DNA of 64,000 nt, taken from the IMG/VR virus record IMGVR_UViG_3300045988_115146; one strand, written 5' to 3'. This DNA is from a virus. Both the position numbers and the translations under genes were made by a program. This document shows, piece after piece, positions 1-64,000 of this stretch. Under the pieces are notes generated by a model that was given only the letters and a program-made list of their open reading frames with translations, was not told the DNA's origin and made no database searches. Numbering within the stretch: the first letter of the stretch is position 1; every line of letters starts with the position of its first letter.

Positions 1-90
1 AAGTACATCCTTGAACTAAACGAAATGAATAATTACGAGGATGAAACTACCGTAAAGACGAATACTACATTTAGAGTTAGACCCAAATAA
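1..90 (+). CDS. 3' end of an upstream structural-module ORF (partial)
   Basis: Open frame runs from the window edge to TAA at 88-90. The C-terminus ...TNTTFRVRPK mirrors ...TNTTFTVTPKS of the next ORF, suggesting tandem paralogs. Confidence 0.4.
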   Translation, partial: KYILELNEMNNYEDETTVKTNTTFRVRPK

Positions 91-97
91 AAAAAAA

Positions 98-730
98 ATG
101 GCTGAAGTAAAACAGAACGGTGTAGTTGTTAGTCCTTCTACTGGTTCTGGTAATACCACTTTACAGGTAAAGGCAGAAGTTGCTAACCGTGGTAACCGTT
201 TAGCTCAGACTGCCACTTTTGAAGTAGAGGGTTCCGGTGTAGCTGAGAAGAAGCAATTTGTTGCTAATCATCTCCCAGCTGCAGAGTTCATTGAGTTTGA
301 TAATGCTAGCCCGGCAGTTGATAAGGGTGGTGGTAGTGTAACATTAACTGGTAAATCCAATACTACCGAGATTACCTTTTCAAAAGGTGCTGGAGATATC
401 ATCGGTGCAGATATTTCTGCAATCAGATTTACTGCAAACGGAGCTTCTGCAACAAGTGGTATTGCAATAACTGGTGACCCAGGTGCTAAAGCAAAGTACA
501 CTTTTAGTGTTACTTTGACTGCAGCAGCAAACGAAACAATTGAAGCCAGAACTCAGCAGATTATTGCTACTGCTGCTGGTGGACAGAAGGCTACGGCTAC
601 ACTGAATCAGACTGCTGGTGATCCATTTATCGAAGTTACACCGATAAAGATCGATGTACCTCAGGATGGTTCTGCAGTTCAGGTTACGGTGGATACCAAC
701 ACCACATTCACTGTTACTCCCAAATCGTAA
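98..730 (+). CDS. virion-associated protein, possibly Ig-like/BACON-like beta-sandwich (function unknown)
   Basis: 210 aa, T/A/G/V-rich and beta-strand-like. ANRGNRLAQTATFEV resembles the N-x-G-x-x-R-x-A-x-[IVF] pattern of BACON/Ig-like domains. It heads a long co-directional structural operon. Confidence 0.45.
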   Translation: MAEVKQNGVVVSPSTGSGNTTLQVKAEVANRGNRLAQTATFEVEGSGVAEKKQFVANHLPAAEFIEFDNASPAVDKGGGSVTLTGKSNTTEITFSKGAGDIIGADISAIRFTANGASATSGIAITGDPGAKAKYTFSVTLTAAANETIEARTQQIIATAAGGQKATATLNQTAGDPFIEVTPIKIDVPQDGSAVQVTVDTNTTFTVTPKS

Positions 731-744
731 AGATACGGAGTTTT

Positions 745-776
745 GGTATAGTAGGGTGGGATATCTCTACTATACC
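745..776 (+). terminator. 10-bp hairpin (ggtatagtag / ctactatacc, 12-nt loop) with no clear T-run; possible attenuator
   Basis: Perfect inverted repeat read directly at 745-754 and 767-776, between two ORFs. Confidence 0.3.
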
Positions 777-796
777 CCAAATTTAATACTTAAAGT

Positions 797-1105
797 ATGG
801 CAAAAGTTACTATACCATGGGGTGATGGCTCGGGTGATAATTTTTACATAGATTATACCGGAGTTGAAGGGAGTTCAGAATCACTCATAACTTCCGATAT
901 TAACCAAACAGGAGTAGAAAGAAGAAAAACTTTAGTATTCAGAACTACAACTTCAAATGTAGTAACTGCATTACAAGCCGAGGCTTATTTAACCGTAATC
1001 CAAAAGACCGACAGTTTAGTAGTAGCTATGTTTAATAACACAGTTGCTACGTTCGGTACTTCAGAAGTTAAAGCTGGTTGGAGAGATACTAAAAACAATC
1101 AATAG
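797..1105 (+). CDS. small BACON-like/Ig-like domain protein
   Basis: 102 aa. TIPWGDGSGDNFYIDY ... NQTGVERRKTLVFRTT fits the BACON-type pattern (W..., N-x-x-G-x-x-R-x-x-x-[IV]). Confidence 0.4.
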   Translation: MAKVTIPWGDGSGDNFYIDYTGVEGSSESLITSDINQTGVERRKTLVFRTTTSNVVTALQAEAYLTVIQKTDSLVVAMFNNTVATFGTSEVKAGWRDTKNNQ

Positions 1106-1107
1106 AT

Positions 1108-2379
1108 ATGGCAAAGTTCGTAGATATAAATTCTTTAACAGAGAAGACTTTGGATGGTAGTGAATCAGTACAAGTATCTGATACACAGAAATCTAAGTTA
1201 GTAAATATCCTTACACAGCTTGGGAAGAATCTTCAAATGGCTGTTAACGGTTCTGATAGTTGGCAGCTTCCTAACTTTGATACGAATAGTACTCCAGTCC
1301 AGAATTGGCTTAATGCCTTAGCATTTGCTTGCGGGTTACGAGATGAAAGTACAGGTTGGGGACCATTCAGGATCATAAACGGTAATGACGGAGATATTGC
1401 TTACTTTGTTATACTTTGGTATGACAACATCAATAATCTTACTGAGGCTTTCGTAATAGGATCGTATGCTAATGCTGTTGTAACGCTGTACGAGAAGCCC
1501 GGTAAGCAGCATCTTACTTCTAGTAGCGATCAGGATAATGACGTAATACAGGACATTCTTTCTACTGGTGGGTGGACTAAGGTAGTTACTATAGGTAATG
1601 GAGGATCAGAAATAGAATCACTGGCTGCAGAAAAAGTTTTAGTAGAAGCACCAACTTTATTCGATGAAAATACCTCAAGTACGTGGGACCCAAATTCCGC
1701 GAACAATTTGCAGGAGCTTCTCAACGGACTGCTTTACAGAACCGGTCTGAGAAGTACCTCTGACGGTATGAATTTAGGATTCCGCGTTGCGTGCGCTGAT
1801 GGTAAGATAGCGATCATAGCGAATGATTCGTCGTCGTCGGACTACTCGGTGTTCCTGTTCAGCGGAGGCTCCACGATACACACCTACCTTATTGACCAGC
1901 AGTACGTCATGGAGTGGGTGGGTAACTATTCGTCCGACCACGAAATAATATCGAGCATAGAGAGCGACGGTAGTGAAACGGGTATGCTTGATATGGCAGG
2001 TATATCGAATTTCGCTACGAAGGCATACGTCAAGCCGAACGATGTTGTACTGACGATGTTCCCCTCGGGTTACAGAACTGTTATCCCGGGAGAAAACCTT
2101 ACGACTAACTTAACCTCTGGGACACTGAAAATAGAGGTTCCCAACCTGTTGACCGCACAAGTAAAGAATGGTCCATTCCGTGATGCTGTAATAGACGTTC
2201 CATATGGTGTTACTGTACAGTTTGCTGATCAAGTAGGTATAGTATATAAAGCAGATGGTGTTGATGGATTTACTGCTACATCTGGTAGAAAGGTATATAC
2301 TATTCACTTTGTGCCTACAACGTCGTCGACTACTAATATAACCTTTAGAGCATTTGTAAACGTGACAAACTATAAGTAG
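1108..2379 (+). CDS. structural protein with an internal domain duplication
   Basis: 423 aa. NSTPVQNWLNALAFACGLRDESTGWGPFRIINGNDGDIAYFVI repeats as NSANNLQELLNGLLYRTGLRSTSDGMNLGFRVACADGKIAIIA. The second copy lies in a visibly GC/CpG-richer stretch. Confidence 0.5.
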   Translation: MAKFVDINSLTEKTLDGSESVQVSDTQKSKLVNILTQLGKNLQMAVNGSDSWQLPNFDTNSTPVQNWLNALAFACGLRDESTGWGPFRIINGNDGDIAYFVILWYDNINNLTEAFVIGSYANAVVTLYEKPGKQHLTSSSDQDNDVIQDILSTGGWTKVVTIGNGGSEIESLAAEKVLVEAPTLFDENTSSTWDPNSANNLQELLNGLLYRTGLRSTSDGMNLGFRVACADGKIAIIANDSSSSDYSVFLFSGGSTIHTYLIDQQYVMEWVGNYSSDHEIISSIESDGSETGMLDMAGISNFATKAYVKPNDVVLTMFPSGYRTVIPGENLTTNLTSGTLKIEVPNLLTAQVKNGPFRDAVIDVPYGVTVQFADQVGIVYKADGVDGFTATSGRKVYTIHFVPTTSSTTNITFRAFVNVTNYK

Positions 2380-2380
2380 G

Positions 2381-3409
2381 ATGCTTACTGCTTTTTTTGC
2401 TTCACAGAATGGTACAAGTAAAACAGTGCCAAAAACTCTGACATATCAGTTTGAGAATAGTTCTGGTATGGGATTATCCATAGTACAAGGTAACCCAGAA
2501 AACCCATTAACTTCAAGAACTGTAGATGTACCATTTAGTAATGATCCTTATGTAATTACTAGCAGGTTATTATCCGAGGGGAATATAACTCCTATGATAT
2601 CTGTTAAGTCAGAAAATAACTGGGTATTAAACATCAGAGTTTACTTAAGAAAGTACGGTACTGCTACGGATACTTTCTTAGGTGGGTTAAATGTAGATAA
2701 AGATCATTATGGTACTAACACTATAAGTGGTACTACAAAAGTTAACTTTGGTGATACTTTAATTTATAGAATAGGTTTACTTGATGGAGTATTAACTTCT
2801 AAATCTATTGCTAATACATTCCCAACAGGTAGTATTCAAGATCCCACTTGGGGATTAAGTTTGGAGGATTTATATACTACAAGTTTCATAGGTATGGAGT
2901 TAAAGAAAGGTGAACCATATCCTTATGACTTGGAAGTAAATCTTGGATCAAGTACTAAAGGTACTTTCGAAGATTGTAATGCAGTAGTAGAGTTCTACGA
3001 GAAATACAGTGGTAAGATTGATGAAGTAACATTCTATGCTAATACAGCAGAAGATGTTGGTAATATAGTAGTTGGTATGGATACCAATAAAAAGGTGGTT
3101 ATGTATTTGAAATATGTGACCAGTGCTAGTGTAGACCCACCAACTCCATCAAAAGTTGCCATTGATTTTACTGTGGGTATTTCTCCTCATTCACCCGGTA
3201 CAGAAACTACGATATCCATTTATAATAAGGCAAGAACCCAATTATTAAAGAGTGTGACTTATGAAGATGGAGATGTAAGAGTTGGTTCTTCTACAGAGTT
3301 TACTAACGTACCTAATAGTGATAACAATGTATATTACTTAGTTATTACTGGGTCAGTGAATAGGTCAGAGTTATTTAACTTCTACGATGGAGGAGTATAC
3401 ATTTTCTAA
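2381..3409 (+). CDS. hypothetical structural protein
   Basis: 342-aa ORF tightly packed with its neighbours (2-nt gap). No motif recognised. Confidence 0.5.
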   Translation: MLTAFFASQNGTSKTVPKTLTYQFENSSGMGLSIVQGNPENPLTSRTVDVPFSNDPYVITSRLLSEGNITPMISVKSENNWVLNIRVYLRKYGTATDTFLGGLNVDKDHYGTNTISGTTKVNFGDTLIYRIGLLDGVLTSKSIANTFPTGSIQDPTWGLSLEDLYTTSFIGMELKKGEPYPYDLEVNLGSSTKGTFEDCNAVVEFYEKYSGKIDEVTFYANTAEDVGNIVVGMDTNKKVVMYLKYVTSASVDPPTPSKVAIDFTVGISPHSPGTETTISIYNKARTQLLKSVTYEDGDVRVGSSTEFTNVPNSDNNVYYLVITGSVNRSELFNFYDGGVYIF

Positions 3410-3421
3410 AATAAAAGTATT

Positions 3422-3613
3422 ATGAAAATATCAAAACTTGGATGGCTGTACGTAGCATTGCTAATAGCCTCAGTAATAATCTTCTCTTGTATTTGGAGAT
3501 GGCTGGACAACGGACTGGTAGCATTCTTGCTCATTTTATATCCGATAGTGTATTTCATTGCCGGATATTTTGCTCATTATCTCAAAATAAAGGCAGCCAT
3601 TAAGAAAGAATAG
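3422..3613 (+). CDS. small membrane protein
   Basis: 63 aa with two hydrophobic helices (LGWLYVALLIASVIIFSCIW; LVAFLLILYPIVYFIAGYFA). Confidence 0.5.
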   Translation: MKISKLGWLYVALLIASVIIFSCIWRWLDNGLVAFLLILYPIVYFIAGYFAHYLKIKAAIKKE

Positions 3614-3616
3614 GCA

Positions 3617-4129
3617 ATGTCCAGTATCTTAAAAGAACATTCCCATAAAACTAAGTTAGGGAAGTTATTGCATACTCTAGTACATGTTCTTTTGTATATT
3701 TGGCAACTACCTCAAAACTTAGCAGGTTTAATATACATGATAGTACTGAGAGGAGAGAAAAGGATTCTTAAACAAAGAAGCACTGCTTTCTATGTAGCTC
3801 CTACAATGAATGGCGGTGTAAGTTTGGGAAACTACATCTTTCTTTCAGAAAGGTCAGGATTAAAAGAACCTGCTTATGATCACGAGTTTGGTCATTGCAT
3901 ACAGTCTAGAATACTTGGGCCATTATATTTACCCATCGTAGGATTGTGCAGTGGTCTTCATTGCCTATTCCATAATAGAAAGAATAATTACTACGAATTC
4001 TGGACAGAGAAATGGGCAAACAAACTTGGTGGAATAGAAGGTTATGCCGGAGAGTACCATTATCATAAGGATGGTGTAATAAGAACTGTTTACTCAGAGT
4101 TAAAGGACTTTTACAATAAACATTTTTAA
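3617..4129 (+). CDS. membrane-associated zincin-like metallopeptidase (HExxH)
   Basis: 170 aa. Hydrophobic N-terminal segment plus an HEFGH motif (YDHEFGHCIQS), resembling small membrane zincins of the DUF3267 type. Confidence 0.45.
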   Translation: MSSILKEHSHKTKLGKLLHTLVHVLLYIWQLPQNLAGLIYMIVLRGEKRILKQRSTAFYVAPTMNGGVSLGNYIFLSERSGLKEPAYDHEFGHCIQSRILGPLYLPIVGLCSGLHCLFHNRKNNYYEFWTEKWANKLGGIEGYAGEYHYHKDGVIRTVYSELKDFYNKHF

Positions 4130-4131
4130 CA

Positions 4132-4698
4132 ATGGCAAGAACGGTTAATATCTCCCTACCAAAAATATCAGACCTGGTTCTTCAAGTAAAGCTAAACGGT
4201 GAATGGCAAACGGTTGAAGCTTTAGTAAGTAACCTTGGTCAAAGTATGCAAATAGGGTATGATAGAGCCGTAGATAAGTTCTCAAGATCTTTACTGTCAA
4301 TAGTTAAGAAGTCACTAACTTTGGGTATACCACCAGTTGGTGGTGGGGTAACTTGGCAACCGTTATCCCAAGCTACTATAGAAAGATACGGACAACATCC
4401 TATTTATAACCTGACTGGCCTTTATTCTAGGTCAGTTGGGTTATATAGGTATAAATCGAGAGTTCTAATAGGATTGCCTATTGGAATTAGGAGATCTTCT
4501 CAGAAAAAATTAACACTAAACCAGCTTGCTAAAATGTTGGAATCTGGATCCAGTGATGGTAGGATTCCTCCAAGGCCAGTATGGGCACCTTCTCTTAAAG
4601 CTGTTGGTGGTAAGAATAAGCTAAAGCAACTTATCCTAACAGAGATACGTAGAGAACTTCAAAAATATGGTGTAAGACCCAATCAAGTAAAATGGTAA
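4132..4698 (+). CDS. virion morphogenesis / tail-completion protein (Mu gpG or HK97 gp10-like)
   Basis: VTWQPLSQATIERYGQHPIYNLTGLYSRSVG fits the W-x-PLS..T....L..TG.L..S pattern of that family. It lies upstream of the sheath gene. Confidence 0.4.
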   Translation: MARTVNISLPKISDLVLQVKLNGEWQTVEALVSNLGQSMQIGYDRAVDKFSRSLLSIVKKSLTLGIPPVGGGVTWQPLSQATIERYGQHPIYNLTGLYSRSVGLYRYKSRVLIGLPIGIRRSSQKKLTLNQLAKMLESGSSDGRIPPRPVWAPSLKAVGGKNKLKQLILTEIRRELQKYGVRPNQVKW

Positions 4699-5357
4699 AT
4701 TCTCAGGAAATTATAGAGAGGTCCATATACATGGCTCTATTGAATATGGCCATTGAATTGGGCTACACTATAAACCCAGAAGACTATCTCCCAACCAGTG
4801 CAGAAAATGCTGCAAGGTTTAAAGAAGACCTTAAAAAGATCATCGATGACAAGGGGTTCTATATAGGTATCTTTGGAGTAGGCAATAATCATTCCCGAGG
4901 TATAAAAGAAACCCCGAGAATAGTAGTTGATTCAGAGGGATTTTATCCAGGAGACATAGGACTACCAAGAAAAATAACCCAGAAAGAAGAGGGTATAGGT
5001 TACACAGCAACAGAAGTACCTTATGAATCCCTATCACAATATATGAACATAAGATTATGTGCTCATTCTTCAGAACATATGAGATTGTTGCACCAAATTA
5101 TGTTCTGGTCTGTACCTCAAAGAGGTTACTTAAAACCCTACGATGAACCCGAGTTCTTATTCACAGGTAACATATACCTTAGGATAGTTAACTTTTATAA
5201 TATGCCAGACCTGGAAAATGGGTTAATGGAAAAAGTATATCAATTTGAAGTACAGGATTGCCTCCTAGAGAAAAATACTCCTCCAGAGGTAATTACTCCA
5301 ATAAGAGATATTTCTGTTCTTCTAGAAAATACAGATTATACAATTAAAGTACCATAA
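4692..5357 (+). CDS. hypothetical neck/tail-module protein
   Basis: 221-aa ORF with a 7-nt overlap with the upstream gene. Confidence 0.45.
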   Translation: MVNSQEIIERSIYMALLNMAIELGYTINPEDYLPTSAENAARFKEDLKKIIDDKGFYIGIFGVGNNHSRGIKETPRIVVDSEGFYPGDIGLPRKITQKEEGIGYTATEVPYESLSQYMNIRLCAHSSEHMRLLHQIMFWSVPQRGYLKPYDEPEFLFTGNIYLRIVNFYNMPDLENGLMEKVYQFEVQDCLLEKNTPPEVITPIRDISVLLENTDYTIKVP

Positions 5358-5360
5358 TAT

Positions 5361-6428
5361 ATGGACAAAAGATTAAAAATACTTTTGGAAGAGGTTAAAG
5401 GTTCAGATCCTAACCTTGATACCATGGATAGAAACACAAGAGTAAGAGCTGGTAATTACCAATTCCCTTTCTCTGGTCAGCAGTTAGATTATCTGTTATT
5501 AACTTTAGCTAAGAAATTATCCGGTGATGATATACTGATATTCTCTGATCCAAGTAATCCTCAGACTGTATTAACAGAGATAACCAAATATCAGCTGGAT
5601 GATCCATCTAAAATATATACTTCTTATGAAGTAGTATTTGGAACTTATCTCGGTACATTAAGAATAGATTCTCAAGATACGGCTAGTGTATCCATATTAC
5701 AGTCAGGTAAGATAATTTACTGTAACATGGATTTAACAGATGGTCAAGTAACTCTAGAAAAAGAAATACAGTTAGATGACTTAGATAAGGTTACTCATGA
5801 GGAACATATATTAACTCTTGAGATAGGTGATTCTGCCGAAGTTAGCGAAAGGAACTTAGAAAAGTTGAGAGCTAATGCTGGAGAACATTTCCTATGTAAC
5901 CTTGATTATGGATACGGAGTAGGCAGGTGGAATCCAACTGATGGTGGTAGTTCAGTAATAATGACTTCTGAGGGTATAAAGACAAGTTGGGACTTAGCTC
6001 CTGACGGTTCTATATCCAAAATAGAAGACGAAATATTGCCAGATGTTCCTTACCGAGTAAGTGTACCAGGCACTTCTATAAATACAGTTGTTGATGAAGT
6101 GATAGGGTCACAAATAATCAAAGCTAGTGTACTGGTAATAGAAGGAGGATCTACTGGGCCGATATCTTATTTAAGATGTGTAGATTCTACAAGCAGTGTA
6201 ATTCAATTCGCTTCTATAACTAAAGATCTAAGGTTATCTGTACTCTCATATGATGTATCTGCAAGAAATTTGACCCAGGCATTCGTAAATATAAACGAAG
6301 AGCCAGAAGGTATTGCTAATTCATTATATCAGTACCTTGGATTTACTGAGGAAGAGTTAACTGCAGAACAGTTTAAGAATGGATTGAAAAATGCCATATT
6401 AGCTTACAAAGACGGGCCAATTGCTTAA
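5361..6428 (+). CDS. hypothetical structural protein
   Basis: 355-aa ORF immediately upstream of the sheath gene. Confidence 0.45.
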   Translation: MDKRLKILLEEVKGSDPNLDTMDRNTRVRAGNYQFPFSGQQLDYLLLTLAKKLSGDDILIFSDPSNPQTVLTEITKYQLDDPSKIYTSYEVVFGTYLGTLRIDSQDTASVSILQSGKIIYCNMDLTDGQVTLEKEIQLDDLDKVTHEEHILTLEIGDSAEVSERNLEKLRANAGEHFLCNLDYGYGVGRWNPTDGGSSVIMTSEGIKTSWDLAPDGSISKIEDEILPDVPYRVSVPGTSINTVVDEVIGSQIIKASVLVIEGGSTGPISYLRCVDSTSSVIQFASITKDLRLSVLSYDVSARNLTQAFVNINEEPEGIANSLYQYLGFTEEELTAEQFKNGLKNAILAYKDGPIA

Positions 6429-6450
6429 TAACACTTTAATATAATTAAAT

Positions 6451-8325
6451 ATGCCACAGACTCCAAGAGTAAGGTTCAACTTTAAGAACCTGAACGTGCA
6501 ATCGAGTGTGCCTCTGTTGGGCGTAGTCAACATGGTAGCTATGACTACTAAGGGTCCGTTCGAAGACCCAAGTGATTTGATTTCAAGCCCATCTCAGTTC
6601 ATTCGTATCTTTGGTTCGGAGATAGTTCCGGATGGTTCAGTATCGAACATAATGAAAGCCCTGGAAATGGGTGCAAAAGTTCGAGTATCTAGAGTAGCTG
6701 GTAAGGGAGCTAGTTATGGATGGGCAAAACCAATGGCTGTAACTCCAGCAGCTGCAGCACTCAGTGCACCATCAACTTCAGTTCCAGGCGGTTCAGCAAT
6801 TATATCCATAGTAATTTCTGATCCAAGTGGAGCAGAGAATAGCCTTACAATGAATATGGCTATTCGTACTCGGGAAGCAGGTTCTCCGGTACTTGATAAT
6901 ACTGGGGTAAATTTGAATCGTCCCTTCTACTTAAAATTGAATGTATCCACAGAGCCAACACTCCGTGCAAGTATCATTCAGTATGGTGCAAGGGATGAGG
7001 AAACTAAGATACCAACTTATGACAGTATCTTAAATGAGACACTGTTCTTCTCTGCTGTATCGGCAAATACTACTGATGGTGTAACTACCCCTTCTATCAA
7101 TGTAAATACTTTACAGAATTTCTTGGATAATGCTCCAAACATTACGTTCGAGGCAATTCAGGGAAAAGAAGGTGATGGCCAGGGAACTATGGAAACTCTG
7201 GCAACTGGCATACAGACCATGGAAGACATAGTTTCTATACTTCGTCAGTTCTCCAACTGGAATTCTACCATTATGATTGGTAAGATTGCTTCTGGAACGG
7301 TTGATACCGATGAAGTCAGTGATACCAATGTATACATGGAATGCTCGGAGGGAACTGTTGGTACAGACCCCGGTAAGGATGAGTGGATCTCTGCTTACAA
7401 TGCTAGCAAGGTTTACTATGAGGCATACTCGGTAGTACTCTCTCACATACACCAGCATCTGGATAATTATATAGAGGTATATACCGAAGTAGCTAATGAT
7501 GTACATACTACATTCGAGAATATGCTCTATGTAGAGGTACCAAAGTATGCAGCCGGAACCCGTACTCCTGCTACTGTTGATGAAACATTAACCGCTCTGA
7601 AGACTATGGTTCAGACCATTGGTCCCAAGAAGGAGGTAGCATATTTCGGTGGTGGTATCAAGTACTATAATGAAAACGGTTCTCTTCAGAAATGTGATGT
7701 ATTGGGTTCTGTAGCTGGACTTGATGCAACTTGTGCTTCTACTTATGGGCCTTGGTATTCCTTCTCTGGTATGAATCGTGGTGTAATTGCTTCGGCACTT
7801 GGACCCGTGATGAAGAACTTGGGAGGTCCAGCTGAGATAGATACTCTTAATGAGTTTGCTCAGTGGTACATGAACCTGTTCGTAATCAAGAATACCCGTA
7901 CTCAGGGCCAGCGTACTATGCTTTGGAATGGATTCACTTCCAATCCCGTGGATGACTCCGAAAAGTTCATTTCAATAGTACGTCTCAATCTCTACTTGAA
8001 GAAGAACCTTCGGCCTATTCTGGAGAGCTATATAGAAGAGCCTAATACTTTTGAAACGTGGAAAAGGATATACTACGAAGCAAAGGATCTTCTGGATGAC
8101 TTGCAGAATCGTAAAGCAATAACTACCTACACATGGTTAGGAGATCAGGATGCACAGAGCTATGAAGATCTTCAGGTTAATAACGAGGCCGATGTTCGTC
8201 AGGGTAAATACAAGGCTCAGCTGAAGTATAAGGAAATTGTTCCAATGCAGGATATAGAGATGGATGTTATCATAGATGTTTCGGTAAATAAGAGCACTGG
8301 TGAGATATCCATATCCGCACAGTAA
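6451..8325 (+). CDS. contractile tail sheath protein
   Basis: 624 aa. The N-terminus VPLLGVVNMVAMTTKGPFEDPSDLISSPSQFIRIFG matches the sheath family pattern (G..g..kGP...p..i.s...f...FG). It is followed by tube, chaperone and tape measure genes. Confidence 0.8.
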   Translation: MPQTPRVRFNFKNLNVQSSVPLLGVVNMVAMTTKGPFEDPSDLISSPSQFIRIFGSEIVPDGSVSNIMKALEMGAKVRVSRVAGKGASYGWAKPMAVTPAAAALSAPSTSVPGGSAIISIVISDPSGAENSLTMNMAIRTREAGSPVLDNTGVNLNRPFYLKLNVSTEPTLRASIIQYGARDEETKIPTYDSILNETLFFSAVSANTTDGVTTPSINVNTLQNFLDNAPNITFEAIQGKEGDGQGTMETLATGIQTMEDIVSILRQFSNWNSTIMIGKIASGTVDTDEVSDTNVYMECSEGTVGTDPGKDEWISAYNASKVYYEAYSVVLSHIHQHLDNYIEVYTEVANDVHTTFENMLYVEVPKYAAGTRTPATVDETLTALKTMVQTIGPKKEVAYFGGGIKYYNENGSLQKCDVLGSVAGLDATCASTYGPWYSFSGMNRGVIASALGPVMKNLGGPAEIDTLNEFAQWYMNLFVIKNTRTQGQRTMLWNGFTSNPVDDSEKFISIVRLNLYLKKNLRPILESYIEEPNTFETWKRIYYEAKDLLDDLQNRKAITTYTWLGDQDAQSYEDLQVNNEADVRQGKYKAQLKYKEIVPMQDIEMDVIIDVSVNKSTGEISISAQ

Positions 8326-8349
8326 TAAACAAATAAATGATATAATACT

Positions 8350-8817
8350 ATGGCAGGAGCTAAAGTAAAAAATCCGAGGAAGAAGTTCTTATGGCAAATT
8401 GTATTTGTCAAACATCCCATAAACGCATTCCTCTTTCAAAAGGTTGGTATACCAGAGGTAAGTATTGAACAAGTTTCACATGGTGATGTAAATTACGATG
8501 TAAAAACAGCTGGTAGAGTATCAGTTGGAAACTTAACAGCTTCCAAATTGGAAACTACTTCTGGGTCAGATACTTGGTTATGGGATTGGCTTATGTCAGT
8601 TCAGGATATGTTGCTTGGTGGGGGTTTAACTCCAAGCCAGTATAAGGAAACGGTACTCATCAATGAGCTGGCCGAGGATGGAGTATCTATCCTTAACTCC
8701 TGGACATGTACCGGAGTATGGCCTTGCAAGGTAAACGGACAGGACTTAGACCGAATGAGTTCGGATAACACTCTGGAGGATTTGGAGTTCTCAGTAGATA
8801 CCTGCGAGAAGCTGTAA
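8350..8817 (+). CDS. tail tube protein (T4 gp19 / contractile-injection tube family)
   Basis: 155 aa. KFLWQIVF...GIPEVSIEQVSHGD...GRVSVGNLTASKLETTSG is typical of tube proteins. It sits directly after the sheath gene. Confidence 0.7.
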   Translation: MAGAKVKNPRKKFLWQIVFVKHPINAFLFQKVGIPEVSIEQVSHGDVNYDVKTAGRVSVGNLTASKLETTSGSDTWLWDWLMSVQDMLLGGGLTPSQYKETVLINELAEDGVSILNSWTCTGVWPCKVNGQDLDRMSSDNTLEDLEFSVDTCEKL

Positions 8818-8829
8818 TAGTGAATCACT

Positions 8830-8862
8830 AAGGGAGAGCTCAGCAATGAACTCTCCCTTTTT
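8830..8862 (+). terminator. rho-independent terminator after the tube gene
   Basis: aagggagag (8830-8838) pairs with ctctccctt (8851-8859), followed by a T-run. Confidence 0.65.
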
Positions 8863-8908
8863 CGTTACAAAATACTATATTTTTCAGAATACTTAACAAC
8901 TCAACACA

Positions 8909-9697
8909 ATGGAAGATCAAACACTTTATGGTAAGAAACTTACCTTTAAACTACCAAGTGGTTATGAAGTAACCATACGGGAACAGAATGGAGAGGATGA
9001 TGATATTCTCTCAAACCCAGTAGATGCAAAAACATTTATGAACATCTCTAAATTTATTGCTGGTATTGTAACAGATACCGATATTACGGCTACAAGATTA
9101 CTCACAGCTGATGATGTTCAAAAAATGCCATCTCTTGATAGGTATACGATTATGATAAATTCTCGTATATTCTCTCTGGGAAAAACTCTTGAATTCAGGT
9201 ATGACTGGGAAGGCCCAGCAGAGGGTCAAGTAAGAACCATTGATTATGAAGTAGATCTTAAAGAAGAGTTCCTTTTTGACTATGGTACAATTCCTACAAT
9301 GCAGGAAATGGAAGCAAAACCGAATGCTATACCATTTTATCCAGTATCAAAACAGTCAAAGGGGATAACATTTACAACTAAGAGTGGTAAAGAACTTTGC
9401 TTTGATTTACTCAGTGCTGAAGGTGAGTCATACGTAATGAATTTACCAATGAACGAGAGAACTAAGAACCAGGAATTAATTGCTCGTAACCTTAAACTTA
9501 AAGTAGGTGAAAATTACGAGATCGTTAAAAACTTCAGAATGTTTTCCTCTCAGGATATGATGGATATTCGTTCCACTGTTAAAGGAATGGATCCAATATT
9601 CCCAGGAACTACTCAAATAGAGGACCCAGATACTGGTCAACGTATTATGGTACCAGTAATGGCAGTAGATAATTTTTTCTACCCACGGGAGAACTAG
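8909..9697 (+). CDS. tail assembly chaperone (gpG / P2 gpE analogue), zero-frame product
   Basis: 262-aa ORF in the conserved slot between tube and tape measure. A slippery heptamer lies near its 3' end. Confidence 0.55.
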   Translation: MEDQTLYGKKLTFKLPSGYEVTIREQNGEDDDILSNPVDAKTFMNISKFIAGIVTDTDITATRLLTADDVQKMPSLDRYTIMINSRIFSLGKTLEFRYDWEGPAEGQVRTIDYEVDLKEEFLFDYGTIPTMQEMEAKPNAIPFYPVSKQSKGITFTTKSGKELCFDLLSAEGESYVMNLPMNERTKNQELIARNLKLKVGENYEIVKNFRMFSSQDMMDIRSTVKGMDPIFPGTTQIEDPDTGQRIMVPVMAVDNFFYPREN

Positions 9698-9843
9698 AAG
9701 ATGTATATTTATATATTGTTAGAGCAAAGATTAGTATTGACTTTAACACTCTAGCAAAGCTCCCATGGCGGCGTAGGAAGAAATTTATAGAAGCTGCCGA
9801 AGCATATTACGAACAACTAAAAAAGGAGATGACCCATACATAG
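8909..9843 (+). CDS. tail assembly chaperone, predicted -1 frameshift product (gpGT / P2 E+E' analogue)
   Basis: T_TTT_TTC at 9673-9679 is in the X_XXY_YYZ register. The -1 frame is open for 54 more codons (LPTGELEDVYLYIVRAKISIDFNTLAKLPWRRRKKFIEAAEAYYEQLKKEMTHT) to TAG at 9841-9843. Confidence 0.45.
9673..9679 (+). promoter_or_regulatory. -1 programmed ribosomal frameshift slippery heptamer T_TTT_TTC
   Basis: Zero-frame codons are aat|ttt|ttc, verified by position arithmetic from the ATG at 8909. Confidence 0.5.
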
Positions 9844-9858
9844 GGTCATCTCTCTTTT
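9826..9858 (+). terminator. 10-bp perfect hairpin plus T-rich tail, upstream of the tape measure gene
   Basis: gagatgaccc (9826-9835) pairs with gggtcatctc (9843-9852) around a 7-nt loop, followed by tcttttgt. Confidence 0.5.
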
Positions 9859-9879
9859 GTTCTATAAATCTGAAACTAT

Positions 9880-11976
9880 ATGGCTTTTACAAGTGGTAGT
9901 CCTTCTGCAGGACAACTAGAGATAGGTATAGCTCTTGTCTTACAAGATAGGTTTTCTAACCAAGCAAGAGAAGCCAGCTCTGTTATAAGAGGTTTACATC
10001 GGGATGCTAAGAATGCTGTACAGGCTAACTTAACCGCTGTTCAGGCATATACAAATATGTTTGGTGGTATAGCCAGTAATATAGTGTCTTCCTTAGCTAC
10101 TACAATTACAACTGGAGCTGACTTCATCGATATGATGACTTCAGTGGGAGCTATCTCTGGAGCTACCAATGAACAGATGTCTGGATTATCAGAAACTGCC
10201 CAGACATTAGGTTTGAGGACCATGTTCATGTCAAGAGATATAGCTTCAGGTATGAAATACTTAGCAATGGCTGGTAATGATGCAAATCAGATACAGGAAA
10301 TGATATCTGGTGCTGCAATGATGGCCAATGCTACAGGAATGGAATTGGGAGGTAAAGGAGGTACTGCAGACTTACTGACCAATATAATGAGAACCTTCGG
10401 ATTGGAAGGTGAAAGAGCTGCTACATTAGTTGGTGACCAGCTTACTAAAGCTGCTATGGCATCTAATATGTCCATGACGGATTTGGCAGAATCTATCAAA
10501 TATTCCGCAGCATCCATGGTAACTCTGAGACAACAGTTACCTCAAGTAGCTGCTATGATAGGTACCTTGGGTAATGCAGGTATACAAGGTTCTATGGCAG
10601 GTACTTCTATCAGAAATATGGCAGACTACTTAACTCAGTCCATAACCAATCCAAATTTCAAGGGAGCTAAAGCTTTAGCTAGACTGGGATTGAGTAAAAA
10701 AGATTTTGTTGATGCTACCGGAGATCTTCAAGATTTTGGTGTAATTCTTGGTAAAATAAATGAAGCTACTAAGAACTTATCAACTGTAGATCAGAATGCA
10801 GTATTAAAGAGTATCTTTGGTGTACGTGGTATGCGTGCTGCAGTTGCCATAATGAGAGATACTGAAGGATACTTTGATCTCCTTGATAAGATACAAAATC
10901 AATCTGCTGGATTTGCCGAAGGAGTAGTAGCAAAACGTATGGAAACTCTTGCAGGTAAGATTGATATAATTCAATCAGCTGCAGAGAACCTTATGACTAC
11001 TTTTGCTGAAGCTATACAAAATAATCCTATCATTATGGGGTTCCTTGATATGGTAGGTTGGGCAATATCCCAAGTACGTGACTTAGTGGCAACTCCATTT
11101 GGACCTTGGATAGCTGGGTTAGCAAGTATAGGTGCTGGTGTATTATGGATTACCAATAAGATAGCTAACTGGAGAGCTAGATGGTTAATATTAAATGGTG
11201 ATACTCAAGTGACCTTCAGATCAATGGTTAGATTATTGATTGGAGGTTGGTCACAAGCTACTATATCTGCCCAAGCTTACCTCAATATGGAGAGAGCCAT
11301 CATTGCTCAACGTAAAGCTGGTATAGGAGCAAGTGCTACTATGGTTGCTGCAGAAGCTGGTTTACCAAGATATTACTATAATGGTAATATTCCAGCAAAA
11401 ATGGGAGCCAATGGTAGGTATTATGCTAATACTGGTAGAGGAGCTTCTGGATGGACTCCAGTACCAGCAGCTATGGTAACTACAACTAATGCTGGTAGGA
11501 TGACCAGAACTATAATGGGTACTGGTGCAGGAGCTGCAGCTGCTAATGCTGCTTCTCGGGGTGCATTGGTTTCTGTTGGTAGAGGACTGCTTGGATTCGG
11601 ATCTAGATTAGTTGGATTATTTGGAGGCCCAATTGGATTAGCCATAACCGGTATATCTATAGTTGGTCCAATGATATACAGTGCTATCAAAAGTAATCAG
11701 GCTTCTAATGAAGAGAATACCCGAGCAACTAATGATCTTGCATCTGCCGTTAGGGCTAGCAAAGAGGGATATAATTTAAAAAAGGATAATCTACAAGAGT
11801 TAACCGTTCAAGAGATGAGGTGGTTAGTACAGACTCTAGGATTATATACTGAAAAGCTTAATCAAAGAGAGAATAAGGGCAATACCACTATCATTAACAT
11901 AGACGGTAAAAAGGTATTCGAAGAATATCTCAACGAGAGAGATTCAGAAATAAATGTAGCTGCTGGAGTAAACTAA
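9880..11976 (+). CDS. tail tape measure protein
   Basis: 698 aa, A/G/M-rich. MIGTLGNAGIQGSMAGTSIRNM is the TP901-type tape measure core motif. Hydrophobic G/A-rich segments occur near the C-terminus, and the gene sits after the chaperone. Confidence 0.85.
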   Translation: MAFTSGSPSAGQLEIGIALVLQDRFSNQAREASSVIRGLHRDAKNAVQANLTAVQAYTNMFGGIASNIVSSLATTITTGADFIDMMTSVGAISGATNEQMSGLSETAQTLGLRTMFMSRDIASGMKYLAMAGNDANQIQEMISGAAMMANATGMELGGKGGTADLLTNIMRTFGLEGERAATLVGDQLTKAAMASNMSMTDLAESIKYSAASMVTLRQQLPQVAAMIGTLGNAGIQGSMAGTSIRNMADYLTQSITNPNFKGAKALARLGLSKKDFVDATGDLQDFGVILGKINEATKNLSTVDQNAVLKSIFGVRGMRAAVAIMRDTEGYFDLLDKIQNQSAGFAEGVVAKRMETLAGKIDIIQSAAENLMTTFAEAIQNNPIIMGFLDMVGWAISQVRDLVATPFGPWIAGLASIGAGVLWITNKIANWRARWLILNGDTQVTFRSMVRLLIGGWSQATISAQAYLNMERAIIAQRKAGIGASATMVAAEAGLPRYYYNGNIPAKMGANGRYYANTGRGASGWTPVPAAMVTTTNAGRMTRTIMGTGAGAAAANAASRGALVSVGRGLLGFGSRLVGLFGGPIGLAITGISIVGPMIYSAIKSNQASNEENTRATNDLASAVRASKEGYNLKKDNLQELTVQEMRWLVQTLGLYTEKLNQRENKGNTTIINIDGKKVFEEYLNERDSEINVAAGVN

Positions 11977-11982
11977 ACAATT

Positions 11983-12972
11983 ATGGCATCACTGATAGGA
12001 AAACCAGTTGGAAAAGTAGCTCAAGAAGTAGCTGATCTTGAGCAGGGGAGAATATTTCAATCTCCAATAAATAAGGTATGGAGATCTCTTATATTAATTA
12101 ATAGGAAGACTTCTCCTATGGCTAAAGCTGAGCCAGATGAAAAAAATAAAGAGTCTGATGCCATTAATGCTCATATAGCTAGGAATGGTTCATATTCTAC
12201 AGCTCAATCTAAAAATCCTTGGTATAAAAATATCATAGAAGCTAAGAAATCAGGTGTAGACCCAGATAAAATATTAAAAGCTAAATCTATTGATTATACC
12301 TTAGCTAATAAGTTAACATCAGAACTTATAAAGAACGATATAGTAATAGCTAACTTAAATGTATCACCCGCAATTAGCTTAGTAATACAGAATCGTCCAG
12401 ATAGGTTAAGGGTTGAACCCGCTGCTACTTGGGCAGCTGTTAAATCCATGGGTCGTAACAATCCATTCTATTTCTATACAGGTGGAGAAGATACCATAAC
12501 CTTCGATATATCATGGTATTCAATAGATGCAGATCACAGGGATGATGTAGTCAATAAATGCAGGCTATTGGAATCATGGGCAAGAGCTGATGGGTATATA
12601 TCTTCTCCCCCTACCTTAAGAATACAGTGGGGAAATTCTGGATTATTTGAAGATGACCTTTTCATATTGGCTTCAGCTCCATACGAGTTAACTAACTTTC
12701 AGAATGCTTCTCGTATGATGAGAAGATATGATAATGATCCAGATACTGGTCAGAGGATAACTAATACTGTTAGCCAACCATACGACCTTAAATTATTACC
12801 CAACTGTGCTACTCAAACTCTCACTTTCAAAAGGGTAACTAAAAACAATAGAACCTGGGAAGAAATAATTCCATCTAGTAAATTGCAATATACGCCTGGA
12901 GTAATTCTTGATGGTGGGGAAGTAGATTCTCTAGAAAATACTGATACAGAGAGAATAGGCACACAAAACTAA
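11983..12972 (+). CDS. tail/baseplate protein (positional analogue of Mu gp43 / P2 gpU)
   Basis: 329-aa ORF between the tape measure and the LysM tail protein. The call is positional only. Confidence 0.35.
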   Translation: MASLIGKPVGKVAQEVADLEQGRIFQSPINKVWRSLILINRKTSPMAKAEPDEKNKESDAINAHIARNGSYSTAQSKNPWYKNIIEAKKSGVDPDKILKAKSIDYTLANKLTSELIKNDIVIANLNVSPAISLVIQNRPDRLRVEPAATWAAVKSMGRNNPFYFYTGGEDTITFDISWYSIDADHRDDVVNKCRLLESWARADGYISSPPTLRIQWGNSGLFEDDLFILASAPYELTNFQNASRMMRRYDNDPDTGQRITNTVSQPYDLKLLPNCATQTLTFKRVTKNNRTWEEIIPSSKLQYTPGVILDGGEVDSLENTDTERIGTQN

Positions 12973-12978
12973 ATAATT

Positions 12979-13251
12979 ATGGTAACTATTCCTGGAACAA
13001 GTCCCTATGATGATAGTTATGTAATAAAGTTCCCAGATGGAGATATCTCATTGGAAAGAAATATATCATCTATATCTACCGATTATCTAATACACACCGT
13101 ACTTGAAGGAGAAACCATACAGAACATTGCCTTCAAGTACTATGGTGATTCTGGATTTTGGGGGGTGATTGCTGATGCCAATGATATACTCAATCCATTT
13201 GAGGACCTTCATGCAGATATGGAGTTAATCATACCAAACCATGGAGGATAG
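12979..13251 (+). CDS. LysM-domain tail protein (P2 gpX-like)
   Basis: HTVLEGETIQNIAFKYYGDSGFWGVIADANDILNPFEDLHADMELIIP is a LysM motif. 90 aa, upstream of the gpD-like hub. Confidence 0.7.
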   Translation: MVTIPGTSPYDDSYVIKFPDGDISLERNISSISTDYLIHTVLEGETIQNIAFKYYGDSGFWGVIADANDILNPFEDLHADMELIIPNHGG

Positions 13252-13795
13252 CAAACCGGTTCTCTTAAATGGTAATGGTACACCATATCTTGCAATATTC
13301 GATGGTGCAGGATCTCCAATAATGGATATCTTCAATGACCTGCCAATCGGTATGGAGGTAGAGAACTTTAATTACAAGTATACTGAAGGTAAAGGAGACA
13401 AAGGTAAGTTTACTATAGTAACTGACTTTGTGGATATAGTAGATCATCCATCTCTGCAATTCAAAATGCCCTTGAAAATACAGTGGGGGTGGATATTTAG
13501 TGATAGCTCTTTTAAGTCTAGTCCTGTAAGGCTAGTGAATATAAAAAGTCATCAGATAGAATTTACTCCAGATGGTGTAAGGTTTACCATAGAATTTGCT
13601 GATGCAAAGATGTTCTTGGAAGCAGAGCCATCAAAATTTGTGGGAGATAAGACCGATTATCTGGAAGTATTCAATGAATTAGCCATGGGTAATATGCCAA
13701 TGACAGTAATTGATTATTCTGAGAAAGCTGGTGTACATTTGGAAATAAGAGATAATAATCCATGTGATGGCAAAACAGAGCAACGAGAAAAGTAA
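13241..13795 (+). CDS. baseplate hub / late control D-like protein, N-terminal part
   Basis: 184 aa. KMPLKIQWGWIFSDSS...VRLVNIKSHQIEFTPDGVRFTIEFAD resembles the gpD/Mu gp44 N-terminus. It overlaps the next ORF by about 30 nt in another frame. Confidence 0.45.
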   Translation: MEDSKPVLLNGNGTPYLAIFDGAGSPIMDIFNDLPIGMEVENFNYKYTEGKGDKGKFTIVTDFVDIVDHPSLQFKMPLKIQWGWIFSDSSFKSSPVRLVNIKSHQIEFTPDGVRFTIEFADAKMFLEAEPSKFVGDKTDYLEVFNELAMGNMPMTVIDYSEKAGVHLEIRDNNPCDGKTEQREK

Positions 13796-15449
13796 GCCTT
13801 GCTTACCTTGTTATACAAAGATACAAAATAATGAGGAAGTAGATGATGGATTGGTGGGTGTAAAAATACTAGACCTTAGTCCAAGTAATTTAGCCAAACC
13901 ATATCAGGATCCAGAGAGATATAAATTAAGACCAGTACCAGCAACTTATGCGGAAGGAACCGTTATTGTTGGTTCAGCTACATTCCTGAATAAGTATTCT
14001 CAGTTAGTTGGTATTGCTAAGGCTATGGCTGGTGGGCCAAACTTTGTGGATACTCGGGATAATAAGATAGAGATACATAACGGTAAGCAATCTGGTAAAA
14101 CCGTATTTGCTTATACTTATGCTGGTGGTACTGGTGAACTATTGGAATTCAGAGTTCAAACCAAATATGTTCAAAGTATAGAGGCTGGTAAAGCTTCAAG
14201 TGTGGATCCAGATACTAAAACGGTAGAAACTGATTTAGTTCAATGTGTACCTACAAATGATGATCCATGTAAGCCGGATGCTTATGTAAGGTGGAATAAA
14301 GCTACTCCACTATTGATACAGAGAGATGTAACCAGGATGTCTAAAATAAAGGGATCTCTTGAAACATTATCTTCTTCTGTATGTCGTAAATTAAATACGG
14401 TTAAAACTACACGTACTGTATACAACTCAGTAGAGGATGCTAAGCAGCAAATAGCCTCAAATCCCTCACTAACTGAAGAAGAGGTTAAAGCATACAATTC
14501 TCAGATAGAGTCAGAATGGAGAACTTATTTGAGGAAGTTAGATGAATATGAGAAAGCTTTATTAGACTTTAATAATAAGGTAAGACAAGGTATAAAGGTA
14601 GATGAAGAAGATGCTCCTAAATTACCTCTTCCACCCGATGAAGTATCTTATTTTATTATAAAGAGGAAGGTATTGATACAAGTAGATCCATTACAATATG
14701 CTCCTAAGGATAGTAAAGCTTATTGGCAAAATAGATGGAGACAAGGTTATAATGCTCTTAAAAAGAACAAGGAGATAAACTTAGTCATTCAAGGATCTTC
14801 AGATGAAAGACCGTATGGAGATTATCCCTATGATTATCCTGGTTCAGATCGTTCAAAGGTACTTATAGAAATGGAATTAGAAGTACAAGTACCAGGTGTA
14901 CGAGTAGTATCTGATCCATTGTTTGCTACCCTTGGAGAGTTTATGTCTAATGACATAATAGAATCAGTAAATAGCCAGATTAAATCCAAAGCTAAGTTTG
15001 TTGGTAACCCATTAATGGAGTCTTCTCAGATTATTGAGATCAAGAATGTTGGTGAAAAATATTCTGGTGATTGGTATGCTAAAGAAGTTGAACATAGCTT
15101 TGATACTGGGGGATATTTTACTGAGGTGACTTTTGAAAAGAAGTCAAGAAACTCCATAATCAATAAGATATCTACTTCTGTTAATATGCAAGAAGTATTC
15201 CAGAAATCTCATGATATAGCTAAAGAGTCTTATACTACCGATGCTTGGAAGATACCAAGTAAAATTAAGGCAGAAGCTAGGAAGCATAGGGCATCTATAT
15301 GGGAAGAGGAGTATAATAGGACTGGAGATAAACCAAAGATTGGTACACAAATAGTTGTACGTCAAGATACAGATCCTCATAAATGGGAGATATTTGATGC
15401 TAGAACTGATTTTAGAGTAGATAGGGATATAAGCCCAAAAGAGCAATGA
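13767..15449 (+). CDS. baseplate hub / late control D-like protein, C-terminal part with a large coiled-coil insert
   Basis: The C-terminal EIKNVGEKYSGDWYAKEVEHSFDTGGYFTEVTFEKK matches the gpD C-terminal pattern (G.Y.v..v.H.f...GY.T). The ORF track starts at GTG 13764; ATG 13767 is the likelier start. Confidence 0.5.
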   Translation: MAKQSNEKSKPCLPCYTKIQNNEEVDDGLVGVKILDLSPSNLAKPYQDPERYKLRPVPATYAEGTVIVGSATFLNKYSQLVGIAKAMAGGPNFVDTRDNKIEIHNGKQSGKTVFAYTYAGGTGELLEFRVQTKYVQSIEAGKASSVDPDTKTVETDLVQCVPTNDDPCKPDAYVRWNKATPLLIQRDVTRMSKIKGSLETLSSSVCRKLNTVKTTRTVYNSVEDAKQQIASNPSLTEEEVKAYNSQIESEWRTYLRKLDEYEKALLDFNNKVRQGIKVDEEDAPKLPLPPDEVSYFIIKRKVLIQVDPLQYAPKDSKAYWQNRWRQGYNALKKNKEINLVIQGSSDERPYGDYPYDYPGSDRSKVLIEMELEVQVPGVRVVSDPLFATLGEFMSNDIIESVNSQIKSKAKFVGNPLMESSQIIEIKNVGEKYSGDWYAKEVEHSFDTGGYFTEVTFEKKSRNSIINKISTSVNMQEVFQKSHDIAKESYTTDAWKIPSKIKAEARKHRASIWEEEYNRTGDKPKIGTQIVVRQDTDPHKWEIFDARTDFRVDRDISPKEQ

Positions 15450-16141
15450 ATTTATATGAACTAATTCAACAAAGGGGTATAGAGGCAATAGGTAGGTTCT
15501 ATTCTACATATCGAGGAATTGTTATAACTAATTATGATCCAGACTCTCAGAATAAGGTATGTGTATACTTACCAAGTATATTGAGAGGAGTAGAAGTTTG
15601 GGCTTACCCTAAACATCAACAAGGGGGTCCAGGATCTGGATTCAAATGGTTATCACCAAGGGAAGGTTCTATAGTATATGTAGAATTTGAGAACGGAGAT
15701 CCAAGACACCCTCTATGGTCATATCATGGTTGGGCCATAGGTGAGATGCCTCCAGAATTGAATAAGCCCAATGTACTGGGATTTATAACCCCGAAAGGCA
15801 ATAAAATTATACTGGATGAAAGTGATTCTGGAGTATTAACTGCAATAATTCAGCAAGATATAATTATTAAATCTCTAGACGGTAATATAAACGTCGATGC
15901 GAATAGTATTATAATGCAGGGTGGAGAAGTTGGTATTCCAGAATCTACCTCAACAGTAGAGAGACTAAACAAAATAGAGCAGGATATAAATAATCTTAAA
16001 CAAGCTTTCACATCATGGACACCAACTCCTCAGGATGGTGGGGCTGCTCTAAAGACTGTTGTTGCATCTTGGTCTGGTAGTAAATTAACCGAGACTAAGG
16101 TGGAAGATATAGAAAGTGAAACTATTAAACAACCTAACTAA
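15446..16141 (+). CDS. baseplate central spike (gpV / gp5 OB-fold family)
   Basis: YRGIVITNYDPDSQNKVCVYLPS...WAYP...GSGFKWLSPREGSIVYVEFENGDPRHPLW fits the gpV/VgrG-type pattern. Confidence 0.7.
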   Translation: MNLYELIQQRGIEAIGRFYSTYRGIVITNYDPDSQNKVCVYLPSILRGVEVWAYPKHQQGGPGSGFKWLSPREGSIVYVEFENGDPRHPLWSYHGWAIGEMPPELNKPNVLGFITPKGNKIILDESDSGVLTAIIQQDIIIKSLDGNINVDANSIIMQGGEVGIPESTSTVERLNKIEQDINNLKQAFTSWTPTPQDGGAALKTVVASWSGSKLTETKVEDIESETIKQPN

Positions 16142-17247
16142 TGGCAAACTATAATCAACTCAACACAATTGGTAGTGGGCCTTATTTTCCCATAAAGTTA
16201 GAACAATCAATAGGTAGTGATGGTAAACCAGAATATATAGAAACTGTAGTCAGATATAAAGTTACACATGATTTGGATTACTCTACCGATCCGAACATTA
16301 TAGCTAATGGGAATTTTTTAGATGAGGTAGATACTTTAGATCAAGAATTCCTAAAATCTACCTATCCCGATGATGTGGTAATTGGGGATAGAAAATCTCT
16401 TAAAAGTAATTCTATTGGTGGAGCTGCTATAGAGGGTTATTTACCATATTCTAATATTCCAACTTCTTTACAATTACAACTGGGTGGTATCAAGAATGAT
16501 GGTAATAAATGGTGGTATGAATCAATAAAGACATTAAGTGGTTCTAATAACACTGCTTGTTCTTGCTGGACATTCTTTGTAAACAAAGACTGTAAATACA
16601 TTAAAATAGAATTCGAATTAGAACCTCAAACTACATTCACTCATATGTCTATGAGAGTATATAGAATGAGTGAATATACTTATATATGGGATATACCATT
16701 GAATTCTAATAAAGGAGTGATCTGTGTAAAATTAGAGAAAAACCAAACAGTTTTACTATTCTTACCAGAAAATGAGGGTGATGTGCTTACTGGTACTAAG
16801 TCAGTGAATATGATAAGTTGTAAAGTATCATATACTAATGAATCAGTGCCTGGTATGGTATATACAACCGAAGAAACAGAAATAAAAAGAGTGCCTAAAA
16901 TAGGATGGTATGTTCTAAATGGTGATATAGCTTTAATAAAGCAAAACTTAACAGCAATACTTACATATCAAATTGGTCAAAGATTTAGGCAAGAGGACTT
17001 TGGCTCTAGGACTTGGGAATGTTTAGAAGAGCCAAATACAAGTGCACTTAATCTGATGATTAAGAATTTTGTAAAAGATGGTATAGCTGCTTGGGAACCA
17101 AGAATCAAAGCCTTAAAAGTATTTGCTCTTAAACCCACAAAAGAGTCAATACGACTCCTGATATATTTCAAAGTACAGAACTCACAGAAAGTAGAAGAGT
17201 TTAACTTCCAATATAACTTAAACAACTTAACCACAGATGTCTACTAG
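16141..17247 (+). CDS. gp25/gpW-like baseplate wedge protein with about 250 extra N-terminal or inserted residues
   Basis: The C-terminal 100 aa (IKQNLTAILTYQIGQRFRQEDFGSRTWECLEEPN...IAAWEPRIKALKV) is the GPW/gp25 signature. An FP motif (GSGPYFPIKL) sits at the extreme N-terminus. Confidence 0.65.
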   Translation: MANYNQLNTIGSGPYFPIKLEQSIGSDGKPEYIETVVRYKVTHDLDYSTDPNIIANGNFLDEVDTLDQEFLKSTYPDDVVIGDRKSLKSNSIGGAAIEGYLPYSNIPTSLQLQLGGIKNDGNKWWYESIKTLSGSNNTACSCWTFFVNKDCKYIKIEFELEPQTTFTHMSMRVYRMSEYTYIWDIPLNSNKGVICVKLEKNQTVLLFLPENEGDVLTGTKSVNMISCKVSYTNESVPGMVYTTEETEIKRVPKIGWYVLNGDIALIKQNLTAILTYQIGQRFRQEDFGSRTWECLEEPNTSALNLMIKNFVKDGIAAWEPRIKALKVFALKPTKESIRLLIYFKVQNSQKVEEFNFQYNLNNLTTDVY

Positions 17248-19012
17248 CAATCCATGGCTTACCCCTTTTCAAAGGTCATACAATGGCATAAAAGCCAAAT
17301 TAATTCAATCTCTTAATGAAAGGGTTCCAGAGATTACTGATATGAGTGAAGGTAATATATTTATACTCACTTTATCCATATTTGCAGGTATTGCAGAAGT
17401 TATACACTACTATATAGATGGTATGGCAAGAGAAGCTTTCTTACCAACTTGTAGAAGGTATTCATCTCTATATAAACATGCCAAACTAGTGGACTACCAT
17501 ATAAAATCTGCTATACCATCTTCTGTAGACCTTACAGTATACATGCAGGATGGGACCTCATTTCCAGTAGATATCAATGTACCACAGAATACAGTATTTA
17601 ATTCTAAGGATGGTAAACCTTGGATAACTACTAGAAATGTAACCATTGAAAAGGGAACATATACTTATAAAGTTCCTGTTGCACAGAAGGAGGCTGTAGC
17701 TGAGGTAGAATTGGGAACTTATACTTCTCATGATATAATCATAACCTTGGGTGATCTGCCAGCTGATAGGAAGTATGTAGAGGGATCAATGGTACTTACC
17801 ATTGACGGTGAAGCTTGGACCTTGGTGGATACCTTTGCCTATTCTGGTCCTGGTGATAGGGTGTATAAGGTAGAATTGGATAGTACACTCCAACCGTATT
17901 TGGTATTCGGTGATGGTCAATTCGGTAGAAAACCAACCATCGGTTCTCAAATAAAAGGTCAGTACTACCTTACTTATGGTTCAAGTGGTAATATACCATC
18001 TAACCAATTTGATAAGGTACCAGAAGTAATGTCTGATGTAACTTCTGGTTTATCAATTACTAATACCATAGCTGCAACTGGTGGTTCTGACTATGAGGAT
18101 TTTGATACTCTGAAGGAGCATATTCCACTCAGTATAAAGACTCTTGGAGTAGCCATTACAAAAGAGGATTACGAAGCAATAGCTATGCTCATAGACGGTG
18201 TAGATAAAGCCTACTGTAATTATATATGCGGTAAATATGTAGAAGTATATATTACCCCAGATGGTGGTTCAGAAGCTAGTACCGAACTTATCAACAATGT
18301 TAAGCAGAGGATGGAATCCTCAAAAGTACTGACTACTAGAGTAAGTGTATATTCTACACATGCAGCAAAGATATACTTATCTGCAACTATAACCGGTAAG
18401 AAGTCATTTAAGTCAATAGATATAAGCAATCAAGTTAAGAAAGCTTTACTTGATGCTTATAACTACCAGAGTTCTGGTATAAACAAATCGGTAAGGCAAT
18501 CTGATTTATATGCTTTAATGGATAATCAACCAATGGTTGACTTCCTTACCATAACCGAGTTATACTTATTGCCGTACCCAATAGCTATAAATATAAATTC
18601 TCAGAATACCGAAGAGATAGTATCTGTACCAGCATTGAACATAACATATTTCAAAATGATATCGTTCAATACTGCAACTCCAGAGACTGACTATGAGAAT
18701 TGCTATATTCAGACGGTAATAGAAGATGGCAATGCTTTCTATAGAATATTCACCAATAAGAACGTATCTGGTAATGCCTTATATACTGGTCAATATGGTA
18801 AACCAATAAATGTAAGCTTATACAAATCTAAGTTTACTATGACCATCAACTTACCAGTTGAAAATGCAAACTATGAAAATGGTACAGTATATCAGTTAAC
18901 TACCCAACCAATGGGAAGCAATGGCAGACTGGTAGATCTTATACCTCATAACTATAATATACCAGTTATCAGTTCAGATAACATAACCTTAACAATCAAT
19001 GAAGTGGTTTAA
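17237..19012 (+). CDS. baseplate J-like protein (gpJ / gp6 family)
   Basis: 591 aa. ITDMSEGNIFILTLSIFAGIAEVIHYYIDGMAREAFLPTCRRYSSL is typical of the Baseplate_J N-terminus. It follows the gp25-like gene. Confidence 0.75.
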   Translation: MSTSNPWLTPFQRSYNGIKAKLIQSLNERVPEITDMSEGNIFILTLSIFAGIAEVIHYYIDGMAREAFLPTCRRYSSLYKHAKLVDYHIKSAIPSSVDLTVYMQDGTSFPVDINVPQNTVFNSKDGKPWITTRNVTIEKGTYTYKVPVAQKEAVAEVELGTYTSHDIIITLGDLPADRKYVEGSMVLTIDGEAWTLVDTFAYSGPGDRVYKVELDSTLQPYLVFGDGQFGRKPTIGSQIKGQYYLTYGSSGNIPSNQFDKVPEVMSDVTSGLSITNTIAATGGSDYEDFDTLKEHIPLSIKTLGVAITKEDYEAIAMLIDGVDKAYCNYICGKYVEVYITPDGGSEASTELINNVKQRMESSKVLTTRVSVYSTHAAKIYLSATITGKKSFKSIDISNQVKKALLDAYNYQSSGINKSVRQSDLYALMDNQPMVDFLTITELYLLPYPIAININSQNTEEIVSVPALNITYFKMISFNTATPETDYENCYIQTVIEDGNAFYRIFTNKNVSGNALYTGQYGKPINVSLYKSKFTMTINLPVENANYENGTVYQLTTQPMGSNGRLVDLIPHNYNIPVISSDNITLTINEVV

Positions 19013-19886
19013 TCCAGCGAAGACATTCTTCAGGGATTACATCTTCAGTAACCTTTTTGACCATTACTACAAAGCCAATGATACTTATCAAGATTCAGAA
19101 GGCAAGGGTATATTCGAAAGGTTCATAGATGTATGTTCTGGCTATTTCGATACTGAGGTAATGCCCGATATAGATAACTTCATGGAATGTCTGGATGTGG
19201 ATAAAGCCAATCCTATATTCCTGAACTATCTATGGGAATACTTTGGGTTCATCCCTTATGCTTATGGCGTATTAACTAAGGGAGAGCCCTATACAGAGGA
19301 GAATCTAGAGAATTGGGTAAAAGAGGACAGGGGTTTTCCCACTGCTGATTGCCGGTTAGTTCTAAGATACGCCATATCACTGTATAAGATTAGGGGAACT
19401 AAAAAGTTTTACGAAATCTTAGGTAGATTTTATGGTGTAACTTTTAACCTTACAGAAGTAGAAGGCAGTACTAAAGCTGTAACTGGATTTTCTGGTGATG
19501 GGTCAGTAAAGTATGACAATGTTTCTTACTATGATACTCCATCAGCTACTTATGATACAGAGACAGATTGTTGGGAATGTGTTCCTATGATTTTAACTAT
19601 CGGTATACCAAAAGGTCAATGGAATTTTATGACCAAGAAAGATCAAGAGATTCAGGAAAAACTTTTAGAAGAATGGAAGTCTATGAATCCCTATGCTACA
19701 GAAGAAGAGATTCAGCAAGCTAAGGAACAGATATATACTGAGCATCCATCAGATTATAGTGATAAGGTAAAAGAGACTTTGATAAACATAGTTAACAAAT
19801 ATCTGCCAGTAAATGTAAAGTACTTTGAACCAAATGATAGTTCAGTGGTATTTGAACAAACTTCTGCAGTAATTTATATCGTATAA
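18999..19886 (+). CDS. baseplate/tail protein I-like (P2 gpI analogue)
   Basis: LVLRYAISLYKIRGTKKFYEILGRFYGV resembles the gpI motif (hr.kGT..al). It sits after gpJ. Confidence 0.5.
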   Translation: MKWFNPAKTFFRDYIFSNLFDHYYKANDTYQDSEGKGIFERFIDVCSGYFDTEVMPDIDNFMECLDVDKANPIFLNYLWEYFGFIPYAYGVLTKGEPYTEENLENWVKEDRGFPTADCRLVLRYAISLYKIRGTKKFYEILGRFYGVTFNLTEVEGSTKAVTGFSGDGSVKYDNVSYYDTPSATYDTETDCWECVPMILTIGIPKGQWNFMTKKDQEIQEKLLEEWKSMNPYATEEEIQQAKEQIYTEHPSDYSDKVKETLINIVNKYLPVNVKYFEPNDSSVVFEQTSAVIYIV

Positions 19887-19887
19887 C

Positions 19888-20520
19888 ATGCCACTGATCT
19901 CATTATTATTTGCAGCTGCTCAAGATCAAAAAGTAGACAATGCAGTTCAATCTTTAACAAGGTCATCCATAGAGTTAGCGGAAGCAGCTTCTAACTACGG
20001 GGCATTAAAGGTAATCTTCGGTATCTTTATGGTATTAGTTCTAGTATTGGTAGTGATGTTTATGTATACCATCTGGAACTTAAACAAAAAGATATCTGTA
20101 GTATCAGAGTCTTCTAGTAAGGTCACAGAATTCTTCGATGGAGCTGCTGATTCTACAATAGGTGTAACTGAGGCACAGATTCTTATACGAAGGGAATTCA
20201 ATTGCCTTGGTCATATACTTAAGTATGCCATACTACGAATAAGACTCGAGAATCATATAGATAATAAAGAGTCAGTAATAAAGAAAGTAGACATATTAGT
20301 TAACAATGAGTATTCAGAACTATGTGGGCTTATGTCTAACTTTAATTGTAATGGCAAATCTCTTTCGACCATATTTGAACTTCAAGATAATGAAGCAATA
20401 AAAGATATGGTAATAGAACAAATATACATATCCAAGGATCAATTCTCCATTTCAAATATGGATCAATCAGTAAGTATGTATCTCAATGGATTGAAATTGA
20501 TGTACCTTAAAAAATTATAA
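19888..20520 (+). CDS. single-pass membrane protein (possible lysis accessory)
   Basis: 210 aa with one strong TM helix (ALKVIFGIFMVLVLVLVVMFMYTIW), directly upstream of the amidase. Confidence 0.4.
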   Translation: MPLISLLFAAAQDQKVDNAVQSLTRSSIELAEAASNYGALKVIFGIFMVLVLVLVVMFMYTIWNLNKKISVVSESSSKVTEFFDGAADSTIGVTEAQILIRREFNCLGHILKYAILRIRLENHIDNKESVIKKVDILVNNEYSELCGLMSNFNCNGKSLSTIFELQDNEAIKDMVIEQIYISKDQFSISNMDQSVSMYLNGLKLMYLKKL

Positions 20521-20522
20521 CC

Positions 20523-21149
20523 ATGGAACGAAAATTATTACCGATCATTGACTTTGCTCATGGGTCAGATGTACCTGGAAAACAATCACCAGATGGTAAA
20601 CATAAAGAATATTTATGGAGTCGTAAAGTAGGTGGAATGCTAGCTGAACGTCTCAAGCAGGAGGGATTCAAGGTAGCATTCACTAATACCTCAGATAAAG
20701 AAATCGGGTTATCTAGAAGAAGAGAAATTGCAAATAATCTAGATACTCCACTTGGGGGAACTAAATTTCTGCTATCCCTCCATAATAATGCCACAGGCAT
20801 GGGGAATGAATGGTGCACTGCAAGGGGATTTGAAATTTATACTACCAAGGGCCAGACTAGTTCTGATTTATTTGCTACAGTAATATTTGAGCAGCTTCAG
20901 GAAGACTTCCCGATTACCAATGGATATAAACACCGTATGGATAAATCAGATGGTGATCCAGATAAGGAAGCTAACTTTACTGTACTAATGGGAAATAATT
21001 ACTGGGGAGTACTGCTTGAGTGGCTCTTCCAGGATAATCCAGATGATGTAGCTTTATTAGAGGATGATAATATAAACCATAAATTGGTTGAGTCTTTAAC
21101 TAAGGCACTCATTTTCATAGACGAAAACTTGGATAAATTAAAACTGTAG
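20523..21149 (+). CDS. N-acetylmuramoyl-L-alanine amidase (Amidase_3-type endolysin)
   Basis: IIDFAHGSDVPGK...KEYLWSRKV...GFKVAFTN...GLSRRREIAN...FLLSLHNNA...GFEIYT matches the H/E/H Zn-ligand layout of MurNAc-LAA amidases. Confidence 0.8.
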   Translation: MERKLLPIIDFAHGSDVPGKQSPDGKHKEYLWSRKVGGMLAERLKQEGFKVAFTNTSDKEIGLSRRREIANNLDTPLGGTKFLLSLHNNATGMGNEWCTARGFEIYTTKGQTSSDLFATVIFEQLQEDFPITNGYKHRMDKSDGDPDKEANFTVLMGNNYWGVLLEWLFQDNPDDVALLEDDNINHKLVESLTKALIFIDENLDKLKL

Positions 21150-21153
21150 AGAT

Positions 21154-23067
21154 ATGGCTAATAATGTAACCGTGGTTAATAACGATGTAGTTCAACAGAG
21201 GTTCTATCAAGTATATGGTGACTTGATTGAATCCAAAGAAACCATGGAACCCATAGCTATTGCTCATGGTAATGGTCCTATATGTGGATTTGATATTGTA
21301 GATACTTCTACTGATCATGTAATAATCCGTGGTTCATGGGATCCCAATTTATCTAGCGATGGTATATCCGCTCCGCCAGTATTAAAGAAAGCTAATCGTA
21401 GAGTCATAATATCAGATGGAGAAAATAATGGTGGAAATGTAGTTAATGCCATAGTAACTAATGATGGGCTTATACATATATGTCCAGTTACTCTTGATTT
21501 TACTGATGTAAAGCCAACTGGTGGATGGTTTGATCTAAGTAATCCCAGTAAGTTTGTGGCTTTTGCTATGAAAGTAAGCCATACCTATACTCCAGTAGCA
21601 GATGCTAGTAATATTGGAGTTAGTGATTTTAGTATTACTTGGTTAACATTAGAAAAGAGTACTGGTGGTACTTATAGTCCTGCAGAGGTAGCCTCTTTAG
21701 ACTTCTCATCTCTTGTAGGCACTATATTACCATCTGGTTGGATAAATAGGAATACTGATTCTTTAGTTGGTATATACATTGTAGGGTATGACCCAAGTTG
21801 GGGAGACAACGATGTATATGCCTCTTTCGGATATAAAATGGCTTTGGTATCTTATGATGGTAAATGGCCAGTAAGTCCTTTCATAAACGGGTCATTTGAT
21901 ATCCTTTCACTTAATCAAAGAGTAAAAAATATACCAGTCATAGAAGATGATATTGATAGCTTGAAAGGGCTGAACAGTATACTTCAGAACCAGGTGAATA
22001 CTCTTGGTAAAGGTATAGAATGTGATTACACTTTAGATATTAATGTTACAGATGAAGGGACCGGTGATGGTACAGTAAGTATTACTATAAAGAAGCTGGT
22101 GTATCTCGGAGTAAGCCTCTATGAAGGAGCTGGGAAAACCTTCACCAGTAATACCATGTATTTAAACAATATAAAGGCCATATACTTAGACATATTATCA
22201 TCTGATACTAATCCAGATACTGGTTTACCTTCTATCTCTAAATGGGGATTAAGTCTTGGATTAAGTACTGTTAGGTTAACTAATCCAAGTGACATTAGGG
22301 GAGGCATATCTGGTGATTTTCAAGGAACTGGAGAATCTGGTTCTATATCAGCTGGTATTATATGCCTAATCAATAAGAATGGTCAAATGACTGACTCTTA
22401 TTATGGCCTAGTAGGTAATGGTAAAAGTTCAAAAGTAGTAAAACCCTCTGATGATCCAAGTTATTATCTGGCATTGGTATTAAATAACTTCTTTAATAGG
22501 TTTGCTAATACCGCTGATGTATTGGATACATCCTCAGAAAGGGATAAGAGGTATACTAGAGTATTCATAGATACCAAGAGTGGAGGTTTAACTTCAAGTG
22601 ATACTTGTGGAATAACCTTCAGATTGTACCCAACAGGTATAAACTTATCTTGGTATGTATACCTTAGTAACACTTCTTCCCCATATACACAAGGTACTTT
22701 CAGGTTAGATTTGAATTCTGAATTGGCTTTACATTTCAAGCCTTATGTATTAAAGAATCTATACGACTTCTATAAGAAGGTAACTGCTCAGGCATCTGGC
22801 GGGAAGTTGTTATTGCAAAGTATGCCGTTGATGGTTAATACTACTCAAAGTGGAACAGAGCAAGAAGTAAATGGTCATATATTTGTTTATTTACGAAATG
22901 ATTCGTCTGATAATTTCTACTTAGAAGTAGTAGTGGGTACTATAAGTGGTTCATCTTCTGCTACCATAAGGAGTACTTATTTTGGTACTACATTTATCCC
23001 ATTTATGTTGAATGATGTATGGGATTTATGTAATACTGGAGATGTATCAATTACTCCGAATGTATAG
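21154..23067 (+). CDS. tail fiber / receptor-binding protein
   Basis: 637-aa S/T/G/N-rich ORF at the distal end of the baseplate module, in the P2 gpH position. Confidence 0.5.
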   Translation: MANNVTVVNNDVVQQRFYQVYGDLIESKETMEPIAIAHGNGPICGFDIVDTSTDHVIIRGSWDPNLSSDGISAPPVLKKANRRVIISDGENNGGNVVNAIVTNDGLIHICPVTLDFTDVKPTGGWFDLSNPSKFVAFAMKVSHTYTPVADASNIGVSDFSITWLTLEKSTGGTYSPAEVASLDFSSLVGTILPSGWINRNTDSLVGIYIVGYDPSWGDNDVYASFGYKMALVSYDGKWPVSPFINGSFDILSLNQRVKNIPVIEDDIDSLKGLNSILQNQVNTLGKGIECDYTLDINVTDEGTGDGTVSITIKKLVYLGVSLYEGAGKTFTSNTMYLNNIKAIYLDILSSDTNPDTGLPSISKWGLSLGLSTVRLTNPSDIRGGISGDFQGTGESGSISAGIICLINKNGQMTDSYYGLVGNGKSSKVVKPSDDPSYYLALVLNNFFNRFANTADVLDTSSERDKRYTRVFIDTKSGGLTSSDTCGITFRLYPTGINLSWYVYLSNTSSPYTQGTFRLDLNSELALHFKPYVLKNLYDFYKKVTAQASGGKLLLQSMPLMVNTTQSGTEQEVNGHIFVYLRNDSSDNFYLEVVVGTISGSSSATIRSTYFGTTFIPFMLNDVWDLCNTGDVSITPNV

Positions 23068-23109
23068 ATACATATTAAACACAAGCCATAGTTGAGTTGG
23101 TTAAGTGGG

Positions 23110-23149
23110 GCCGGAGTTGGGTTATGTTTAATCCTGCTCTGGCTTTTTT
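23110..23149. terminator. weak hairpin plus T-run between convergent genes
   Basis: gccggag (23110-23116) pairs imperfectly with ctctggc (23137-23143), followed by tttttt. Confidence 0.25.
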
Positions 23150-23795
23150 ATTGTCTAAGATCTACAGCAGCTTGTTCTAAAGTTTTTTGTATGTTCTTTC
23201 TCATGTGAGAAAACATATTTACTGCAAATTTATCTCTTGGCAACTCAAAGTAATCAATCAAGTGAAGGATAGATAACTTACCGTGTGATTCCTTTATTCT
23301 TGACTCAAACCATTTGGGAGGTTCAAGCTGTATCTTCATAACCAAATACTCATCAGGTGTAAGATGTTCTTTCATGTATTCATGGAATCTTTGTGATTGT
23401 TCTTCCTTGATACGAGTTTCTTCTGAGTCATCAAGTAATTCCTTGTTATTATCAAATAGGACTTCAAATGAAGTTAACTCCTGATTAAATTCTGCCTGTT
23501 TAGTATAGGCATTACGCAATAACTTACTCTTGAAAGTTTGAAGGGAAGATAAAAGAGTGGCCTTTAATCTTTCTTCATCATACTCACTTTGATATTTATT
23601 GAATACATACAAGAACTTATCCCAGAAAAAAGAGTTGATTATATCTGGTGTAACATTAAATCTTCTAGAATCTATTCCCCTTACTAATCTGCGGATTAAT
23701 GGTTTACAGGTTTTATACAACCTATTAAACAAATCCTCATCATAAGGTTTTAATTCTGTCAAACGATGTAGTTCACTTCCGTTGTTGCCTTTCAT
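23148..23795 (-). CDS. sigma-70 family (ECF-like) sigma factor candidate
   Basis: This is the only convincing minus-strand gene. The region-2-like segment is FNRLYKTCKPLIRRLV...TPDIINSFFWDKFLYVFNKY...LLSSLQTFKSKLLRNAY. The region-4-like HTH is LTPDEYLVMK...ILHLIDYFELPRDKFAVNMFSHMRKNIQKTLEQ. Confidence 0.45.
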   Translation of the reverse strand: MKGNNGSELHRLTELKPYDEDLFNRLYKTCKPLIRRLVRGIDSRRFNVTPDIINSFFWDKFLYVFNKYQSEYDEERLKATLLSSLQTFKSKLLRNAYTKQAEFNQELTSFEVLFDNNKELLDDSEETRIKEEQSQRFHEYMKEHLTPDEYLVMKIQLEPPKWFESRIKESHGKLSILHLIDYFELPRDKFAVNMFSHMRKNIQKTLEQAAVDLRQ

Positions 23796-23818
23796 AGTAG
23801 TAAAGATTTTTTAACAAT

Positions 23819-23829
23819 GCAAATATAAT
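23819..23829 (-). promoter_or_regulatory. Bacteroidota-type -7 element (TTATATTTGCA on the minus strand) upstream of the sigma-like gene
   Basis: The plus strand reads tgcaaatataa at 23819-23829, 24 nt upstream of the minus-strand ATG at 23795. The 11-mer is the same as in the early promoters at 50-62 kb. Confidence 0.5.
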
Positions 23830-23964
23830 ATAATAAGTAACAACTTGTATGAATTTATAAAAATTATTTCACCGTTTGTGTTGAAGTTAGTTCAAAGATG
23901 AGCTTCATGAACTATATCATCTAGCAGATACTATTGATAATACATCCTGAATATTATATAATAT

Positions 23965-25431
23965 ATGAAACAAAACAAGGTAAAGAAGAGGTTAAACTCA
24001 TGTGATAAATTCACTTTTTCCATAGAGTTTCAATTAGAAGTATTAAGGTTTCTGATACAAGGCAAGGAATCTCTTTTATATATCTCAAAGATAAAGCCTG
24101 GGTATTTTACTCTGATAGAACATTCTATCTTAGTAGAAGCCTTGATCAAATTTGTTAAGAAGTATCAGAGAATCCCCAGTGAAGTTTTGATGATAGAACA
24201 GGTAAAGACTTTATTGGAAGGCAAGGATTATACAGATTTGGTTACAAAGGAAGATATCCCCAATATTCATAAGTTAATATATGAACTGTATAACAAGCCA
24301 TTAAAGGATGTAGATATAGTTTTGGAAAACATACATAAGTTCATTGCCTATATAGAATTAAAGGCTTTGAATGAGAGTATGGATTTCTCAGATTATAACT
24401 CATATGAAACATACCAATCAAAGCTAACCAAGATCCTTCAAAATTCAAAGCCACAAAAGAAGGATGAACCATTGTTAATGGTTAGTGGAACTGCAATGCG
24501 TCAACTTATGAGAAAGGTTGATCCGGATGTAGTTCCTACTCCATTTTGGCAATTGAATAAGTTGGGTAATGGGGATGGGTATCCTAAGAATTCTTTATTT
24601 GTGTTGATTGATCGACCCAAACGGAGAAAGACCTTTGCACTTATAAATATAGCAAGGGGATACTTGGCAATGAGGAAGAACGTATTATATATTGATACTG
24701 AGAATGGTAAGAACCAGTTAATGGATCGTATGATCCAATCTACTCTCAACAAAACTAAGAGAGAGATGTTAACTGGTGATTATGATAAGATGGAGCAAAG
24801 ACACATGCGTAAATATAAACGTCTTGGTGTAGAGTTTATAGTTGAGCGTGTACCAGCAACCATTGCCGATTGTAATACTATCAAGAATCTAGTCAGGAAG
24901 TTAGAATCAGAGAAAGGTATAAAGGTGCATGTCATCATGATTGACTATGCTGCAAAGTTAGCTTCTATTTCCAGAGATAAGGATGATGTAGAACGTATTA
25001 ACAATGTATATATAGATATAGATAATATGGGTGATGAACTTGGGCTAGATGCCATTTGGACTGCTCAACACGTTACCCGAGAAGGCGCTAAGCATCAAGA
25101 AACAAGATACGAGGATAATGATATTGCTTCTGCTATTTCTATCATAAGAAATGCAAAATGCGTAATGGGGTTAAATTCTACACCCGATGAAGAAGAACAT
25201 AATATAATGAGAATGGAAGTTGTAGTTCAACGAGATGGAGTTCCAACCGGTAGAGTTATGTTCAATATGGATCCAGAAAGACAACGTATGAAAGAGTTCT
25301 CAAGAGAAGCCAGAGCTAAATATGATGAGTCCATGGGTAGACAAGTAGATGATATGCTTAAAAAGAAAAAGAAGGTAAGTAATCCCAATGCAAACTCTGA
25401 AAAGAGGAGTAAAACCACTGGTGATATTTAG
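23965..25431 (+). CDS. DnaB-like replicative helicase (non-canonical Walker A)
   Basis: The N-terminus is EFQLEVLRFLIQ. The P-loop region is LIDRPKRRKTFALINIA (compare aRPsmGKTafaln). Walker B-like is HVIMIDYAAKL, and WTAQHVTREG corresponds to SQLnR. Confidence 0.55.
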   Translation: MKQNKVKKRLNSCDKFTFSIEFQLEVLRFLIQGKESLLYISKIKPGYFTLIEHSILVEALIKFVKKYQRIPSEVLMIEQVKTLLEGKDYTDLVTKEDIPNIHKLIYELYNKPLKDVDIVLENIHKFIAYIELKALNESMDFSDYNSYETYQSKLTKILQNSKPQKKDEPLLMVSGTAMRQLMRKVDPDVVPTPFWQLNKLGNGDGYPKNSLFVLIDRPKRRKTFALINIARGYLAMRKNVLYIDTENGKNQLMDRMIQSTLNKTKREMLTGDYDKMEQRHMRKYKRLGVEFIVERVPATIADCNTIKNLVRKLESEKGIKVHVIMIDYAAKLASISRDKDDVERINNVYIDIDNMGDELGLDAIWTAQHVTREGAKHQETRYEDNDIASAISIIRNAKCVMGLNSTPDEEEHNIMRMEVVVQRDGVPTGRVMFNMDPERQRMKEFSREARAKYDESMGRQVDDMLKKKKKVSNPNANSEKRSKTTGDI

Positions 25432-25464
25432 TAACATATTATAAACCTTAATAATTAAAGTTGT

Positions 25465-25677
25465 ATGGCACGTATTATTGATTCTATGGATTTGGCCAAG
25501 TTTGGAGAAAAGGTTACTTCCTGTCCCAAATGTAAAAAGGTAATAGCCTGTGTTCCAAATGAAGTATTCTTAGATTTATCTTATGGTCCTGGACATTTTG
25601 AAGAAGAGAGTATTGTATGTCCTCAATGTCATAGTATACTTCATCTCAATGAGTTTCATACTGTAGAACATATGTAA
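25465..25677 (+). CDS. zinc-ribbon protein
   Basis: 70 aa with CPKC...CPQC. Confidence 0.5.
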   Translation: MARIIDSMDLAKFGEKVTSCPKCKKVIACVPNEVFLDLSYGPGHFEEESIVCPQCHSILHLNEFHTVEHM

Positions 25678-25679
25678 TC

Positions 25680-26045
25680 ATGGATATCAGATTGCTAAAG
25701 ATATTCCGTAGGAGAGCTTCTAAAGAGATATGCTTAAGAAGACAACCAGGTAATAGGTATGAAGTGGTATGTCCAATAAATGAAGAAAATACTCTTGGAT
25801 GTTTTACTAAACAATGGGTTCACATAAATAGTCCAAAAGCTTCTATTACATTTAAGATGTGTACTCCCAATGGCAGTACTTTCATAAATAGAATAGGGTA
25901 TAATCAATACGATGCGTATATTATACCATTTAACACTAATTTTCTAACTATGGAAGAAGCTATTTTAGAGATATCCAAGATTAGGAGAGGTTATATACAA
26001 TATCACTTAGTGCCGGAGTTCTGCAAAGGATTACCCATTAAGTAG
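25680..26045 (+). CDS. hypothetical protein
   Basis: 121-aa ORF; no motif recognised. Confidence 0.45.
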   Translation: MDIRLLKIFRRRASKEICLRRQPGNRYEVVCPINEENTLGCFTKQWVHINSPKASITFKMCTPNGSTFINRIGYNQYDAYIIPFNTNFLTMEEAILEISKIRRGYIQYHLVPEFCKGLPIK

Positions 26046-26050
26046 TAATC

Positions 26051-26083
26051 ACCCGGCTATGGATAACATGGTCGGGTATTTTT
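26051..26083 (+). terminator. rho-independent terminator
   Basis: acccgg (26051-26056) pairs with tcgggt (26072-26077) with one G-U pair, followed by attttt. Confidence 0.45.
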
Positions 26084-26093
26084 ATTTATTGAT

Positions 26094-26165
26094 ATGAAAC
26101 TCAACAGCAATATAAAAGGTTTTCCTTTATACCATGTAACTAAAGATGGAAAGGTATATACATAA
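26094..26165 (+). pseudogene. 23-codon remnant resembling the NUMOD4 N-terminus of an HNH homing endonuclease
   Basis: MKLNSNIKGFPLYHVTKDGKVYT* compared with the N-terminus of the ORF at 40399 (NIPYFDCYHVTRSGDVYS) gives 10 of 18 identities. Confidence 0.3.
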
Positions 26166-26182
26166 AATAAAGACTGGTTATT

Positions 26183-27136
26183 ATGAAGCTTAATAATAAT
26201 CTCAAGGGCAGGCTCCATCAATACTTTATAAGAAAGATAGGGGCTTTTGATTACAGACACTCATGGATGAAGTCAGATTGTCCATACTGTGGTAGAGAAA
26301 AGAAGTTTGGTATTAACCTTTCAAGTAATAGGTGCAATTGTTTCCGATGCGGAGAACATCCCTCCCCTATTGGATTAATCATGTATCTAGAGAATACCGA
26401 TAGTTTTCAAGAAGTACTGCATATACTTGAATCGGGTGATTATTCTGGATATGTATTTAAGGAGGAGAAGGTTGAATTAAAAGGTAAGAAAGAATTTTTC
26501 CTCCCTGATGGATTCAAGAATATATCTATGGGTAATTCTGTATTGGCAAAGTCAGCCAGGAATTATTTGAAGAGAAGAGGATTCAATATAGATGAATTGG
26601 CTCGTAAGGGATGGGGATATTGCAATGAAGGTAAGTACCTGGGTTATGTAATTATCCCATTTACGGAGCATGGGCAATTAACTTATTTCAATGCCAGATT
26701 ATATATGGGCGCTGGCCCCAAATATAACAATCCAGAAGTAGATATAACAGGTTTGGGAAAGAGTTTTATTATTTATAATGCAGATGCTCTAGAAATATAT
26801 AAAACAGTTTATATTTGTGAGGGTGCAATTAATGCAGAGACTATCGGAGAAAATGGGATTGCAACGGGAGGCAAGGCCATTTCAAGATATCAGGTGAATA
26901 GATTTATTAAAAGCCCAGTAGAAAAGTTTATTATATTAATTGACCCAGATGCTAAGGATAAGGCATTAGACCTGGCTTTCAAATTAGTACCCTTTAAAAA
27001 GGTAAAGGTGGTATTTCTACCTGATAATGAAGATGTGAATTCTTTGGGTAAGAGAAAGACTTTAGAATATGTACGAAAGACGACATATCAGACTTATCAA
27101 GAACTTTTAACTATAAAATCAGAACTAAAATTATAA
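26183..27136 (+). CDS. DNA primase (zinc finger + TOPRIM)
   Basis: The zinc finger is CPYCGREKKFGINLSSNRCNCFRCGEH. TOPRIM is shown by the Glu in YICEGAINAETI and the DxD in ILIDPDAKDKA. Confidence 0.8.
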   Translation: MKLNNNLKGRLHQYFIRKIGAFDYRHSWMKSDCPYCGREKKFGINLSSNRCNCFRCGEHPSPIGLIMYLENTDSFQEVLHILESGDYSGYVFKEEKVELKGKKEFFLPDGFKNISMGNSVLAKSARNYLKRRGFNIDELARKGWGYCNEGKYLGYVIIPFTEHGQLTYFNARLYMGAGPKYNNPEVDITGLGKSFIIYNADALEIYKTVYICEGAINAETIGENGIATGGKAISRYQVNRFIKSPVEKFIILIDPDAKDKALDLAFKLVPFKKVKVVFLPDNEDVNSLGKRKTLEYVRKTTYQTYQELLTIKSELKL

Positions 27137-27139
27137 ATT

Positions 27140-27523
27140 ATGGCACTTTTAATTTGGGTTATATCAGTGGTATTACTTTCATTTATTACACTTATTGTAA
27201 CTACTTGGTTATGCAATATAACCGACTCTTCAAATAGCCTTATTCATAATAACAAATATAACAAGTATAAGATTTATTACGATGCCTCATGTGACCTATA
27301 TTATTGTAAGATGGTAACTAACTATCTGTTGGGTATTATCCCTATTTGGAGGAAGGTCAAATATTCAGTACCATCAGGATTTGAAGATTCAATTTATCAT
27401 ATATGGTATGAAGATAATTCAGAAATTATACGGGTTGAGATGAATAAAAGTTACACTGAATACTGTGAAAGAAATGATAAGTTAAAAGCTAAGGCAAGAG
27501 TAGTATATAAGAGTTATGAATAA
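27140..27523 (+). CDS. hypothetical protein with an N-terminal TM helix
   Basis: 127 aa; N-terminus MALLIWVISVVLLSFITLIVTTWL. Confidence 0.45.
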   Translation: MALLIWVISVVLLSFITLIVTTWLCNITDSSNSLIHNNKYNKYKIYYDASCDLYYCKMVTNYLLGIIPIWRKVKYSVPSGFEDSIYHIWYEDNSEIIRVEMNKSYTEYCERNDKLKAKARVVYKSYE

Positions 27524-28358
27524 GGTAAAGAGAGAACCGTCAATCCATATATCCAAATCTTTATTCCGTAAATTATGGAATGAGATTGGGGATAAAGTAT
27601 CAGAAGAATTTGTGGATAAATTTTTTACAAGAGCCAGGCAATATTCTTTGGATCACAGATCTGTAGTAGGAGAGAATAAACCAGTAAGAAAAAAGGCTAT
27701 CAGTAGAACTTCAAGTAGTATAGGAGATGCTAATTTATTAGCCGATATTATATACTCTACTAGAATACAACTAAAACATATAGGAGTAACTAAAATAAAG
27801 CAAACAGATTTACAATGGGCATCAATAAAAGAGTTGGTACCTGTTGTAAATGAATTCTGTCAGAAGTATGGATTTGAACCTCGTCAAGGTTATATTGAAT
27901 TTGTAACTACTGGCCTTAAACTCATGGCTCAAGCCAAGAGAGTTAATTATAACTTCTGTGCTAATTGGTTACATCAAAGAGTTAATTGGATAATTGAGAT
28001 ATATGATTCTGAGATAGAAGTTAAAGAGGATAAATATCCAGAATATACTAGAGAGGTATATGAGAACTATACAAAGGAAATCCTCGACAGAATAGGTATC
28101 AACAATACTTATGATAAGAATCCGCAAGAATATGTATGGTTTGTAAGAGCAAGAAAACTTGCAGATGAGATAGGGGTTGACTATGAAACTTTTGTTCAGG
28201 CTCAATTCTATGCTCTTGAATTCTGTAATGGTATACCTAAGATAGAAGATTTATCAAATGATAAGGCTCGTCAAAGAGTAATCAATTATATGGCTAAATT
28301 TAATATTGTATCCCGACCCAAATCAGAACATGTGGATTGGGATGCCTTTAAAAGATAG
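27516..28358 (+). CDS. hypothetical protein
   Basis: 280-aa ORF in the replication module; no motif recognised. Confidence 0.45.
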   Translation: MNKVKREPSIHISKSLFRKLWNEIGDKVSEEFVDKFFTRARQYSLDHRSVVGENKPVRKKAISRTSSSIGDANLLADIIYSTRIQLKHIGVTKIKQTDLQWASIKELVPVVNEFCQKYGFEPRQGYIEFVTTGLKLMAQAKRVNYNFCANWLHQRVNWIIEIYDSEIEVKEDKYPEYTREVYENYTKEILDRIGINNTYDKNPQEYVWFVRARKLADEIGVDYETFVQAQFYALEFCNGIPKIEDLSNDKARQRVINYMAKFNIVSRPKSEHVDWDAFKR

Positions 28359-28361
28359 GAT

Positions 28362-28481
28362 ATGAAAAGATATGATCCAATGGTAGAAGCAGCTAAACCC
28401 TTATTAGTGTTATATACTGTAGCTATAATAATTGGTTTGATATTGGGTATTATTTGTTGGATATTTGATATAAGAATATGA
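28362..28481 (+). CDS. small TM protein (39 aa; below the ORF-track cutoff)
   Basis: MKRYDPMVEAAKPLLVLYTVAIIIGLILGIICWIFDIRI*. Its stop overlaps the next ATG (ATGA). Confidence 0.35.
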   Translation: MKRYDPMVEAAKPLLVLYTVAIIIGLILGIICWIFDIRI

Positions 28482-29908
28482 TAACTATAACTATCAAGAA
28501 CTGTAATGTTTGTGAGATTTCTGGCCCAGCTAAATTCACAAATAAATTATATGAGGCTTTCAGGATCAAGCATCCTGATGCCTGGCATATATTGATGTAT
28601 AGCAGGGCAAAGAATTGGGATGGGTATGTAAAATATATCTCAGATTATGGTCAATTCAAGATAGGCCTACTGAATAAGGTTTATAATGAATGCTGTAAAA
28701 TGGGACAAAAAGTAAAAATTATAGATAATAGACCCCCGTTAGGAATTAAACCAGTAATTCCAGATGTACTGGGAGATAAAAATCTACGGGAAGTACAAAA
28801 AGAAGCTCTAGAAAAGATACTAAATAATCGTGTAGGGGATACTCCTTTCCTGATTTGTGCATCAGACCTGGCTGTAAATTTTGGTAAGACCCTTATATTT
28901 TGTGGGTTACATCAAGCCTTCAATAGGAAATTGAAAACTGTGTTGTTATTAAACAGTGCAGATTTGTTTAAGCAATTCAAAAAGGAGATTCCAGAGTTGT
29001 TACCAGGTGAAAAGATTGCATTTATCCAAGGTAGTAAATGTAATGATTGGGGTAACTTCAATGTGTGCATGGTACAGTCATTATCGTCTAACATAAAACG
29101 GTACCAAAGATTCCTATCAGAAATTGATATGGTATTAATAGATGAGGCTGATGTCATAGATAACAAAACCTATAAAACCGTAATACAGCACTTATACAAC
29201 TCTAGAATACGAATTGGATTGAGTGGTACAATTTACATGAGTGACCAGAAGAAGAAATTGATACATAACCTAAATATCATGTCTTTCATTGGTGATAAAG
29301 TTAACCAAGTAAAACTGGTTGATATGATAGAGAAAGGATATTCTACTCCCATCACCTGTAAACTGGTATATGCTCCCTTTAAGTATTCTAAAGAAGTTGA
29401 CTATCCAACAGAATACAAAGAAGTGATATGTGATAACAAAGAAGCTTGGAAGTTTTCTCTTGATCGTACAAGATACAATCTGAAGAGAAAAAGATTGCCA
29501 GCTCTTATTGTATGTAAGTTCATTGACCATTGTGAAAATCTTTACAAGTATTACGTTAAACATCTTGGAAATGATTACAGTATACAATATGTACATCATA
29601 AGACAAAAGGGCGTGATAAAATTCTACAAGATTTCAGGGAAGGGAGAATTGATGTGCTAATTGCTACTACAATCATTTCTAGAGGTCAAAATTTCCCTGA
29701 ATTGAAATATCTTCAGAATACTGCATCAATGGATTCTAATGAAAAATCGATACAGATATTGGGACGTCTTGCAAGAACTCACATGAATAAGAAGAAGGCA
29801 TATCTTGATGACCTTCAATTCCCTGGTCATTACCTTAAGAGGCATGGCAATCATAGAAAAACGTATTATCAGAAAGAAAATTTAAAGGTAATCAAGGTGG
29901 AGGGATAA
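28478..29908 (+). CDS. superfamily 2 DEAD/DEAH-type helicase (UvsW / type III Res-like)
   Basis: The motifs seen are AVNFGKT (I), LIDEAD (II), GLSGT (III), ATTIISRGQNFP (V) and QILGRLAR (VI). Confidence 0.75.
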   Translation: MITITIKNCNVCEISGPAKFTNKLYEAFRIKHPDAWHILMYSRAKNWDGYVKYISDYGQFKIGLLNKVYNECCKMGQKVKIIDNRPPLGIKPVIPDVLGDKNLREVQKEALEKILNNRVGDTPFLICASDLAVNFGKTLIFCGLHQAFNRKLKTVLLLNSADLFKQFKKEIPELLPGEKIAFIQGSKCNDWGNFNVCMVQSLSSNIKRYQRFLSEIDMVLIDEADVIDNKTYKTVIQHLYNSRIRIGLSGTIYMSDQKKKLIHNLNIMSFIGDKVNQVKLVDMIEKGYSTPITCKLVYAPFKYSKEVDYPTEYKEVICDNKEAWKFSLDRTRYNLKRKRLPALIVCKFIDHCENLYKYYVKHLGNDYSIQYVHHKTKGRDKILQDFREGRIDVLIATTIISRGQNFPELKYLQNTASMDSNEKSIQILGRLARTHMNKKKAYLDDLQFPGHYLKRHGNHRKTYYQKENLKVIKVEG

Positions 29909-29909
29909 T

Positions 29910-30073
29910 ACGCACGCGTATGCGTATATACTTACCTGTATATCTCTATTAGTATTTTAGTATACTAAAATACTAATAGAGGTTTATATAGCTAAAGCTA
30001 TATAAACTTATACTTTCTATACTTACTTTAGTAAGTCTTTAAGCTAAAGCTTAATAATGCGCACGCACGCATA
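29910..30073. repeat. compound palindromic intergenic region flanked by CGCACGC boxes (candidate origin or regulatory hub)
   Basis: Four palindromes lie at 29944-29981, 29982-30007, 30021-30036 and 30039-30054. GC-rich boxes acgcacgcgtatgcgta (29910-29926) and tgcgcacgcacgcata (30058-30073) flank them. Confidence 0.7.
29944..29981. repeat. perfect 38-bp palindrome
   Basis: ctctattagtattttagta | tactaaaatactaatagag, verified base by base. Confidence 0.95.
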
Positions 30074-30165
30074 AGGGATTGCCTGAAAGTTAGTGCATAT
30101 ACTATTCTACATCAATGAAACAGAAAAACCTATTAACTATTGAATGATATCAAACACTCGAATAT

Positions 30166-30567
30166 ATGGCTAAGAAAAAGAAAGACAAACTTAAAGATGC
30201 CAGGGAAGAATTAGAATCAGGTGATATCCTTGAACCAATGGATATTTCTAAGTTGGGAACAAACGGAGATGTATGCTTTGGTAAGCATTATGATCTTTCA
30301 ACCAAGGAATGCAAGATGTGCGGGGATTCCGAATTATGTTGTATCAAGTTCACAGATCTAATGGGTAAGACCAGAAAGGAATTAGAAGCTGATACCCAAT
30401 ACAAGGATTTGGAACCTTTGATTGATATGGCAGGTTGCAAGAAGTATTACCGTAAATTGGTAAGGGATAAACTTGGTAAGAGAGAAATACTTGATAAGCT
30501 TCAGAGTAGGTTTGAATTATCACGTAAAGAAGCAAGAGACTTATACCGTAAATTTAACAGTAAATAA
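30166..30567 (+). CDS. hypothetical K/E-rich protein with a Cys cluster
   Basis: 133 aa; CFGKHYDLSTKECKMCGDSELCC. Confidence 0.45.
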   Translation: MAKKKKDKLKDAREELESGDILEPMDISKLGTNGDVCFGKHYDLSTKECKMCGDSELCCIKFTDLMGKTRKELEADTQYKDLEPLIDMAGCKKYYRKLVRDKLGKREILDKLQSRFELSRKEARDLYRKFNSK

Positions 30568-30568
30568 C

Positions 30569-31144
30569 ATGATTCAATTAGAGTTCACAAAGATTCGGGA
30601 GGTTAAATCCCCCAACCGAGCAAACGAAGGGGATGCAGGTTTAGATTTCTATATCCCTAAGTTATCAGAAAAGGATATACTAAGGGTGGGGGAAAAAGAT
30701 TTACGTGATATGGTTGGTATCAACCGTAAGATGTATAGTAAAGGTTATATCAAGTTCAATGGTATGGGAACTGATGATCTTTATGTAATCGTTAAACCTC
30801 ATGGAAGGTTGCTTATTCCATCAGGTATAAAGGTACTGATCAATCCCAAAGAGTCTATGCTAATGGCAGCAAACAAATCTGGGGTTGCTACTAAAGATGG
30901 GTTGACATTCACTGCAGAGATTGTGGATAGTCCATATACTGGTGAAATGCACATAGGTATACAAAATAATTCACCTGAAGAAGTATGGATACCTCTTCAA
31001 CAGGATAAGAAGATAATGCAGTTCATACATGTTCCAATCCTACTTTCAAATCCCATAGAGATACCTAATGAGGAGTATGAAGAGAAAGCAAAGGACTGGG
31101 GAACAAGAGGAGACAAAGGATTTGGTGCACACGATAACAAATAA
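30569..31144 (+). CDS. dut: trimeric dUTP diphosphatase
   Basis: The ANEGDAGLDFYIP motif and beta-rich sequence fit dUTPase, and the C-terminus ends GDKGFG. ATG at 30569 directly follows the upstream stop, so the track start at 30473 is an overlapping upstream extension. Confidence 0.75.
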   Translation: MIQLEFTKIREVKSPNRANEGDAGLDFYIPKLSEKDILRVGEKDLRDMVGINRKMYSKGYIKFNGMGTDDLYVIVKPHGRLLIPSGIKVLINPKESMLMAANKSGVATKDGLTFTAEIVDSPYTGEMHIGIQNNSPEEVWIPLQQDKKIMQFIHVPILLSNPIEIPNEEYEEKAKDWGTRGDKGFGAHDNK

Positions 31145-31148
31145 GAAG

Positions 31149-32060
31149 ATGGACTCGAGGGACATAATTCAGGAACCTGGTATCATACCCGGTGATAAGT
31201 ATTTGGAAGAGATATACTCTATGCAAAAAGAACTGTTATCTGGTTATATAGGCATAGAGGGATTACCACAATACCCAATAGACATAAATACTAAGGCATC
31301 ACAATCCTTGTTGAAGGATTTCACTGCTAGAGTGGTAGAGGAATTATCAGAGGGATATGAATCATTCCAAGCTATCAGTGAAAGTATGAGTAAAAATCAT
31401 TGGAAGTTAGCTAATGGTAATTGTGAAGACTCAATCTACATTGAATTGTTAAACAATCTTCAAAATGCCAATGAAGAGAATGCAGATGCAATACACTTCT
31501 TTGTAGAGTTGCTAATATATGCAAATGTAGGTCCAGATGACATTATGTCATATATGGAGAAGTATGCTAAGGATAATCACTTCAATAAGATTGAAATTGA
31601 TAGTTTCAATGAAATGAGAGGTGATGTATTATATACTGCTCAGAATATGGGAGTGAAATGGTTGATGGATGAGGGTAATATTGATGTTACACTTAATCAT
31701 CAAAAGATAGATCTCTTAAAGTGGTATGAGAATAAAGATAGTGGATCTTTACCTGAATACAACATAAACTTATTAGTTGGTGGTAGGATGTATAACTATG
31801 AGGACTATGAAATTCAATATCCATACATACTGTGGAAGATAACCCATCACCTTAACATTGCTCGTAACTTTTTGAAGAATAAGCCTTGGAAGCAATCTCA
31901 GGTAATGACTCAAGAGTTAAAGTACCAGGCTGAATTAGTGAAGGCATTCATATATTTCTGTGGATACCTTGGATGGATAGGTATGGATTCAAAGGAAGTA
32001 TTCTACATCTACTTCAAAAAGAATCACATTAATATGTTCCGTCAAAAGTCGAAGTATTAA
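31149..32060 (+). CDS. all-alpha NTP pyrophosphohydrolase (dimeric dUTPase / MazG / dCTPase-like)
   Basis: FTARVVEELSEGYES (ExxE) and NANEENADAIHFFVELL (EExxD) are typical of dimeric dUTPase/MazG-type enzymes. The likely start is ATG 31149 (MDSRD). Confidence 0.5.
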   Translation: MDSRDIIQEPGIIPGDKYLEEIYSMQKELLSGYIGIEGLPQYPIDINTKASQSLLKDFTARVVEELSEGYESFQAISESMSKNHWKLANGNCEDSIYIELLNNLQNANEENADAIHFFVELLIYANVGPDDIMSYMEKYAKDNHFNKIEIDSFNEMRGDVLYTAQNMGVKWLMDEGNIDVTLNHQKIDLLKWYENKDSGSLPEYNINLLVGGRMYNYEDYEIQYPYILWKITHHLNIARNFLKNKPWKQSQVMTQELKYQAELVKAFIYFCGYLGWIGMDSKEVFYIYFKKNHINMFRQKSKY

Positions 32061-32061
32061 T

Positions 32062-33051
32062 ATGAACATAGTAAAGAGCAATAGGCCAGTAGATGCTTGG
32101 GAGCAAATACTTGAAAATTTTTTGGTTAAGAAACCAGAATGGTTTAGTGAAGGGATAGGGTATAACTTAACCGATTCATTATTCACTTATGATCTGGTAG
32201 TAGAGATATCAGAAGCTAAGTTTGATCCAGAATTTGATTTTGGTAAGTTATTTGGATATACAGCTACTAAGTGGACTGGATTAATAACTAATTACCTTGA
32301 TCTTGATATTCTTGATCAGGCAAAGTTAATGATAAGGAAGTTAGAGGAGAATAAGGCAGTAAATAGGAATTATCACATCGGTTTCCATTTTGCTGACAAT
32401 CATGGCAGTGGAAAAGGATGCTTGGTTGGAGGTATATTCTCCCGTAAGATTGGGGTTGATAATCCTGAGGTAACAGTAATCATACGTTCATCCGAAGTAG
32501 TTACAAGGTTGCCAATAGACATGTTGCTGTTCTGTCGTATGGGACAGTACATTTATGGTCATGATAATTTTTCATTGAAGTTAGTTATCAAGGCTGCTTG
32601 GGCAAATGATACTACCATACTTCTATATCAGAATATAAAGGACTTAAAAGAGTTCTTGAAAGAAAACTGTAATGATGAGGCTCGTAGGAAAAAGATACGT
32701 AAGTCACTGAAAAAATTAATGACAAGTGATGAGGCTAGTTATAAAACCTATGGCAACAGTTTTAGAGCTTTCAAAGTACTTAGGAAAGATTTAGGATATA
32801 AGCAAAAATCAATGTTGGCCTCTGACTTAGAAATTGGAGATTGGGATGGAATTCCATTACCAGAGGTATGTCCATCAATTCTAAAGCGTAACATGATAAA
32901 GAAGACATATCTTAAGTTCACAGAGAAGTATGGCCTTAAACTAAAGTTGGAAGAGAATACAGAGAAGAAAAAGAAAAAGTTGATATCATTCTCTTCACCT
33001 GATGAAGATGATATGGATGATAACGAACCAATAGCTGAGGCTAATGAGTAA
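32062..33051 (+). CDS. divergent thymidylate-synthase-fold protein, paralog A
   Basis: NRNYHIGFHF...GKGCLVGGIFSRK...VTVIIRSSEVVTRLPIDMLLFCRMGQY parallels the ThyA segments sRR.i.s / PC.. / RS.D. It is clearly paralogous to the next ORF (DPEFDFGKLFGYTATKWTGLITNYLD versus DPEFDFGRHFNYTSAKWKSLIANYID). Confidence 0.4.
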   Translation: MNIVKSNRPVDAWEQILENFLVKKPEWFSEGIGYNLTDSLFTYDLVVEISEAKFDPEFDFGKLFGYTATKWTGLITNYLDLDILDQAKLMIRKLEENKAVNRNYHIGFHFADNHGSGKGCLVGGIFSRKIGVDNPEVTVIIRSSEVVTRLPIDMLLFCRMGQYIYGHDNFSLKLVIKAAWANDTTILLYQNIKDLKEFLKENCNDEARRKKIRKSLKKLMTSDEASYKTYGNSFRAFKVLRKDLGYKQKSMLASDLEIGDWDGIPLPEVCPSILKRNMIKKTYLKFTEKYGLKLKLEENTEKKKKKLISFSSPDEDDMDDNEPIAEANE

Positions 33052-33829
33052 GTTAAAAGTAAAGAATAACCTGTTAGTGTTCCGAAATAGCATGAAAGCT
33101 TGGGAGGGGCTTAACAGGTTATTCTTATTCAATATTCCCGGTTTGGATATTGAAAGAATTGGTAAAGCTCAATATATAAATGATTTGGTTATTTATATTA
33201 AAGAACCTCTAGTAGACCCGGAATTTGATTTTGGAAGGCACTTTAATTATACATCTGCTAAATGGAAATCTTTGATAGCTAATTATATAGATGAGAATTC
33301 AATGATTGATCTGAGACAAGAAGTGGTGAGATCATTGAATTCAAGAAAGATTTTCAACATAGGGTATCAGTTTGATAATAAGCATGCACATGGAAAGAAT
33401 TGTTTATTATCATTGACAGTATCAAAGAAAGCTGGTATGGATTATCCCATGATAACGGTATTCATGAGGGCTTCTGAAGTAACTAAAAGACTAATATGTG
33501 ATCTTTTATTAATACAAAGAATTGGTGAATACATATTCACTGGGGATAAATTCTGTATATCAATACACTTTAGTCAGATATTCAATGATGATACGGTATT
33601 ATTGATGTACCATGCTCATGAGGATCTATTAAAGCTTAGTGATAGAATTGGTATATATGATAGTAATTGGTATGATAGGCTGAAGTATCTACTAAAAGTA
33701 GATCCCGATAAGATAAAGTATAAGGTACATAAAAGAGCATTGAAAGTACTTAGGCCAGAATTGTTTAAGTATCCTAAAACTCTGGCCAAGGATTGTACAC
33801 TGGGTAATGAAGACTGGCTACCTTTCTAA
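33044..33829 (+). CDS. divergent thymidylate-synthase-fold protein, paralog B
   Basis: SRKIFNIGYQF...GKNCLLSLTVSKK...ITVFMRASEVTKRLICDLLLIQRIGEY. It is a tandem paralog of 32062-33051. Confidence 0.4.
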   Translation: MSKLKVKNNLLVFRNSMKAWEGLNRLFLFNIPGLDIERIGKAQYINDLVIYIKEPLVDPEFDFGRHFNYTSAKWKSLIANYIDENSMIDLRQEVVRSLNSRKIFNIGYQFDNKHAHGKNCLLSLTVSKKAGMDYPMITVFMRASEVTKRLICDLLLIQRIGEYIFTGDKFCISIHFSQIFNDDTVLLMYHAHEDLLKLSDRIGIYDSNWYDRLKYLLKVDPDKIKYKVHKRALKVLRPELFKYPKTLAKDCTLGNEDWLPF

Positions 33830-33873
33830 GAAAGGGAAGTCTATTGAATTGCAAACATAAAAAAATTATAACC

Positions 33874-34644
33874 ATGAGAATATATTCAAATCCCTACGAA
33901 TTGATGTCTGAGACTGCCCGTAATATATGGGAGATGGGTACAGAGGTAAAACCAAAAACTTACCAAAACAAAGTAATAGAAGGCAAAGATGAGTTCATAA
34001 CTAAAGAGCTTATTTGTGAACAATATTGCTTAACTCACATGGATGATCCATCTCCATTATTTGTATTTACCAAATCTAAAGATTGGGCAGATGCCGAATT
34101 TAAAGAGAGAATTAGTGGAGTAATGGAAAATCCAGGTAAAGCTTGGGAATTACGTAAAGATATCTGGGAAGAGTTCTTAGTAAATGGGTTCTTTGATTAT
34201 ACCTATGCTGAACGTATGAATGAGACAGTTTCATATAAAGGCAAGGCATTTTCTAAAATAGGAGCAATTATAGAGTTGTTAAAAACAGACAACGATACTA
34301 GAAAAGCCATACTAAATATATATGGTGAGGATGGTTTTAATGAGGATTGTGATTCAAACTATCTTGGTGGTGAACATAGAATACCATGTTCAATGTATTA
34401 TGATTTCCTTATCCGGGAGAATGCCAGAGGAGAAAAGCAATTAAATATTTGCTATCACCAAAGATCATCCGATTTTGTAACTCATTTCGGAAATGATGTA
34501 TATTTGGCATGGAGACTGATGGAATATGTAGCTAGTGAAGTAGGAATTAAACCTGGATATTTATATCAAACTATTGATAGTTTGCATAGCTATAAAAAAG
34601 ATTGGGTAAAGTTAAAGACATCAATCCAAACTGAATTGAGATAA
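33874..34644 (+). CDS. ThyA-family enzyme (thymidylate synthase or dNMP hydroxymethylase/methylase)
   Basis: TRKAILNIYG...RIPCSMYYDFLIR...LNICYHQRSSDFVTHFGNDVYLAWRLMEYVA aligns without gaps to the ThyA segments PCH..QF and [20 protein letters not shown]. The track start at 33844 is TTG; ATG 33874 is likelier. Confidence 0.7.
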   Translation: MRIYSNPYELMSETARNIWEMGTEVKPKTYQNKVIEGKDEFITKELICEQYCLTHMDDPSPLFVFTKSKDWADAEFKERISGVMENPGKAWELRKDIWEEFLVNGFFDYTYAERMNETVSYKGKAFSKIGAIIELLKTDNDTRKAILNIYGEDGFNEDCDSNYLGGEHRIPCSMYYDFLIRENARGEKQLNICYHQRSSDFVTHFGNDVYLAWRLMEYVASEVGIKPGYLYQTIDSLHSYKKDWVKLKTSIQTELR

Positions 34645-34648
34645 CCTC

Positions 34649-34723
34649 ATGGGTAATGGTATGTTTTGAATGGTGTCCTATCTGAGAATTGAGATTAAAG
34701 CTAAATAAATTACCATTACCCAT
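34649..34723. repeat. 13-bp inverted repeat with a 49-nt spacer, upstream of the tRNA cluster
   Basis: atgggtaatggta (34649-34661) pairs with taccattacccat (34711-34723). Confidence 0.8.
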
Positions 34724-34727
34724 CTTT

Positions 34728-34804
34728 GGGCCCATAGCTCAGTTGGTAAGAGCAGCGGACTCATAATCCGAAGGTCGGGGGTTCAAGCCCCTCTGGGCCC
34801 ACCA
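34728..34804 (+). tRNA. tRNA-Met (anticodon CAT; could be an Ile2-type if lysidinylated), CCA encoded
   Basis: The cloverleaf was folded by hand: acceptor gggccca/tgggccc, T-arm ggggg-ttcaagc-ccctc, anticodon loop ctCATaa (CAT at 34762-34764). Confidence 0.85.
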
Positions 34805-34903
34805 AAGATTTTCTCTTATTTTCTTATTTTGTGCGTGGACAATACAAACAGTCCTGGTAAATTCGAAGGTACTAGACAGTAGTGATACAGGCTAGTACCA
34901 ATT

Positions 34904-34978
34904 ACGGGAGTAGCACAGTCAGGTTAGTGTACTTGCTTTGGGAGCAAGTGGTCGCAGGTTCGAATCCTGTCTCCCGTA
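34904..34978 (+). tRNA. tRNA-Pro (anticodon TGG)
   Basis: Acceptor acgggag/ctcccgt, anticodon stem cttgc/gcaag with loop ttTGGga, T-loop ttcgaat. Confidence 0.8.
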
Positions 34979-34991
34979 CATATTAGTAAAG

Positions 34992-35074
34992 GCTCGGATG
35001 GAGAAATAGGTAAACTCATCAGATTTAAGCTCTGACGGTCATTGACCTTGCGGGTTCGACTCCCGCTCCGAGTA
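34992..35074 (+). tRNA. tRNA-Leu (anticodon TAA), class II with a long variable arm
   Basis: Acceptor gctcgga/tccgagt, anticodon stem tcaga/tctga with loop ttTAAgc, variable arm cggtcattgaccttg, T-arm gcggg-ttcgact-cccgc. Confidence 0.8.
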
Positions 35075-35098
35075 CATAGTATCAAATACTCTTGTCTT

Positions 35099-35797
35099 AT
35101 GAATGATGTTATAATTACCATGGCTGGAAAGGGTACAAGAACAAATAAAGAAGTACCCAAACAATTCTTAAAAGTATCACAAGATAAATACCTATTTGAA
35201 ATCTCATTAGATAAATTTATACGTACTGGATGCTATCGTAAGATAGTTCTTGTTGTGAATCCAGAGTATGTAGAGTGGGTAAAAAATAGAATATCTAATA
35301 ACTATCCAGGTAAATTAGGCAGATTAATCACAGTAATACCAGGTGGTGATACTGCACAACACTCGAGAATCTTAGGATTTGAAAGCTTATTAACAGATGA
35401 GGAATCACTTTGGCCAAATACAGTTACTTTCCATGATGGTGTAAGAGTTGGTTTCGATGAAAATCTACTAACATTCATGATTAATAATTGTAGGTTTAAT
35501 AGCACTGCATATGTACCGTATATTCCAGCAACTGGTACATTAAGATTAGATTCTGATAAGGTAGTATATACTAAGGATAAGTACATGAGGCTTCAGACTC
35601 CCATGGTATTTCCATTTTACCAATTCTATGGATGTTATAATAAGGCAAAAGATAAGGGTATAGAATACCAAACAGCTTCTGATTTGTATGAAGACAACAG
35701 TGGTTTAGTGAACTATGTAATGGGTAATAGATTGAACTTCAAGGTAACTTTCGCAGAAGATATTGATGTAGTAAGATTATTATACAATCATGAATAA
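35099..35797 (+). CDS. IspD/TarI-family cytidylyltransferase (CDP-alcohol synthase)
   Basis: The N-terminus is [23 protein letters not shown] (compare AAG.G.R......PKQ.L), followed by HDGVRV and LQTPMVF. The true ATG is 35099, because the track start at 35042 lies inside tRNA-Leu. Confidence 0.75.
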
Positions 35798-36662
35798 TAT
35801 GAGTTATATTAGTAATCATATCCATAATGGTCATCTAATAAGCAACCTTAGGAGAGAAGTATGGGATATAGAACTAGATATGTTAGATCTAGTAGTTAAT
35901 ATATGTGACAAGATAGGAGTAAAATATTATCTTGATGCAGGTACACTATTAGGTGCAGTTAGACACCAAGGATTCATACCTTGGGATGATGATATCGATT
36001 TGGTAATGTTCAGAGATGAATATGATAAGTTTATATCATACTGTAGGGAAAATTTAGAATATCCATATTTCTTACAAGTACCAGAAACTGATACTTCTAT
36101 TTATCAACATGCAAAGATAAGGAGGAGTGATACAACAGCTATATTAGAAAGGGATCTAGAAGCTAATTGGGATTTTAATCAAGGCATATTCATAGATATA
36201 TTCCCATTAGATAGAGTTCCAGAAGATAAGGGGAAAAGGGAAAGATTTCTATATGAATTGCAATTAATTAAACTAGAACTCTTCTTTTTAAAGAATAGGA
36301 GCTGGAAATTTGCTAATATTCCCCTTGAAAGGGAAAGAATGAATTACCTTAAAAACCTTTATGAAAAGAATAGGAAAAGGTATAATAACACTCAAGAGAA
36401 TTGTTGGGCAACATTAGCTTTTCCTGAACATAACAATATCATAAAGAATATTGATTTTTACAAGAACCAATATCCGGATGTATTCTTAACATTTGAAGGT
36501 AGAAATTTGAGAGTACCGAATATTTACCATGGAGTATTGGAAGACATATATGGAGAGGATTACTTAACTCCCAAGAAATATTCTGGATTACATGGTAGGA
36601 TATTGGTGAATACTCATAAAACATATAAAAACAATATGGAAGACTTTCAAATATTGAAGTAG
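35790..36662 (+). CDS. LicD-family phosphotransferase (phosphocholine / ribitol-phosphate transferase family)
   Basis: [36 protein letters not shown] is the LicD signature, including the DxD. Confidence 0.75.
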
Positions 36663-36667
36663 GTTAT

Positions 36668-36697
36668 AGACAGTATACCGTAAAAAGTATACTGTCT
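36668..36697 (+). terminator. 11-bp hairpin after the LicD-like gene
   Basis: agacagtatac (36668-36678) pairs with gtatactgtct (36687-36697). The downstream T-tract (tattg) is weak. Confidence 0.45.
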
Positions 36698-36782
36698 TAT
36701 TGTCGAATAAGCTAAAGAATCTCAACAGAGTTATGGTTTATTAAATAACTATTGAATACTGCAATATTTAATAATATTATAG

Positions 36783-38351
36783 ATGGAGTCAAGATATGCC
36801 ATAATAAAGAGTTTTTCACAGGTTAAGAAACTTGTGAAAGCTTGTTTGAAGACAGGTATAGCTTCAATAGACTATGAGACTAATGCTGAAGGCATATACA
36901 ATAAAACATTTAGACCAACAATTCTATCAGTAACTTTCCAGGTTGGTTCTGGAGTATCTATTCCATTATGTCATCATGAATATGATAACCCTCATTGGAA
37001 AAAATGGCTTCTATACTTTGGTAGAAAAGTAGTTGAGAATCCAAAAGTAACTAAAGTAGGTTGGAATCTGAAGTTTGACCTTCAGATATTCGAGTTGTAT
37101 GGTATATATGTAAGAGGTACAGTACTTGATGGTATGTTAATGAAGTATCTCTTAAATGAAGAGAAACCAAATGACCTTAAATCAATGGTTCGTAGGTATT
37201 TACCAGAACACGGAGATTACGAAAAAGCTGATAAGTTTGATAAGATACCATGGAATAAAAAGCCACTGGAACCACTCTGCAAATATGGATGTCAAGATAC
37301 CGATTATACCCTACGATTATCTATGTTCTTTGAGAACAAATTGATAGAAATAGGTATGTATCCATTATTAAGGCATCTGATAATGCCAGCATCAAGAGTA
37401 TTACAGCATGCAGAGAAAACTGGTTTATACCTTGATAGGAAATTCAATCAGGAATTACTTGAATCTTACAAGCCAAAGATTGATCAAGCAACTTTAAATT
37501 GCTTGAATCTTCCCAGAGTTAAAAGATTCTCTAGATGGCTTATCCAAGAAAGAATAAGCAAATACATTTCTTCAATTGAAATGGAACTTGAAGACTTGGA
37601 TTATAGTGATCCAAAAAATGCAAGGAAGATAGCTAGCAGGGAACAAAAAATATCTAACATAAGAGCTGGTGTATATACAACCAAGAAAGAATTAGAATTA
37701 ACCCGTGATATAAATCTTGGTAGTAAAGTAGACTTACCAATGTTGTTATATTCTGAAAAGGGGTTCAAATTCCCTATTATAAAATATACGAAGGATAAGA
37801 CTACAAATCGTGATACTGATAAGCCGAGTACTGATGAGGATACATTGGTAGAACTTCGGTTGTCAATTAAGAATCCCGAAAGTCCCAAAGCAATATTCTT
37901 GGATAATCTACTCAAGTTGAGAGGATTGAAGAAGATGTACACTACATATATAAAAGGGTGGCACGATAAAGTACAGGATGATAATAAATTACATGGAAGA
38001 TTTTTGATACATGGAACAACTAGCGGGAGATTGAGTTGCATAGGCGGAGATACAAAAGTATTAACTCAATATGGAGAAATACCAATTATAGATATTAAGG
38101 ATTGGATTGGTGAAGGATTATGTGCCATGACTAAAGATGGGTGGCAATTAATAGAAAACTTCATATATAAGGGTGTTGATGATATGTATGAAGTAACACT
38201 TGAAGATGGTACTTCTATTCAATGTACTTTAGATCATAAATTTATAACTAATAAAGGTACTAAAAGATTAAGGGAAATTTACAATAAATACCGAAATACT
38301 ATTGATTCTAAAATTAAACTTTTAAGATATGTCCCAGACTACGAACAATAG
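36783..38351 (+). CDS. family A DNA polymerase, N-terminal fragment (3'-5' exonuclease + start of the pol domain) fused to a split-intein N-half
   Basis: The exonuclease motifs are SIDYETNAE, GWNLKFDLQIF and YGCQDTDYTLRL. The pol motif TTSGRLS is followed by CIGGDTKVLT...TLDHKF (intein blocks A and B), then a stop after 104 intein residues. Confidence 0.8.
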   Translation: MESRYAIIKSFSQVKKLVKACLKTGIASIDYETNAEGIYNKTFRPTILSVTFQVGSGVSIPLCHHEYDNPHWKKWLLYFGRKVVENPKVTKVGWNLKFDLQIFELYGIYVRGTVLDGMLMKYLLNEEKPNDLKSMVRRYLPEHGDYEKADKFDKIPWNKKPLEPLCKYGCQDTDYTLRLSMFFENKLIEIGMYPLLRHLIMPASRVLQHAEKTGLYLDRKFNQELLESYKPKIDQATLNCLNLPRVKRFSRWLIQERISKYISSIEMELEDLDYSDPKNARKIASREQKISNIRAGVYTTKKELELTRDINLGSKVDLPMLLYSEKGFKFPIIKYTKDKTTNRDTDKPSTDEDTLVELRLSIKNPESPKAIFLDNLLKLRGLKKMYTTYIKGWHDKVQDDNKLHGRFLIHGTTSGRLSCIGGDTKVLTQYGEIPIIDIKDWIGEGLCAMTKDGWQLIENFIYKGVDDMYEVTLEDGTSIQCTLDHKFITNKGTKRLREIYNKYRNTIDSKIKLLRYVPDYEQ

Positions 38352-39383
38352 GCAAAAGGTATTCAAAGATAAATCTATCAACGGTCCAAGGAGAAAATTA
38401 AAGTTAATAGTAGAGGATGGTAAAAGATATATAAAGAAAGAAGATCTTTTACATTACTTCTTTCAAGAGAATTGGAATATAGAAGACTTTAATTATCATT
38501 TTGGCATTGGTCATAGGATAGTGAGAGGTTCTCTATATAAATGGTTTACTAGGGAAGAAATAGAGGAATCTCATAGAAAGAAGATTGCTAATAAACAGAT
38601 TGGTAGTAATAATTCTAATAGGATTAATTGGTATAAACCCCGTAAGCTTATACCTTTATTGGATTTAGAAGAAGCCGTTAAAAAATCTACTTGTAAACAG
38701 GATTTGAAGGAGAGACTACAATTAACTTCTTGGGAATTGTCACACATACAACAGTTCTATAACTTTAAACTACCAAATAGATCTCCTTTACTTAATACTA
38801 AACTACAGTATTCTCTTTCTAGATGTGATATAAAACTTTTATGTAAAGTTATTACTGGAATGGGATGGGAAGATGTATTTTTCTATAATACTCCTAAGGC
38901 TATCTATAAAATGGATTGTCTTATTTGGGAACTTAGGAAGATAAATCGTTCTTTGAGGAGAGCTTTTAGGAAACAGATAGTAGATAATGGTATTAAGTTT
39001 CCTACAAATTTGATAGAGTATAAATTTCACAAAGCTCTAGAAAAAATGGATATAGAGCATGAAATACAATATTATATACCAGAACATAATATACATCTAG
39101 ACTTTTTAATAAAAGGTCATTACAACTTGGAATTAGATGGAAATTTGCATGAAGAAGAAGCAGATAGTGGTAGAGACCGTATTCTCAAATCTCTTGGCTA
39201 TAAAATTATAAGACTAGATTTAAAATCTCTAAATCTTACTAGATTCTCAAAAGAAAAGGAGGTAAGGAAATGTATAAAGAAATTGGTATTACCAAAGTTA
39301 AACCAATAGGTAAGAAAGGTGTATATGATTTATCCGTTATGAACTGTCATCAGTTTGTGGCTAATAATATCCTAAATCATAAT
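38037..39383 (+). mobile_element. split intein (IntN 38037-38348, IntC 39270-39383) enclosing a free-standing endonuclease gene
   Basis: IntN starts at Cys (tgc 38037-38039). IntC is MYKEIGITKVKPIGKKGVYDLSVMNCHQFVANNILNHN, followed by Ser+1 (tct 39384-39386). The joined exteins read TSGRLS/SQEPNLQQIP, which is the PolA T.TGRLSS..PNLQNIP motif. Confidence 0.75.
38329..39309 (+). CDS. free-standing homing-endonuclease candidate with a Vsr/DUF559-like PD-(D/E)xK C-terminal domain
   Basis: The C-terminus is HKALEKMDIEHEIQYYIPEHNIHLDFLIKGHYNLELDGNLHEEEADSGRDRILKSLGYKIIRL (DUF559/Vsr pattern). It uses a different frame from both polymerase halves and overlaps each by 23-40 nt. Confidence 0.6.
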   Translation: MSQTTNNRQKVFKDKSINGPRRKLKLIVEDGKRYIKKEDLLHYFFQENWNIEDFNYHFGIGHRIVRGSLYKWFTREEIEESHRKKIANKQIGSNNSNRINWYKPRKLIPLLDLEEAVKKSTCKQDLKERLQLTSWELSHIQQFYNFKLPNRSPLLNTKLQYSLSRCDIKLLCKVITGMGWEDVFFYNTPKAIYKMDCLIWELRKINRSLRRAFRKQIVDNGIKFPTNLIEYKFHKALEKMDIEHEIQYYIPEHNIHLDFLIKGHYNLELDGNLHEEEADSGRDRILKSLGYKIIRLDLKSLNLTRFSKEKEVRKCIKKLVLPKLNQ

Positions 39384-40424
39384 TCTCAAGAACCAAACTT
39401 ACAGCAAATCCCAAAGACTTCAGTAGACCCAAATATAAAGAAGCAATTAGTAGCCCCAGATGGTAAGTTGTACATGGCTCTTGACTACTCTCAAGCAGAG
39501 TTAAGAATCATGGCTCATCTGTCTGGGGATGAAACATATCTTGAGGCTTTTGCAAAAGGTCAGGATCCTCACCTTGCTATTGCAGCAAAGAAGTATGGGG
39601 TATCATATGAGGAAGCATATAAAGCTTACAGTGATGAACAACACCCAGATCATAATCTTTGGAAGAACCGAAGAAAGCAGGCAAAACAGATTTGCTTCGG
39701 TATTATCTATGGTATTCAGAAGAAACTGCTTGCAGTTAAATTGTCAGATCCAAAAGCTGGTATTATTGTAACACCAGATGAAGCTCAGCAGCAGTTAAAT
39801 GAATTCTTCTATGAACATCCTAAGATTAAAAAGTTCATGATTCATCAAGAAAAGGTATTGATTAAGCATGGGTATATAAAATCTTTGTTCGGAAGAAAGA
39901 GAAGGTTACCTCAGGTATATTCCGATAATGAACAAGAAGCAGCATACGCAGTACGATTATCTGTTAATATGCCATGTCAATCAGCAGCATCTGATATGAA
40001 CTTATTTGCTTCAGTATTAAACTATTGGAAAATGAGACAAGGTAAGTTGCCATTTATGCAAGAGACTTGTAATGTTCACGATGCTACCTACTATTTGGTG
40101 AGGCCAGAATATATAAATACATGGGTAGTACATGAAATATGGGAAACTTGTCGTAACCCTAATACAAAAGAATATTTTAACTTTCAGATAGACGACGTCA
40201 ATATGAGCATGGATTTTGTTATAGGACGTTCAATGGCAGAGGAATTACCATTTATACCCGGTTATGATTATAGGAAAATGCTTAAACCAGATTTTAATCC
40301 AGATGAGTACTTAGAAGAACATCGTAAGTACAGAGGTATTGAAATAGAAGATTACCCTAAGTTGTATCCAGAAGAGATAGCTAGGAATAAAATGGAATTT
40401 GAGAAAAGGATATATGAAAGGTAA
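39270..40424 (+). CDS. split-intein C-half fused to the family A DNA polymerase C-terminal fragment (palm/fingers)
   Basis: Motif A is LDYSQAELRIMAHLSGDE, motif B is RRKQAKQICFGIIYG, and motif C is NVHDATYYLV. Confidence 0.8.
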   Translation: MYKEIGITKVKPIGKKGVYDLSVMNCHQFVANNILNHNSQEPNLQQIPKTSVDPNIKKQLVAPDGKLYMALDYSQAELRIMAHLSGDETYLEAFAKGQDPHLAIAAKKYGVSYEEAYKAYSDEQHPDHNLWKNRRKQAKQICFGIIYGIQKKLLAVKLSDPKAGIIVTPDEAQQQLNEFFYEHPKIKKFMIHQEKVLIKHGYIKSLFGRKRRLPQVYSDNEQEAAYAVRLSVNMPCQSAASDMNLFASVLNYWKMRQGKLPFMQETCNVHDATYYLVRPEYINTWVVHEIWETCRNPNTKEYFNFQIDDVNMSMDFVIGRSMAEELPFIPGYDYRKMLKPDFNPDEYLEEHRKYRGIEIEDYPKLYPEEIARNKMEFEKRIYER

Positions 40425-40908
40425 TATACCATACTTTGATTGTTATCATGTTACAAGAAGTGGTGATGTATACTCCAAGTATAAAGACAAAGTTACTTGG
40501 AGGAAAATGGCTAAGAGAAAGAAGAATAATGGTTACATTATAGTAAGCTTAAGAAATAACGATGGGGTTAAGTATACATTTAACATACATAGGTTAGTAG
40601 CTGAAACTTATATACCTAACCCAGATAATAAGCCATGTGTAGGTCATAAAGACAATAATAGGGAAAACAATACAGTAGAAAACTTATACTGGTGTACTCA
40701 TAAAGAAAATACTAAACAATGTATAGATGATGGTAGATTTAATATACCAAGCCAAAAGTTAAATGATGAGTCTATAAATAGTATGATAGAAGATTATGAA
40801 AGTGGTATGAGTAACATACAGATAAAGGCCAAATACAAAATAAGTATTATGACCATGTATAAATACTTCAACGAAAGAGGTGTTATATGGAAAAAAGTCA
40901 AAAGGTAG
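40399..40908 (+). CDS. HNH homing endonuclease (NUMOD4 + HNH_3 + C-terminal HTH)
   Basis: YHVTRSGDVYS (NUMOD4), GHKDNNRENNTVENLYWCTHKEN (HNH), and MSNIQIKAKYKISIMTMYKY (HTH-like). It overlaps the polymerase 3' end. Confidence 0.75.
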   Translation: MRKGYMKGNIPYFDCYHVTRSGDVYSKYKDKVTWRKMAKRKKNNGYIIVSLRNNDGVKYTFNIHRLVAETYIPNPDNKPCVGHKDNNRENNTVENLYWCTHKENTKQCIDDGRFNIPSQKLNDESINSMIEDYESGMSNIQIKAKYKISIMTMYKYFNERGVIWKKVKR

Positions 40909-41333
40909 TACGGTTATCCCAGATTAAGAAAAATACCTTGAAGATACTTTTTCAAGGGAAGACCTATGAGATTGATTTAGATCAGGAGCTCATGATTTAT
41001 GAGAACTTGGTTAATCAGTCTTTAAGAAAGAGCCCTTCTAATTATGCTTTACTTGTAATGGTTAGGGATAGGCTTATCTATAAAAGGGATAAGCTTGAAA
41101 AAGCCAAAGATCAAGCATATAGCAAGGCATGGCTTTATTATAAGGAGTCAGGTAATGTAAATAATGAGGCAGCTTCACATAAGGCCGAAAATAATAAAGC
41201 CTATCAAGGAGCTTTGAAAAGGTATATGAAGGCAGAATACAATGCAAATAAGTTCATTGGAATATGTCGTGCATACGAGTCAAGAGAAAACATATTGAGA
41301 ACTGTATCAGCTAACTTACGTAAACAACAGTAA
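40887..41333 (+). CDS. hypothetical protein
   Basis: 148-aa helical K/E-rich ORF. Confidence 0.45.
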   Translation: MEKSQKVVRLSQIKKNTLKILFQGKTYEIDLDQELMIYENLVNQSLRKSPSNYALLVMVRDRLIYKRDKLEKAKDQAYSKAWLYYKESGNVNNEAASHKAENNKAYQGALKRYMKAEYNANKFIGICRAYESRENILRTVSANLRKQQ

Positions 41334-41335
41334 CT

Positions 41336-41710
41336 ATGTCAAAAGTAGAATTAAACCTTCTTTCAGTAGAAGAAGCAAAATGGTTAAACGAAAAACTGAA
41401 AGGTGTAGGAACACCAACAGGTGGGAGGGTATTAATTGTATCCCCGAAGGTAACATCAGAGACTAAAACTCAGAGTGGTCTTTATATCCCACAAGATCAT
41501 GATAAGGATACTGTACCACGTAAAGGGGTAGTAATTCAAGTGGGGTATATTACCAAAGAACAGGAAGTAGATTATCCAGGTCTTCAGGTTGGTGCAGTAG
41601 TAACTTATGGTCTATATGCAGGTAAAGAATTAGATGTAATAGACCTTCCTGATCAGGTAACAACTATATTATCACTGAACGAGATACTTTATATTGAAAC
41701 CAATAAATAA
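41336..41710 (+). CDS. GroES/Cpn10-like co-chaperonin (T4 gp31 analogue) with an N-terminal extension
   Basis: GGRVLIVSPKVTSETKTQSGLYIPQD...PRKGVVIQVGY...VGAVVTYGLYAGKELDV fits the Cpn10 pattern. Confidence 0.6.
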   Translation: MSKVELNLLSVEEAKWLNEKLKGVGTPTGGRVLIVSPKVTSETKTQSGLYIPQDHDKDTVPRKGVVIQVGYITKEQEVDYPGLQVGAVVTYGLYAGKELDVIDLPDQVTTILSLNEILYIETNK

Positions 41711-41714
41711 AGCT

Positions 41715-42497
41715 ATGAAAGAGAAAACTAAAAAGAGTTCAAGTAGTGTAATGACTACTAGAGAGAAAATGCTCGCTAGAAAGAAGGATTTAGAAAAGCG
41801 AGGTGGTGGTGGAGGGATGATATATCCAAAAGAAGGAACAATACGAGTACGTATTAAATCCCGAGGTGCCGATGAGGAACTTGGTATAGAAGTTGTTCAA
41901 TTCTACCTTGGTCCAAAGGATGGTGGTATCATATCCCCGGCAACATTTGATGAGCCATGTCCTTTCATGGAGAAATTCCAGGAGCTTAAGAATTCTGATG
42001 ATCCAGATGATAAGGCACTTGCATCTAAGTTAGTACCGAGAAGAAGGTATATATTAGGGGTAATAGCTTATAAAGATACAAAGGGAAAAGAGGTAGATCC
42101 TGATAAGATTGATAAACCCATGATGGTACCCCGTTCGGTATATCAGGATATCATAGATTTATACCTTGATGAGGAGGATTGGGGTGATATGACCGATCCA
42201 ATTGAGGGGTATGATATCAAGATTACTAGAACTGGATCAGGTAAGATGGATACCAGCTATTCTGTATCTCCATGCCAGAAAACAAAGCTTGATAAAAAAT
42301 ACAGAGAGGATGTAGATCTTGAGAAGGCAGTAAGAGCAAGTATCCTTCCCTATGATCAATTGGAAGAGAAGTTGGCATCTTTCCTTAATGAAGGAGGTGA
42401 TGATGAGGATGAAGATGATGCACCCGTAAAATCTTCTAAGAGCAAGCTAGCAGATAAAAAGAAGAAAAACGGAAAGAAATATAAGGGTGATATCTAA
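41715..42497 (+). CDS. possible ssDNA-binding protein (position plus acidic tail only)
   Basis: It lies immediately upstream of the RecA-like gene and has a C-terminal GGDDEDEDDA tract. No diagnostic motif was found. ATG 41715 avoids an overlap with the GroES-like gene. Confidence 0.3.
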   Translation: MKEKTKKSSSSVMTTREKMLARKKDLEKRGGGGGMIYPKEGTIRVRIKSRGADEELGIEVVQFYLGPKDGGIISPATFDEPCPFMEKFQELKNSDDPDDKALASKLVPRRRYILGVIAYKDTKGKEVDPDKIDKPMMVPRSVYQDIIDLYLDEEDWGDMTDPIEGYDIKITRTGSGKMDTSYSVSPCQKTKLDKKYREDVDLEKAVRASILPYDQLEEKLASFLNEGGDDEDEDDAPVKSSKSKLADKKKKNGKKYKGDI

Positions 42498-42522
42498 AAT
42501 TTCTAGATATATACCCAAACAG

Positions 42523-42554
42523 AGAGTGGGATATAATTTATATCCCACTCTTTT
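42523..42554 (+). terminator. rho-independent terminator (13-bp perfect stem)
   Basis: agagtgggatata (42523-42535) pairs with tatatcccactct (42539-42551) around the loop att, followed by tttc. Confidence 0.7.
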
Positions 42555-42573
42555 CATCTAATATCAAATAAGT

Positions 42574-43764
42574 ATGGCAAGAAAGGCAAAAGCTCCCAAG
42601 AAATCAGGGGGCAGGAAATTTAAGGTACCAACACAAAATGAGATACTCAAGAAGTATGGGTCATCTTTACAATTTAAAGCTAGTACCATAAATCATCATG
42701 GATTATGGATTCCATCTACTTTCTTTGCTCTCAATTATCAAATGGGTGGTGGTGTACCATTCGGTAAGATAATTGAAATAATGGGTGAGGAATCATCTGG
42801 AAAATCACTGATAGCATATAACTTTGCTTATGCTACTCAACAACTAGGTGGTCATGTAATATGGGTAGATGCTGAACAAGCATGGATGAATTCATGGGCA
42901 GAAGAGAATGGATTGGATCCAGAAAGAGTAACAGTATTAAATGATACCCGTATAGAAACAATATCTGATGCAATAGCAGACTTAGCAATATATTGGAGAT
43001 CAAAGTTAGTGAATAATGAACCTATCATAGTTGTGATAGATTCAATAGCTGCTCTTGATTCAATAGAAGCCATAGATGCAAAGATGGCAGATGGTAAAGC
43101 CGAGATGGGTAACCGAGCTAAGCAGATATATAAGATGTTCAGAATAAGGAATGAATTATTCTATCGCTTAGGTGTAACTATGGTGTGTATCAATCAATTG
43201 CGTAGTAAACTGGGAGCAGGATTTGGTCAAGATACTAACACAACTCCCGGAGGTGCTGCTCTTAAGTTTTATGCTTCAATCAGGTTGGCTTTCTTTTCGG
43301 GTAAGACTCTAAAGATTAAGTATAAAGGTAAGGAAAGACGGGCAGGTAAGTATGTAACTATTCAGATGAAAAAGAACAAGGTATCTCCCCCAAGAGAAAC
43401 CATATCTAAAGCCCCGATATATTTCAACCCAAAGTATCATGAGATTGGATTCGATAGATACTTCTGGTTAGAAGAATCTTTAGAAGATGCTGGTGTAATT
43501 GAAAAGCTTGGTGGAGGTACATACGTGTTCGAGGGTAATAAACTATGCCGTGGTGAAGATGCTTTCCATAGGTTGATAGAAGAAGATGGAGATCTTAGGA
43601 AAAAATTACTCAGGGCAGCAGGAATAAATACCATAGGAACTACTAAGCGTAAGCTAAAGAAGATTACACGAAATATGTTCCCTGTTGATGAAGATTTAGA
43701 CTATGAATCTCAAATAGAATCAGATGATACAGAAGAAGATGAAATCATCCCAGACGAGGGGTAG
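42574..43764 (+). CDS. RecA/UvsX-family recombinase
   Basis: Walker A is GEESSGKS and Walker B is IVVIDSIAAL. NQLRSKLGAGFGQDTNTTPGGAALKFYASIRL matches the RecA core. Confidence 0.85.
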   Translation: MARKAKAPKKSGGRKFKVPTQNEILKKYGSSLQFKASTINHHGLWIPSTFFALNYQMGGGVPFGKIIEIMGEESSGKSLIAYNFAYATQQLGGHVIWVDAEQAWMNSWAEENGLDPERVTVLNDTRIETISDAIADLAIYWRSKLVNNEPIIVVIDSIAALDSIEAIDAKMADGKAEMGNRAKQIYKMFRIRNELFYRLGVTMVCINQLRSKLGAGFGQDTNTTPGGAALKFYASIRLAFFSGKTLKIKYKGKERRAGKYVTIQMKKNKVSPPRETISKAPIYFNPKYHEIGFDRYFWLEESLEDAGVIEKLGGGTYVFEGNKLCRGEDAFHRLIEEDGDLRKKLLRAAGINTIGTTKRKLKKITRNMFPVDEDLDYESQIESDDTEEDEIIPDEG

Positions 43765-43774
43765 AAAGCCAAGA

Positions 43775-44674
43775 ATGCTTATGGTAGTGGACGGTAGTAA
43801 CCTTGCTCACCGTTCATACCATAAGTTTAAGAATCTTAAAGCTAATAATGGAGCTGGAACAGGATTAGTATATGGGTTCTTAAGAATATTTGGTTCATAC
43901 CTTGTAAGGTTTAAGCCAAGTCATGTGGTAATTACATTTGATACACATAAGAGTAAATCATCAAACTTCCGTAATGACTTATTGGAGGGTTATAAAGCTC
44001 ACAGAAGTAAGGTAAGTATGGATTATGAAGACTTCAATAAACAATTGGCTTTGTTGAGAAGGATATTGAGATTACTTGGAGTTCAAATGATCATAGACAA
44101 TAAAGGATTGGGACATGAATCAGATGATTACATTGCTTGGTTGGTAATAAACCATAAAGGAAAATCACTGATAATATCTTCTGACAAAGACTTCTGTCAA
44201 TTGTTAGATAAGAAGGTAAAGATATTCAACCCAAGTAAAGAAACTCTAGTACATAACCAGACATGTAGAGAGATAATGGGATATTCAGCAGAAGAATGTG
44301 TTGACTACTTAATACTCAACGGAGATAAGTCAGATGACATACCTGGTTATTATGGTATGGGAGAAGTAAAGACTAGATCATTCCTTGATAAATTTGGTAG
44401 TATAGCAGATTTTATTAATGATAGTGAAGCAGAATTCAAAGGTATAGAAAGAGATCAATTAGAAGAGTTATATAAGAAGAATAAGTCTCTGATAGACTTG
44501 AGATCTGCTTTGAATCTGTATCCAATAAAGATAATCCCTTGGGTAAAAGGATGTACTAATAATATAAGGAAAGACAGGTTATTCATGGTATTAGATAAGT
44601 TTAACCTAAGATCTTTCAAGATACCAGATTTTTTAGAACCTTTCAAAAAACTACAGACTTATGTATCACGGTAA
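43775..44674 (+). CDS. 5'-3' exonuclease / flap endonuclease (T4 RNase H / Pol I N-terminal domain family)
   Basis: The motifs are MVVDGSNLAHRSYH, ESDDYIA, SSDKDFCQL and GDKSDDIPG. The start was chosen after the RecA stop. Confidence 0.8.
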   Translation: MLMVVDGSNLAHRSYHKFKNLKANNGAGTGLVYGFLRIFGSYLVRFKPSHVVITFDTHKSKSSNFRNDLLEGYKAHRSKVSMDYEDFNKQLALLRRILRLLGVQMIIDNKGLGHESDDYIAWLVINHKGKSLIISSDKDFCQLLDKKVKIFNPSKETLVHNQTCREIMGYSAEECVDYLILNGDKSDDIPGYYGMGEVKTRSFLDKFGSIADFINDSEAEFKGIERDQLEELYKKNKSLIDLRSALNLYPIKIIPWVKGCTNNIRKDRLFMVLDKFNLRSFKIPDFLEPFKKLQTYVSR

Positions 44675-45320
44675 GTATCAAATTATGTTCACCGGTGTTT
44701 CTGGAGTAGGGAAAACTACTATAGCTAAAGAAATAGCCGAATTATTGAATATACCATTCATATCTGGGTCATATTCAGATTTAGTACCAGAAACAAAAGA
44801 TATGCCACATGCTGATATGATACAGCAAGATGCAAAAACAGTATTTATGCAAGATATGCAAGTATTGAATCTACGTAACAAAGCTTTCCGAATGGAAGAT
44901 AACTTTGTAACAGATAGATCATACTTTGATTCTGCAGCATATTTCATTAATAAGTTATCCCATAGAATTGAAGAATGTGATCTAGATCATGCCATCAACT
45001 TATGTAGAATGTTACTTGGTCAACAGTGTACACATTTGATATTCATACCATTTTCGGATAAATTCTTTAATGAGTGGGTAACTGAGAATAATGGTAAAAG
45101 GGTATTGTCAAAGTACTACCAATATCAAGTATCTCAAATAATGTATGGTTTATTAAAAGTATGGGGATATAAACCAGATTCAAAAATATATCAACTATGT
45201 AATGGAGTTCCCAATACAGGGGTGATGGATATAATGGGTTATAAGGTAAAAGTTCTCATACTTGATGAGATGAATCACGAAAAGAGAGAATACTTAATCA
45301 GGAAGTTTCTTCAGTTATGA
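44661..45320 (+). CDS. P-loop nucleotide/nucleoside-monophosphate kinase-like protein
   Basis: The P-loop is FTGVSGVGKTTIAKE, and the protein is small (219 aa). Substrate is unknown. Confidence 0.45.
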   Translation: MYHGKYQIMFTGVSGVGKTTIAKEIAELLNIPFISGSYSDLVPETKDMPHADMIQQDAKTVFMQDMQVLNLRNKAFRMEDNFVTDRSYFDSAAYFINKLSHRIEECDLDHAINLCRMLLGQQCTHLIFIPFSDKFFNEWVTENNGKRVLSKYYQYQVSQIMYGLLKVWGYKPDSKIYQLCNGVPNTGVMDIMGYKVKVLILDEMNHEKREYLIRKFLQL

Positions 45321-46279
45321 AGGTAATAGGAATAGCATTTTCTGACTTGCACTTAGGAGAATATTCTAAGTTCAATGAGGATAACAAGAGGACCCTGAAT
45401 CATATAAGGGTCCTCTATTTGATTAAAGACTTATGTATCAAGTATAAATGTCCTGCATTCTTTTGCGGTGATTTTATGCACCGTCCAGAATTTATAAGTA
45501 CTTCACTGGATGAAATTATAATTGAACAGTTCGAAGAATTAAATAGGTGTGAAGAATTCAACATATATGGTATATCAGGGAATCATTGTATGCCAAAAGC
45601 TAATACCATAGAACACCGTTCTCCTTCACATTGGGCAAATTTATGTCGTAGGTATTCTTTCTTACACAATATAGATTTTTCATATCATGATTTTGGTAAG
45701 TTCAGAGTAGTAGGTATACCATATATTGATCACAATAATGGATTGGATGGTTTGATAAAATCTGAATTGAAAGGGGCTATGTTAAAGCCAACCATATTAT
45801 TGTTACATACAGACTACCCAGGAGCTAAAGATACAGATAACACTGAAGTTGGAACAGTAGAGAATTTGAATGTAAATTTACTCTCTAAGTTCAAATTAGT
45901 ATTGATAGGTCATATACATAAACCTCAAAGGTTAGGGAAGAAAGTATACATGGTAGGGGCTCCTTTACAACAGAGAAGAACAGATCGTAATTGTAAACTT
46001 GGATATTGGAAAATATATGAAGACTTCTCAATGGAATTCAAGCCATTCAAATGCTTCCCAAAATTCATAGATGTATCATCAGAAGATGAAATTATGGATG
46101 ATGGTAATTACTATACGGTCATTGCTAGTAAGTCTAAAGTTATGGAAGTAGAAGATACCCCTCAAATAACCAGGGAACTTTCTAAGAAATCAATGGTACG
46201 AAAATATATGAAAGCTAATGGCATAAAAGATAAGAAAAAGAAGGCTACATTATTAAAGGTAATAAAGGAAGCAGAATGA
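45317..46279 (+). CDS. SbcD/Mre11-family nuclease (T4 gp47 analogue)
   Basis: The phosphoesterase motifs are SDLHLG, CGDFMHR, SGNHC, LLLHTD and GHIH. Confidence 0.8.
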   Translation: MKVIGIAFSDLHLGEYSKFNEDNKRTLNHIRVLYLIKDLCIKYKCPAFFCGDFMHRPEFISTSLDEIIIEQFEELNRCEEFNIYGISGNHCMPKANTIEHRSPSHWANLCRRYSFLHNIDFSYHDFGKFRVVGIPYIDHNNGLDGLIKSELKGAMLKPTILLLHTDYPGAKDTDNTEVGTVENLNVNLLSKFKLVLIGHIHKPQRLGKKVYMVGAPLQQRRTDRNCKLGYWKIYEDFSMEFKPFKCFPKFIDVSSEDEIMDDGNYYTVIASKSKVMEVEDTPQITRELSKKSMVRKYMKANGIKDKKKKATLLKVIKEAE

Positions 46280-47991
46280 TACAGTTTGGTAATATCATTA
46301 TAGAAGGTTTCTGTTCTATACCATATTTAGAATTAAACCTTGGTTTAAGGGGAATAACCGTAATAAGGGGAGCTACTGGAGAAGGTAAGACTACAATCTT
46401 ATCAGCTTTAGTATGGGCAGTATATGGTAAGAATATAAAAGGTAAGTCGGATGTTAATACCTGGGAGAAATACAGGCAAAAGAATTATCAAGGTACAAAG
46501 GTAGAGATATACTTTAGTAAAAGTGGAAAGATCCATAAGATAACCCGTTGCCTTAAATATAAAGGTGAAGTGAATGGAGCAAAGGGTAAAGACAGACTCA
46601 TATATGAGATAGATGCTATAGAGGTATCAGATAAAAATAAGAATGACATACAGGCGCTTATAGTAGCCGATTTAGGTATGTCTTATGACCTTTTCATGAA
46701 TTCAATAATGTTTGGTCAGGGAATGAAAAGGTTAATACAGGAATCACCATCTGATAAGAAAGACTTGTTTGAGGAGATATTTGAATTGGGGTATATCTCT
46801 AAGGCAAGGGAAATTGCTAAGGGATACTACACTAAATCATTAGAAGAGTATAATGATACCCATCAGAAATATTACTCAATCAAAGAAAAGAGACAGTCAG
46901 TGCAAAGGATGCTTGATGACTTAAAAGAACAAGCCAAACATATAAAGACTGATCTGTCTTCAAAGATAAAATCCTTAGAAAAGAAATTATCCATGCTAGC
47001 TAAGGCTAAAAAGTCAAATGAACTTAAGGATACAGTAACTCAGAAGAACCTAATTGAACAAAAGATACAAGAAGCAAGGGATTCTCAAAAGGAATTACTT
47101 GATAAAATAAATGATGCCAGGAGTAAAACTAAGGTATCTCTAGAAGAGTTTATTGGTATTATTATAAAGTTATTAAAGAAAGGGGATATTAAGAACTCTT
47201 TGAAACGTCTAATGGATGTTAAAAAAGCATTCGGAGACATAGAGAAGTTTCAAGATAAATATTCCAGGATATCAGATAGCATATCAAGCTATCGTGATCA
47301 GTTAGAGGATATAAAAGATAAAGAATACGAATCAAAAAAGGTACAAAGAGATATAGACAACATAGAGGCTGAAATCAAAAATTTATCATCAGAGAAAAAA
47401 ACTGGTGTTAACGTAAGCCTTATTAAGAAGTATAAAGAACAATTATCTACCTTAACAGATAAGTTGTCTGATATAGAAAATCAGATGGAAGAGAAAAAAG
47501 TAGTGGTAGATAATTATAAATGGGTGATGGATGATCCACTCGGTAACAGAGGAATAAAGGCATTCTTATTTGAGAGCTCATTAGATATATTGAATGAGAC
47601 TCTTGATTCATATTCTGAAGTATTGGGATTCAGTATACTGTTCTATGTGGATATACAAGGTGTGAAGAAAGACTTCAATACCCAAATCATAATGGATGGT
47701 ATAGAAGTATCATACGAAGAATTATCTGGAGGCCAACGACAATTGGTTAATTTAGCTATGGCTTTTGCCATGAATGAAGTGATGACTAAAGCTAAGGGTA
47801 TAAATATAGCATTCTTGGATGAGGTATTTGAAAACCTTAGTTCAGAATATATTGATTTAGTGATAGGTTTAATACGAAAAATATACAGAGATAAAACCCT
47901 ATACTTAATCTCACATCAAGAATCACTTCCAATACCAAATGCCAGGGTGCTTACTGTGACCAGAGAGAGGGGCCTTTCACAATACCAATAA
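46276..47991 (+). CDS. SbcC/Rad50-family ATPase (T4 gp46 analogue)
   Basis: Walker A is GATGEGKTT, with a long coiled-coil middle, the signature LSGGQRQL, and Walker B IAFLDEVF. Confidence 0.8.
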   Translation: MIQFGNIIIEGFCSIPYLELNLGLRGITVIRGATGEGKTTILSALVWAVYGKNIKGKSDVNTWEKYRQKNYQGTKVEIYFSKSGKIHKITRCLKYKGEVNGAKGKDRLIYEIDAIEVSDKNKNDIQALIVADLGMSYDLFMNSIMFGQGMKRLIQESPSDKKDLFEEIFELGYISKAREIAKGYYTKSLEEYNDTHQKYYSIKEKRQSVQRMLDDLKEQAKHIKTDLSSKIKSLEKKLSMLAKAKKSNELKDTVTQKNLIEQKIQEARDSQKELLDKINDARSKTKVSLEEFIGIIIKLLKKGDIKNSLKRLMDVKKAFGDIEKFQDKYSRISDSISSYRDQLEDIKDKEYESKKVQRDIDNIEAEIKNLSSEKKTGVNVSLIKKYKEQLSTLTDKLSDIENQMEEKKVVVDNYKWVMDDPLGNRGIKAFLFESSLDILNETLDSYSEVLGFSILFYVDIQGVKKDFNTQIIMDGIEVSYEELSGGQRQLVNLAMAFAMNEVMTKAKGINIAFLDEVFENLSSEYIDLVIGLIRKIYRDKTLYLISHQESLPIPNARVLTVTRERGLSQYQ

Positions 47992-48019
47992 TGACTATTG
48001 GTCATAAAGGTATAAAATC

Positions 48020-48547
48020 ATGAGAAAGAACAGTAAAAGCAAAGGTAATCGATTTGAAAGATCTGTTTGCAAGGCATTCCAAAATTGGTCAGGATATGAA
48101 TTTTCTAGAACTCCAGCTAGTGGTGGATTAAGGTGGAAAAAAGCCGATAACATATCTTCAGATGTAGTATGTTCTGATCCAAAACATGCAAAAAGATTTT
48201 CTCTATCTATAGAGTGTAAGAGTTATCATGATATAAAATTTGAGCATCTGTTACTTGGTATGAAGAGTTGTAAAATAGACAGTTTTTGGAATCAAGCTAA
48301 CAGAGATGCAGAAAGGGCTAAGAAAATACCTGTATTAATAATGAGGTATAATTCTATGCCCAAAGATGAAGCTTTCTTTATGGTAAATGAAGAAGTGGAT
48401 AATTTTTTGAAGAATCAATCACCAGAAATTTCCAGAATGGAAGTGAGCACTCCAAAGATACATGTTTTTGTTTACATGTTCAAGGAAGTTCAAAGATTGA
48501 TAAATTATGGAGATTTACATAAGTATGTACGTAAATTGATTAAGTAA
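48020..48547 (+). CDS. PD-(D/E)xK nuclease candidate (possible Holliday junction resolvase)
   Basis: GNRFERSV...SDVVCS...LSIECKS gives an E...D...ExK arrangement. It follows the recombination genes. Confidence 0.4.
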   Translation: MRKNSKSKGNRFERSVCKAFQNWSGYEFSRTPASGGLRWKKADNISSDVVCSDPKHAKRFSLSIECKSYHDIKFEHLLLGMKSCKIDSFWNQANRDAERAKKIPVLIMRYNSMPKDEAFFMVNEEVDNFLKNQSPEISRMEVSTPKIHVFVYMFKEVQRLINYGDLHKYVRKLIK

Positions 48548-48548
48548 T

Positions 48549-49259
48549 ATGAAGACCCCCTATGTATACTGTATATTCAGGCTTGATAGGAAGTTCTATA
48601 AAAGGATTAACTCTGACTTAAAAAGTAGGGGGTATAAAAATGTGAAGGCAATTATCCCTACTATAAGCGTATTAAAGAAATCACGTAAAGGTAATAATGA
48701 GTACGATGATGTTCCATTATTATTCAACTATGGATTCTTACGAATGAAGCCAGAAAAAGCCTTCGATAGATATTATTTGAACAAACTAAAGAGAGATATC
48801 CCAGGTATACTGTCATTCTTAAAATCCCTAGATTATAGGCCAAAAAGGAAAAGGCTAAGAGTTGACAATGCTGAAGACTTTGATGATTATTCTGTAGTGG
48901 CTACAATAACCAAAGAGGAAGTGAAAAAATACCGAAAGATGTCTAAAGCAAACAAGATATTTTCGGCTGACGATATAACAAGAGTAGCAATTGGTGATTA
49001 TGTAGTACTTAGAGGATATCCATTTGAAGGAATACCTGCAATATTATTAGAAAATAACCTAACTACCAAAATGATGCTAGTTAGGTTATATCCAGAGATG
49101 GATGGTAGTTTAGAAATAGAAGTACCAAGAGAAAATGTACTATACTCTGCTTATCATGAGTCAGATGAATATAAAATGTATTCTGCAGACTACGATGTTG
49201 ATTTGTCACAAATACCAGATGGTAGTACAGAAGAAATTCTAATGAACAAACAATACTGA
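48549..49259 (+). CDS. NusG/UpxY-like transcription elongation or antitermination factor candidate
   Basis: The NGN-like part is YVYCIFRLDRKFYKRINSDLKSRGYKNVKAIIPT...DVPLLFNYGFLRM. The KOW-like part is IGDYVVLRGYPFEGIPAILLE. Confidence 0.45.
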   Translation: MKTPYVYCIFRLDRKFYKRINSDLKSRGYKNVKAIIPTISVLKKSRKGNNEYDDVPLLFNYGFLRMKPEKAFDRYYLNKLKRDIPGILSFLKSLDYRPKRKRLRVDNAEDFDDYSVVATITKEEVKKYRKMSKANKIFSADDITRVAIGDYVVLRGYPFEGIPAILLENNLTTKMMLVRLYPEMDGSLEIEVPRENVLYSAYHESDEYKMYSADYDVDLSQIPDGSTEEILMNKQY

Positions 49260-49261
49260 AT

Positions 49262-50191
49262 ATGGAAAGACATCAAGAATTAGCTTGGGATTGTTTGACT
49301 GATGCAGAAGAGAATAGCCTTATGTTCATACAAGGGAAAGGTCTATCAACTTGGGAAGCTGGAGAAATTTTAAAGATGCCTCATTATAAGTATTTAGAAC
49401 TTAAGGCAAGGGCAGAAAAGTTTTTTAAGTTGTTCTCTGACTACTTCGAATTACATCCATCATTGGTAAACCCAAAATCACCCATTGAGCCAAGGTTCAG
49501 AGATTACTTATTCGGGGCAATGATTAAAAGATTATCAAAGGAAGAAGCAAAAATACACTCAGGAGATTCATCTTGGTTATTAACATCCATAACTAACTCA
49601 AGAATAATAACCAATATGAAAAGGCTTAAAGAATCAGGGAATAAGTGGGATAAAGACTTATATGCTCTGATTCTTGAGTTTGATAGGTGGAATAATTATA
49701 GGATATTACCAAGAATATTGCAAGCTCCATCTGCATATAAGAGAAGGTCAACCAAGAAAGATAAGGTATATTTATCGTATCTTCATAGAATACCCGACTT
49801 TAAGATAAGGCAGTTGATAACTGAGTATTGGAAAAATGGTCCTTCTGGTAGAAGGTATTTTACAGCTATAGTATCAGATGAACTTTTCCCAGAAGAAGGG
49901 TATGGTGTAATGCCCATAAAAAGATCTGATTATGTTATTAAGGCTATAACAGATTTAAGGATATACATATTCGAAAGCCAGACCATTGCAGATACTTTCG
50001 GATTTTTGGTGACAAGATACTTTGAAAAAACTGTTGATAGTAAAGGTGGATTGAAGTTCTGGAAAGAGTACAGAGAAATAATCCAGAAATCTATTAACTA
50101 CAAATCAATAAATAACATGGATTTTACATGTGAGACTCTAGATACTGCCTATAAATTACACAGGAAGAGGAATCTAGTATCAAACTCTTAG
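49262..50191 (+). CDS. hypothetical protein with an N-terminal sigma region-4/LuxR-like HTH
   Basis: LTDAEENSLMFIQGKGLSTWEAGEILKMPHYKYLELKARAEKFF. Confidence 0.35.
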   Translation: MERHQELAWDCLTDAEENSLMFIQGKGLSTWEAGEILKMPHYKYLELKARAEKFFKLFSDYFELHPSLVNPKSPIEPRFRDYLFGAMIKRLSKEEAKIHSGDSSWLLTSITNSRIITNMKRLKESGNKWDKDLYALILEFDRWNNYRILPRILQAPSAYKRRSTKKDKVYLSYLHRIPDFKIRQLITEYWKNGPSGRRYFTAIVSDELFPEEGYGVMPIKRSDYVIKAITDLRIYIFESQTIADTFGFLVTRYFEKTVDSKGGLKFWKEYREIIQKSINYKSINNMDFTCETLDTAYKLHRKRNLVSNS

Positions 50192-50208
50192 AATTTTTAT
50201 ACAGATAT

Positions 50209-50241
50209 TTTGTAACTTCGATAAATTTGTTTATATTTGCA
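50209..50241 (+). promoter_or_regulatory. Bacteroidota-type promoter (-33 TTTG, 19-nt spacer, -7 TATATTTG)
   Basis: TTTG at 50209-50212 and tatatttg at 50232-50239, followed by CAatgaaGAAATAATAAA. ATG at 50281. Confidence 0.65.
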
Positions 50242-50280
50242 ATGAAGAAATAATAAATATAATTTTATACTTATATTAAT

Positions 50281-50847
50281 ATGCGCAAAGGAAAGAAAAA
50301 GGACAAAAGGCCCTTAAAACTAAACAAAGAGAAGATCAAGGTAATGGGTAGTGGGTTAGAAAATATGACCTACAAAGATATGAAGAGAAGGGCAGTTTCT
50401 CTTGGTATGCCATTCCCAGATGCTTGTTCTGCAGACTACAATGGGTTGGCTTCATATATTCATCATTCGAATAATAAGCCAGACAATTCCCTCATTGATG
50501 AATATGATAAGTGGATGGATAATCAACTTGAATTAGCAGGTTATGCTAAAGATGATCCAATGAGAAGTTATCAACTTAATCTCGGATTTATCAGTGAGGA
50601 TACTGTAACAAAGCAGAAGAAGACAAAGAGGATTAAAGGATTAGAGAAACCAAAGAAACCCAAGAAAGAAAAGGATGATAACGGTCTTTGGAAAGGAACT
50701 AAGAAATCATATGTTTTTGAGCTAACATATAAAGGATTACCAATAGATCGTATTATCAGAAGAGTACAAAAGAAATTCCCGGATGCTAAAGAAAAGTCAA
50801 TTCAGCAATGGTATAGGGCAGCACTACGTAAACAAAAGAAAGAATAG
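50281..50847 (+). CDS. hypothetical K-rich protein
   Basis: 188 aa; first gene after the promoter. Confidence 0.5.
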   Translation: MRKGKKKDKRPLKLNKEKIKVMGSGLENMTYKDMKRRAVSLGMPFPDACSADYNGLASYIHHSNNKPDNSLIDEYDKWMDNQLELAGYAKDDPMRSYQLNLGFISEDTVTKQKKTKRIKGLEKPKKPKKEKDDNGLWKGTKKSYVFELTYKGLPIDRIIRRVQKKFPDAKEKSIQQWYRAALRKQKKE

Positions 50848-50853
50848 GTATAT

Positions 50854-51684
50854 ATGCCAAGAATATGGTATTTTCATAGTCATGACGATTTTGAGGAAGC
50901 TTGTTATAAGCTTGGTATACCATGGGTACCACCTGCTATAATAAATAACTCCAGTATATATTTTAAGCAGCTGTGGCTGAGAAAAGTACTTATGGGTAAG
51001 ATAAAGATCCATAAGTATAGGCAAAGAGATAAACGTTTTCTAGACAGATACAAAGAATGTATTAAAGAAGCTACAGTAGTAAATGGAGCAATAGATCCTG
51101 ATTCATTACCGCCAGATGTAAGAGCTTATTACTTCGAGAAAAAGAGAAGAGCTGATTTTCATAGGAGACATGGTAAGTTAATAAGGGAGATGGATGTTAA
51201 GATATATCTCCATAAATGGTATCCATGGTCTTATAATTACAAGGGGGAACCAGCGGTAGTATTACAGGGATTTTATTCATTAAAGGCTGCTAGACAAAGG
51301 TTCTTAATTTATTACGGTAGAGAAAACCTAAGATCAGTTCATTGGATAAAAGGAAAGACTGCCTTAGAAAAGAAATTTGTAATAGGTAAATCTCTTTTGA
51401 TAGGTGGAAAACGTAAAAAGCCGATTTCTAAGATACTGCTTACTGAGGCATATAGAAATGCAAAATCTAGTGCTCAAAGAACTCTTGGTGAAAGACTTGC
51501 TAGAAAGAAAAGACTTAGTTCACAACAAAAAGAGAAATACTTTATAAATCTGGTAGAGAAGTTTAATTATGGAGCAAAAGAATATAGAACTTTACTCAAA
51601 GCTGTTCCAGAAAAGCTTGTTAAGCTATCGAAGGCTAAAGAGACTGAGTCTAAAAGAAAGAAAACTCTTTACAAAGAAGAGTGA
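50854..51684 (+). CDS. hypothetical basic protein
   Basis: 276-aa K/R-rich ORF. Confidence 0.5.
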   Translation: MPRIWYFHSHDDFEEACYKLGIPWVPPAIINNSSIYFKQLWLRKVLMGKIKIHKYRQRDKRFLDRYKECIKEATVVNGAIDPDSLPPDVRAYYFEKKRRADFHRRHGKLIREMDVKIYLHKWYPWSYNYKGEPAVVLQGFYSLKAARQRFLIYYGRENLRSVHWIKGKTALEKKFVIGKSLLIGGKRKKPISKILLTEAYRNAKSSAQRTLGERLARKKRLSSQQKEKYFINLVEKFNYGAKEYRTLLKAVPEKLVKLSKAKETESKRKKTLYKEE

Positions 51685-52114
51685 TTTGGGATGGGGTCAA
51701 ATAAAAGTAGCTCTTGCATATAAATCCATAACTAAACGGTCTACCATAAGTTCTATCAGATGGACTAAAAGACATTGGGATGAATATAAAAAGGCAGTAT
51801 CCCAAAGACTGGGTGATATGCCACAAGTAAGGAGACTCCTAAAAGAAGAGTTTATTCTCAAAGAACTATTAATTCAGGGATTTGTTCCAATGTCAGAGTT
51901 TCCTATGAAAATGAAGACAGGGTGGTATGCTTATTTAGTAACTAACAGAAAAGTATGTGGGGATTACTATATATATCCTGAACATTTTGCTCATGATTAT
52001 AGGGCATATAAAAAAGGTTATAGGGATATTCATATTGCTCTAAATTCAGGTATAGGACAAGAAGGATATACTAGAATCTATTACACTGCATATAAAAACG
52101 GAATAGCTAAATGA
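51569..52114 (+). CDS. hypothetical protein (start uncertain)
   Basis: 181-aa ORF. It overlaps the previous ORF by 116 nt in the +1 frame, and no internal ATG occurs until much later. Confidence 0.35.
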   Translation: MEQKNIELYSKLFQKSLLSYRRLKRLSLKERKLFTKKSDLGWGQIKVALAYKSITKRSTISSIRWTKRHWDEYKKAVSQRLGDMPQVRRLLKEEFILKELLIQGFVPMSEFPMKMKTGWYAYLVTNRKVCGDYYIYPEHFAHDYRAYKKGYRDIHIALNSGIGQEGYTRIYYTAYKNGIAK

Positions 52115-52371
52115 CGGTAGTAAAAAAGAAAGAGCCTGAAAATCCCTGGGATGGTATAAAGCTCATAGTGGGAGTTAAAAAGTATTATACAGAAACAGAT
52201 AAGGCAGTTGATGATAATTTTACTCAAGAAGGTGAACCCTTTGAGGTAAAAGATCAAAATGAATTCACTCAAAAGTTGGAGGCTATCAGAGATAAAAACG
52301 TATTCTTGAAAGCTATAGCAGTCCAAGAAAATAAAGAGATATATACTCAAAAGTTTATTACAAAACTATAA
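52111..52371 (+). CDS. hypothetical protein
   Basis: 86-aa ORF; ATGA overlap with the upstream stop. Confidence 0.45.
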   Translation: MTVVKKKEPENPWDGIKLIVGVKKYYTETDKAVDDNFTQEGEPFEVKDQNEFTQKLEAIRDKNVFLKAIAVQENKEIYTQKFITKL

Positions 52372-52413
52372 TCAATCAAACAGTTTTCAAACAACTTTTT
52401 AATTAATTCAATT

Positions 52414-52965
52414 ATGGCAAAGAAAAAAGCTGCAGCAGCAAAAGAGGTAGAACGCAAGGTTCTCTCTAATGGTGTAATTCTCATCAAGTATGATGACGGT
52501 TCCTATGCACTTCTGACTCCTATTTCGGCTGAAGATTCTGAAGATGTATTTGGCGGAGAAGCTGAGGAATCTGATGACGATGATTCGGATGAAGATGAGG
52601 AATCTGATGACGATGATTCGGATGAAGATGAGGAAGAAGGTGATGATGATGACGAAGAGGATGAAGATGAAGACGATTCTGATGATGACGAAGAGGATGA
52701 TTCTGAAGATTCGGATGAAGATGAAGATGACTCAGACGATGAGGAATCTGATGACGAAGATGAAGTAACTCCCGAGGATCTGGCCGAAATGGATTTTGAG
52801 GCTCTTGAAGATCTTTGCGATGACAAGGAACTCGAAACAGATCCTGATGAGTTTGATGAAGAGGATGTAGAGAAACTTCGTAAGGCAGTAGCTAAGGAGT
52901 TGGGTATTGCTTTGCCCAAGGCAAAGGCTGCTTCTAAGAAAGACACTAAGAAAAAGAAGAAGTAA
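52414..52965 (+). CDS. extremely acidic D/E/S-repeat protein (DNA-mimic candidate)
   Basis: 183 aa. Residues about 45-115 are almost entirely D/E/S, and both termini are short basic stretches (KKKAAAAKE; SKKDTKKKKK). Confidence 0.6.
   Translation: MAKKKAAAAKEVERKVLSNGVILIKYDDGSYALLTPISAEDSEDVFGGEAEESDDDDSDEDEESDDDDSDEDEEEGDDDDEEDEDEDDSDDDEEDDSEDSDEDEDDSDDEESDDEDEVTPEDLAEMDFEALEDLCDDKELETDPDEFDEEDVEKLRKAVAKELGIALPKAKAASKKDTKKKKK
52564..52629 (+). repeat. perfect 33-nt tandem duplication inside the acidic-protein gene
   Basis: gaggaatctgatgacgatgattcggatgaagat occurs at 52564-52596 and again at 52597-52629. Confidence 0.95.
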
Positions 52966-52991
52966 AGGTAATTCCGACTATAACCAAATCC

Positions 52992-53065
52992 AAGGGAACT
53001 TCAAGTTACAATATAGTTAAATTTCATAGGTGATAATAGGCAATAAACTTGAAGTTCCCTTTTTC
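52992..53065 (+). terminator. 16-bp perfect inverted repeat with a 38-nt loop and T-run
   Basis: aagggaacttcaagtt (52992-53007) pairs with aacttgaagttccctt (53046-53061), followed by tttt. Confidence 0.55.
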
Positions 53066-53093
53066 AAAGAAACCCATAAAATAAATTAAAGAT

Positions 53094-53516
53094 ATGGCAA
53101 CTAAGAAAAAGGCAGTAGAAGCAAAGGCTGCAAAAACTAAGACTAAGAAAAGCGGTAAGAAGGAATTGACCGCAGAGGAGAAGAAGGCCAAACGTGAGGC
53201 CATGAAGGAGCGACTCAAGAACCGGGCACCTGGTCAGCGACCCAACAGCAAGCAGTGCGATATTATCGACCTTGGTGGTGGTAACGTAGTAAAGACCTTT
53301 GCCATGAACGTACGTAAGTACGGTGTCCTCATTACGTCGGTAGTAACCGATAAGGATGGTAAGGTAATTGCTGTCTCGAATGAGACAATCCCTGGCGTAT
53401 CGGTTAAGTCCAAGAAGGAGCACGGGAACCTTGTTCCTAAGATGCCCGGTATGGGTAAGAAAGGCAAGGAAGCCGAGGAAATCGTGGACGATGAGGATGA
53501 TGAAGATGAGGAGTAG
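53094..53516 (+). CDS. basic protein with an acidic tail (K-rich N-terminus, DDEDDEDEE C-terminus)
   Basis: 140 aa. It is visibly GC/CpG-richer and uses AAG-biased codons compared with its neighbours. Confidence 0.55.
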   Translation: MATKKKAVEAKAAKTKTKKSGKKELTAEEKKAKREAMKERLKNRAPGQRPNSKQCDIIDLGGGNVVKTFAMNVRKYGVLITSVVTDKDGKVIAVSNETIPGVSVKSKKEHGNLVPKMPGMGKKGKEAEEIVDDEDDEDEE

Positions 53517-53562
53517 GCTTTATGCCAAATAACCGATTCTGACTTCAGTTTTGAGTCATGCA

Positions 53563-53604
53563 GGGGAGGTCATCCAAGTAGCCTGGGTGAACCTCCCCAT
53601 TTTG
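53563..53604 (+). terminator. rho-independent terminator
   Basis: ggggaggt (53563-53570) pairs with acctcccc (53591-53598), followed by attttg. Confidence 0.55.
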
Positions 53605-53615
53605 TATAGAAATAT

Positions 53616-53834
53616 ATGCAAGAAGACGATGATATTATATACCTGGCATTATGTAATCAATTGCAATCATATCAGCTATTGCTAGAGGAAGAAAAAGATC
53701 TTTCCGAAGAAAATAGAATGATGGCGGAATATATTATCTCTAGAACATTGCATTTGATTGAAATATATGCCCAGAAAATAGGAAGTGATACCTCTATTCA
53801 AAAACCAAAATGGGACAATTTAACTCGTCAGTAA
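53616..53834 (+). CDS. hypothetical protein
   Basis: 72-aa ORF. Confidence 0.4.
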   Translation: MQEDDDIIYLALCNQLQSYQLLLEEEKDLSEENRMMAEYIISRTLHLIEIYAQKIGSDTSIQKPKWDNLTRQ

Positions 53835-54190
53835 ATGGGCTGATCTATCGTATAAAGGACCTGAGTAAGTTAATTCAGGATATAGATATAAGGTTATCAA
53901 TACCAGGATTATCACCCGGAAAAAAGCAAGCCTTAATAAAGGATAGAACCTTAAAATTAGGCAAGGTGAAGTCACTAGTGAAGAGGATAGGAGATCTCAC
54001 AAATGGTAATATAATAACTATAACCTTTGAAGATAAGAACACTAGTGATAGATTCAGGATAGTATATACCAACATATCTCAAGAGGACGCCATTGTTCAC
54101 CTTAAATTAATGGCTAGTTTACAAAAGAGAGAAATAATTATCTCAGAGGTAAAGGAAGTGCAAACCAAAAACTCCTTGACTAAACTATAA
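53810..54190 (+). CDS. hypothetical protein
   Basis: 126-aa ORF. Confidence 0.45.
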   Translation: MGQFNSSVNGLIYRIKDLSKLIQDIDIRLSIPGLSPGKKQALIKDRTLKLGKVKSLVKRIGDLTNGNIITITFEDKNTSDRFRIVYTNISQEDAIVHLKLMASLQKREIIISEVKEVQTKNSLTKL

Positions 54191-54234
54191 TCATGTAAAG
54201 GTAATCAAAACTCATTTTAATCAACTCAACTACA

Positions 54235-54780
54235 ATGGCAAAAGAAGTTAGTAAGAATGACCTGGCTGCTCGTAAAGCACGCAAGGCTCAGAAGGAAATG
54301 CTGGCCTACATGGAAGAGAACAATCTTGATCCTAAAAAAGATTGGACAGGCCACAAGAAACATGGTAAGAAAATACAGGCTTGGATTGATATCATTAACC
54401 TGGGAAACAAAAAGGCTCGTGAATTGAATGAGGAGAAGGCAATTGAGAGACACGAAAAACGGAAGAGTAAAAAGCCCGAAGTTCATCCCAAGAAAGAGAA
54501 GGTAACTAGCACTCCTAATGCTTATGACTACCCGAAGGTTGATGGCAAGGAAATGACTTCTGATCAGAAAAAGAAGTATCGTCAGAAGATGCGTACTCTT
54601 CTGAAAACTATGTCTAAGGAAAAGGCAGAAGTGGAAGGAAAGAAGTATGCTGAAAATTTGGCAAAAGAAAAACCAGTTATTCCATTTAAGAGGAAAGAGG
54701 AGCCTGTAAAGGTGAAAAGGGTAGAAAAGAAGGCTTCAAAGGATAAGAAGAAAAAGAAGGCCAAGAAAGAGGAGGATTAA
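54235..54780 (+). CDS. K/E-rich protein, paralog family with 57099-57554
   Basis: 181 aa. YDYPKVDGKEMTSDQKKKYRQKMRTLL parallels YIYPADCEDTLSRKKFRQQVRNKI in the ORF at 57099. Confidence 0.55.
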   Translation: MAKEVSKNDLAARKARKAQKEMLAYMEENNLDPKKDWTGHKKHGKKIQAWIDIINLGNKKARELNEEKAIERHEKRKSKKPEVHPKKEKVTSTPNAYDYPKVDGKEMTSDQKKKYRQKMRTLLKTMSKEKAEVEGKKYAENLAKEKPVIPFKRKEEPVKVKRVEKKASKDKKKKKAKKEED

Positions 54781-54809
54781 TAGATTAGGCAATCTGTAAA
54801 CCTCTAATG

Positions 54810-54840
54810 CCCCGGATCATACTCAGGTTCGGGGTTCTTT
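54810..54840 (+). terminator. rho-independent terminator
   Basis: ccccgga pairs with ttcgggg (one G-U pair), followed by ttcttt. Confidence 0.5.
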
Positions 54841-54874
54841 GTTAGATATACCCATATAACACCACTGAATTTAA

Positions 54875-54908
54875 TTTGCATATTATAATTAGAAATATTA
54901 TATTTGCA
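54875..54908 (+). promoter_or_regulatory. Bacteroidota-type promoter (-33 TTTG, 20-nt spacer, -7 TATATTTG)
   Basis: TTTG at 54875-54878 and tatatttg at 54899-54906, followed by CAtaacGAATAAA. ATG at 54928. Confidence 0.7.
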
Positions 54909-54927
54909 TAACGAATAAATTTAAAAG

Positions 54928-55386
54928 ATGAAAATTAATCGAGGCTGTATCAGGTTAAAATTGCAAAGTCATTTATCCGCTCAGGATATCTGGAATCAAA
55001 TTATGGATGTGCAGATTCAGGCGCTAGAATCCCTTTTAGAGGATAAAAGCTTAGATAAATGGAAAATTATATTCCCTTGTTATGGAACTTCTCTAGAATC
55101 AGTAGAATCATGGGCAAGGGAATATATAGAATCCTTTAAAATGATGAAAGGAGATACCTTTAATAATAGGTATGATGATATTGAAAACATGTTAGTAAAT
55201 GGACTAAACCAAAGATGGTTCAATACTATAATGAGTACATTATATATGATGGAAGAGGACTTAATGGAAATGAGTTCTGATTCAGTATTCATTCTTTGGG
55301 ATATTTTATTTACTTGCCAGGCATTGAGGAAGGAAAATAATGTAGTAGCTATGGGACTTAATATTTTCGAGCTTAAAGGACGATAA
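54928..55386 (+). CDS. hypothetical protein
   Basis: 152-aa ORF after the promoter. Confidence 0.5.
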   Translation: MKINRGCIRLKLQSHLSAQDIWNQIMDVQIQALESLLEDKSLDKWKIIFPCYGTSLESVESWAREYIESFKMMKGDTFNNRYDDIENMLVNGLNQRWFNTIMSTLYMMEEDLMEMSSDSVFILWDILFTCQALRKENNVVAMGLNIFELKGR

Positions 55387-55388
55387 CG

Positions 55389-55616
55389 ATGAAAGAAGTA
55401 TTTAATACCACGGGATCATCCAGAATTGAAAAGGTTATTTTTGACCTCGATAATAGGGATATAACCATAACTTTCAAGGGAAATAAGGTATACAAATATG
55501 TTTCTGTATCGGAGTTTGATTTTAATACTTTCAAGGATGATATTGAAAATGGTTTATCAGTAGGCAAATCATTTGAAAGAAGGATTAGGAATAAATATGC
55601 AGGCCAAAAGCTATGA
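55389..55616 (+). CDS. KTSC-domain protein
   Basis: SSRIEKVIFDLDNRDITITFKGNKVYKYVSVSEFDFNTFKDDIENGLSVGKSFERRIRNKY fits the KTSC pattern (S..i..v.Yd...L.v.F..g..Y.Y..V....f.......S.G..f...Ir..y). Confidence 0.55.
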   Translation: MKEVFNTTGSSRIEKVIFDLDNRDITITFKGNKVYKYVSVSEFDFNTFKDDIENGLSVGKSFERRIRNKYAGQKL

Positions 55617-56032
55617 AAAGGTATTACACACCAGAAGGAGAACCAGATGAAGCAAAAACTTTATGGGAAGCCGTTAAAACTGGTATCATAGGAATATCGG
55701 CATTTAGTGTAATCTGCATACTATGGGATGGTCAAACAGTTCCCCCTACTCCTGATTCAGAACCTCATTGGAAAAACTGGGATAAATCTAGACATGTATC
55801 AGAAGTAAAAAGTTATGACTACGAAAATGGTATAATTCATTATAGAGATGAAGTTACAGGATATAGACCCAGGGAGTTCAATCTTCATGGGTCTCCCGGT
55901 AGTTATGGTTCTGGAATAACATTGCAAGTATCAGGAGCTTCAGTACATTTGGATATGGAAGTAGAAGAACTGATGGATCAACTAACAGAAGATGTAGATT
56001 TTTACGAATACTTTGAACGAAATATGGATTGA
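55613..56032 (+). CDS. hypothetical protein with one TM helix
   Basis: 139 aa; TM segment GIIGISAFSVICILW. Confidence 0.45.
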   Translation: MKRYYTPEGEPDEAKTLWEAVKTGIIGISAFSVICILWDGQTVPPTPDSEPHWKNWDKSRHVSEVKSYDYENGIIHYRDEVTGYRPREFNLHGSPGSYGSGITLQVSGASVHLDMEVEELMDQLTEDVDFYEYFERNMD

Positions 56033-56033
56033 T

Positions 56034-56369
56034 ATGGCTGGTCTAATTAAATTCAGATTGAACAAGTATGTTAATGGCGATAGGCATAAAAGTATTTATG
56101 GATTCAAACCCAAAGCCGTTATTAAGTTTGAAAGAGTTACAATCGGTCAAATAATTGATAATGAAGTCTACTTCTACATAAGGGTAAAACCAGGAGAATC
56201 AAAGCATGCCTGCTTGAATTATATTCCAATACTGTGGAAAACTTTTAGCAGTCATCTGGAAGCTAAAGATGCAGTAGTAAAACAAGCAGAATCTATTTGG
56301 GAATCATTAGACATTTTTCATCCGTTAAAGAAAGTTAAATCAACCTATGGATTATGGGAAAAGAAGTAA
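56034..56369 (+). CDS. hypothetical protein
   Basis: The track start at 56013 is TTG. ATG 56034 follows the upstream stop. Confidence 0.45.
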   Translation: MAGLIKFRLNKYVNGDRHKSIYGFKPKAVIKFERVTIGQIIDNEVYFYIRVKPGESKHACLNYIPILWKTFSSHLEAKDAVVKQAESIWESLDIFHPLKKVKSTYGLWEKK

Positions 56370-56677
56370 AGAAAACTAATAGCTGGGTATGGAAGAAAGT
56401 ATTTGGTATAACTCTATTGGGATGGATGAATATCTTGATATTTCAATGGCTATTCATAAGGATATCCTATCATTGGGTATATGTAGACCCTAAGAATGAT
56501 GATGATGCTAGAACAGATGATTTTTGGGATGCAGAGAAACAGCAGTTTGTTGCAAAAACTTTCTACTACTATGCCATTATCGGGTGTATTATACCTCTAA
56601 CTGGATGGTGGGGAGACTATGTAATGCCGTTCAAATTCAAATGCCGTTTAACTAAAGTAAAAGAGTATTACGAATGA
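56354..56677 (+). CDS. hypothetical membrane protein
   Basis: 107 aa with hydrophobic segments (VFGITLLGWMNILIFQWLFI; YYYAIIGCIIPLTGWW). Confidence 0.45.
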   Translation: MGKEVKKTNSWVWKKVFGITLLGWMNILIFQWLFIRISYHWVYVDPKNDDDARTDDFWDAEKQQFVAKTFYYYAIIGCIIPLTGWWGDYVMPFKFKCRLTKVKEYYE

Positions 56678-56862
56678 GTACAGTAGAATTCAAATCAGCA
56701 TGTGCAGCACATAGAAAGTGTTGTCCATATAAGGCAACAGGTATGACAAAGTGTGGTGCCAATGAAAACATTACTCCTGACGGTAAATGTACTAATAAGG
56801 AATGCCACTACATGAATCAGTTCAAAGCTATACTAAGAAAACTATCAGCTAGTAAGCCATGA
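56674..56862 (+). CDS. small Cys-rich protein
   Basis: 62 aa with 6 Cys. Confidence 0.4.
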   Translation: MSTVEFKSACAAHRKCCPYKATGMTKCGANENITPDGKCTNKECHYMNQFKAILRKLSASKP

Positions 56863-56890
56863 ACAGACCTTTAAATAATTAGCAAAATAA

Positions 56891-56924
56891 TTTGCAGGGG
56901 TTCATATTTATATCTATATTTGCA
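56891..56924 (+). promoter_or_regulatory. Bacteroidota-type promoter, distal of a tandem pair (20-nt spacer)
   Basis: TTTG at 56891-56894 and tatatttg at 56915-56922, followed by CAtaaacAATAAAA. Confidence 0.6.
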
Positions 56925-57003
56925 TAAACAATAAAAGGGAAAGCAATAAAAGGTTAACACACTAGAGACCAAGAACACAACCACTAAGAAATTGATAAAA
57001 ATA

Positions 57004-57037
57004 TTTGCACATATAAAAAAGTTACTTTATATTTGCA
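57004..57037 (+). promoter_or_regulatory. Bacteroidota-type promoter, proximal of a tandem pair (20-nt spacer)
   Basis: TTTG at 57004-57007 and tatatttg at 57028-57035, followed by CAttagGAAATAAAA. ATG at 57099. Confidence 0.65.
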
Positions 57038-57098
57038 TTAGGAAATAAAAATAAAAATAACTTTTAATTAATTGTATAACCATTTAAAATTGTAAGCC

Positions 57099-57554
57099 AT
57101 GAAAAAGGAAAAAAACACCAAGGCTCAGGAAGTTAAAAAGACCAATCTGGTAGAGGGTATCAATAACCTCATCGAAGAAAAAGCTGAGAAGGTCGAAAAA
57201 TCAAAGAAAGCTCTGAAGGTAGTTGGCAAAGAAAAGGAAGCTACAGAAAAGGCCTCAGAGAAGAAGGTCAAGAAAACCAAAAAAGAAAAACTGGTTGATA
57301 AAACCAAGAAAAAGGTGGAAGCCAACCTCGTAGAGGAGGTAGTAACAAAAAGGGAAGTAAAGTATATTTATCCCGCAGACTGCGAGGACACTCTTTCAAG
57401 AAAGAAGTTCCGGCAGCAGGTAAGAAATAAAATCCACCAGCTGGAATTGGCAATGCTCAGAATCGAGAACCAAGATTCTAAAGAGTTCAAGAAAGCCAAG
57501 AAGGAGTATCTTGAATATAAGAATCAATTCGTAAAAGAATCAGTTGCAATCTAA
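57099..57554 (+). CDS. K/E-rich protein, paralog family with 54235-54780
   Basis: 151 aa. It shares the Y-x-YP...KK[FY]RQ..R motif, and its codon usage is GC-richer. Confidence 0.55.
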   Translation: MKKEKNTKAQEVKKTNLVEGINNLIEEKAEKVEKSKKALKVVGKEKEATEKASEKKVKKTKKEKLVDKTKKKVEANLVEEVVTKREVKYIYPADCEDTLSRKKFRQQVRNKIHQLELAMLRIENQDSKEFKKAKKEYLEYKNQFVKESVAI

Positions 57555-57638
57555 TCTTTCATAGTAGGAGAGGGGTACAGGGCTAATTATTAAGTCCTGG
57601 CCCCTTAGTATAATGATCATTTAATGTTATGAAAGATT

Positions 57639-57944
57639 ATGATTGTTGGCTTACCAGAGAAAGCAATTCAGAAAGTAGATCATGAATTGTTAGAATTACA
57701 TAAAGAAGTTCTAAGAGCATATCTTACACAGAGAAATCTGAAACATAGGCATCAGAAGAAGTTTTTTAGGCTATACGATTACTACATTACTGAGAAGAAT
57801 ATAAGGAGATTCTTCTTCCGTTCTGCTAAGTTATTCGTATATGCCTTGGTAACTAATCGGCTGGATGATATAGAAGACTATGTACCAATAAAAGAAAAAA
57901 AAATTAATGTTTCCAGAGAAAGTAAAAAGCGTAACGCTAGATAA
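57639..57944 (+). CDS. hypothetical protein
   Basis: 101-aa basic ORF. Confidence 0.4.
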   Translation: MIVGLPEKAIQKVDHELLELHKEVLRAYLTQRNLKHRHQKKFFRLYDYYITEKNIRRFFFRSAKLFVYALVTNRLDDIEDYVPIKEKKINVSRESKKRNAR

Positions 57945-58323
57945 ATCAAGGATAACTTACTACCTTCAAACTACCAATATTGATAATATTTATAATGAAT
58001 TACCAGTAAACCCAGAGATATATAAGGTAGAAGATTTGGCATTTGACTGCAGTATAAGGTCTAGTCAGTATCTTCCAGATTATGCTATCAAGGGATATTT
58101 TAAGGTAGACGAAAATTTAAGGTATCCAGTATTTATAGAGAACACAAATGGGCCTCATTTATTATATATTACTGGGATGCCAAAGAATATATCGGTAGAA
58201 GAGAAGAATAAGTTCAGGTTTCAAAATCATATGTGGTTATCATACTGGGAAGATAACCTGGTAGGATATCTTTTTCAGGTAGTATCTAGAGAACAAGCAT
58301 TAATACACTTAATAAATCAATAA
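57907..58323 (+). CDS. hypothetical protein
   Basis: 138-aa ORF. Confidence 0.45.
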   Translation: MFPEKVKSVTLDKSRITYYLQTTNIDNIYNELPVNPEIYKVEDLAFDCSIRSSQYLPDYAIKGYFKVDENLRYPVFIENTNGPHLLYITGMPKNISVEEKNKFRFQNHMWLSYWEDNLVGYLFQVVSREQALIHLINQ

Positions 58324-58343
58324 TTTGTAAATAATAAAACACT

Positions 58344-58808
58344 ATGAAGACCAATGAGTATGTAAAACAGTTTAAGTTGGATAGAGAAAATTACAACTTC
58401 AACCGGGAAAAATTCATGGAGGCCTTTGGCCAGGAGTTTAAGGACCGTATTGAGGCAATGATAACTGCCTGCCAAAAAATGAAGGTTCAGTTCACATACG
58501 AAAAATTCCTTCATGCAGTAAAAGAACAGAAGGATAAATTCCGGAGTATTTCTAATAGGAAAGCTGGTGAGCCATTCTCTGAAAAGTTATTCTCTGCATT
58601 CTTTGCCTTACATGTAATTCCTATTAGAGCAAACCTTTTCCCCAATCTACATGCAGAATTGGAAGAGAAAAGGAAAAAGGCCATTGAAAGGTATGAAAAG
58701 ATTAAGGCAGAATTAGAGGCCAAGGAGAAAGAGGAAAAGACAAAACAAAAGCGAATGGAACCCATTTTGGAAGCAATAATAGCTTATGGAGCTGCACATG
58801 AAAGATAA
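58344..58808 (+). CDS. hypothetical protein
   Basis: 154-aa helical ORF. Confidence 0.5.
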   Translation: MKTNEYVKQFKLDRENYNFNREKFMEAFGQEFKDRIEAMITACQKMKVQFTYEKFLHAVKEQKDKFRSISNRKAGEPFSEKLFSAFFALHVIPIRANLFPNLHAELEEKRKKAIERYEKIKAELEAKEKEEKTKQKRMEPILEAIIAYGAAHER

Positions 58809-58893
58809 GCCTAATATGAAGAGATAATTCCTAATAATACAAGACTCTAAAGTTACTAAGATTTTATGAAGACCATTTTTAGAAATTGCCAAA

Positions 58894-59127
58894 TTGGCCC
58901 AGGATAAAATTGTAAACTTCTATCAAGGAGCTGGTGAAAGTGAAGTAAATATAAGCTTTTGCTATAGTATTAGTTCAGTGGATATAGAGATAGTATATCC
59001 CATACATGTACAAAAGCTATTTTCAGAACTTTTTGCTATGAGTAACCAGCTTAAAGCTGAATGTCATATTGGGGAATATAAAATAACCCTAAGCTCTTCA
59101 AAATTGAAGGTAAGCCTAATTCAGTGA
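58894..59127 (+). CDS. hypothetical protein (TTG start)
   Basis: 77-aa ORF whose only start is TTG. A nearby ATG at 58866 is in another frame. Confidence 0.3.
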   Translation: MAQDKIVNFYQGAGESEVNISFCYSISSVDIEIVYPIHVQKLFSELFAMSNQLKAECHIGEYKITLSSSKLKVSLIQ

Positions 59128-59159
59128 TCCAGCAACCTGATTATTAAATAGTTAACTCT

Positions 59160-59188
59160 AAAAGGCCCTTTATTTGGTAAGGGCCTTT
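59160..59188 (+). terminator. rho-independent terminator (10-bp stem)
   Basis: aaaggccctt (59160-59169) pairs with aagggccttt (59178-59187), followed by a T-run. Confidence 0.7.
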
Positions 59189-59235
59189 TATTTGGTTATT
59201 AATAGATCAACTATTAGATACCAAAATACAACACT

Positions 59236-60090
59236 ATGAAAGAACAAAAAATAGCTCAAAGGTTCCCAAGAGGAATTGGTATAACTCAATTGGCTATACA
59301 AGCTAACAATGGCGATGATGAAGCTATGAAGAATTTGACCAAGTTCATAATCCATATATGGATAGTGAATAATGGAAAACTTTGGTCAAGATATTATTCA
59401 GTAAATGAACTAGCAGATTTTCTTAGATGTGAACCCGCAATAGTTCAGATGCAAATGAAACAAACGTTTCTAGACAACGGTTTATTTGACCGTAACAAGA
59501 TGGAAGAAATCGCTGATTCATTGATGGGGGCTTGTATAGGCTGGGCACTTGAGGATCGTATGGAAATAAGCCAACAGCTTCAAATACTCCGGGATTGTCA
59601 GGGAGGAAAGTATGCTCCTTTCATAACCTCTGAAGTAAATAAAGCTATCGGGTTAAAACAACAATCTACAACTTCTCTTCAGAGTCTGGTAAGAGCCATA
59701 TCCGGAGGTGGTACTGTGAATATTTTCAATCAACAGAACAATCAATTCAACAATGGAGTATCTGAAGAACAGACTTTAACTCGGGATGAAGCTATGACTC
59801 TGATCCAAAAAGAGATTGCCAATAAGGGAGGTATAAAAGAGTTAGAGTATGTAGAAAATCAGTATGACTTCAAAGAATTGCCCGTTGTAGTTGCAACTAA
59901 ACAAGAAGGTAATAGGGGAGATAAAGAAGGATTAACTCTCAGAAAGGCCGAATTAGATAGCGTAACAGCAGACTATCATGGTGCCTTAAAAGCCTTTGAT
60001 GAAGATCATCACCAAATCCGACGAGAAATCGAAGAGGGGATAGACTATGAAGAAATCGACCCAGAACTCGAGGATAACCCCGAAATTTAA
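59236..60090 (+). CDS. hypothetical protein
   Basis: 284-aa ORF with an acidic C-terminus. Confidence 0.5.
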   Translation: MKEQKIAQRFPRGIGITQLAIQANNGDDEAMKNLTKFIIHIWIVNNGKLWSRYYSVNELADFLRCEPAIVQMQMKQTFLDNGLFDRNKMEEIADSLMGACIGWALEDRMEISQQLQILRDCQGGKYAPFITSEVNKAIGLKQQSTTSLQSLVRAISGGGTVNIFNQQNNQFNNGVSEEQTLTRDEAMTLIQKEIANKGGIKELEYVENQYDFKELPVVVATKQEGNRGDKEGLTLRKAELDSVTADYHGALKAFDEDHHQIRREIEEGIDYEEIDPELEDNPEI

Positions 60091-60124
60091 TTTGCAAATA
60101 TTGATTTAATTCGTTATATTTGCA
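60091..60124 (+). promoter_or_regulatory. Bacteroidota-type promoter (20-nt spacer)
   Basis: TTTG at 60091-60094 and tatatttg at 60115-60122, followed by CAtatcGAATAAAAAA. Confidence 0.7.
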
Positions 60125-60148
60125 TATCGAATAAAAAATAATAAAACT

Positions 60149-60289
60149 ATGGATTTAATAATTCAGGCAAGAGGGGCTAAGATTACTATCGAGGTTGATG
60201 GTAAATTAAGGGCAGTATCAGCAGATGATAAGGAAGTGAAATTCTACATTTCGGGTGAAGAAGATATCCGAGAAGCCTCTAAAAATTAA
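60149..60289 (+). CDS. small ORF (46 aa; below the ORF-track cutoff)
   Basis: MDLIIQARGAKITIEVDGKLRAVSADDKEVKFYISGEEDIREASKN*, starting 25 nt downstream of the promoter. Confidence 0.4.
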   Translation: MDLIIQARGAKITIEVDGKLRAVSADDKEVKFYISGEEDIREASKN

Positions 60290-60409
60290 CATCTTTCAAT
60301 ATCTGGCACAATCCCTACCCTCATTATTTGGGTATTCCCTTTGAAGTAGGAGATTTAGAACCGAGATATAAAGCCGAAATTCAATTCAATCTATAATTAA
60401 ACACCCACT

Positions 60410-60931
60410 ATGAAAGAAATTCTAAATGCAACCAAAGTAGTTGACAAGGTTAATCAACTAATCTCTGAGGGTAAGAAAATCAAGGTATTCGGTTTACCCT
60501 ATCCCCCCTATCAGGAGGATATTGTATTCACAGATACTAAGGTGAATCGACAGGGATGGTTATGCACTAACAGCAAAGTAACTCTGTCAGTAGCTGCATG
60601 TGCAACCAAGATAAAGATACATACCATTACAGGTTGGTCTAATCTTTTCAAGTACATGGAAAATGGTAGATATGTAGATACCATTAGTGAGGATGGTAAA
60701 TACATCGGAATGTTCATCACAGAAGATATATGTCCTGGCATGCTTCTGGGTGCATTCGATACTGATAAGCTCATAAACTTGGGTATGATATTGGATGTAA
60801 CCGATAATGAAGAGGGAACTCTTCGTACAGTGACTTCCATAAATAGGGACTTCAGTGAAGGGCTTTATCATTTTCCCTCTCATACTCCCGAGGAAAATGG
60901 AAAATACTTTGTATTTGATCGGATAATGTAA
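60410..60931 (+). CDS. hypothetical protein
   Basis: 173-aa ORF. Confidence 0.5.
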   Translation: MKEILNATKVVDKVNQLISEGKKIKVFGLPYPPYQEDIVFTDTKVNRQGWLCTNSKVTLSVAACATKIKIHTITGWSNLFKYMENGRYVDTISEDGKYIGMFITEDICPGMLLGAFDTDKLINLGMILDVTDNEEGTLRTVTSINRDFSEGLYHFPSHTPEENGKYFVFDRIM

Positions 60932-60949
60932 TATTAACCCTTTATAACT

Positions 60950-61303
60950 ATGCACACTAATAATAAGATCAATCTTTTAATCCGGGCTAGTAGACTTTAC
61001 TGTCGACCCAAATATCTTGAATTCAATTCAGGGTATTATCCCCAGATCGAATACATTATCAGAGGTTTTATCAATAAGATATTCGGTACAAAACCCCTGG
61101 AAAGAATGGTGAAAATATCGATATTACCTCTATTTCGGACTGTATTCACCGGTAATAACTACTACACTAAATATGTGGGGATAACAATAAATGTAGTATT
61201 CCCCGATACTTCGGAATTGAATTTTGAATTATGGGCTGAACCCCCTATCATTAATGCTTGGACTCATTCATATAAGCCTAAACCTGTACCAACTAAGGCT
61301 TAA
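60950..61303 (+). CDS. hypothetical protein
   Basis: 117-aa ORF. Confidence 0.45.
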   Translation: MHTNNKINLLIRASRLYCRPKYLEFNSGYYPQIEYIIRGFINKIFGTKPLERMVKISILPLFRTVFTGNNYYTKYVGITINVVFPDTSELNFELWAEPPIINAWTHSYKPKPVPTKA

Positions 61304-61319
61304 TTTAATAAAGACCATT

Positions 61320-61347
61320 AGACCTCTTATCTAGAGGTCTTATTTTT
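61320..61347 (+). terminator. rho-independent terminator
   Basis: agacctct (61320-61327) pairs with agaggtct (61333-61340), followed by tattttt. Confidence 0.65.
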
Positions 61348-61425
61348 GTTTCTTAAGTAACTAGAACCCTTTATAATATAAAAGTTCTAGAAATCCCTAC
61401 CACATGCCAATACCGAGAACTTTTA

Positions 61426-61459
61426 TTTGCATATTAAGTATAATTTTATTATATTTGCA
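61426..61459 (+). promoter_or_regulatory. Bacteroidota-type promoter (20-nt spacer)
   Basis: TTTG at 61426-61429 and tatatttg at 61450-61457, followed by CAtaaagaGAAATAAAG. ATG at 61500. Confidence 0.7.
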
Positions 61460-61499
61460 TAAAGAGAAATAAAGATATAAACCCTAAAATTTAAAGGCT

Positions 61500-61703
61500 A
61501 TGGAAAAGAGAAAAATCAAGGATTTGAAAAGAGGAGATTACTTTACTCTTACCCCTGTTAAAGAGCCTAACATCTCTCAAGTATGGGTCAGAGGAGAATA
61601 CATTCCTCAGGCTAAATGCTACAGTACATACAAATGGGAGAACATCAATCATGAAGTAATCCGAAGAGGAGACAAAGAAGTTTACACGGATTTCACATTC
61701 TAA
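61500..61703 (+). CDS. hypothetical protein
   Basis: 67-aa ORF after the promoter. Confidence 0.45.
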   Translation: MEKRKIKDLKRGDYFTLTPVKEPNISQVWVRGEYIPQAKCYSTYKWENINHEVIRRGDKEVYTDFTF

Positions 61704-61715
61704 TCAATTACCACT

Positions 61716-61973
61716 ATGAAAACTAAGAGTTATCCAATCGATTCAACCTTTACGGTAAAAGATCTGATGCAAGTATTGGAGGATATGGACCCTCTGGCAC
61801 CAGTAATGGTAGCAGTTCAGCCTATGTGGCCACTCGAACATGGTATTACTGGAGTAGTATGCGACTGCAACGGCACAGTTTATCTTGCAGCTTCAGAAAA
61901 ATGCGAATATTTATCAGAAGAGGCTAAAGAAGCATTCGAAGTAGCTGGTATACCATTCCAGGCCGACCGTTAA
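61716..61973 (+). CDS. hypothetical protein
   Basis: 85-aa ORF. Confidence 0.45.
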   Translation: MKTKSYPIDSTFTVKDLMQVLEDMDPLAPVMVAVQPMWPLEHGITGVVCDCNGTVYLAASEKCEYLSEEAKEAFEVAGIPFQADR

Positions 61974-61979
61974 TTTTAA

Positions 61980-62013
61980 TTTGCAGATATAAATTAAATT
62001 GCTTATATTTGTA
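61980..62013 (+). promoter_or_regulatory. Bacteroidota-type promoter (20-nt spacer; TTTGTA variant)
   Basis: TTTG at 61980-61983 and tatatttg at 62004-62011, followed by TAatgaaGAAATAAAA. ATG at 62039. Confidence 0.65.
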
Positions 62014-62038
62014 ATGAAGAAATAAAATCGCATTAATT

Positions 62039-62395
62039 ATGAAAGATTACAAGAAGGTATTACTCAAAGGGTTGGAAGAATCCAAGGGTATACATGAAGA
62101 GGATCAGGAATATATCAAAGAAGCTATCAATGATATTTATTCTGAGATGATTGAAGAGCTTGACAACAGACTCGGGCTTCAGTTATATGATTACAGGGTG
62201 GATGTTAAATATGATTCTGAGGGAATCCCCGAATCATTTAAGCATACATTCTGGTTAAACTTCTGGGATGATACTCTAAAAAACCTGCGCTTCATCACAG
62301 CAATGCAGCAATTGATACATGTTCTATCAACTGGAGATGATGAAATAAAGGTTACTCTTTTGAACATCGGGATTAAAATAGAATTGGTAGCATGA
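62039..62395 (+). CDS. hypothetical acidic protein
   Basis: 118-aa ORF. Confidence 0.5.
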   Translation: MKDYKKVLLKGLEESKGIHEEDQEYIKEAINDIYSEMIEELDNRLGLQLYDYRVDVKYDSEGIPESFKHTFWLNFWDDTLKNLRFITAMQQLIHVLSTGDDEIKVTLLNIGIKIELVA

Positions 62396-62580
62396 GTTCT
62401 TTCAATAGGATACAAAGACAGTATAACTGGATATGCAAGAATATCAAAGGACCGTTATACAGAATAAAGATGGGGAAATTGTATATAAAGACTAAAAAGG
62501 CAATACTTGACCCTCATTTGACTCCAGAACAAAAACTAATACTAATCGGTATCAGAGATACCATAAAATCAAAACTATGA
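62392..62580 (+). CDS. hypothetical small basic protein
   Basis: 62-aa ORF with ATGA overlaps at both ends. Confidence 0.4.
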   Translation: MSSFNRIQRQYNWICKNIKGPLYRIKMGKLYIKTKKAILDPHLTPEQKLILIGIRDTIKSKL

Positions 62581-62696
62581 AAAAGCTAATCATTGTAATG
62601 GCAATCCTCTTAACTTCATGCGTAGAAAAGAGAGTAGAATCAACCGATTGGGTTGATATCGGAGGAAAACCCGATGTTCTCATTCATAAAATGTGA
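62577..62696 (+). CDS. small lipoprotein candidate; the frame stays open past an in-frame TGA to 62798
   Basis: The signal peptide and lipobox read MKKLIIVMAILLTSC. TGA at 62694-62696 is followed in frame by NHQVLTFTFEQDGHKYMVGIYNQGGIDMIEIPE*. Confidence 0.4.
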   Translation: MKKLIIVMAILLTSCVEKRVESTDWVDIGGKPDVLIHKM

Positions 62697-62815
62697 AATC
62701 ATCAAGTATTGACATTCACCTTTGAACAAGATGGCCATAAGTATATGGTGGGAATCTATAATCAAGGTGGAATTGATATGATAGAAATACCTGAATAAGT
62801 AAAGATTACCCTACT

Positions 62816-63061
62816 ATGAAGATGTTCGAATTAATTCCTTACATATTGGAATTAGATTATGACTCAGAAATAAAGATCATAGAAGATCTAGAACATAATG
62901 AAGGTGAATTACCTAAGATGATGGATGTAGTTCCCACTATCATGTTAAATACCGTAACAGGTAGGAAAACCTTCACCATGATAGAGAAAACGGCAATGGA
63001 TAAGTACATTGCACAGAATAATACAGTGACCAAATTAAAAGTATCAGATAAAATATCATGA
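62816..63061 (+). CDS. hypothetical protein
   Basis: 81-aa ORF. Confidence 0.45.
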   Translation: MKMFELIPYILELDYDSEIKIIEDLEHNEGELPKMMDVVPTIMLNTVTGRKTFTMIEKTAMDKYIAQNNTVTKLKVSDKIS

Positions 63062-63408
63062 AAGAGCAAGAAGAACAAGGCTGTTTGAAGCCAATGGTGA
63101 TAGGTATCATCATAGCAGCTATATTCATCTTAATGGCTTTCCTATTCGTACCTCACCACAAACCAGAGACTTATAATCCATTAGAGGATGTAATCATGGT
63201 ACAAGAACCTGTACTGAAAATTGATAATCAAGGCAGGTATTACATCTCTACCAAAAGATCCTACTACCGTATCAAATCTGAAAAGGAAGGCAAAGAACTC
63301 ATAGAATCTGTAGAAAAGAAAAGAGATGAGCTTGAAAAGCAGGTTCAACAGCAAAACATCAACATAAACCACAATATCCATATCACTATCGAAGACGATA
63401 CCTGGTAA
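63058..63408 (+). CDS. hypothetical single-pass membrane protein
   Basis: 116 aa; TM segment MVIGIIIAAIFILMAFLFV. Confidence 0.45.
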   Translation: MKEQEEQGCLKPMVIGIIIAAIFILMAFLFVPHHKPETYNPLEDVIMVQEPVLKIDNQGRYYISTKRSYYRIKSEKEGKELIESVEKKRDELEKQVQQQNININHNIHITIEDDTW

Positions 63409-63502
63409 AAACCCAAGATCAAGATAATCCCTATCTGAAAGACTTAGATTCAGAAACCTCAGCAATATATGGGTAACTTCAAACCGAATACTACGTACAA
63501 TT

Positions 63503-63874
63503 ATGACTACTCAGGAAAAGAATAGATGGCTAAGACTAAGCCAACGTTACAGAAAACTCGGAGTAACCGCAGTAAATGGAGCATTCGCTGAACTAGAGAA
63601 TAACCTCTGGGAAGAAGGCTGGTCAGGCAATCCTCTATCTTATAGGCAAACAGATCATGGCATCTACATAGAAGTAATGTTAAGATCCATAGGAGAAATA
63701 TCTCTGAAATACAAAGACTATGATGACTTCTGGAATAAAGTAAAAGATGAGGAGGGAGCTTATAAGGTAGCTCAACCAATCTATAATAAATGGTCAGAAC
63801 TACTTTATCCTCAAATCCAACTAGTGAACGGATTAAATCAAACCAAAATCCCCGAACAAGTACTCCGAAAATAA
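63503..63874 (+). CDS. hypothetical protein
   Basis: 123-aa ORF. Confidence 0.45.
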   Translation: MTTQEKNRWLRLSQRYRKLGVTAVNGAFAELENNLWEEGWSGNPLSYRQTDHGIYIEVMLRSIGEISLKYKDYDDFWNKVKDEEGAYKVAQPIYNKWSELLYPQIQLVNGLNQTKIPEQVLRK

Positions 63875-63882
63875 ATAAAACT

Positions 63883-64000
63883 ATGAAAATCAAAGCAACA
63901 GCCTTATCAAACTATACTTCCAAGGAATGGGTATTACTTCCAACAATAGTTATCACATCCCAGAGACCATTCTACATCATCCTATCCTGGCTGAGATGGT
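63883..64000 (+). CDS. 5' end of an ORF running off the window (partial)
   Basis: ATG at 63883; MKIKATALSNYTSKEWVLLPTIVITSQRPFYIILSWLRW... stays open to the window edge. Confidence 0.3.
   Translation, partial: MKIKATALSNYTSKEWVLLPTIVITSQRPFYIILSWLRW

Follow-up and report, generated by a model that had tools for sequence, protein, structure and literature searches.

A conserved candidate module for cytosine-nucleotide modification and an inserted IspD-LicD pair beside the DNA polymerase of a human-gut Bacteroides phage

The genes upstream of the DNA polymerase in IMG/VR virus record IMGVR_UViG_3300045988_115146 raise the question of whether they form one pathway of DNA hypermodification. The window, that is the whole stretch of 64,000 nucleotides analysed here, belongs to a common human-gut Bacteroides phage of the "Flandersviridae" type. 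An earlier note on this DNA had proposed that a 5-hydroxymethyl pyrimidine is synthesised and then decorated with a phospho-alcohol from a CDP donor, an interpretation that is partly supported. We lean cautiously towards a joint explanation with two modules, in which the region consists of two evolutionary units and the IspD and LicD genes are separate from the block of thymidylate synthase (TS)-fold and dNTPase genes. The named genes are all encoded on the plus strand, where the note had placed them or a few codons off (Table 1), and their dN/dS of 0.02-0.13 indicates purifying selection.

Table 1. Features of the region and their positions in the window
Feature	Position	Strand	Evidence or remark
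Small Cys-rich ORF, 133 aa	30166..30567	+	First gene of block, adjoining dUTPase; 52-100% identity (tblastn) in the examined relatives whose sequence reaches this position
Trimeric dUTPase	30569..31144	+	Pfam PF00692, phrog_135, NCBIfam dut, GDAGLDF
All-alpha NTP pyrophosphatase	31149..32060	+	Pfam dUTPase_2, phrog_12184, phrog_173
ORF3, TS-fold family member, ORF4 paralog	32062..33051	+	35% identity to ORF4
ORF4, uncharacterised TS-fold family	33044..33829	+	AF2 model, Foldseek, hhalign register
TS5, folate-type TS homolog, T4 gp42-like	33874..34644	+	Pfam PF00303, phrog_160
tRNA-Met(cat), tRNA-Pro(tgg), tRNA-Leu(taa)	34728..35075	+	ARAGORN
Inserted IspD + LicD cassette (module 2), 1.6 kb	35078..36668	+	blastn borders
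IspD/TarI-family cytidylyltransferase	35099..35797	+	Pfam PF01128 2.8e-25
LicD/fukutin-family phosphotransferase, soluble, DDDID metal motif	35790..36662	+	Pfam PF04991 4.6e-39
Inverted repeat GACAGTATAC...GTATACTGTC	36668..36696	+	Upstream of polA, right border of slot
Family A DNA polymerase, fractured gene	36783..40424	+	Pfam
PolA N-extein + intein N-part	36783-38351	+	DNA_pol_A_exo1, DNA_pol_A positions 23-123, Intein_splicing
Free DUF559 endonuclease-like ORF, other frame	38329-39309	+	DUF559
Intein C-part + PolA C-extein	39270-40424	+	Intein_splicing 123-155, DNA_pol_A 123-349
P-loop kinase	44661..45320	+	AF2 model + Foldseek; weak Pfam/PHROG kinase matches

The calls of a dUTPase, an NTP pyrophosphatase, IspD, LicD and three tRNAs hold by Pfam and PHROG profiles, motifs and ARAGORN. 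The dUTPase matches Pfam PF00692 (E 4e-9, 36.8 bits against a cut-off of 22), phrog_135 (7e-17) and, under the equivalog cut-off, NCBIfam dut (1.5e-14), and its GDAGLDF motif was confirmed. The NTP pyrophosphatase matches Pfam dUTPase_2 (1.2e-5, 26.1 bits against a gathering score of 22.9) and the PHROG nucleotide pyrophosphohydrolases phrog_12184 (1e-19) and phrog_173 (6e-11), possesses the EELSEG and EENADAIHF motifs, and is homologous to the dUTPase_2 protein at the same position in Clostridium phage E1. Its start is more likely at 31149 than at 31068, and by its sequence it is a candidate dCTPase of the dimeric d(C/U)TPase / MazG-like type. The small Cys-rich ORF gave no significant match in the family profile search (Pfam, PHROG).

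The three ThyA-fold ORFs were borne out, TS5 by Pfam, ORF4 by structure and ORF3 as a paralog of ORF4. Profile searches placed the dUTPase, the NTPase, TS5, IspD and LicD in their families, whereas the TS fold of ORF3 and ORF4 came only from structure. TS5, with a likely start codon at 33874, matches PF00303 (Thymidylat_synt) at 2.6e-15 and phrog_160 at 8e-27. In an alignment with E. coli ThyA and T4 dCMP hydroxymethylase (dCH), E58, W80, Y94, R126, C146, R166, S167, D169, H207 and Y209 are invariant, so that TS5 keeps all catalytic and folate-site residues, with N177D. ORF4 has no sequence match in Pfam, NCBIfam or PDB, and ten distant members of its family, which forms 252 clusters in 1.84 billion representatives, had none in a Pfam scan. 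Its AlphaFold (AF2) model (pLDDT 91.4), also compared against BFVD, matched in the PDB by Foldseek the phage HY126 dCMP hydroxylase AfhB (E 1e-7), MilA, T4 dCH and then thymidylate synthases, with probability 1.0 each. In the hhalign register, C120, R142, E145 and D153 of ORF4 correspond to C146, R166, D169 and N177 of ThyA, and W80, H207 and Y209 are missing. ORF3 (E 2e-45 to ORF4, dN/dS 0.04-0.08) is included in the invariant columns of alignment A1; it keeps the candidate catalytic Cys and has Glu at the D169 and Asp at the N177 position.

All three TS-fold proteins, and every TS5 ortholog, carry Asp where ThyA has Asn177. Since N177D is a marker of dCMP enzymes (Lee et al. 2026, PMC13326640), we expect the modified pyrimidine to be cytosine, which narrows the 5-hydroxymethyl pyrimidine of the earlier note and is new. 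Regarding the product, TS5 retains D169, unlike enzymes with the 5-hydroxy-dCMP marker D169N, and has an invariant Arg at the L143 position, where known hydroxymethylases have Asp or Glu and L143D/E correlates with hydroxymethyl products (Lee et al. 2026, PMC13326640). By these residues TS5 is probably a dCMP hydroxymethylase, but the Arg keeps a methyl product, and with it a dCMP methylase, possible.

Module 1 (30166-34644 and the kinase gene) is kept in every "Flandersviridae"-type relative examined. The block of helicase, dUTPase, NTPase, ORF3, ORF4, TS5, PolA and kinase was found in 79 IMG/VR loci, down to 42% identity, and an ORF4 relative is encoded in at least 560 IMG/VR stretches. Cultured phages of Clostridium perfringens and the mycobacteriophage Muddy share this gene order. 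Clostridium phage E1 possesses a dUTPase_2 NTPase, an ORF4-like protein (hhalign 97%), a TS (40.5% identity) and then PolA, ordered as in the window; Muddy gp50-gp44 have the same order, and the Muddy TS carries an RVPC motif and Asp177. The predicted P-loop nucleotide kinase, kept family-wide with 39-100% identity, has by its AF2 model (pLDDT 91.6) a deoxynucleoside-kinase / thymidylate-kinase fold, with the deoxyadenosine kinases 8puu and 2jaq as best Foldseek matches followed by thymidylate kinases (E 1e-6 to 1e-4). The model makes it a candidate dNMP kinase for the modified nucleotide.

The T4-type logic proposed earlier suits this conserved part, with its dNTPases, TS-like dNMP-modifying enzyme, dNMP-type kinase and phage polymerase. 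As T4 shows, base replacement characteristically comes with its own d(C/U)TPase-type enzyme and kinase. We infer a family-wide, pre-replicative pathway for cytosine-nucleotide modification, with the following substrates, products and order. The dimeric d(C/U)TPase-like enzyme and the dUTPase would convert dCTP and dUTP to monophosphates, TS5 would put a one-carbon unit on C5 of dCMP, most likely giving 5-hydroxymethyl-dCMP, the kinase and a host NDP kinase would bring the modified dCMP to the triphosphate, and the phage PolA would insert it into DNA. Module 1 most likely makes a C5-substituted dCTP, probably 5-hydroxymethyl-dCTP. ORF3 and ORF4 have lost the folate-site residues but retain the nucleophilic Cys, the Arg that binds phosphate and the Asp that reads cytosine; they probably catalyse a different reaction on a cytosine nucleotide and may do so as a heterodimer.

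Other observations bear on the state of cytosine in the DNA. A C5-cytosine DNA-methylase-like gene, with intact catalytic Cys and ENL and QxRxR motifs, is a family-wide feature and shares its contigs with the TS block, which implies that the DNA contains cytosines unsubstituted at C5. Palindromes that contain C are avoided (GATC 0.65, z -5.8; GTAC 0.73; CATG 0.79; CCGG 0.70), and ATGCAT was observed 0 times against 12.8 expected. Both argue against fully shielded or substituted cytosines, and would fit module 1 being an unusual nucleotide supply with canonical virion DNA, in which LicD would meet no base hydroxyl. TS5 would then methylate or hydroxymethylate dCMP and the Cys-dependent ORF3/ORF4 deaminate the product to dTMP, their residues being compatible with a non-transfer reaction, or the enzymes would merely rebalance pools. 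The searchable literature yielded no account of modified DNA for either Muddy or the C. perfringens phages. Nevertheless, deaminase activity is without known precedent in the TS fold, the d(C/U)TPase-type enzyme and kinase mark base replacement, and the characterised phage N177D TS homologs (T4 gp42, RB69 gp48, DLP3 gp80, HY126 AfhB) all feed modified cytosine into DNA (PMC13326640). We consider canonical virion DNA rather improbable.

The second module has a different history. IspD possesses the motifs MAGKGTR, HDGVR, LQTP and FKVT and reaches 105 bits with NCBIfam ispD (cut-off 181) and 62 bits with the ribitol-5-P subfamily (cut-off 166). LicD matches PF04991 over its full length (positions 1-227 of 227) and the catalytic domain of FKRP (6kaj, 2e-7), with an Mf1 cholinephosphotransferase as best NCBIfam match. 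The dN/dS is 0.125 for IspD and 0.10-0.13 for the module. IspD would use CTP to turn an alcohol phosphate of the host into a CDP-activated alcohol, and LicD would transfer the phospho-alcohol onto a hydroxyl acceptor, releasing CMP. In blastn of the window against relatives L016 and L045, homology ends at 35077 and returns at 36669-36713, placing the insert precisely between tRNA-Leu and polA. The tRNAs, kept in relatives with and without the insert, form the left border of a variable slot; the inverted repeat on the right, a putative terminator, is also kept, and homology to L045 and L014 returns there. Sister lineages have about 0.2-1.2 kb of other accessory sequence in the slot (DUF3310 and unknown ORFs), or leave it nearly empty.

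The single co-evolving cassette was not upheld, given that this clean 1.6-kb insertion is present in 14 of the 79 examined relatives, the closest ones only (ORF4 identity ≥ 93%), and that elsewhere the pair lies far from TS genes (more than 10 kb from any TS homolog in groups B, C and L167). IspD-LicD is a mobile accessory pair passing between unrelated phages and settling each time next to tRNA genes. A Flanders-like lineage of GC 48% has a pair in the same order within a 10-kb island of its tail-fibre region, and phages of about 100-174 kb have one inside a tRNA array. True DNA-decorating transferases, the T-even glucosyltransferases among them, typically have such a patchy accessory distribution too, which weakens the case for strict independence of the modules. 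In the window lineage the pair shares its strand with the TS genes and polA and sits right between them, which also counts against strict independence.

The insertion in this phage family has already been published with a cell-surface reading (Benler et al. 2021, PMC8008677, Fig. 3b). Updated, this reading has the pair place a phospho-alcohol (ribitol-P, methylerythritol-P, glycerol-P or similar) on a host glycoconjugate (capsule, LPS/LOS, glycoprotein glycan) or a phage-associated glycan; the slot after the tRNAs would simply be a hot spot, in agreement with its variability in sister lineages, and the TS adjacency accidental. The modification would change which receptors are available, and so exclude superinfection or reduce adsorption to infected cells or debris, or it would change immune recognition. 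Characterised LicD-family members all act on glycans or glycolipids. An IspD-like gene adjoins LicD in bacteria as well (11 of the 80 nearest cellular loci), the L167 pair has a polysaccharide pyruvyl transferase and a tail-fibre gene as neighbours, the group B pair lies in a tail-fibre region, and LicD fragments occur at the ends of other, temperate-looking viral contigs, as conversion genes do. However, the hosts, Bacteroides and Parabacteroides, lack teichoic acid, and the phages appear lytic: lysogeny genes are absent (PMC8008677), which makes slow remodelling of surface glycans less obviously useful. The window holds no glycosyltransferase, flippase or other glycan gene with the pair. In an NJ tree the phage LicDs also form one clade apart from cellular LicDs. 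The window LicD is 39-49% identical to other phage LicDs and at most 36% to the best cellular one, none among representatives of 185,579 species exceeding about 36%; its closest relatives being all phage-encoded, it was not taken up recently from a capsule locus of a host. We hold this reading tentatively, and a glycoconjugate of any kind (host envelope or capsule, or phage glycan) as the acceptor falls just short of probable.

DNA is an unlikely acceptor. In an integrated pathway, TS5, with or without ORF3/ORF4, would supply a hydroxymethyl (or hydroxyl) pyrimidine and LicD would add the phospho-alcohol from the CDP donor of IspD; the resulting hypermodified cytosine, linked through a phosphodiester, would block nucleases that depend on modification. 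In LicD-family reactions the attacking group is a primary hydroxyl (GalNAc O6, ribitol O1), which a 5-hydroxymethyl group also offers; the transfer, so far undescribed, is chemically plausible. The co-oriented location between cytosine-type TS genes and polA fits this pathway, as does the absence of lysogeny genes. LicD is soluble, and its phage-only clade spans at least five phage types that differ in host, a spread that favours a universal acceptor inside the cell; in several contexts the neighbours belong to DNA or nucleotide metabolism (ligase, endonuclease V-like, FEN and sigma genes in L085; DNA methyltransferase, MazG and FolE in the group B island; a nucleoside deoxyribosyltransferase-family gene in group C). 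On the other hand, we know of no LicD/fukutin-family enzyme acting on nucleic acid, the pair moves independently of TS genes, and in L167 one of its neighbours is the polysaccharide pyruvyl transferase. In the MetaGPA screen for cytosine modification, 22 unmodified contigs contained LicD, against 0 modified ones. The C5-methylase-like gene and site avoidance disagree with hydroxymethylated, shielded cytosines, and TS5 may make a methyl rather than a hydroxymethyl group. This analysis obtained no evidence for DNA specifically as LicD acceptor, and part of the evidence points away from it; the results neither support nor rule out a phospho-alcohol on DNA, and we judge the integrated pathway, too, unlikely.

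Some other acceptor, tRNA included, is doubtful, though less so than DNA. The pair directly abuts tRNA genes in three lineages at differing genomic places, which a tRNA or other RNA acceptor would explain, its hydroxyl being capped or decorated to evade tRNA-targeting defences. LicD has a nucleotidyltransferase fold (Pfam; FKRP structure), and RlaP, a Pol-beta-type nucleotidyltransferase associated with RNA repair, follows the pair in L167. Yet tRNA clusters are known plastic regions and may be mere recombination sites, sister phages have the same tRNAs without the pair, and LicD or IspD acting on RNA is without known precedent, so that RNA itself is a very improbable target.

The DNA polymerase follows LicD as the earlier note had described, but it is a fractured gene and not a single ORF. 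While PolA of the relatives is uninterrupted, with 762-764 aa, that of the window is split into two intein-bearing parts with the DUF559 ORF between them.

From its gene content and the literature, we place the window in the proposed family "Flandersviridae". In the family account, these are ~85-kb contractile-tailed phages of Bacteroides and Parabacteroides without recognisable lysogeny genes, very common in human gut metagenomes and among the most frequently detected human-gut phages (Benler et al. 2021, PMC8008677). Over the 10 kb tested, the window shares ~96% identity with a human faecal phage of 75.5 kb that carries no annotation (MT121964.1). Every gene between 23.9 and 48 kb of the window lies on the + strand, and this part constitutes the replication module. 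It runs from a DnaB-like helicase, a primase-like ORF without a Pfam match and an SF2 helicase, through the genes of the earlier note and PolA, to a gp32-like SSB, a RecA-like recombinase, FEN, the kinase, Mre11/Rad50-like proteins and a PDDEXK nuclease. The genes of the earlier note have dN/dS values of 0.02-0.13 and are under purifying selection.

Positions of the features in the window and in the stretches (L-numbers) compared with it
Feature	Stretch	Position	Content or context
Module 1, main block	window	30166-34644	Cys-rich ORF, dUTPase, NTPase, ORF3, ORF4, TS5
ORF3	window	32062-33051	
ORF4	window	33044-33829	
TS5	window	33874-34644	
tRNA genes adjoining IspD-LicD	window	34728-35099	
Insert with IspD-LicD	window	35078-36668	IspD 35099-35797, LicD 35790-36662
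polA	window	36783-40424	N-part with stop at 38351
DUF559 ORF	window	38329-39309	
Homing-endonuclease gene	window	40399-40908	behind polA
P-loop kinase (module 1)	window	44661-45320	
C5-cytosine DNA-methylase-like gene	L171, MT121964.1	4682-5677	just past the window end; GSPSCG, ENL, QKSRKR motifs
Slot in sister lineage	L045	12485-13713	127-aa ORF, 202-aa ORF without family match, 79-aa DUF3310 protein
Homing-endonuclease gene	L015	10983-11689	
E1 module	L234, OP753453.1	4699-10481	ORF4-like protein, hhalign probability 97%; TS5 homolog, 40.5% identity
Mycobacteriophage Muddy module	L315	gp50-gp44	helicase, thymidylate kinase, dUTPase, gp47, TS, PolA
Group B	GC-48% lineage		Flanders-like structural genes, 41-78% identity; IspD-LicD pair in the same order
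Group B island	L103	7261-17600	~10.5 kb, between tail-fibre-region genes
IspD-LicD adjoining tRNA genes	L081	2075-3167	
IspD-LicD adjoining tRNA genes	L082	9238-10985	
IspD-LicD adjoining tRNA genes	L112		
Group C	contigs of ~100-174 kb		pair inside tRNA array among auxiliary genes
tmRNA-like gene (ARAGORN)	L112	7726-8147	inside group C tRNA array
LicD alone	L085		beside DNA ligase, endonuclease V-like, sigma factor and FEN genes
LicD with IspD	L167		polysaccharide pyruvyl transferase, LicD, IspD, RlaP; beside tail-fibre gene
Longer LicD	L169		T4-like phage

The earlier note had assigned these genes to families by eye, and all of the assignments were reproduced, on sequence profiles or, for ORF3 and ORF4, on structure. 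Profile matches bear out both the trimeric dUTPase and the dimeric-dUTPase/MazG-type NTPase; the latter matches PF08761 (26.1 bits, cut-off 22.9) and PHROG 12184 and 173, and its EELSEG and EENADAIHF motifs are the acidic metal-binding motifs. Since a separate trimeric dUTPase is present, we infer that the NTPase is a candidate dCTP-specific enzyme. In structure, the P-loop kinase (AlphaFold model, pLDDT 91.6) most resembles deoxynucleoside and thymidylate kinases, and no homology to the Clostridium phage E1 P-loop protein could be detected. The three tRNAs before IspD and LicD, the strong full-length Pfam matches of this pair, and PolA directly downstream of it were borne out as well. The note's "three TS-fold enzymes" were correctly recognised, since TS5 is Pfam-positive, the AlphaFold model of ORF4 has the TS fold in a structure search, and ORF3 is a paralog of ORF4.

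TS5 matches PF00303 with 56.7 bits (cut-off 24.3); the cut-offs of the NCBIfam TS equivalogs were not reached. When TS5 orthologs are aligned with E. coli ThyA and T4 gp42, residues E58, W80, Y94, R126, C146, R166, S167, D169, H207, and Y209 are invariant. The position of Asn177 is occupied by Asp in every phage ortholog of TS5, with the RSxD-x7-D spacing of T4 gp42 (TS5 motif RSSDFVTHFGND, equal in spacing to T4 RSNDVVFGFRND), and D169 is retained. Position 143 is an invariant Arg (RIPC motif), which is polar and not acidic. According to Lee et al. 2026 (PMC13326640), N177D is the switch to dCMP, L143D/E correlates with a hydroxymethyl rather than a methyl product, and D169N is the mark of the flavin-dependent 5-hydroxy-dCMP synthases. 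A canonical thymidylate synthase (dUMP to dTMP) was rejected for TS5, which has Asp at 177 and Arg at 143 and not Asn177 and Leu143. Because N177D is present and D169 is kept, TS5 resembles gp42 as a folate-type dCMP C5-transferase and is not of the 5-hydroxy class. Its predicted product is likely the hydroxymethyl form; the acidic residue at the L143 position, the correlate of this product, is absent in all TS5 orthologs and replaced by the invariant Arg, which makes the prediction less firm.

ORF3 and ORF4 share 35% identity. Searches of both in Pfam, NCBIfam, and the PDB by sequence (phmmer) gave no match and PHROG nothing useful, so the fold of ORF4 was resolved by structure prediction only. 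The AF2 model of ORF4, built on 58 homologs, has a pLDDT of 91.4. In a Foldseek search of the PDB with probability 1.0, the top match was the dCMP hydroxylase AfhB of phage HY126 (E 1e-7, TM 0.51/0.60), followed by the CMP hydroxymethylase MilA, the T4 dCMP hydroxymethylase, and then many thymidylate synthases; the matches in BFVD include gp42 and TS. Against the TS5/ThyA profile, the ORF3/ORF4 family profile reached an E-value of 0.012 and a probability of 3.5% with hhalign. The same profile found no canonical TS among 1.84 billion representative proteins, in which the family forms only 252 clusters, and none of ten distant family members scanned had a Pfam match. Across 58 sequences, C120, E145, and D153 are invariant and R142 is nearly so; in a weak alignment, C120, E145, D153, and R142 correspond to ThyA C146, D169, N177, and R166. 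The folate-site and 3′-OH residues W80, H207, and Y209 are absent from ORF3 and ORF4. We read ORF3 and ORF4 as an uncharacterised TS-fold enzyme pair that would act on a cytosine nucleotide. They are the most novel item of the region.

The 5-hydroxy-dCMP synthases (HY126 AfhB, PDB 9iqu/9iqc; RB69 gp48; DLP3 gp80; Lee et al. 2026) provide the best structural match of ORF4 and also the best PDB sequence match of TS5. Similar to the predicted enzymes of the window, they are phage TS-fold enzymes on dCMP with Asp at N177, encoded near a gene for activated-donor synthesis and transferases. However, their diagnostic D169N is missing here, with Asp at this position in TS5 and Glu in ORF3 and ORF4, and both TS5 (as AfhB / RB69 gp48 class) and ORF3/ORF4 were rejected as members. 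Downstream, the AfhB class has NDP-arabinose synthesis and glycosyltransferases, whereas the window has a CDP-alcohol synthase and LicD.

The screen covered 79 IMG/VR loci found through the ORF4 family, for which at least 560 confirmed stretches exist. Down to an ORF4 identity of 42%, the loci retain the gene order helicase, small Cys-rich ORF, dUTPase, NTPase, ORF3, ORF4, TS5, tRNAs, PolA and, further on, kinase. IspD and LicD are present in only 14 of the 79 loci, the closest ones (ORF4 identity at least 93%). DNA homology with cassette-less relatives ends at 35077, in the last base region of tRNA-Leu, and restarts at 36669, at a conserved inverted repeat before polA; the pair is therefore a clean 1.6-kb insertion in a variable slot. 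In sister lineages this slot is nearly empty or filled by three other small ORFs, one of which encodes a DUF3310 protein. The 202-aa ORF of one such slot was considered as ThyX-like and rejected, as Pfam found nothing. L012 (IMGVR_UViG_3300045988_165016) was excluded as a cassette-less close relative on account of its differing GC and unrelated genes after the TS gene. Beyond 11.6 kb, behind the TS gene, this contig suddenly becomes GC-rich with unrelated genes (Fic-like, tape-measure-like), and it is probably a chimeric assembly.

The cultured C. perfringens siphoviruses (E1, CPD4, CP3, and others) possess a dUTPase_2 NTPase, an ORF4-like protein, a TS5 homolog and PolA in the same order. In mycobacteriophage Muddy, gp47 is weakly ORF4-like and the TS has an RVPC motif and Asp177. 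The E1 and Muddy modules have in common a kinase, a dUTPase or dUTPase_2 NTPase, an ORF4-like protein, an Asp177 TS with an R-x-P-C motif, and PolA. In these cultured Firmicutes and Actinobacteria phages, the module is annotated merely as thymidylate synthase and hypothetical proteins. In the literature searched, no report of modified DNA in Muddy or the C. perfringens phages was found.

Similar to the cytosine replacement system of T4 (gp56 dCTPase/dUTPase, gp42, gp1 dNMP kinase, and glucosyltransferases), the window encodes a dimeric NTPase of the d(C/U)TPase family, a TS homolog with Cys146, D169, and Asp at N177, and a dedicated nucleotide kinase by the replication genes, with a variable, non-essential transferase position beside them. 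Unlike T4, the window has an extra trimeric dUTPase and two more TS-fold paralogs of an uncharacterised family, TS5 has Arg at the L143 position and not Asp/Glu, and a glycosyltransferase was not found in the window. Flandersviridae also keep a gene resembling C5 DNA methylases, for which T-even phages have no use. For the conserved half of the region, a T4-like pathway that modifies cytosine nucleotides and has a new TS-fold component is very probable. A pathway of the cytosine type, if present, could explain sequencing and assembly biases and resistance to Bacteroides restriction systems, and would be relevant to host-range engineering. Module 1, including the TS-fold family, is also found in the cultured C. 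perfringens phages and the therapeutic mycobacteriophage Muddy, which gives it relevance to phage therapy and makes the question directly testable.

IspD matches PF01128 (89.8 bits, cut-off 27) and has the GxG-T-R, HDxxR, and K-x-T motifs. Neither an assignment as MEP cytidylyltransferase proper (TIGR00453, 105 bits, cut-off 181) nor one as TarI-type ribitol-5-P enzyme (NF001183, 62 bits, cut-off 166) was supported, both scores being below the cut-off. LicD matches PF04991 with 135 bits over positions 1-227/227, has the WDDDIDL motif and matches the FKRP catalytic domain (2e-7). All of its nearest relatives (39-49% identity) come from phages, and a distance tree unites them in one clade; the best cellular homologs reach only ~36% identity among representatives of 185,579 species. 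The idea that LicD was recently acquired from the capsule locus of a host was rejected, as the best cellular homologs are at most 36% identical and the phage sequences form their own clade.

The same two families occur in ISPD with fukutin/FKRP (CDP-ribitol) and in bacterial TarI/LicD acting on teichoic acid, LPS, and capsule. These systems share a logic, in which the cytidylyltransferase makes a CDP-alcohol and the LicD-fold enzyme transfers the phospho-alcohol onto a hydroxyl with release of CMP. The two genes are adjacent in some bacterial loci, as in the window, and an IspD-like neighbour was found at 11 of the 80 closest bacterial LicD loci. In contrast to these systems, the window pair comes from apparently lytic phages of Gram-negative Bacteroides, its LicD belongs to a phage-only clade, and it is accompanied neither by a reductase or kinase for the alcohol phosphate nor by glycan-assembly genes.

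The same family with the same two-gene insertion in the replication module had been described before (Benler et al. 2021, Microbiome 9:78, PMC8008677), where it is drawn in Fig. 3b and judged non-essential. In that account licD and ispD are read separately, with teichoic-acid modification and isoprenoid metabolism as guesses. Its section on the family (section 18) mentions neither TS-fold genes nor modified DNA, and the word 'thymidylate' is absent from the main text; the titles and abstracts of the 47 papers naming the family report no modified DNA of Flandersviridae. In our literature search on phosphodiester or CDP-alcohol DNA modification and phage LicD, Benler et al. 2021 alone deals with the pair in phages. 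New here are the CDP-alcohol coupling, the LicD clade specific to phages, the position beside tRNA genes, and the TS cluster of cytosine type.

Two other phage lineages, groups B and C, also carry the pair. In all three lineages IspD-then-LicD directly adjoins tRNA genes, despite differing neighbourhoods (replication module, tail-fibre island, and tRNA array). tRNA clusters may be a recombination hot spot for the spread of the cassette, or the pair may be RNA-related. No TS homolog lies within 10 kb of LicD in groups B and C, L085, L167, or L169, and queries for cytosine-type TS genes with the L066 TS ortholog, a degenerate DNA motif, and the L353 TS ortholog returned no group B or C contig. 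The expected co-occurrence of the transferase with base-synthesis genes across lineages did not hold: IspD and LicD are missing from most TS-block relatives, and groups B, C, and L167 have no TS gene within 10 kb. The interpretation of the earlier note is supported in part: for the conserved half a T4-like pathway is very probable, and the link of the pair to DNA is a proposal. The pair is a previously reported, mobile, phage-specific cassette with a predicted function in CDP-alcohol synthesis and phospho-alcohol transfer. It defines a phage-only LicD clade hopping between unrelated phages beside tRNA genes. Read by eye, the group B island appears to contain, beside IspD-LicD, tRNAs, a Zn-finger transposase-like ORF, MazG-like, GTP cyclohydrolase I (FolE), a Cys-rich 200-aa ORF, Dps-like, and, from a DLPYGTT motif, an N6/N4 DNA methyltransferase-like ORF.

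The mechanism of the earlier note, in which LicD decorates a hydroxyl-bearing cytosine of the phage DNA with a phospho-alcohol, is on the whole unlikely. We lean towards module 1 putting hydroxyl-bearing cytosine into DNA; given its presence there, use by LicD would be conceivable, somewhat short of probable. The position of the pair in the window lineage and the nucleotide- or DNA-related neighbours in several contexts favour the mechanism, but the pair moves independently of TS genes. A phage-only LicD clade across hosts with different envelopes and the apparently lytic lifestyle also agree with it; however, we know of no precedent for the LicD/fukutin family acting on nucleic acid. DNA-decorating transferases are likewise accessory and patchily distributed, which fits the pair. 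In the supplement of the MetaGPA screen for cytosine-modified viral DNA, LicD was not enriched in modified contigs, with 0 modified against 22 unmodified contigs (PMC8670742). The neighbour in L167 is of glycan type, which also counts against decoration of DNA. Taken together, the genomic contexts of LicD give mixed evidence on a glycan acceptor; a glycoconjugate acceptor for LicD is a serious candidate with slightly less than an even chance, and other targets of LicD take up the remainder. Once found, the acceptor would mean either new chemistry in DNA hypermodification or new glycoconjugate editing by lytic phages.

The C5-cytosine DNA-methylase-like gene of MT121964.1 has the catalytic Cys and the ENL and QxRxR motifs. 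It is conserved across Flandersviridae (L173-L233, 67-93% identity), sharing contigs with the cytosine-type TS block. Its presence would be hard to understand in phages with full replacement of cytosine; it could encode an ordinary methylase or an enzyme on C5-substituted cytosine. C-containing palindromes are significantly avoided in the window (GATC 0.65, GTAC 0.73, CATG 0.79, and CCGG 0.70), and ATGCAT is found 0 times against 12.8 expected. Together, this gene and the palindrome avoidance suggest that cytosine is not fully substituted or shielded, which weighs against the decoration of DNA by LicD. Other palindromes avoided in the whole window are CATATG (0.39) and TTTAAA (0.45). CpG is strongly depleted (observed/expected 0.41) and TpG/CpA is not in excess (1.02); the coding strand has a strong purine excess (A 36%, T 28.5%, G 20.5%, C 15%).

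To our knowledge, no phage base modifications with a substituent linked by a phosphodiester are known other than the hypermodified thymidines of SP-15, YerA41, and Carin-5, which are therefore the nearest chemical precedent for the mechanism of the earlier note. However, these bases derive from thymidine and bear a dihydroxypentyl linker and sugars. The gene block of Carin-5 contains glycosyltransferases and an NDP-sugar enzyme, with no LicD homolog reported (PMC12686479). We regard as improbable the full proposal that the phage LicD clade and phage IspD decorate 5hmC in phage DNA (with methylerythritol-, ribitol-, or glycerol-phosphate, for example) and that, separately, ORF3 and ORF4 are a new TS-fold class making an undescribed cytosine derivative. 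If true, the phospho-alcohol decoration of 5hmC, in one of the human gut's most prevalent phage families, would give phosphodiester-type base decoration its first assigned enzyme family.

The ~170-172-kb IMG/VR contigs L353, L367, L396, L461, and L466 carry the Flanders replication module. These TS-block contigs were rejected as members of group C and appear to be two-fold concatemers of ~85-kb Flanders genomes, because many contigs of 85-87 kb have near-identical genes; an origin as assembly artefacts or as concatemeric intermediates of replication is likely.

The polA of the window is a "fractured gene". Its N-extein ends in an intein N-splicing region (…GRLS/CIGGDTKVL…) before a stop, a free-standing DUF559 ORF (Vsr-like endonuclease) follows in another frame, and a new ORF then opens with an intein C-splicing region (…VANNILNHN/SQEPNLQQIPK) and continues with the rest of PolA. 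The separated intein parts and the uninterrupted PolA (762-764 aa) of the relatives L015 and L045 suggest a split intein with trans-splicing. Genes for HNH/HTH homing endonucleases occur here and there in the module of L015, its relatives, and the window. Many relatives possess a homing-endonuclease gene (169 aa, with a 66-aa ORF) between ORF4 and TS5, which the window lacks there; a similar gene is located behind polA in the window.

Follow-up and report, generated by a model that had tools for sequence, protein, structure and literature searches.

A phage thymidylate synthase homolog with aspartate at the base-discriminating site and its neighbors from an unnamed branch of the same fold: a candidate cytosine-modification module

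What would a gut phage do with three genes of the thymidylate synthase (TS) fold in a row? The locus lies in a window of 64,000 nucleotides, the whole stretch of DNA analyzed here (IMG/VR record IMGVR_UViG_3300045988_115146), and a preliminary description had reported three such genes in tandem, one of them with Asp at the position where TS discriminates pyrimidines by an Asn. Three consecutive open reading frames (ORFs) were indeed found on the + strand. We call the first two parA and parB, and the family to which both belong X. The genes in and around the trio are the following:

30569..31144, + strand: trimeric dUTPase-family protein (PF00692, E 4e-9; NCBIfam dut, E 1.5e-14); reading frame open from 30473, true start uncertain
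31068..32060, + strand: dimeric-dUTPase/MazG-like nucleoside-triphosphate pyrophosphohydrolase, 330 aa (dUTPase_2 PF08761, E 1.2e-5)
32062..33051, + strand: parA, extra X-family paralog, putative TS fold, 329 aa, charged C-terminal tail (identity to parB)
33044..33829, + strand: parB, core X-family member, predicted TS fold, 261 aa (AF2 model, Foldseek, hhalign)
33874..34644, + strand: third gene of the trio, tail-less TS-family enzyme, 256 aa (PF00303 match, AF2 model, residue table)
34728..35075, + strand: tRNA-Met, tRNA-Pro, and tRNA-Leu (ARAGORN)
35120..35797, + strand: IspD/TarI-like cytidylyltransferase (PF01128, E 1e-23)
35790..36662, + strand: LicD-family phosphotransferase (PF04991, E 4.6e-39)
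36783..40424, + strand: family A DNA polymerase (PolA), split by an intein and an endonuclease ORF (PF01612, PF00476, Intein_splicing)
44661..45320, + strand: P-loop nucleotide-kinase-like protein (weak AAA_18 and cytidylate/thymidylate-kinase-like matches)

By sequence, the third gene encodes a true TS-family protein, which matched PF00303 (Thymidylat_synt) at E 2.5e-15 and 56.8 bits (cut-off 24.3) and PHROG 160 “thymidylate synthase” at E 1.4e-26. In HMMER alignments with solved TS chains, its RIPC, the start of the RIPCSMYYDF segment already proposed as catalytic, paired with the catalytic PC, QRSSD fell opposite QRS(A/C)D, and the Asp of GND fell opposite Asn177, the stretch from the Arg to this Asp being free of gaps. 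A MAFFT alignment with E. coli ThyA, T4 gp42, and Xp12 gave the same residue pairing. The key residues are Arg169, Cys172, Arg197-Ser198, Asp200 (equivalent to Asp169 of ThyA), Asp208 (Asn177), His238, and Tyr240, of which Cys172 and Arg197-Ser198 align with the catalytic Cys146 and the phosphate-binding Arg166-Ser167 and are invariant. The gap-free alignment to the ThyA core described earlier holds locally, with insertions between the Cys and the Arg and with the last ~50 ThyA residues absent, as the protein lacks the ThyA C-terminal tail and ends 16 residues past the H-x-Y motif. It is the Asp of GND, and not its Asn, that occupies the discriminating site: both alignments agree, and Asp208 is invariant in 31/31 members of the third-gene family, whereas position 207 is variable (Asn in 18, Thr in 8, and Asp in 3).

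TS-family enzymes turn to dCMP as substrate when the Asn177 site holds Asp (PMC13326640; PMC6400193). The nearest solved relatives of the third protein by sequence in the PDB are cytosine specific (AfhB, E 3.5e-10; MilA, E 1.2e-5), and the best structural matches of its AF2 model (pLDDT 87.6) in Foldseek were MilA (TM 0.74) and AfhB, with ThyA chains close behind (TM about 0.62 to 0.71, comparable E-values, E about 1e-12). The invariant Asp208, the cytosine-specific nearest solved relatives, and the missing ThyA tail support the view that this enzyme is not a classical dUMP-to-dTMP synthase and would act on dCMP, as the preliminary description had suggested. It is true that Pfam and NCBIfam names, like the labels given to orthologs by GenBank annotators, read “thymidylate synthase.” Yet an ordinary TS preceded by two inconsequential decayed duplicates is scarcely credible, with Asp208 invariant, the tail needed for hydride transfer missing, true ThyA genes (Asn177) standing beside it as additional genes in some relatives (L074, L078, and L081), and purifying selection on the paralogs clear across hundreds of clusters.

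A TS homolog with Asp177 is an already known kind of enzyme, and such homologs are the entry to the known phage cytosine replacements, i.e., 5mC, 5hmC and its glycosides, and 5hoC. The third protein shares with ThyA the fold, the Cys nucleophile, Arg166-Ser167, and Asp169, while ThyA differs by Asn177, Leu143, and the C-terminal lid. At the Leu143 position, three residues before the catalytic Cys, the third-gene family has an invariant Arg (Arg169), found as well in the partner TS of CPAS-15, L003 to L005, PMBT14, P744, Polewnik, Muddy, and Zuko. As a product signature, Leu at this position stands for methyl and Asp/Glu for hydroxymethyl (PMC6400193), and the Arg fits neither. T4-type dCMP hydroxymethylases are defined by Asp179, the lack of a tail, Asp/Glu three before the Cys, and the Ser94/Tyr96 motif (PMC6400193). 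T4 gp42 (dCH) resembles the third protein in the TS fold, the catalytic Cys, the absence of a C-terminal tail, and the Asp at the Asn177 site, as the preliminary description had stated (FRND179 aligns with GND208, the same ND motif), and, like the proposed module of the window, it is set in a pathway with dCTPase, kinase, and polymerase. It differs in having Asp/Glu instead of Arg before the Cys and Ser-x-Tyr (Ser/Thr-x-Tyr in the T4 type) instead of Tyr109-Thr110-Tyr111, the equivalent of Ser94 being an invariant Tyr in this alignment-dependent comparison; both positions are signatures of water activation (PMC6400193).

Two other cytosine enzymes are informative. The dCMP methyltransferase of Xp12, a 5mdCMP synthase that goes with a 5mC-selective deaminase, has Asp177 and Asp169 like the third gene but also a long ThyA-like C-terminal region and a DHFR neighbor, whereas the subtype in the window is tail-less, has no DHFR neighbor, and comes with X. 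An Xp12-like trait of many relatives of the module is a gene of the dCMP deaminase family immediately behind the TS gene (directly between TS and PolA in L003, L004, PMBT14, Muddy, Zuko, and P744), although the window itself has none. MilA, the CMP 5-hydroxymethylase of the mildiomycin pathway, carries Asp at the Asn177 site and is the closest structure, but it acts on a ribonucleotide in an antibiotic pathway, has Asp three before the Cys, and shares only about 16% identity with the third protein.

The two upstream genes are mutual paralogs, as described before (35% identity over 267 residues, E 2e-45). Neither matched Pfam, PF00303 included, or NCBIfam; parB falls in PHROG 34294, “unknown function,” and no function for X was found in PHROGs, Pfam, or NCBIfam. 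A profile search with distant members retrieved the same unnamed proteins only, and searches of the PDB with the parB sequence or the family profile gave noise (PilT, centrin; E > 0.09). Kinship with TS became visible only with a diverse TS profile and by structure comparison, hhalign against a narrow alignment of gut-phage TS being not significant (E 0.13). Against the diverse profile (E 1.5e-4, probability 51%), hhalign placed the key residues in register, pairing Cys120, Arg142, Glu145, and Asp153 of parB with Cys146, Arg166, Asp169, and Asn177 of TS, so that the spacing of Cys120...Arg142-x-x-Glu145...Asp153 is that of Cys146...Arg166-x-x-Asp169...Asn177. The AF2 model of parB (pLDDT 91.7) retrieved TS-family chains only among the 50 PDB matches listed by Foldseek, including all 13 at E <= 0.001 (AfhB on top at 6e-7, MilA 3e-6, T4 dCH 1e-4, and ThyA about 1e-3; TM 0.40 to 0.56), and, in BFVD, TS and dCMP hydroxymethylases plus a PMBT14 homolog. 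An unrelated fold, which had been considered, can thus be set aside: the predicted structure supports a TS fold for parB, and parA, by its 35% identity, should have it too.

The faint TS-like motif order noticed in the paralogs turned out to be strictly kept. The Cys, the Arg, the Asp, and Tyr81 (parB numbering) are invariant in 108/108 diverged X members, and the Glu145 position holds Glu or Asp, or Tyr in Muddy gp47. In parA, the site equivalent to Asp169 holds Glu (Glu or Asp in orthologs), and all 61 unique orthologs keep Cys...Arg-x-x-(Glu/Asp)...Asp; the majority of the remoter gut relatives (L005 and L063 to L085) have such an ortholog, at 46 to 56% identity. The Asp at the discriminating site is therefore not peculiar to the third gene, as first described, and is read in the alignments of all three. 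The proposal of a new branch of the fold with other substrates stands in its first half, X being a new branch and an unnamed, uncharacterised family; since the paralogs carry the Asp too, their substrate is probably still a cytosine nucleotide. X also departs from TS in several respects: the Arg126'-Arg127' loop is not conserved and no H-x-Y (the His207/Tyr209 deoxyribose contact) was seen in a region aligned with low confidence, and the folate-binding insert (Glu58 and Trp80 in ThyA) has about 30 residues versus about 70 in ThyA, again in a low-confidence alignment. A basic C-terminal helical extension (Tyr226-Lys227...Arg231) is conserved.

The closeness of parB to AfhB deserves attention. 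The 5-hydroxy-dCMP synthases (HY126 AfhB, RB69 gp48, and DLP3 gp80) are compact, tail-less TS folds acting on dCMP, and AfhB leads the PDB matches of the third gene by sequence and those of parB by structure (TM 0.56 on target). X, equally compact and apparently missing much of the folate-binding insert, could be a flavin-dependent enzyme of this kind that hydroxylates or reduces a cytosine nucleotide. We consider this improbable, given that the diagnostic change of these flavin- and O2-dependent enzymes, Asp169 to Asn (PMC13326640), is absent from all three proteins of the window, which keep a carboxylate there (Asp200 in the third protein, Glu145 in parB, and Glu in parA), and that gut or clostridial hosts, being obligate anaerobes, are unlikely to support a hydroxylation that needs O2.

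Far from being confined to this locus, the paralogs are a pair within a widespread family that is always coupled to this TS subtype. Among 1.8 billion proteins searched, X comprised 256 clusters at 50% identity. In 185,579 cellular species genomes, we found only five matches, all in metagenome-assembled genomes, on contigs that were phage sized (62 to 82 kb) or short fragments. A TS homolog followed parB in 84/84 related loci with enough downstream sequence, always the tail-less subtype with Arg three before the Cys, Asp169, and Asp177. The cassette, in the order kinase, MazG/dUTPase-like hydrolase, X, TS, sometimes deaminase, and PolA, recurs in phages of Clostridium perfringens, Pseudomonas, Yersinia, Streptomyces, Gordonia, and Mycobacterium (Muddy), and the X-TS pair was found in hundreds of gut-phage clusters, in marine phages, and in cultured phages that include those of Serratia and Brevundimonas. 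X precedes TS also in marine and other metagenomic phages, C. perfringens phage CPAS-15, PMBT14, Muddy, Zuko, Yersinia P744, and Brevundimonas Polewnik; for Muddy the evidence is weaker, and this phage probably carries an X-family gene upstream of a cytosine-type TS. In most of these carriers, the X and TS genes abut or overlap by 1 to 4 nt, which suggests translational coupling. R-x-P-C, RSCD, and Asp177 are present in every partner TS examined, and the C-terminal tail in none. The host genera of phage records with X (13 + 85 + 17) and of those with the TS subtype (104) are nearly identical, and X was sought but not found beside Xp12-type TS genes. To our knowledge, T4 has no X-like second TS-fold partner.

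The rest of the cassette points to nucleotide metabolism. Muddy (gp48), PMBT14, Zuko (gp74), P744, and L091 have a hydrolase, homologous or analogous, ahead of X; that of the window also matches PHROG 12184 and PHROG 173 “nucleotide pyrophosphohydrolase” and is a candidate dCTPase supplying dCMP. PolA follows the module in every relative, and a “thymidylate kinase” lies within the cassette in many; in the window, the product of 44661-45320 is a candidate dNMP kinase for the modified nucleotide. Metavirome DNA with modified cytosine is enriched in cassettes that combine PRA-PH, TS (Asp177), deaminase, and PolA (bioRxiv 10.1101/2024.12.05.627091).

Taken together, we propose, with a probability of roughly 55%, that the trio is the core of a pre-replicative module modifying cytosine at C5 in the nucleotide pool, with X as an obligate and probably catalytic partner. 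In this pathway, the hydrolase (31068-32060) would convert dCTP to dCMP; the tail-less TS homolog would hold dCMP through Asp208, Cys172 attacking C6, and a one-carbon unit from methylene-tetrahydrofolate would be placed on C5. X, that is, parB with its lineage-specific duplicate parA, would consist of minimal TS-fold enzymes retaining the Cys nucleophile, the Arg that binds phosphate, a carboxylate where TS has its folate-handling Asp169, the Asp that reads the base, and the Tyr. It would be needed by the TS homolog on the same cytosine nucleotide, either within a hetero-oligomer or in a step deciding the fate of an exocyclic-methylene or 5-hydroxymethyl intermediate. The phage kinase and the host NDP kinase would then yield the triphosphate, and the adjacent PolA would incorporate it. 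Some observations speak against this module: X appears to lack most of the folate insert, the H-x-Y, and the Arg-Arg loop, which concern cofactor and sugar specificity, and Muddy gp47 has Tyr for the conserved Glu. In addition, the near-identical relative MT121964.1 encodes a C5 DNA cytosine methylase, an enzyme that would have no use if C5 were already occupied on every cytosine. Finally, in the MetaGPA preprint, 5mdCMP was made by some TS homologs that were assayed on their own; should this subtype be represented among them, methylation does not require X.

The same gene order could reflect nothing but a shared nucleotide-metabolism operon, with X as independent enzymes acting on their own substrate, possibly a ribonucleotide as in MilA, a di- or triphosphate, dUMP, or a 5-substituted pyrimidine; the outcome would be two or three different modified pyrimidines, or thymidylate supply by X. 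The invariant catalytic-type residues, the apparently missing His-x-Tyr deoxyribose contact, the canonical ThyA genes inserted at or beside the parA position (L073, L074, L075, L078, and L081), and the differing content of deaminase, ThyA, and parA between lineages would all agree with such independence. Nevertheless, we hold it to be rather unlikely, because X co-occurs strictly with one TS subtype, with start/stop overlaps from hosts in Actinobacteria to Clostridia, and the invariant Asp speaks against uracil; nor is parA mutually exclusive with ThyA or the deaminase in related loci, as would point to thymidylate supply.

Enzymes of the TS family form obligate dimers whose active sites are shared. 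This habit, the translationally coupled look of the X and TS genes, the tail-less partner, and the conserved basic extension of X would also suit a non-catalytic subunit, a pseudoenzyme forming a heterodimer with the TS homolog and serving as a lid in place of the missing tail or in regulation. We find this doubtful: a purely structural role hardly explains four residues at catalytic-equivalent positions kept in 108/108 members, and no second domain or X-TS fusion was found among the long family members (P0252, P0281, P0274, P0290, and others).

Beyond the module as proposed, X and the tail-less TS homolog with its Arg at position -3 from the Cys might form a two-component pyrimidine-modifying system with a chemistry new for the TS fold, a speculative reading to which we give little weight. 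One possibility would be a route to 5-methyl-dCMP without folate oxidation; another would be a reaction in which neither water nor hydride but a different nucleophile traps the exocyclic-methylene intermediate, giving a new cytosine base. If the two-component reading is true, the carriers, including Muddy, would have unrecognised modified DNA. In the subclade of the window, the cytidylyltransferase and LicD might further attach a phospho-alcohol to a 5-hydroxymethyl group.

Published signatures assign the product from a few active-site residues, and the X-TS module does not fit them. X has no Pfam model and so would go unregistered in Pfam-based association screens such as MetaGPA. A literature search on the PDB codes, MT121964, PMBT14, and DNA modification in Muddy and actinophages retrieved nothing on X or on modified DNA in its carriers. 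The product of the module would show whether these phages have modified DNA, with consequences for restriction and CRISPR evasion, for sequencing artefacts, and for phage therapy with Muddy, a mycobacteriophage used therapeutically. It would also show whether a further reaction or a further quaternary arrangement belongs to the repertoire of the TS fold, and the pair might yield a new enzyme for nucleotide engineering.

Module membership of the cytidylyltransferase and LicD genes is uncertain. We did not adopt them as DNA hypermodification enzymes, as they are present in only 14/85 related loci, lie in an insertion with tRNAs, and could equally have a teichoic acid role in the likely Firmicutes host. 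The three tRNAs of the window sit in this insertion, between the TS gene and PolA. At the other end, most gut relatives, too, have a dUTPase-family gene ahead of the module.

The window belongs to a tailed-phage genome, with baseplate J and tape-measure genes upstream of the region considered here and a replication module downstream of it. Positions 30000-37000 share 96.5% identity with a phage from human faeces, “Phage DP SC_6_H4_2017” (MT121964.1). The genes of the region are as follows.

Genes of the region (coordinates, strand, product)
28478-29908, +, SF2 helicase
between the SF2 helicase and the trimeric dUTPase-family gene, +, 133-aa ORF
about 30569-31144, +, trimeric dUTPase-family protein
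31068-32060, +, dimeric-dUTPase/MazG-like NTP pyrophosphohydrolase, 330 aa
32062-33051, +, parA
33044-33829, +, parB
33874-34644, +, thymidylate synthase (TS)-like third gene
34728-35075, +, three tRNAs (tRNA-Met, tRNA-Pro, tRNA-Leu)
35120-35797, +, IspD-like (IspD/TarI-like) cytidylyltransferase
35790-36662, +, LicD-family phosphotransferase
36783-40424, +, intein-containing PolA
44661-45320, +, P-loop nucleotide-kinase-like gene, further downstream than PolA

The NTP pyrophosphohydrolase is roughly double the length of the corresponding proteins of phages Muddy (152 aa) and PMBT14 (139 aa). Two separate stretches of it match PHROG pyrophosphohydrolase families, which points to a duplication within the gene or to two domains.

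The third gene matches Pfam PF00303 (E 2.5e-15, well over the gathering score) and PHROG 160 (E 1.4e-26), and on these profiles can be considered a genuine TS family member. Residue equivalences were derived by aligning the protein to solved TS chains with HMMER, and to E. coli ThyA, the Xp12 enzyme, and T4 gp42 with MAFFT. The T4 gp42 sequence used reproduced 19/19 of the residue numbers quoted in PMC6400193. All alignments agreed in pairing window residues Cys172, Arg197-Ser198, Asp200, Asp208, and His238/Tyr240 with ThyA Cys146, Arg166-Ser167, Asp169, Asn177, and His207/Tyr209, respectively. The preliminary description had placed Asp, and not Asn, at the Asn177-equivalent site, and this assignment holds: “GND208” aligns with “RND179” of T4, and because Asp208 is invariant in 31/31 family members while the preceding position varies (Asn in 18, Thr in 8, Asp in 3), it is Asp208 and not the neighboring Asn that corresponds to Asn177. 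The family profile retrieved AfhB, the dCMP hydroxylase of phage HY126 (9iqu/9iqc, E 3.5e-10), and the CMP hydroxymethylase MilA (E 1.2e-5) ahead of every ThyA. The AF2 model (pLDDT 87.6) was likewise closest to MilA (TM 0.74) and AfhB, although ThyA chains scored only slightly lower (TM about 0.62-0.71).

By the published rules, a dCMP substrate is read from Asp177, reductive methylation from Leu143 together with a C-terminal lid, hydroxymethylation from Asp/Glu at 143 combined with a Ser/Thr-x-Tyr motif and a missing tail, and flavin-dependent 5-hydroxylation from an Asp169-to-Asn change (PMC13326640, PMC6400193). The third-gene enzyme has Asp177 and Asp169 and no tail, yet its position 143 is always Arg and, as aligned here, Tyr-Thr-Tyr stands in place of Ser-x-Tyr. 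Judged by these residues, it is a TS homolog of the cytosine type whose subtype falls outside the current product signatures, and a new member of a well-known kind. It also differs from the Xp12 5mdCMP synthase, which has a long ThyA-like C-terminal region and a DHFR neighbor, both missing from the window subtype.

The two upstream ORFs are mutual paralogs, as previously proposed (35% identity, E 2e-45), and we refer to their unnamed family as X. Neither matched Pfam or NCBIfam, and the sole PHROG match of parB was PHROG 34294, of “unknown function.” Relatives of parB numbered 132 in a collection of 5.8 billion proteins, and an exhaustive profile search gave 256 clusters at 50% identity. An AF2 model of parB built from 50 family sequences was confident (pLDDT 91.7, pTM 0.90), and among the PDB matches listed by Foldseek all were TS-family chains: AfhB (E 6e-7), MilA (E 3e-6), T4 dCH (E 1e-4), and ThyA chains (E about 1e-3 upward). 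In BFVD, the model matched two close homologs and a protein from Pseudomonas phage PMBT14 (TM 0.63), all three uncharacterised, followed by TS and dCMP hydroxymethylases of phages. Profile-profile comparison of X with a deliberately diverse TS alignment (E 1.5e-4, 109 columns) paired parB Cys120, Arg142, Glu145, and Asp153 with ThyA Cys146, Arg166, Asp169, and Asn177. Across 108 diverged full-length X members, Cys120, Arg142, Asp153, and Tyr81 were invariant and Lys73, Trp74, Tyr69, and Glu145 nearly so; parA orthologs conserve these residues too, position 169 being Glu or Asp. From the structural matches, the residue pairing, and this conservation, parA and parB form a compact TS-fold branch, as had been surmised, and not an unrelated fold. 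The Asp at the pyrimidine-discriminating site, earlier ascribed to one gene of the three, is indeed present in the third gene but is not confined to it, since the X proteins carry it too. Compared to ThyA, X appears, over a stretch that aligns with low confidence, to have a shorter folate-binding insert (about 30 versus about 70 residues), no conserved Arg-Arg loop, and no His-x-Tyr motif; it also has an extra basic helical C-terminal extension. Two GenBank records (ORF027 of Yersinia phage vB_YenM_P744, and MW202455) list the X homolog as “pyrimidine hmase synthase”; the likeness to TS/pyrimidine hydroxymethylases has therefore already been recognized by at least one annotation pipeline. Our literature search found no published study of the family.

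We annotated 85 related loci by local BLAST, and parB was followed by the TS homolog in all 84 with sufficient downstream sequence.

Gene architectures among the 85 related loci
53 loci: dUTPase, NTP-PPase, parA, parB, TS, PolA
14 loci: dUTPase, NTP-PPase, parA, parB, TS, PolA, plus IspD and LicD
a few loci: without parA
five loci: with a true ThyA (Asn177) beside or instead of parA
two loci, marine and other distant: parB, TS, dCMP deaminase, PolA

The canonical ThyA inserts (in the IMG/VR gut-phage contigs L073, L074, L075, L078, and L081) have Asn177, a long C terminus, and 33-40% identity to E. coli ThyA, and the clusters bearing them reach up to four consecutive TS-fold genes. At L091, the X-TS pair was also found in a phage of another type, whose PolA is fused to UDG.

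Cultured phages with the pair include C. perfringens phages (CPAS-15 among them), Pseudomonas PMBT14, Mycobacterium Muddy (gp49 to gp44), Streptomyces Zuko (gp73-78), Yersinia P744, and Brevundimonas Polewnik; Gordonia phages such as GTE2 and Serratia phage Serbin are further cultured carriers. X was not found in Xp12. In the cultured carriers the order is thymidylate-kinase-like, MazG/dUTPase-like, X, TS, optional deaminase, and PolA, with the X and TS genes usually abutting or overlapping by 1-4 nt. The partner TS is always tail-less and shows R-x-P-C, RSCD, and Asp177. By hhalign, the gut X family matched the proteobacterial-phage group with 90% probability (E 1.7e-6) and the actinophage group with 65% (E 6e-5), which makes Muddy the weakest X link, for which synteny and the motifs KW..L..NY, C, and R...D are additional evidence; its gp47 has Tyr where other X members have Glu. 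Phage records with X (13 + 85 + 17) and those with the tail-less TS subtype (104) cover nearly the same host genera. X is a new, widespread TS-fold branch strictly coupled to the tail-less TS subtype, of which it appears to be an obligate partner. In species-representative genomes, X was found only in metagenome-assembled genomes, on phage-sized contigs (62-82 kb) or short fragments; their labels (Clostridium, Dysosmobacter, Romboutsia, and others) hint at a Firmicutes host.

Genomic context provides the strongest clue. The cassette mirrors the logic of T4, with its dCTPase, dCMP-modifying TS homolog, dNMP kinase, and polymerase. It also matches the Pfam neighborhood (PRA-PH, TS with Asp177, deaminase, PolA) that MetaGPA found enriched in cytosine-modified metavirome DNA (bioRxiv 10.1101/2024.12.05.627091). 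On both likenesses we read it as a putative nucleotide-pool cytosine C5-modification module. X retains the nucleophile, the Arg that binds phosphate, the Asp that reads the base, and a Tyr, which speaks for a catalytic role; this Tyr may be the equivalent of Tyr94, in a part of the alignment that is uncertain. In TS the position-169 carboxylate handles the pterin, and the carboxylate of X at this position is compatible with folate use. X and the TS homolog might together set the fate of the exocyclic-methylene intermediate, as the TS homolog has neither the lid for hydride transfer nor the acid that activates water. The deaminase-bearing relatives would also make sense if the product were 5-methyl-dC, whose deamination yields dT, as in Xp12 (bioRxiv 10.1101/2024.12.05.627091). 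The preliminary reading of a cytosine-acting TS homolog beside a new TS-fold branch gains support from Asp177, the missing tail, AfhB and MilA as nearest solved relatives, and the fold evidence for X. A gene for a C5 cytosine DNA methylase (PF00145, E 6e-18) at 4682-5677 of MT121964.1, just outside the window, sits oddly with complete substitution of cytosine at C5 through the nucleotide pool. Our literature search found no published DNA composition for any X-TS carrier phage.

The actinobacteriophage version (Muddy, Zuko, and 68 Gordonia phage records) comprises a kinase, a MazG-like hydrolase, an X-like “hypothetical protein,” a tail-less TS with Arg at -3 and Asp177, a deaminase, and PolA. 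The shared cassette suggests that DNA of these phages may carry modified cytosine, of which we found no report in the literature.

The family A DNA polymerase is spread across three ORFs (36783-40424), followed by a fourth gene.

ORFs of the polymerase region
36783-38351: exonuclease, N-terminal polymerase part, and N-terminal intein piece
38329-39309: DUF559 endonuclease-like protein, in a different frame
39270-40424: C-terminal intein piece and C-terminal polymerase part, in the frame of 36783-38351
40399-40908: HNH_3/HTH_7, after the polymerase ORFs

The intein looks like one disrupted by a free-standing homing endonuclease, or is possibly a split intein; in the related loci L004 and L005 an intein sits in RecA instead. 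Downstream of the polymerase region and before the gene for a gp32-like ssDNA-binding protein lies a Cpn10/GroES-like co-chaperonin gene (41336-41710; PF00166, E 1.4e-11), present in L005 too. The segment from 34728 to 36662 (tRNAs, IspD/TarI-like, and LicD genes) separates the TS homolog from PolA as an insertion present in only 14/85 related loci. LicD is rare among phage records (12 matches, none characterised); its target could be the teichoic acid of a Firmicutes host or, more speculatively, a hydroxymethylated base.
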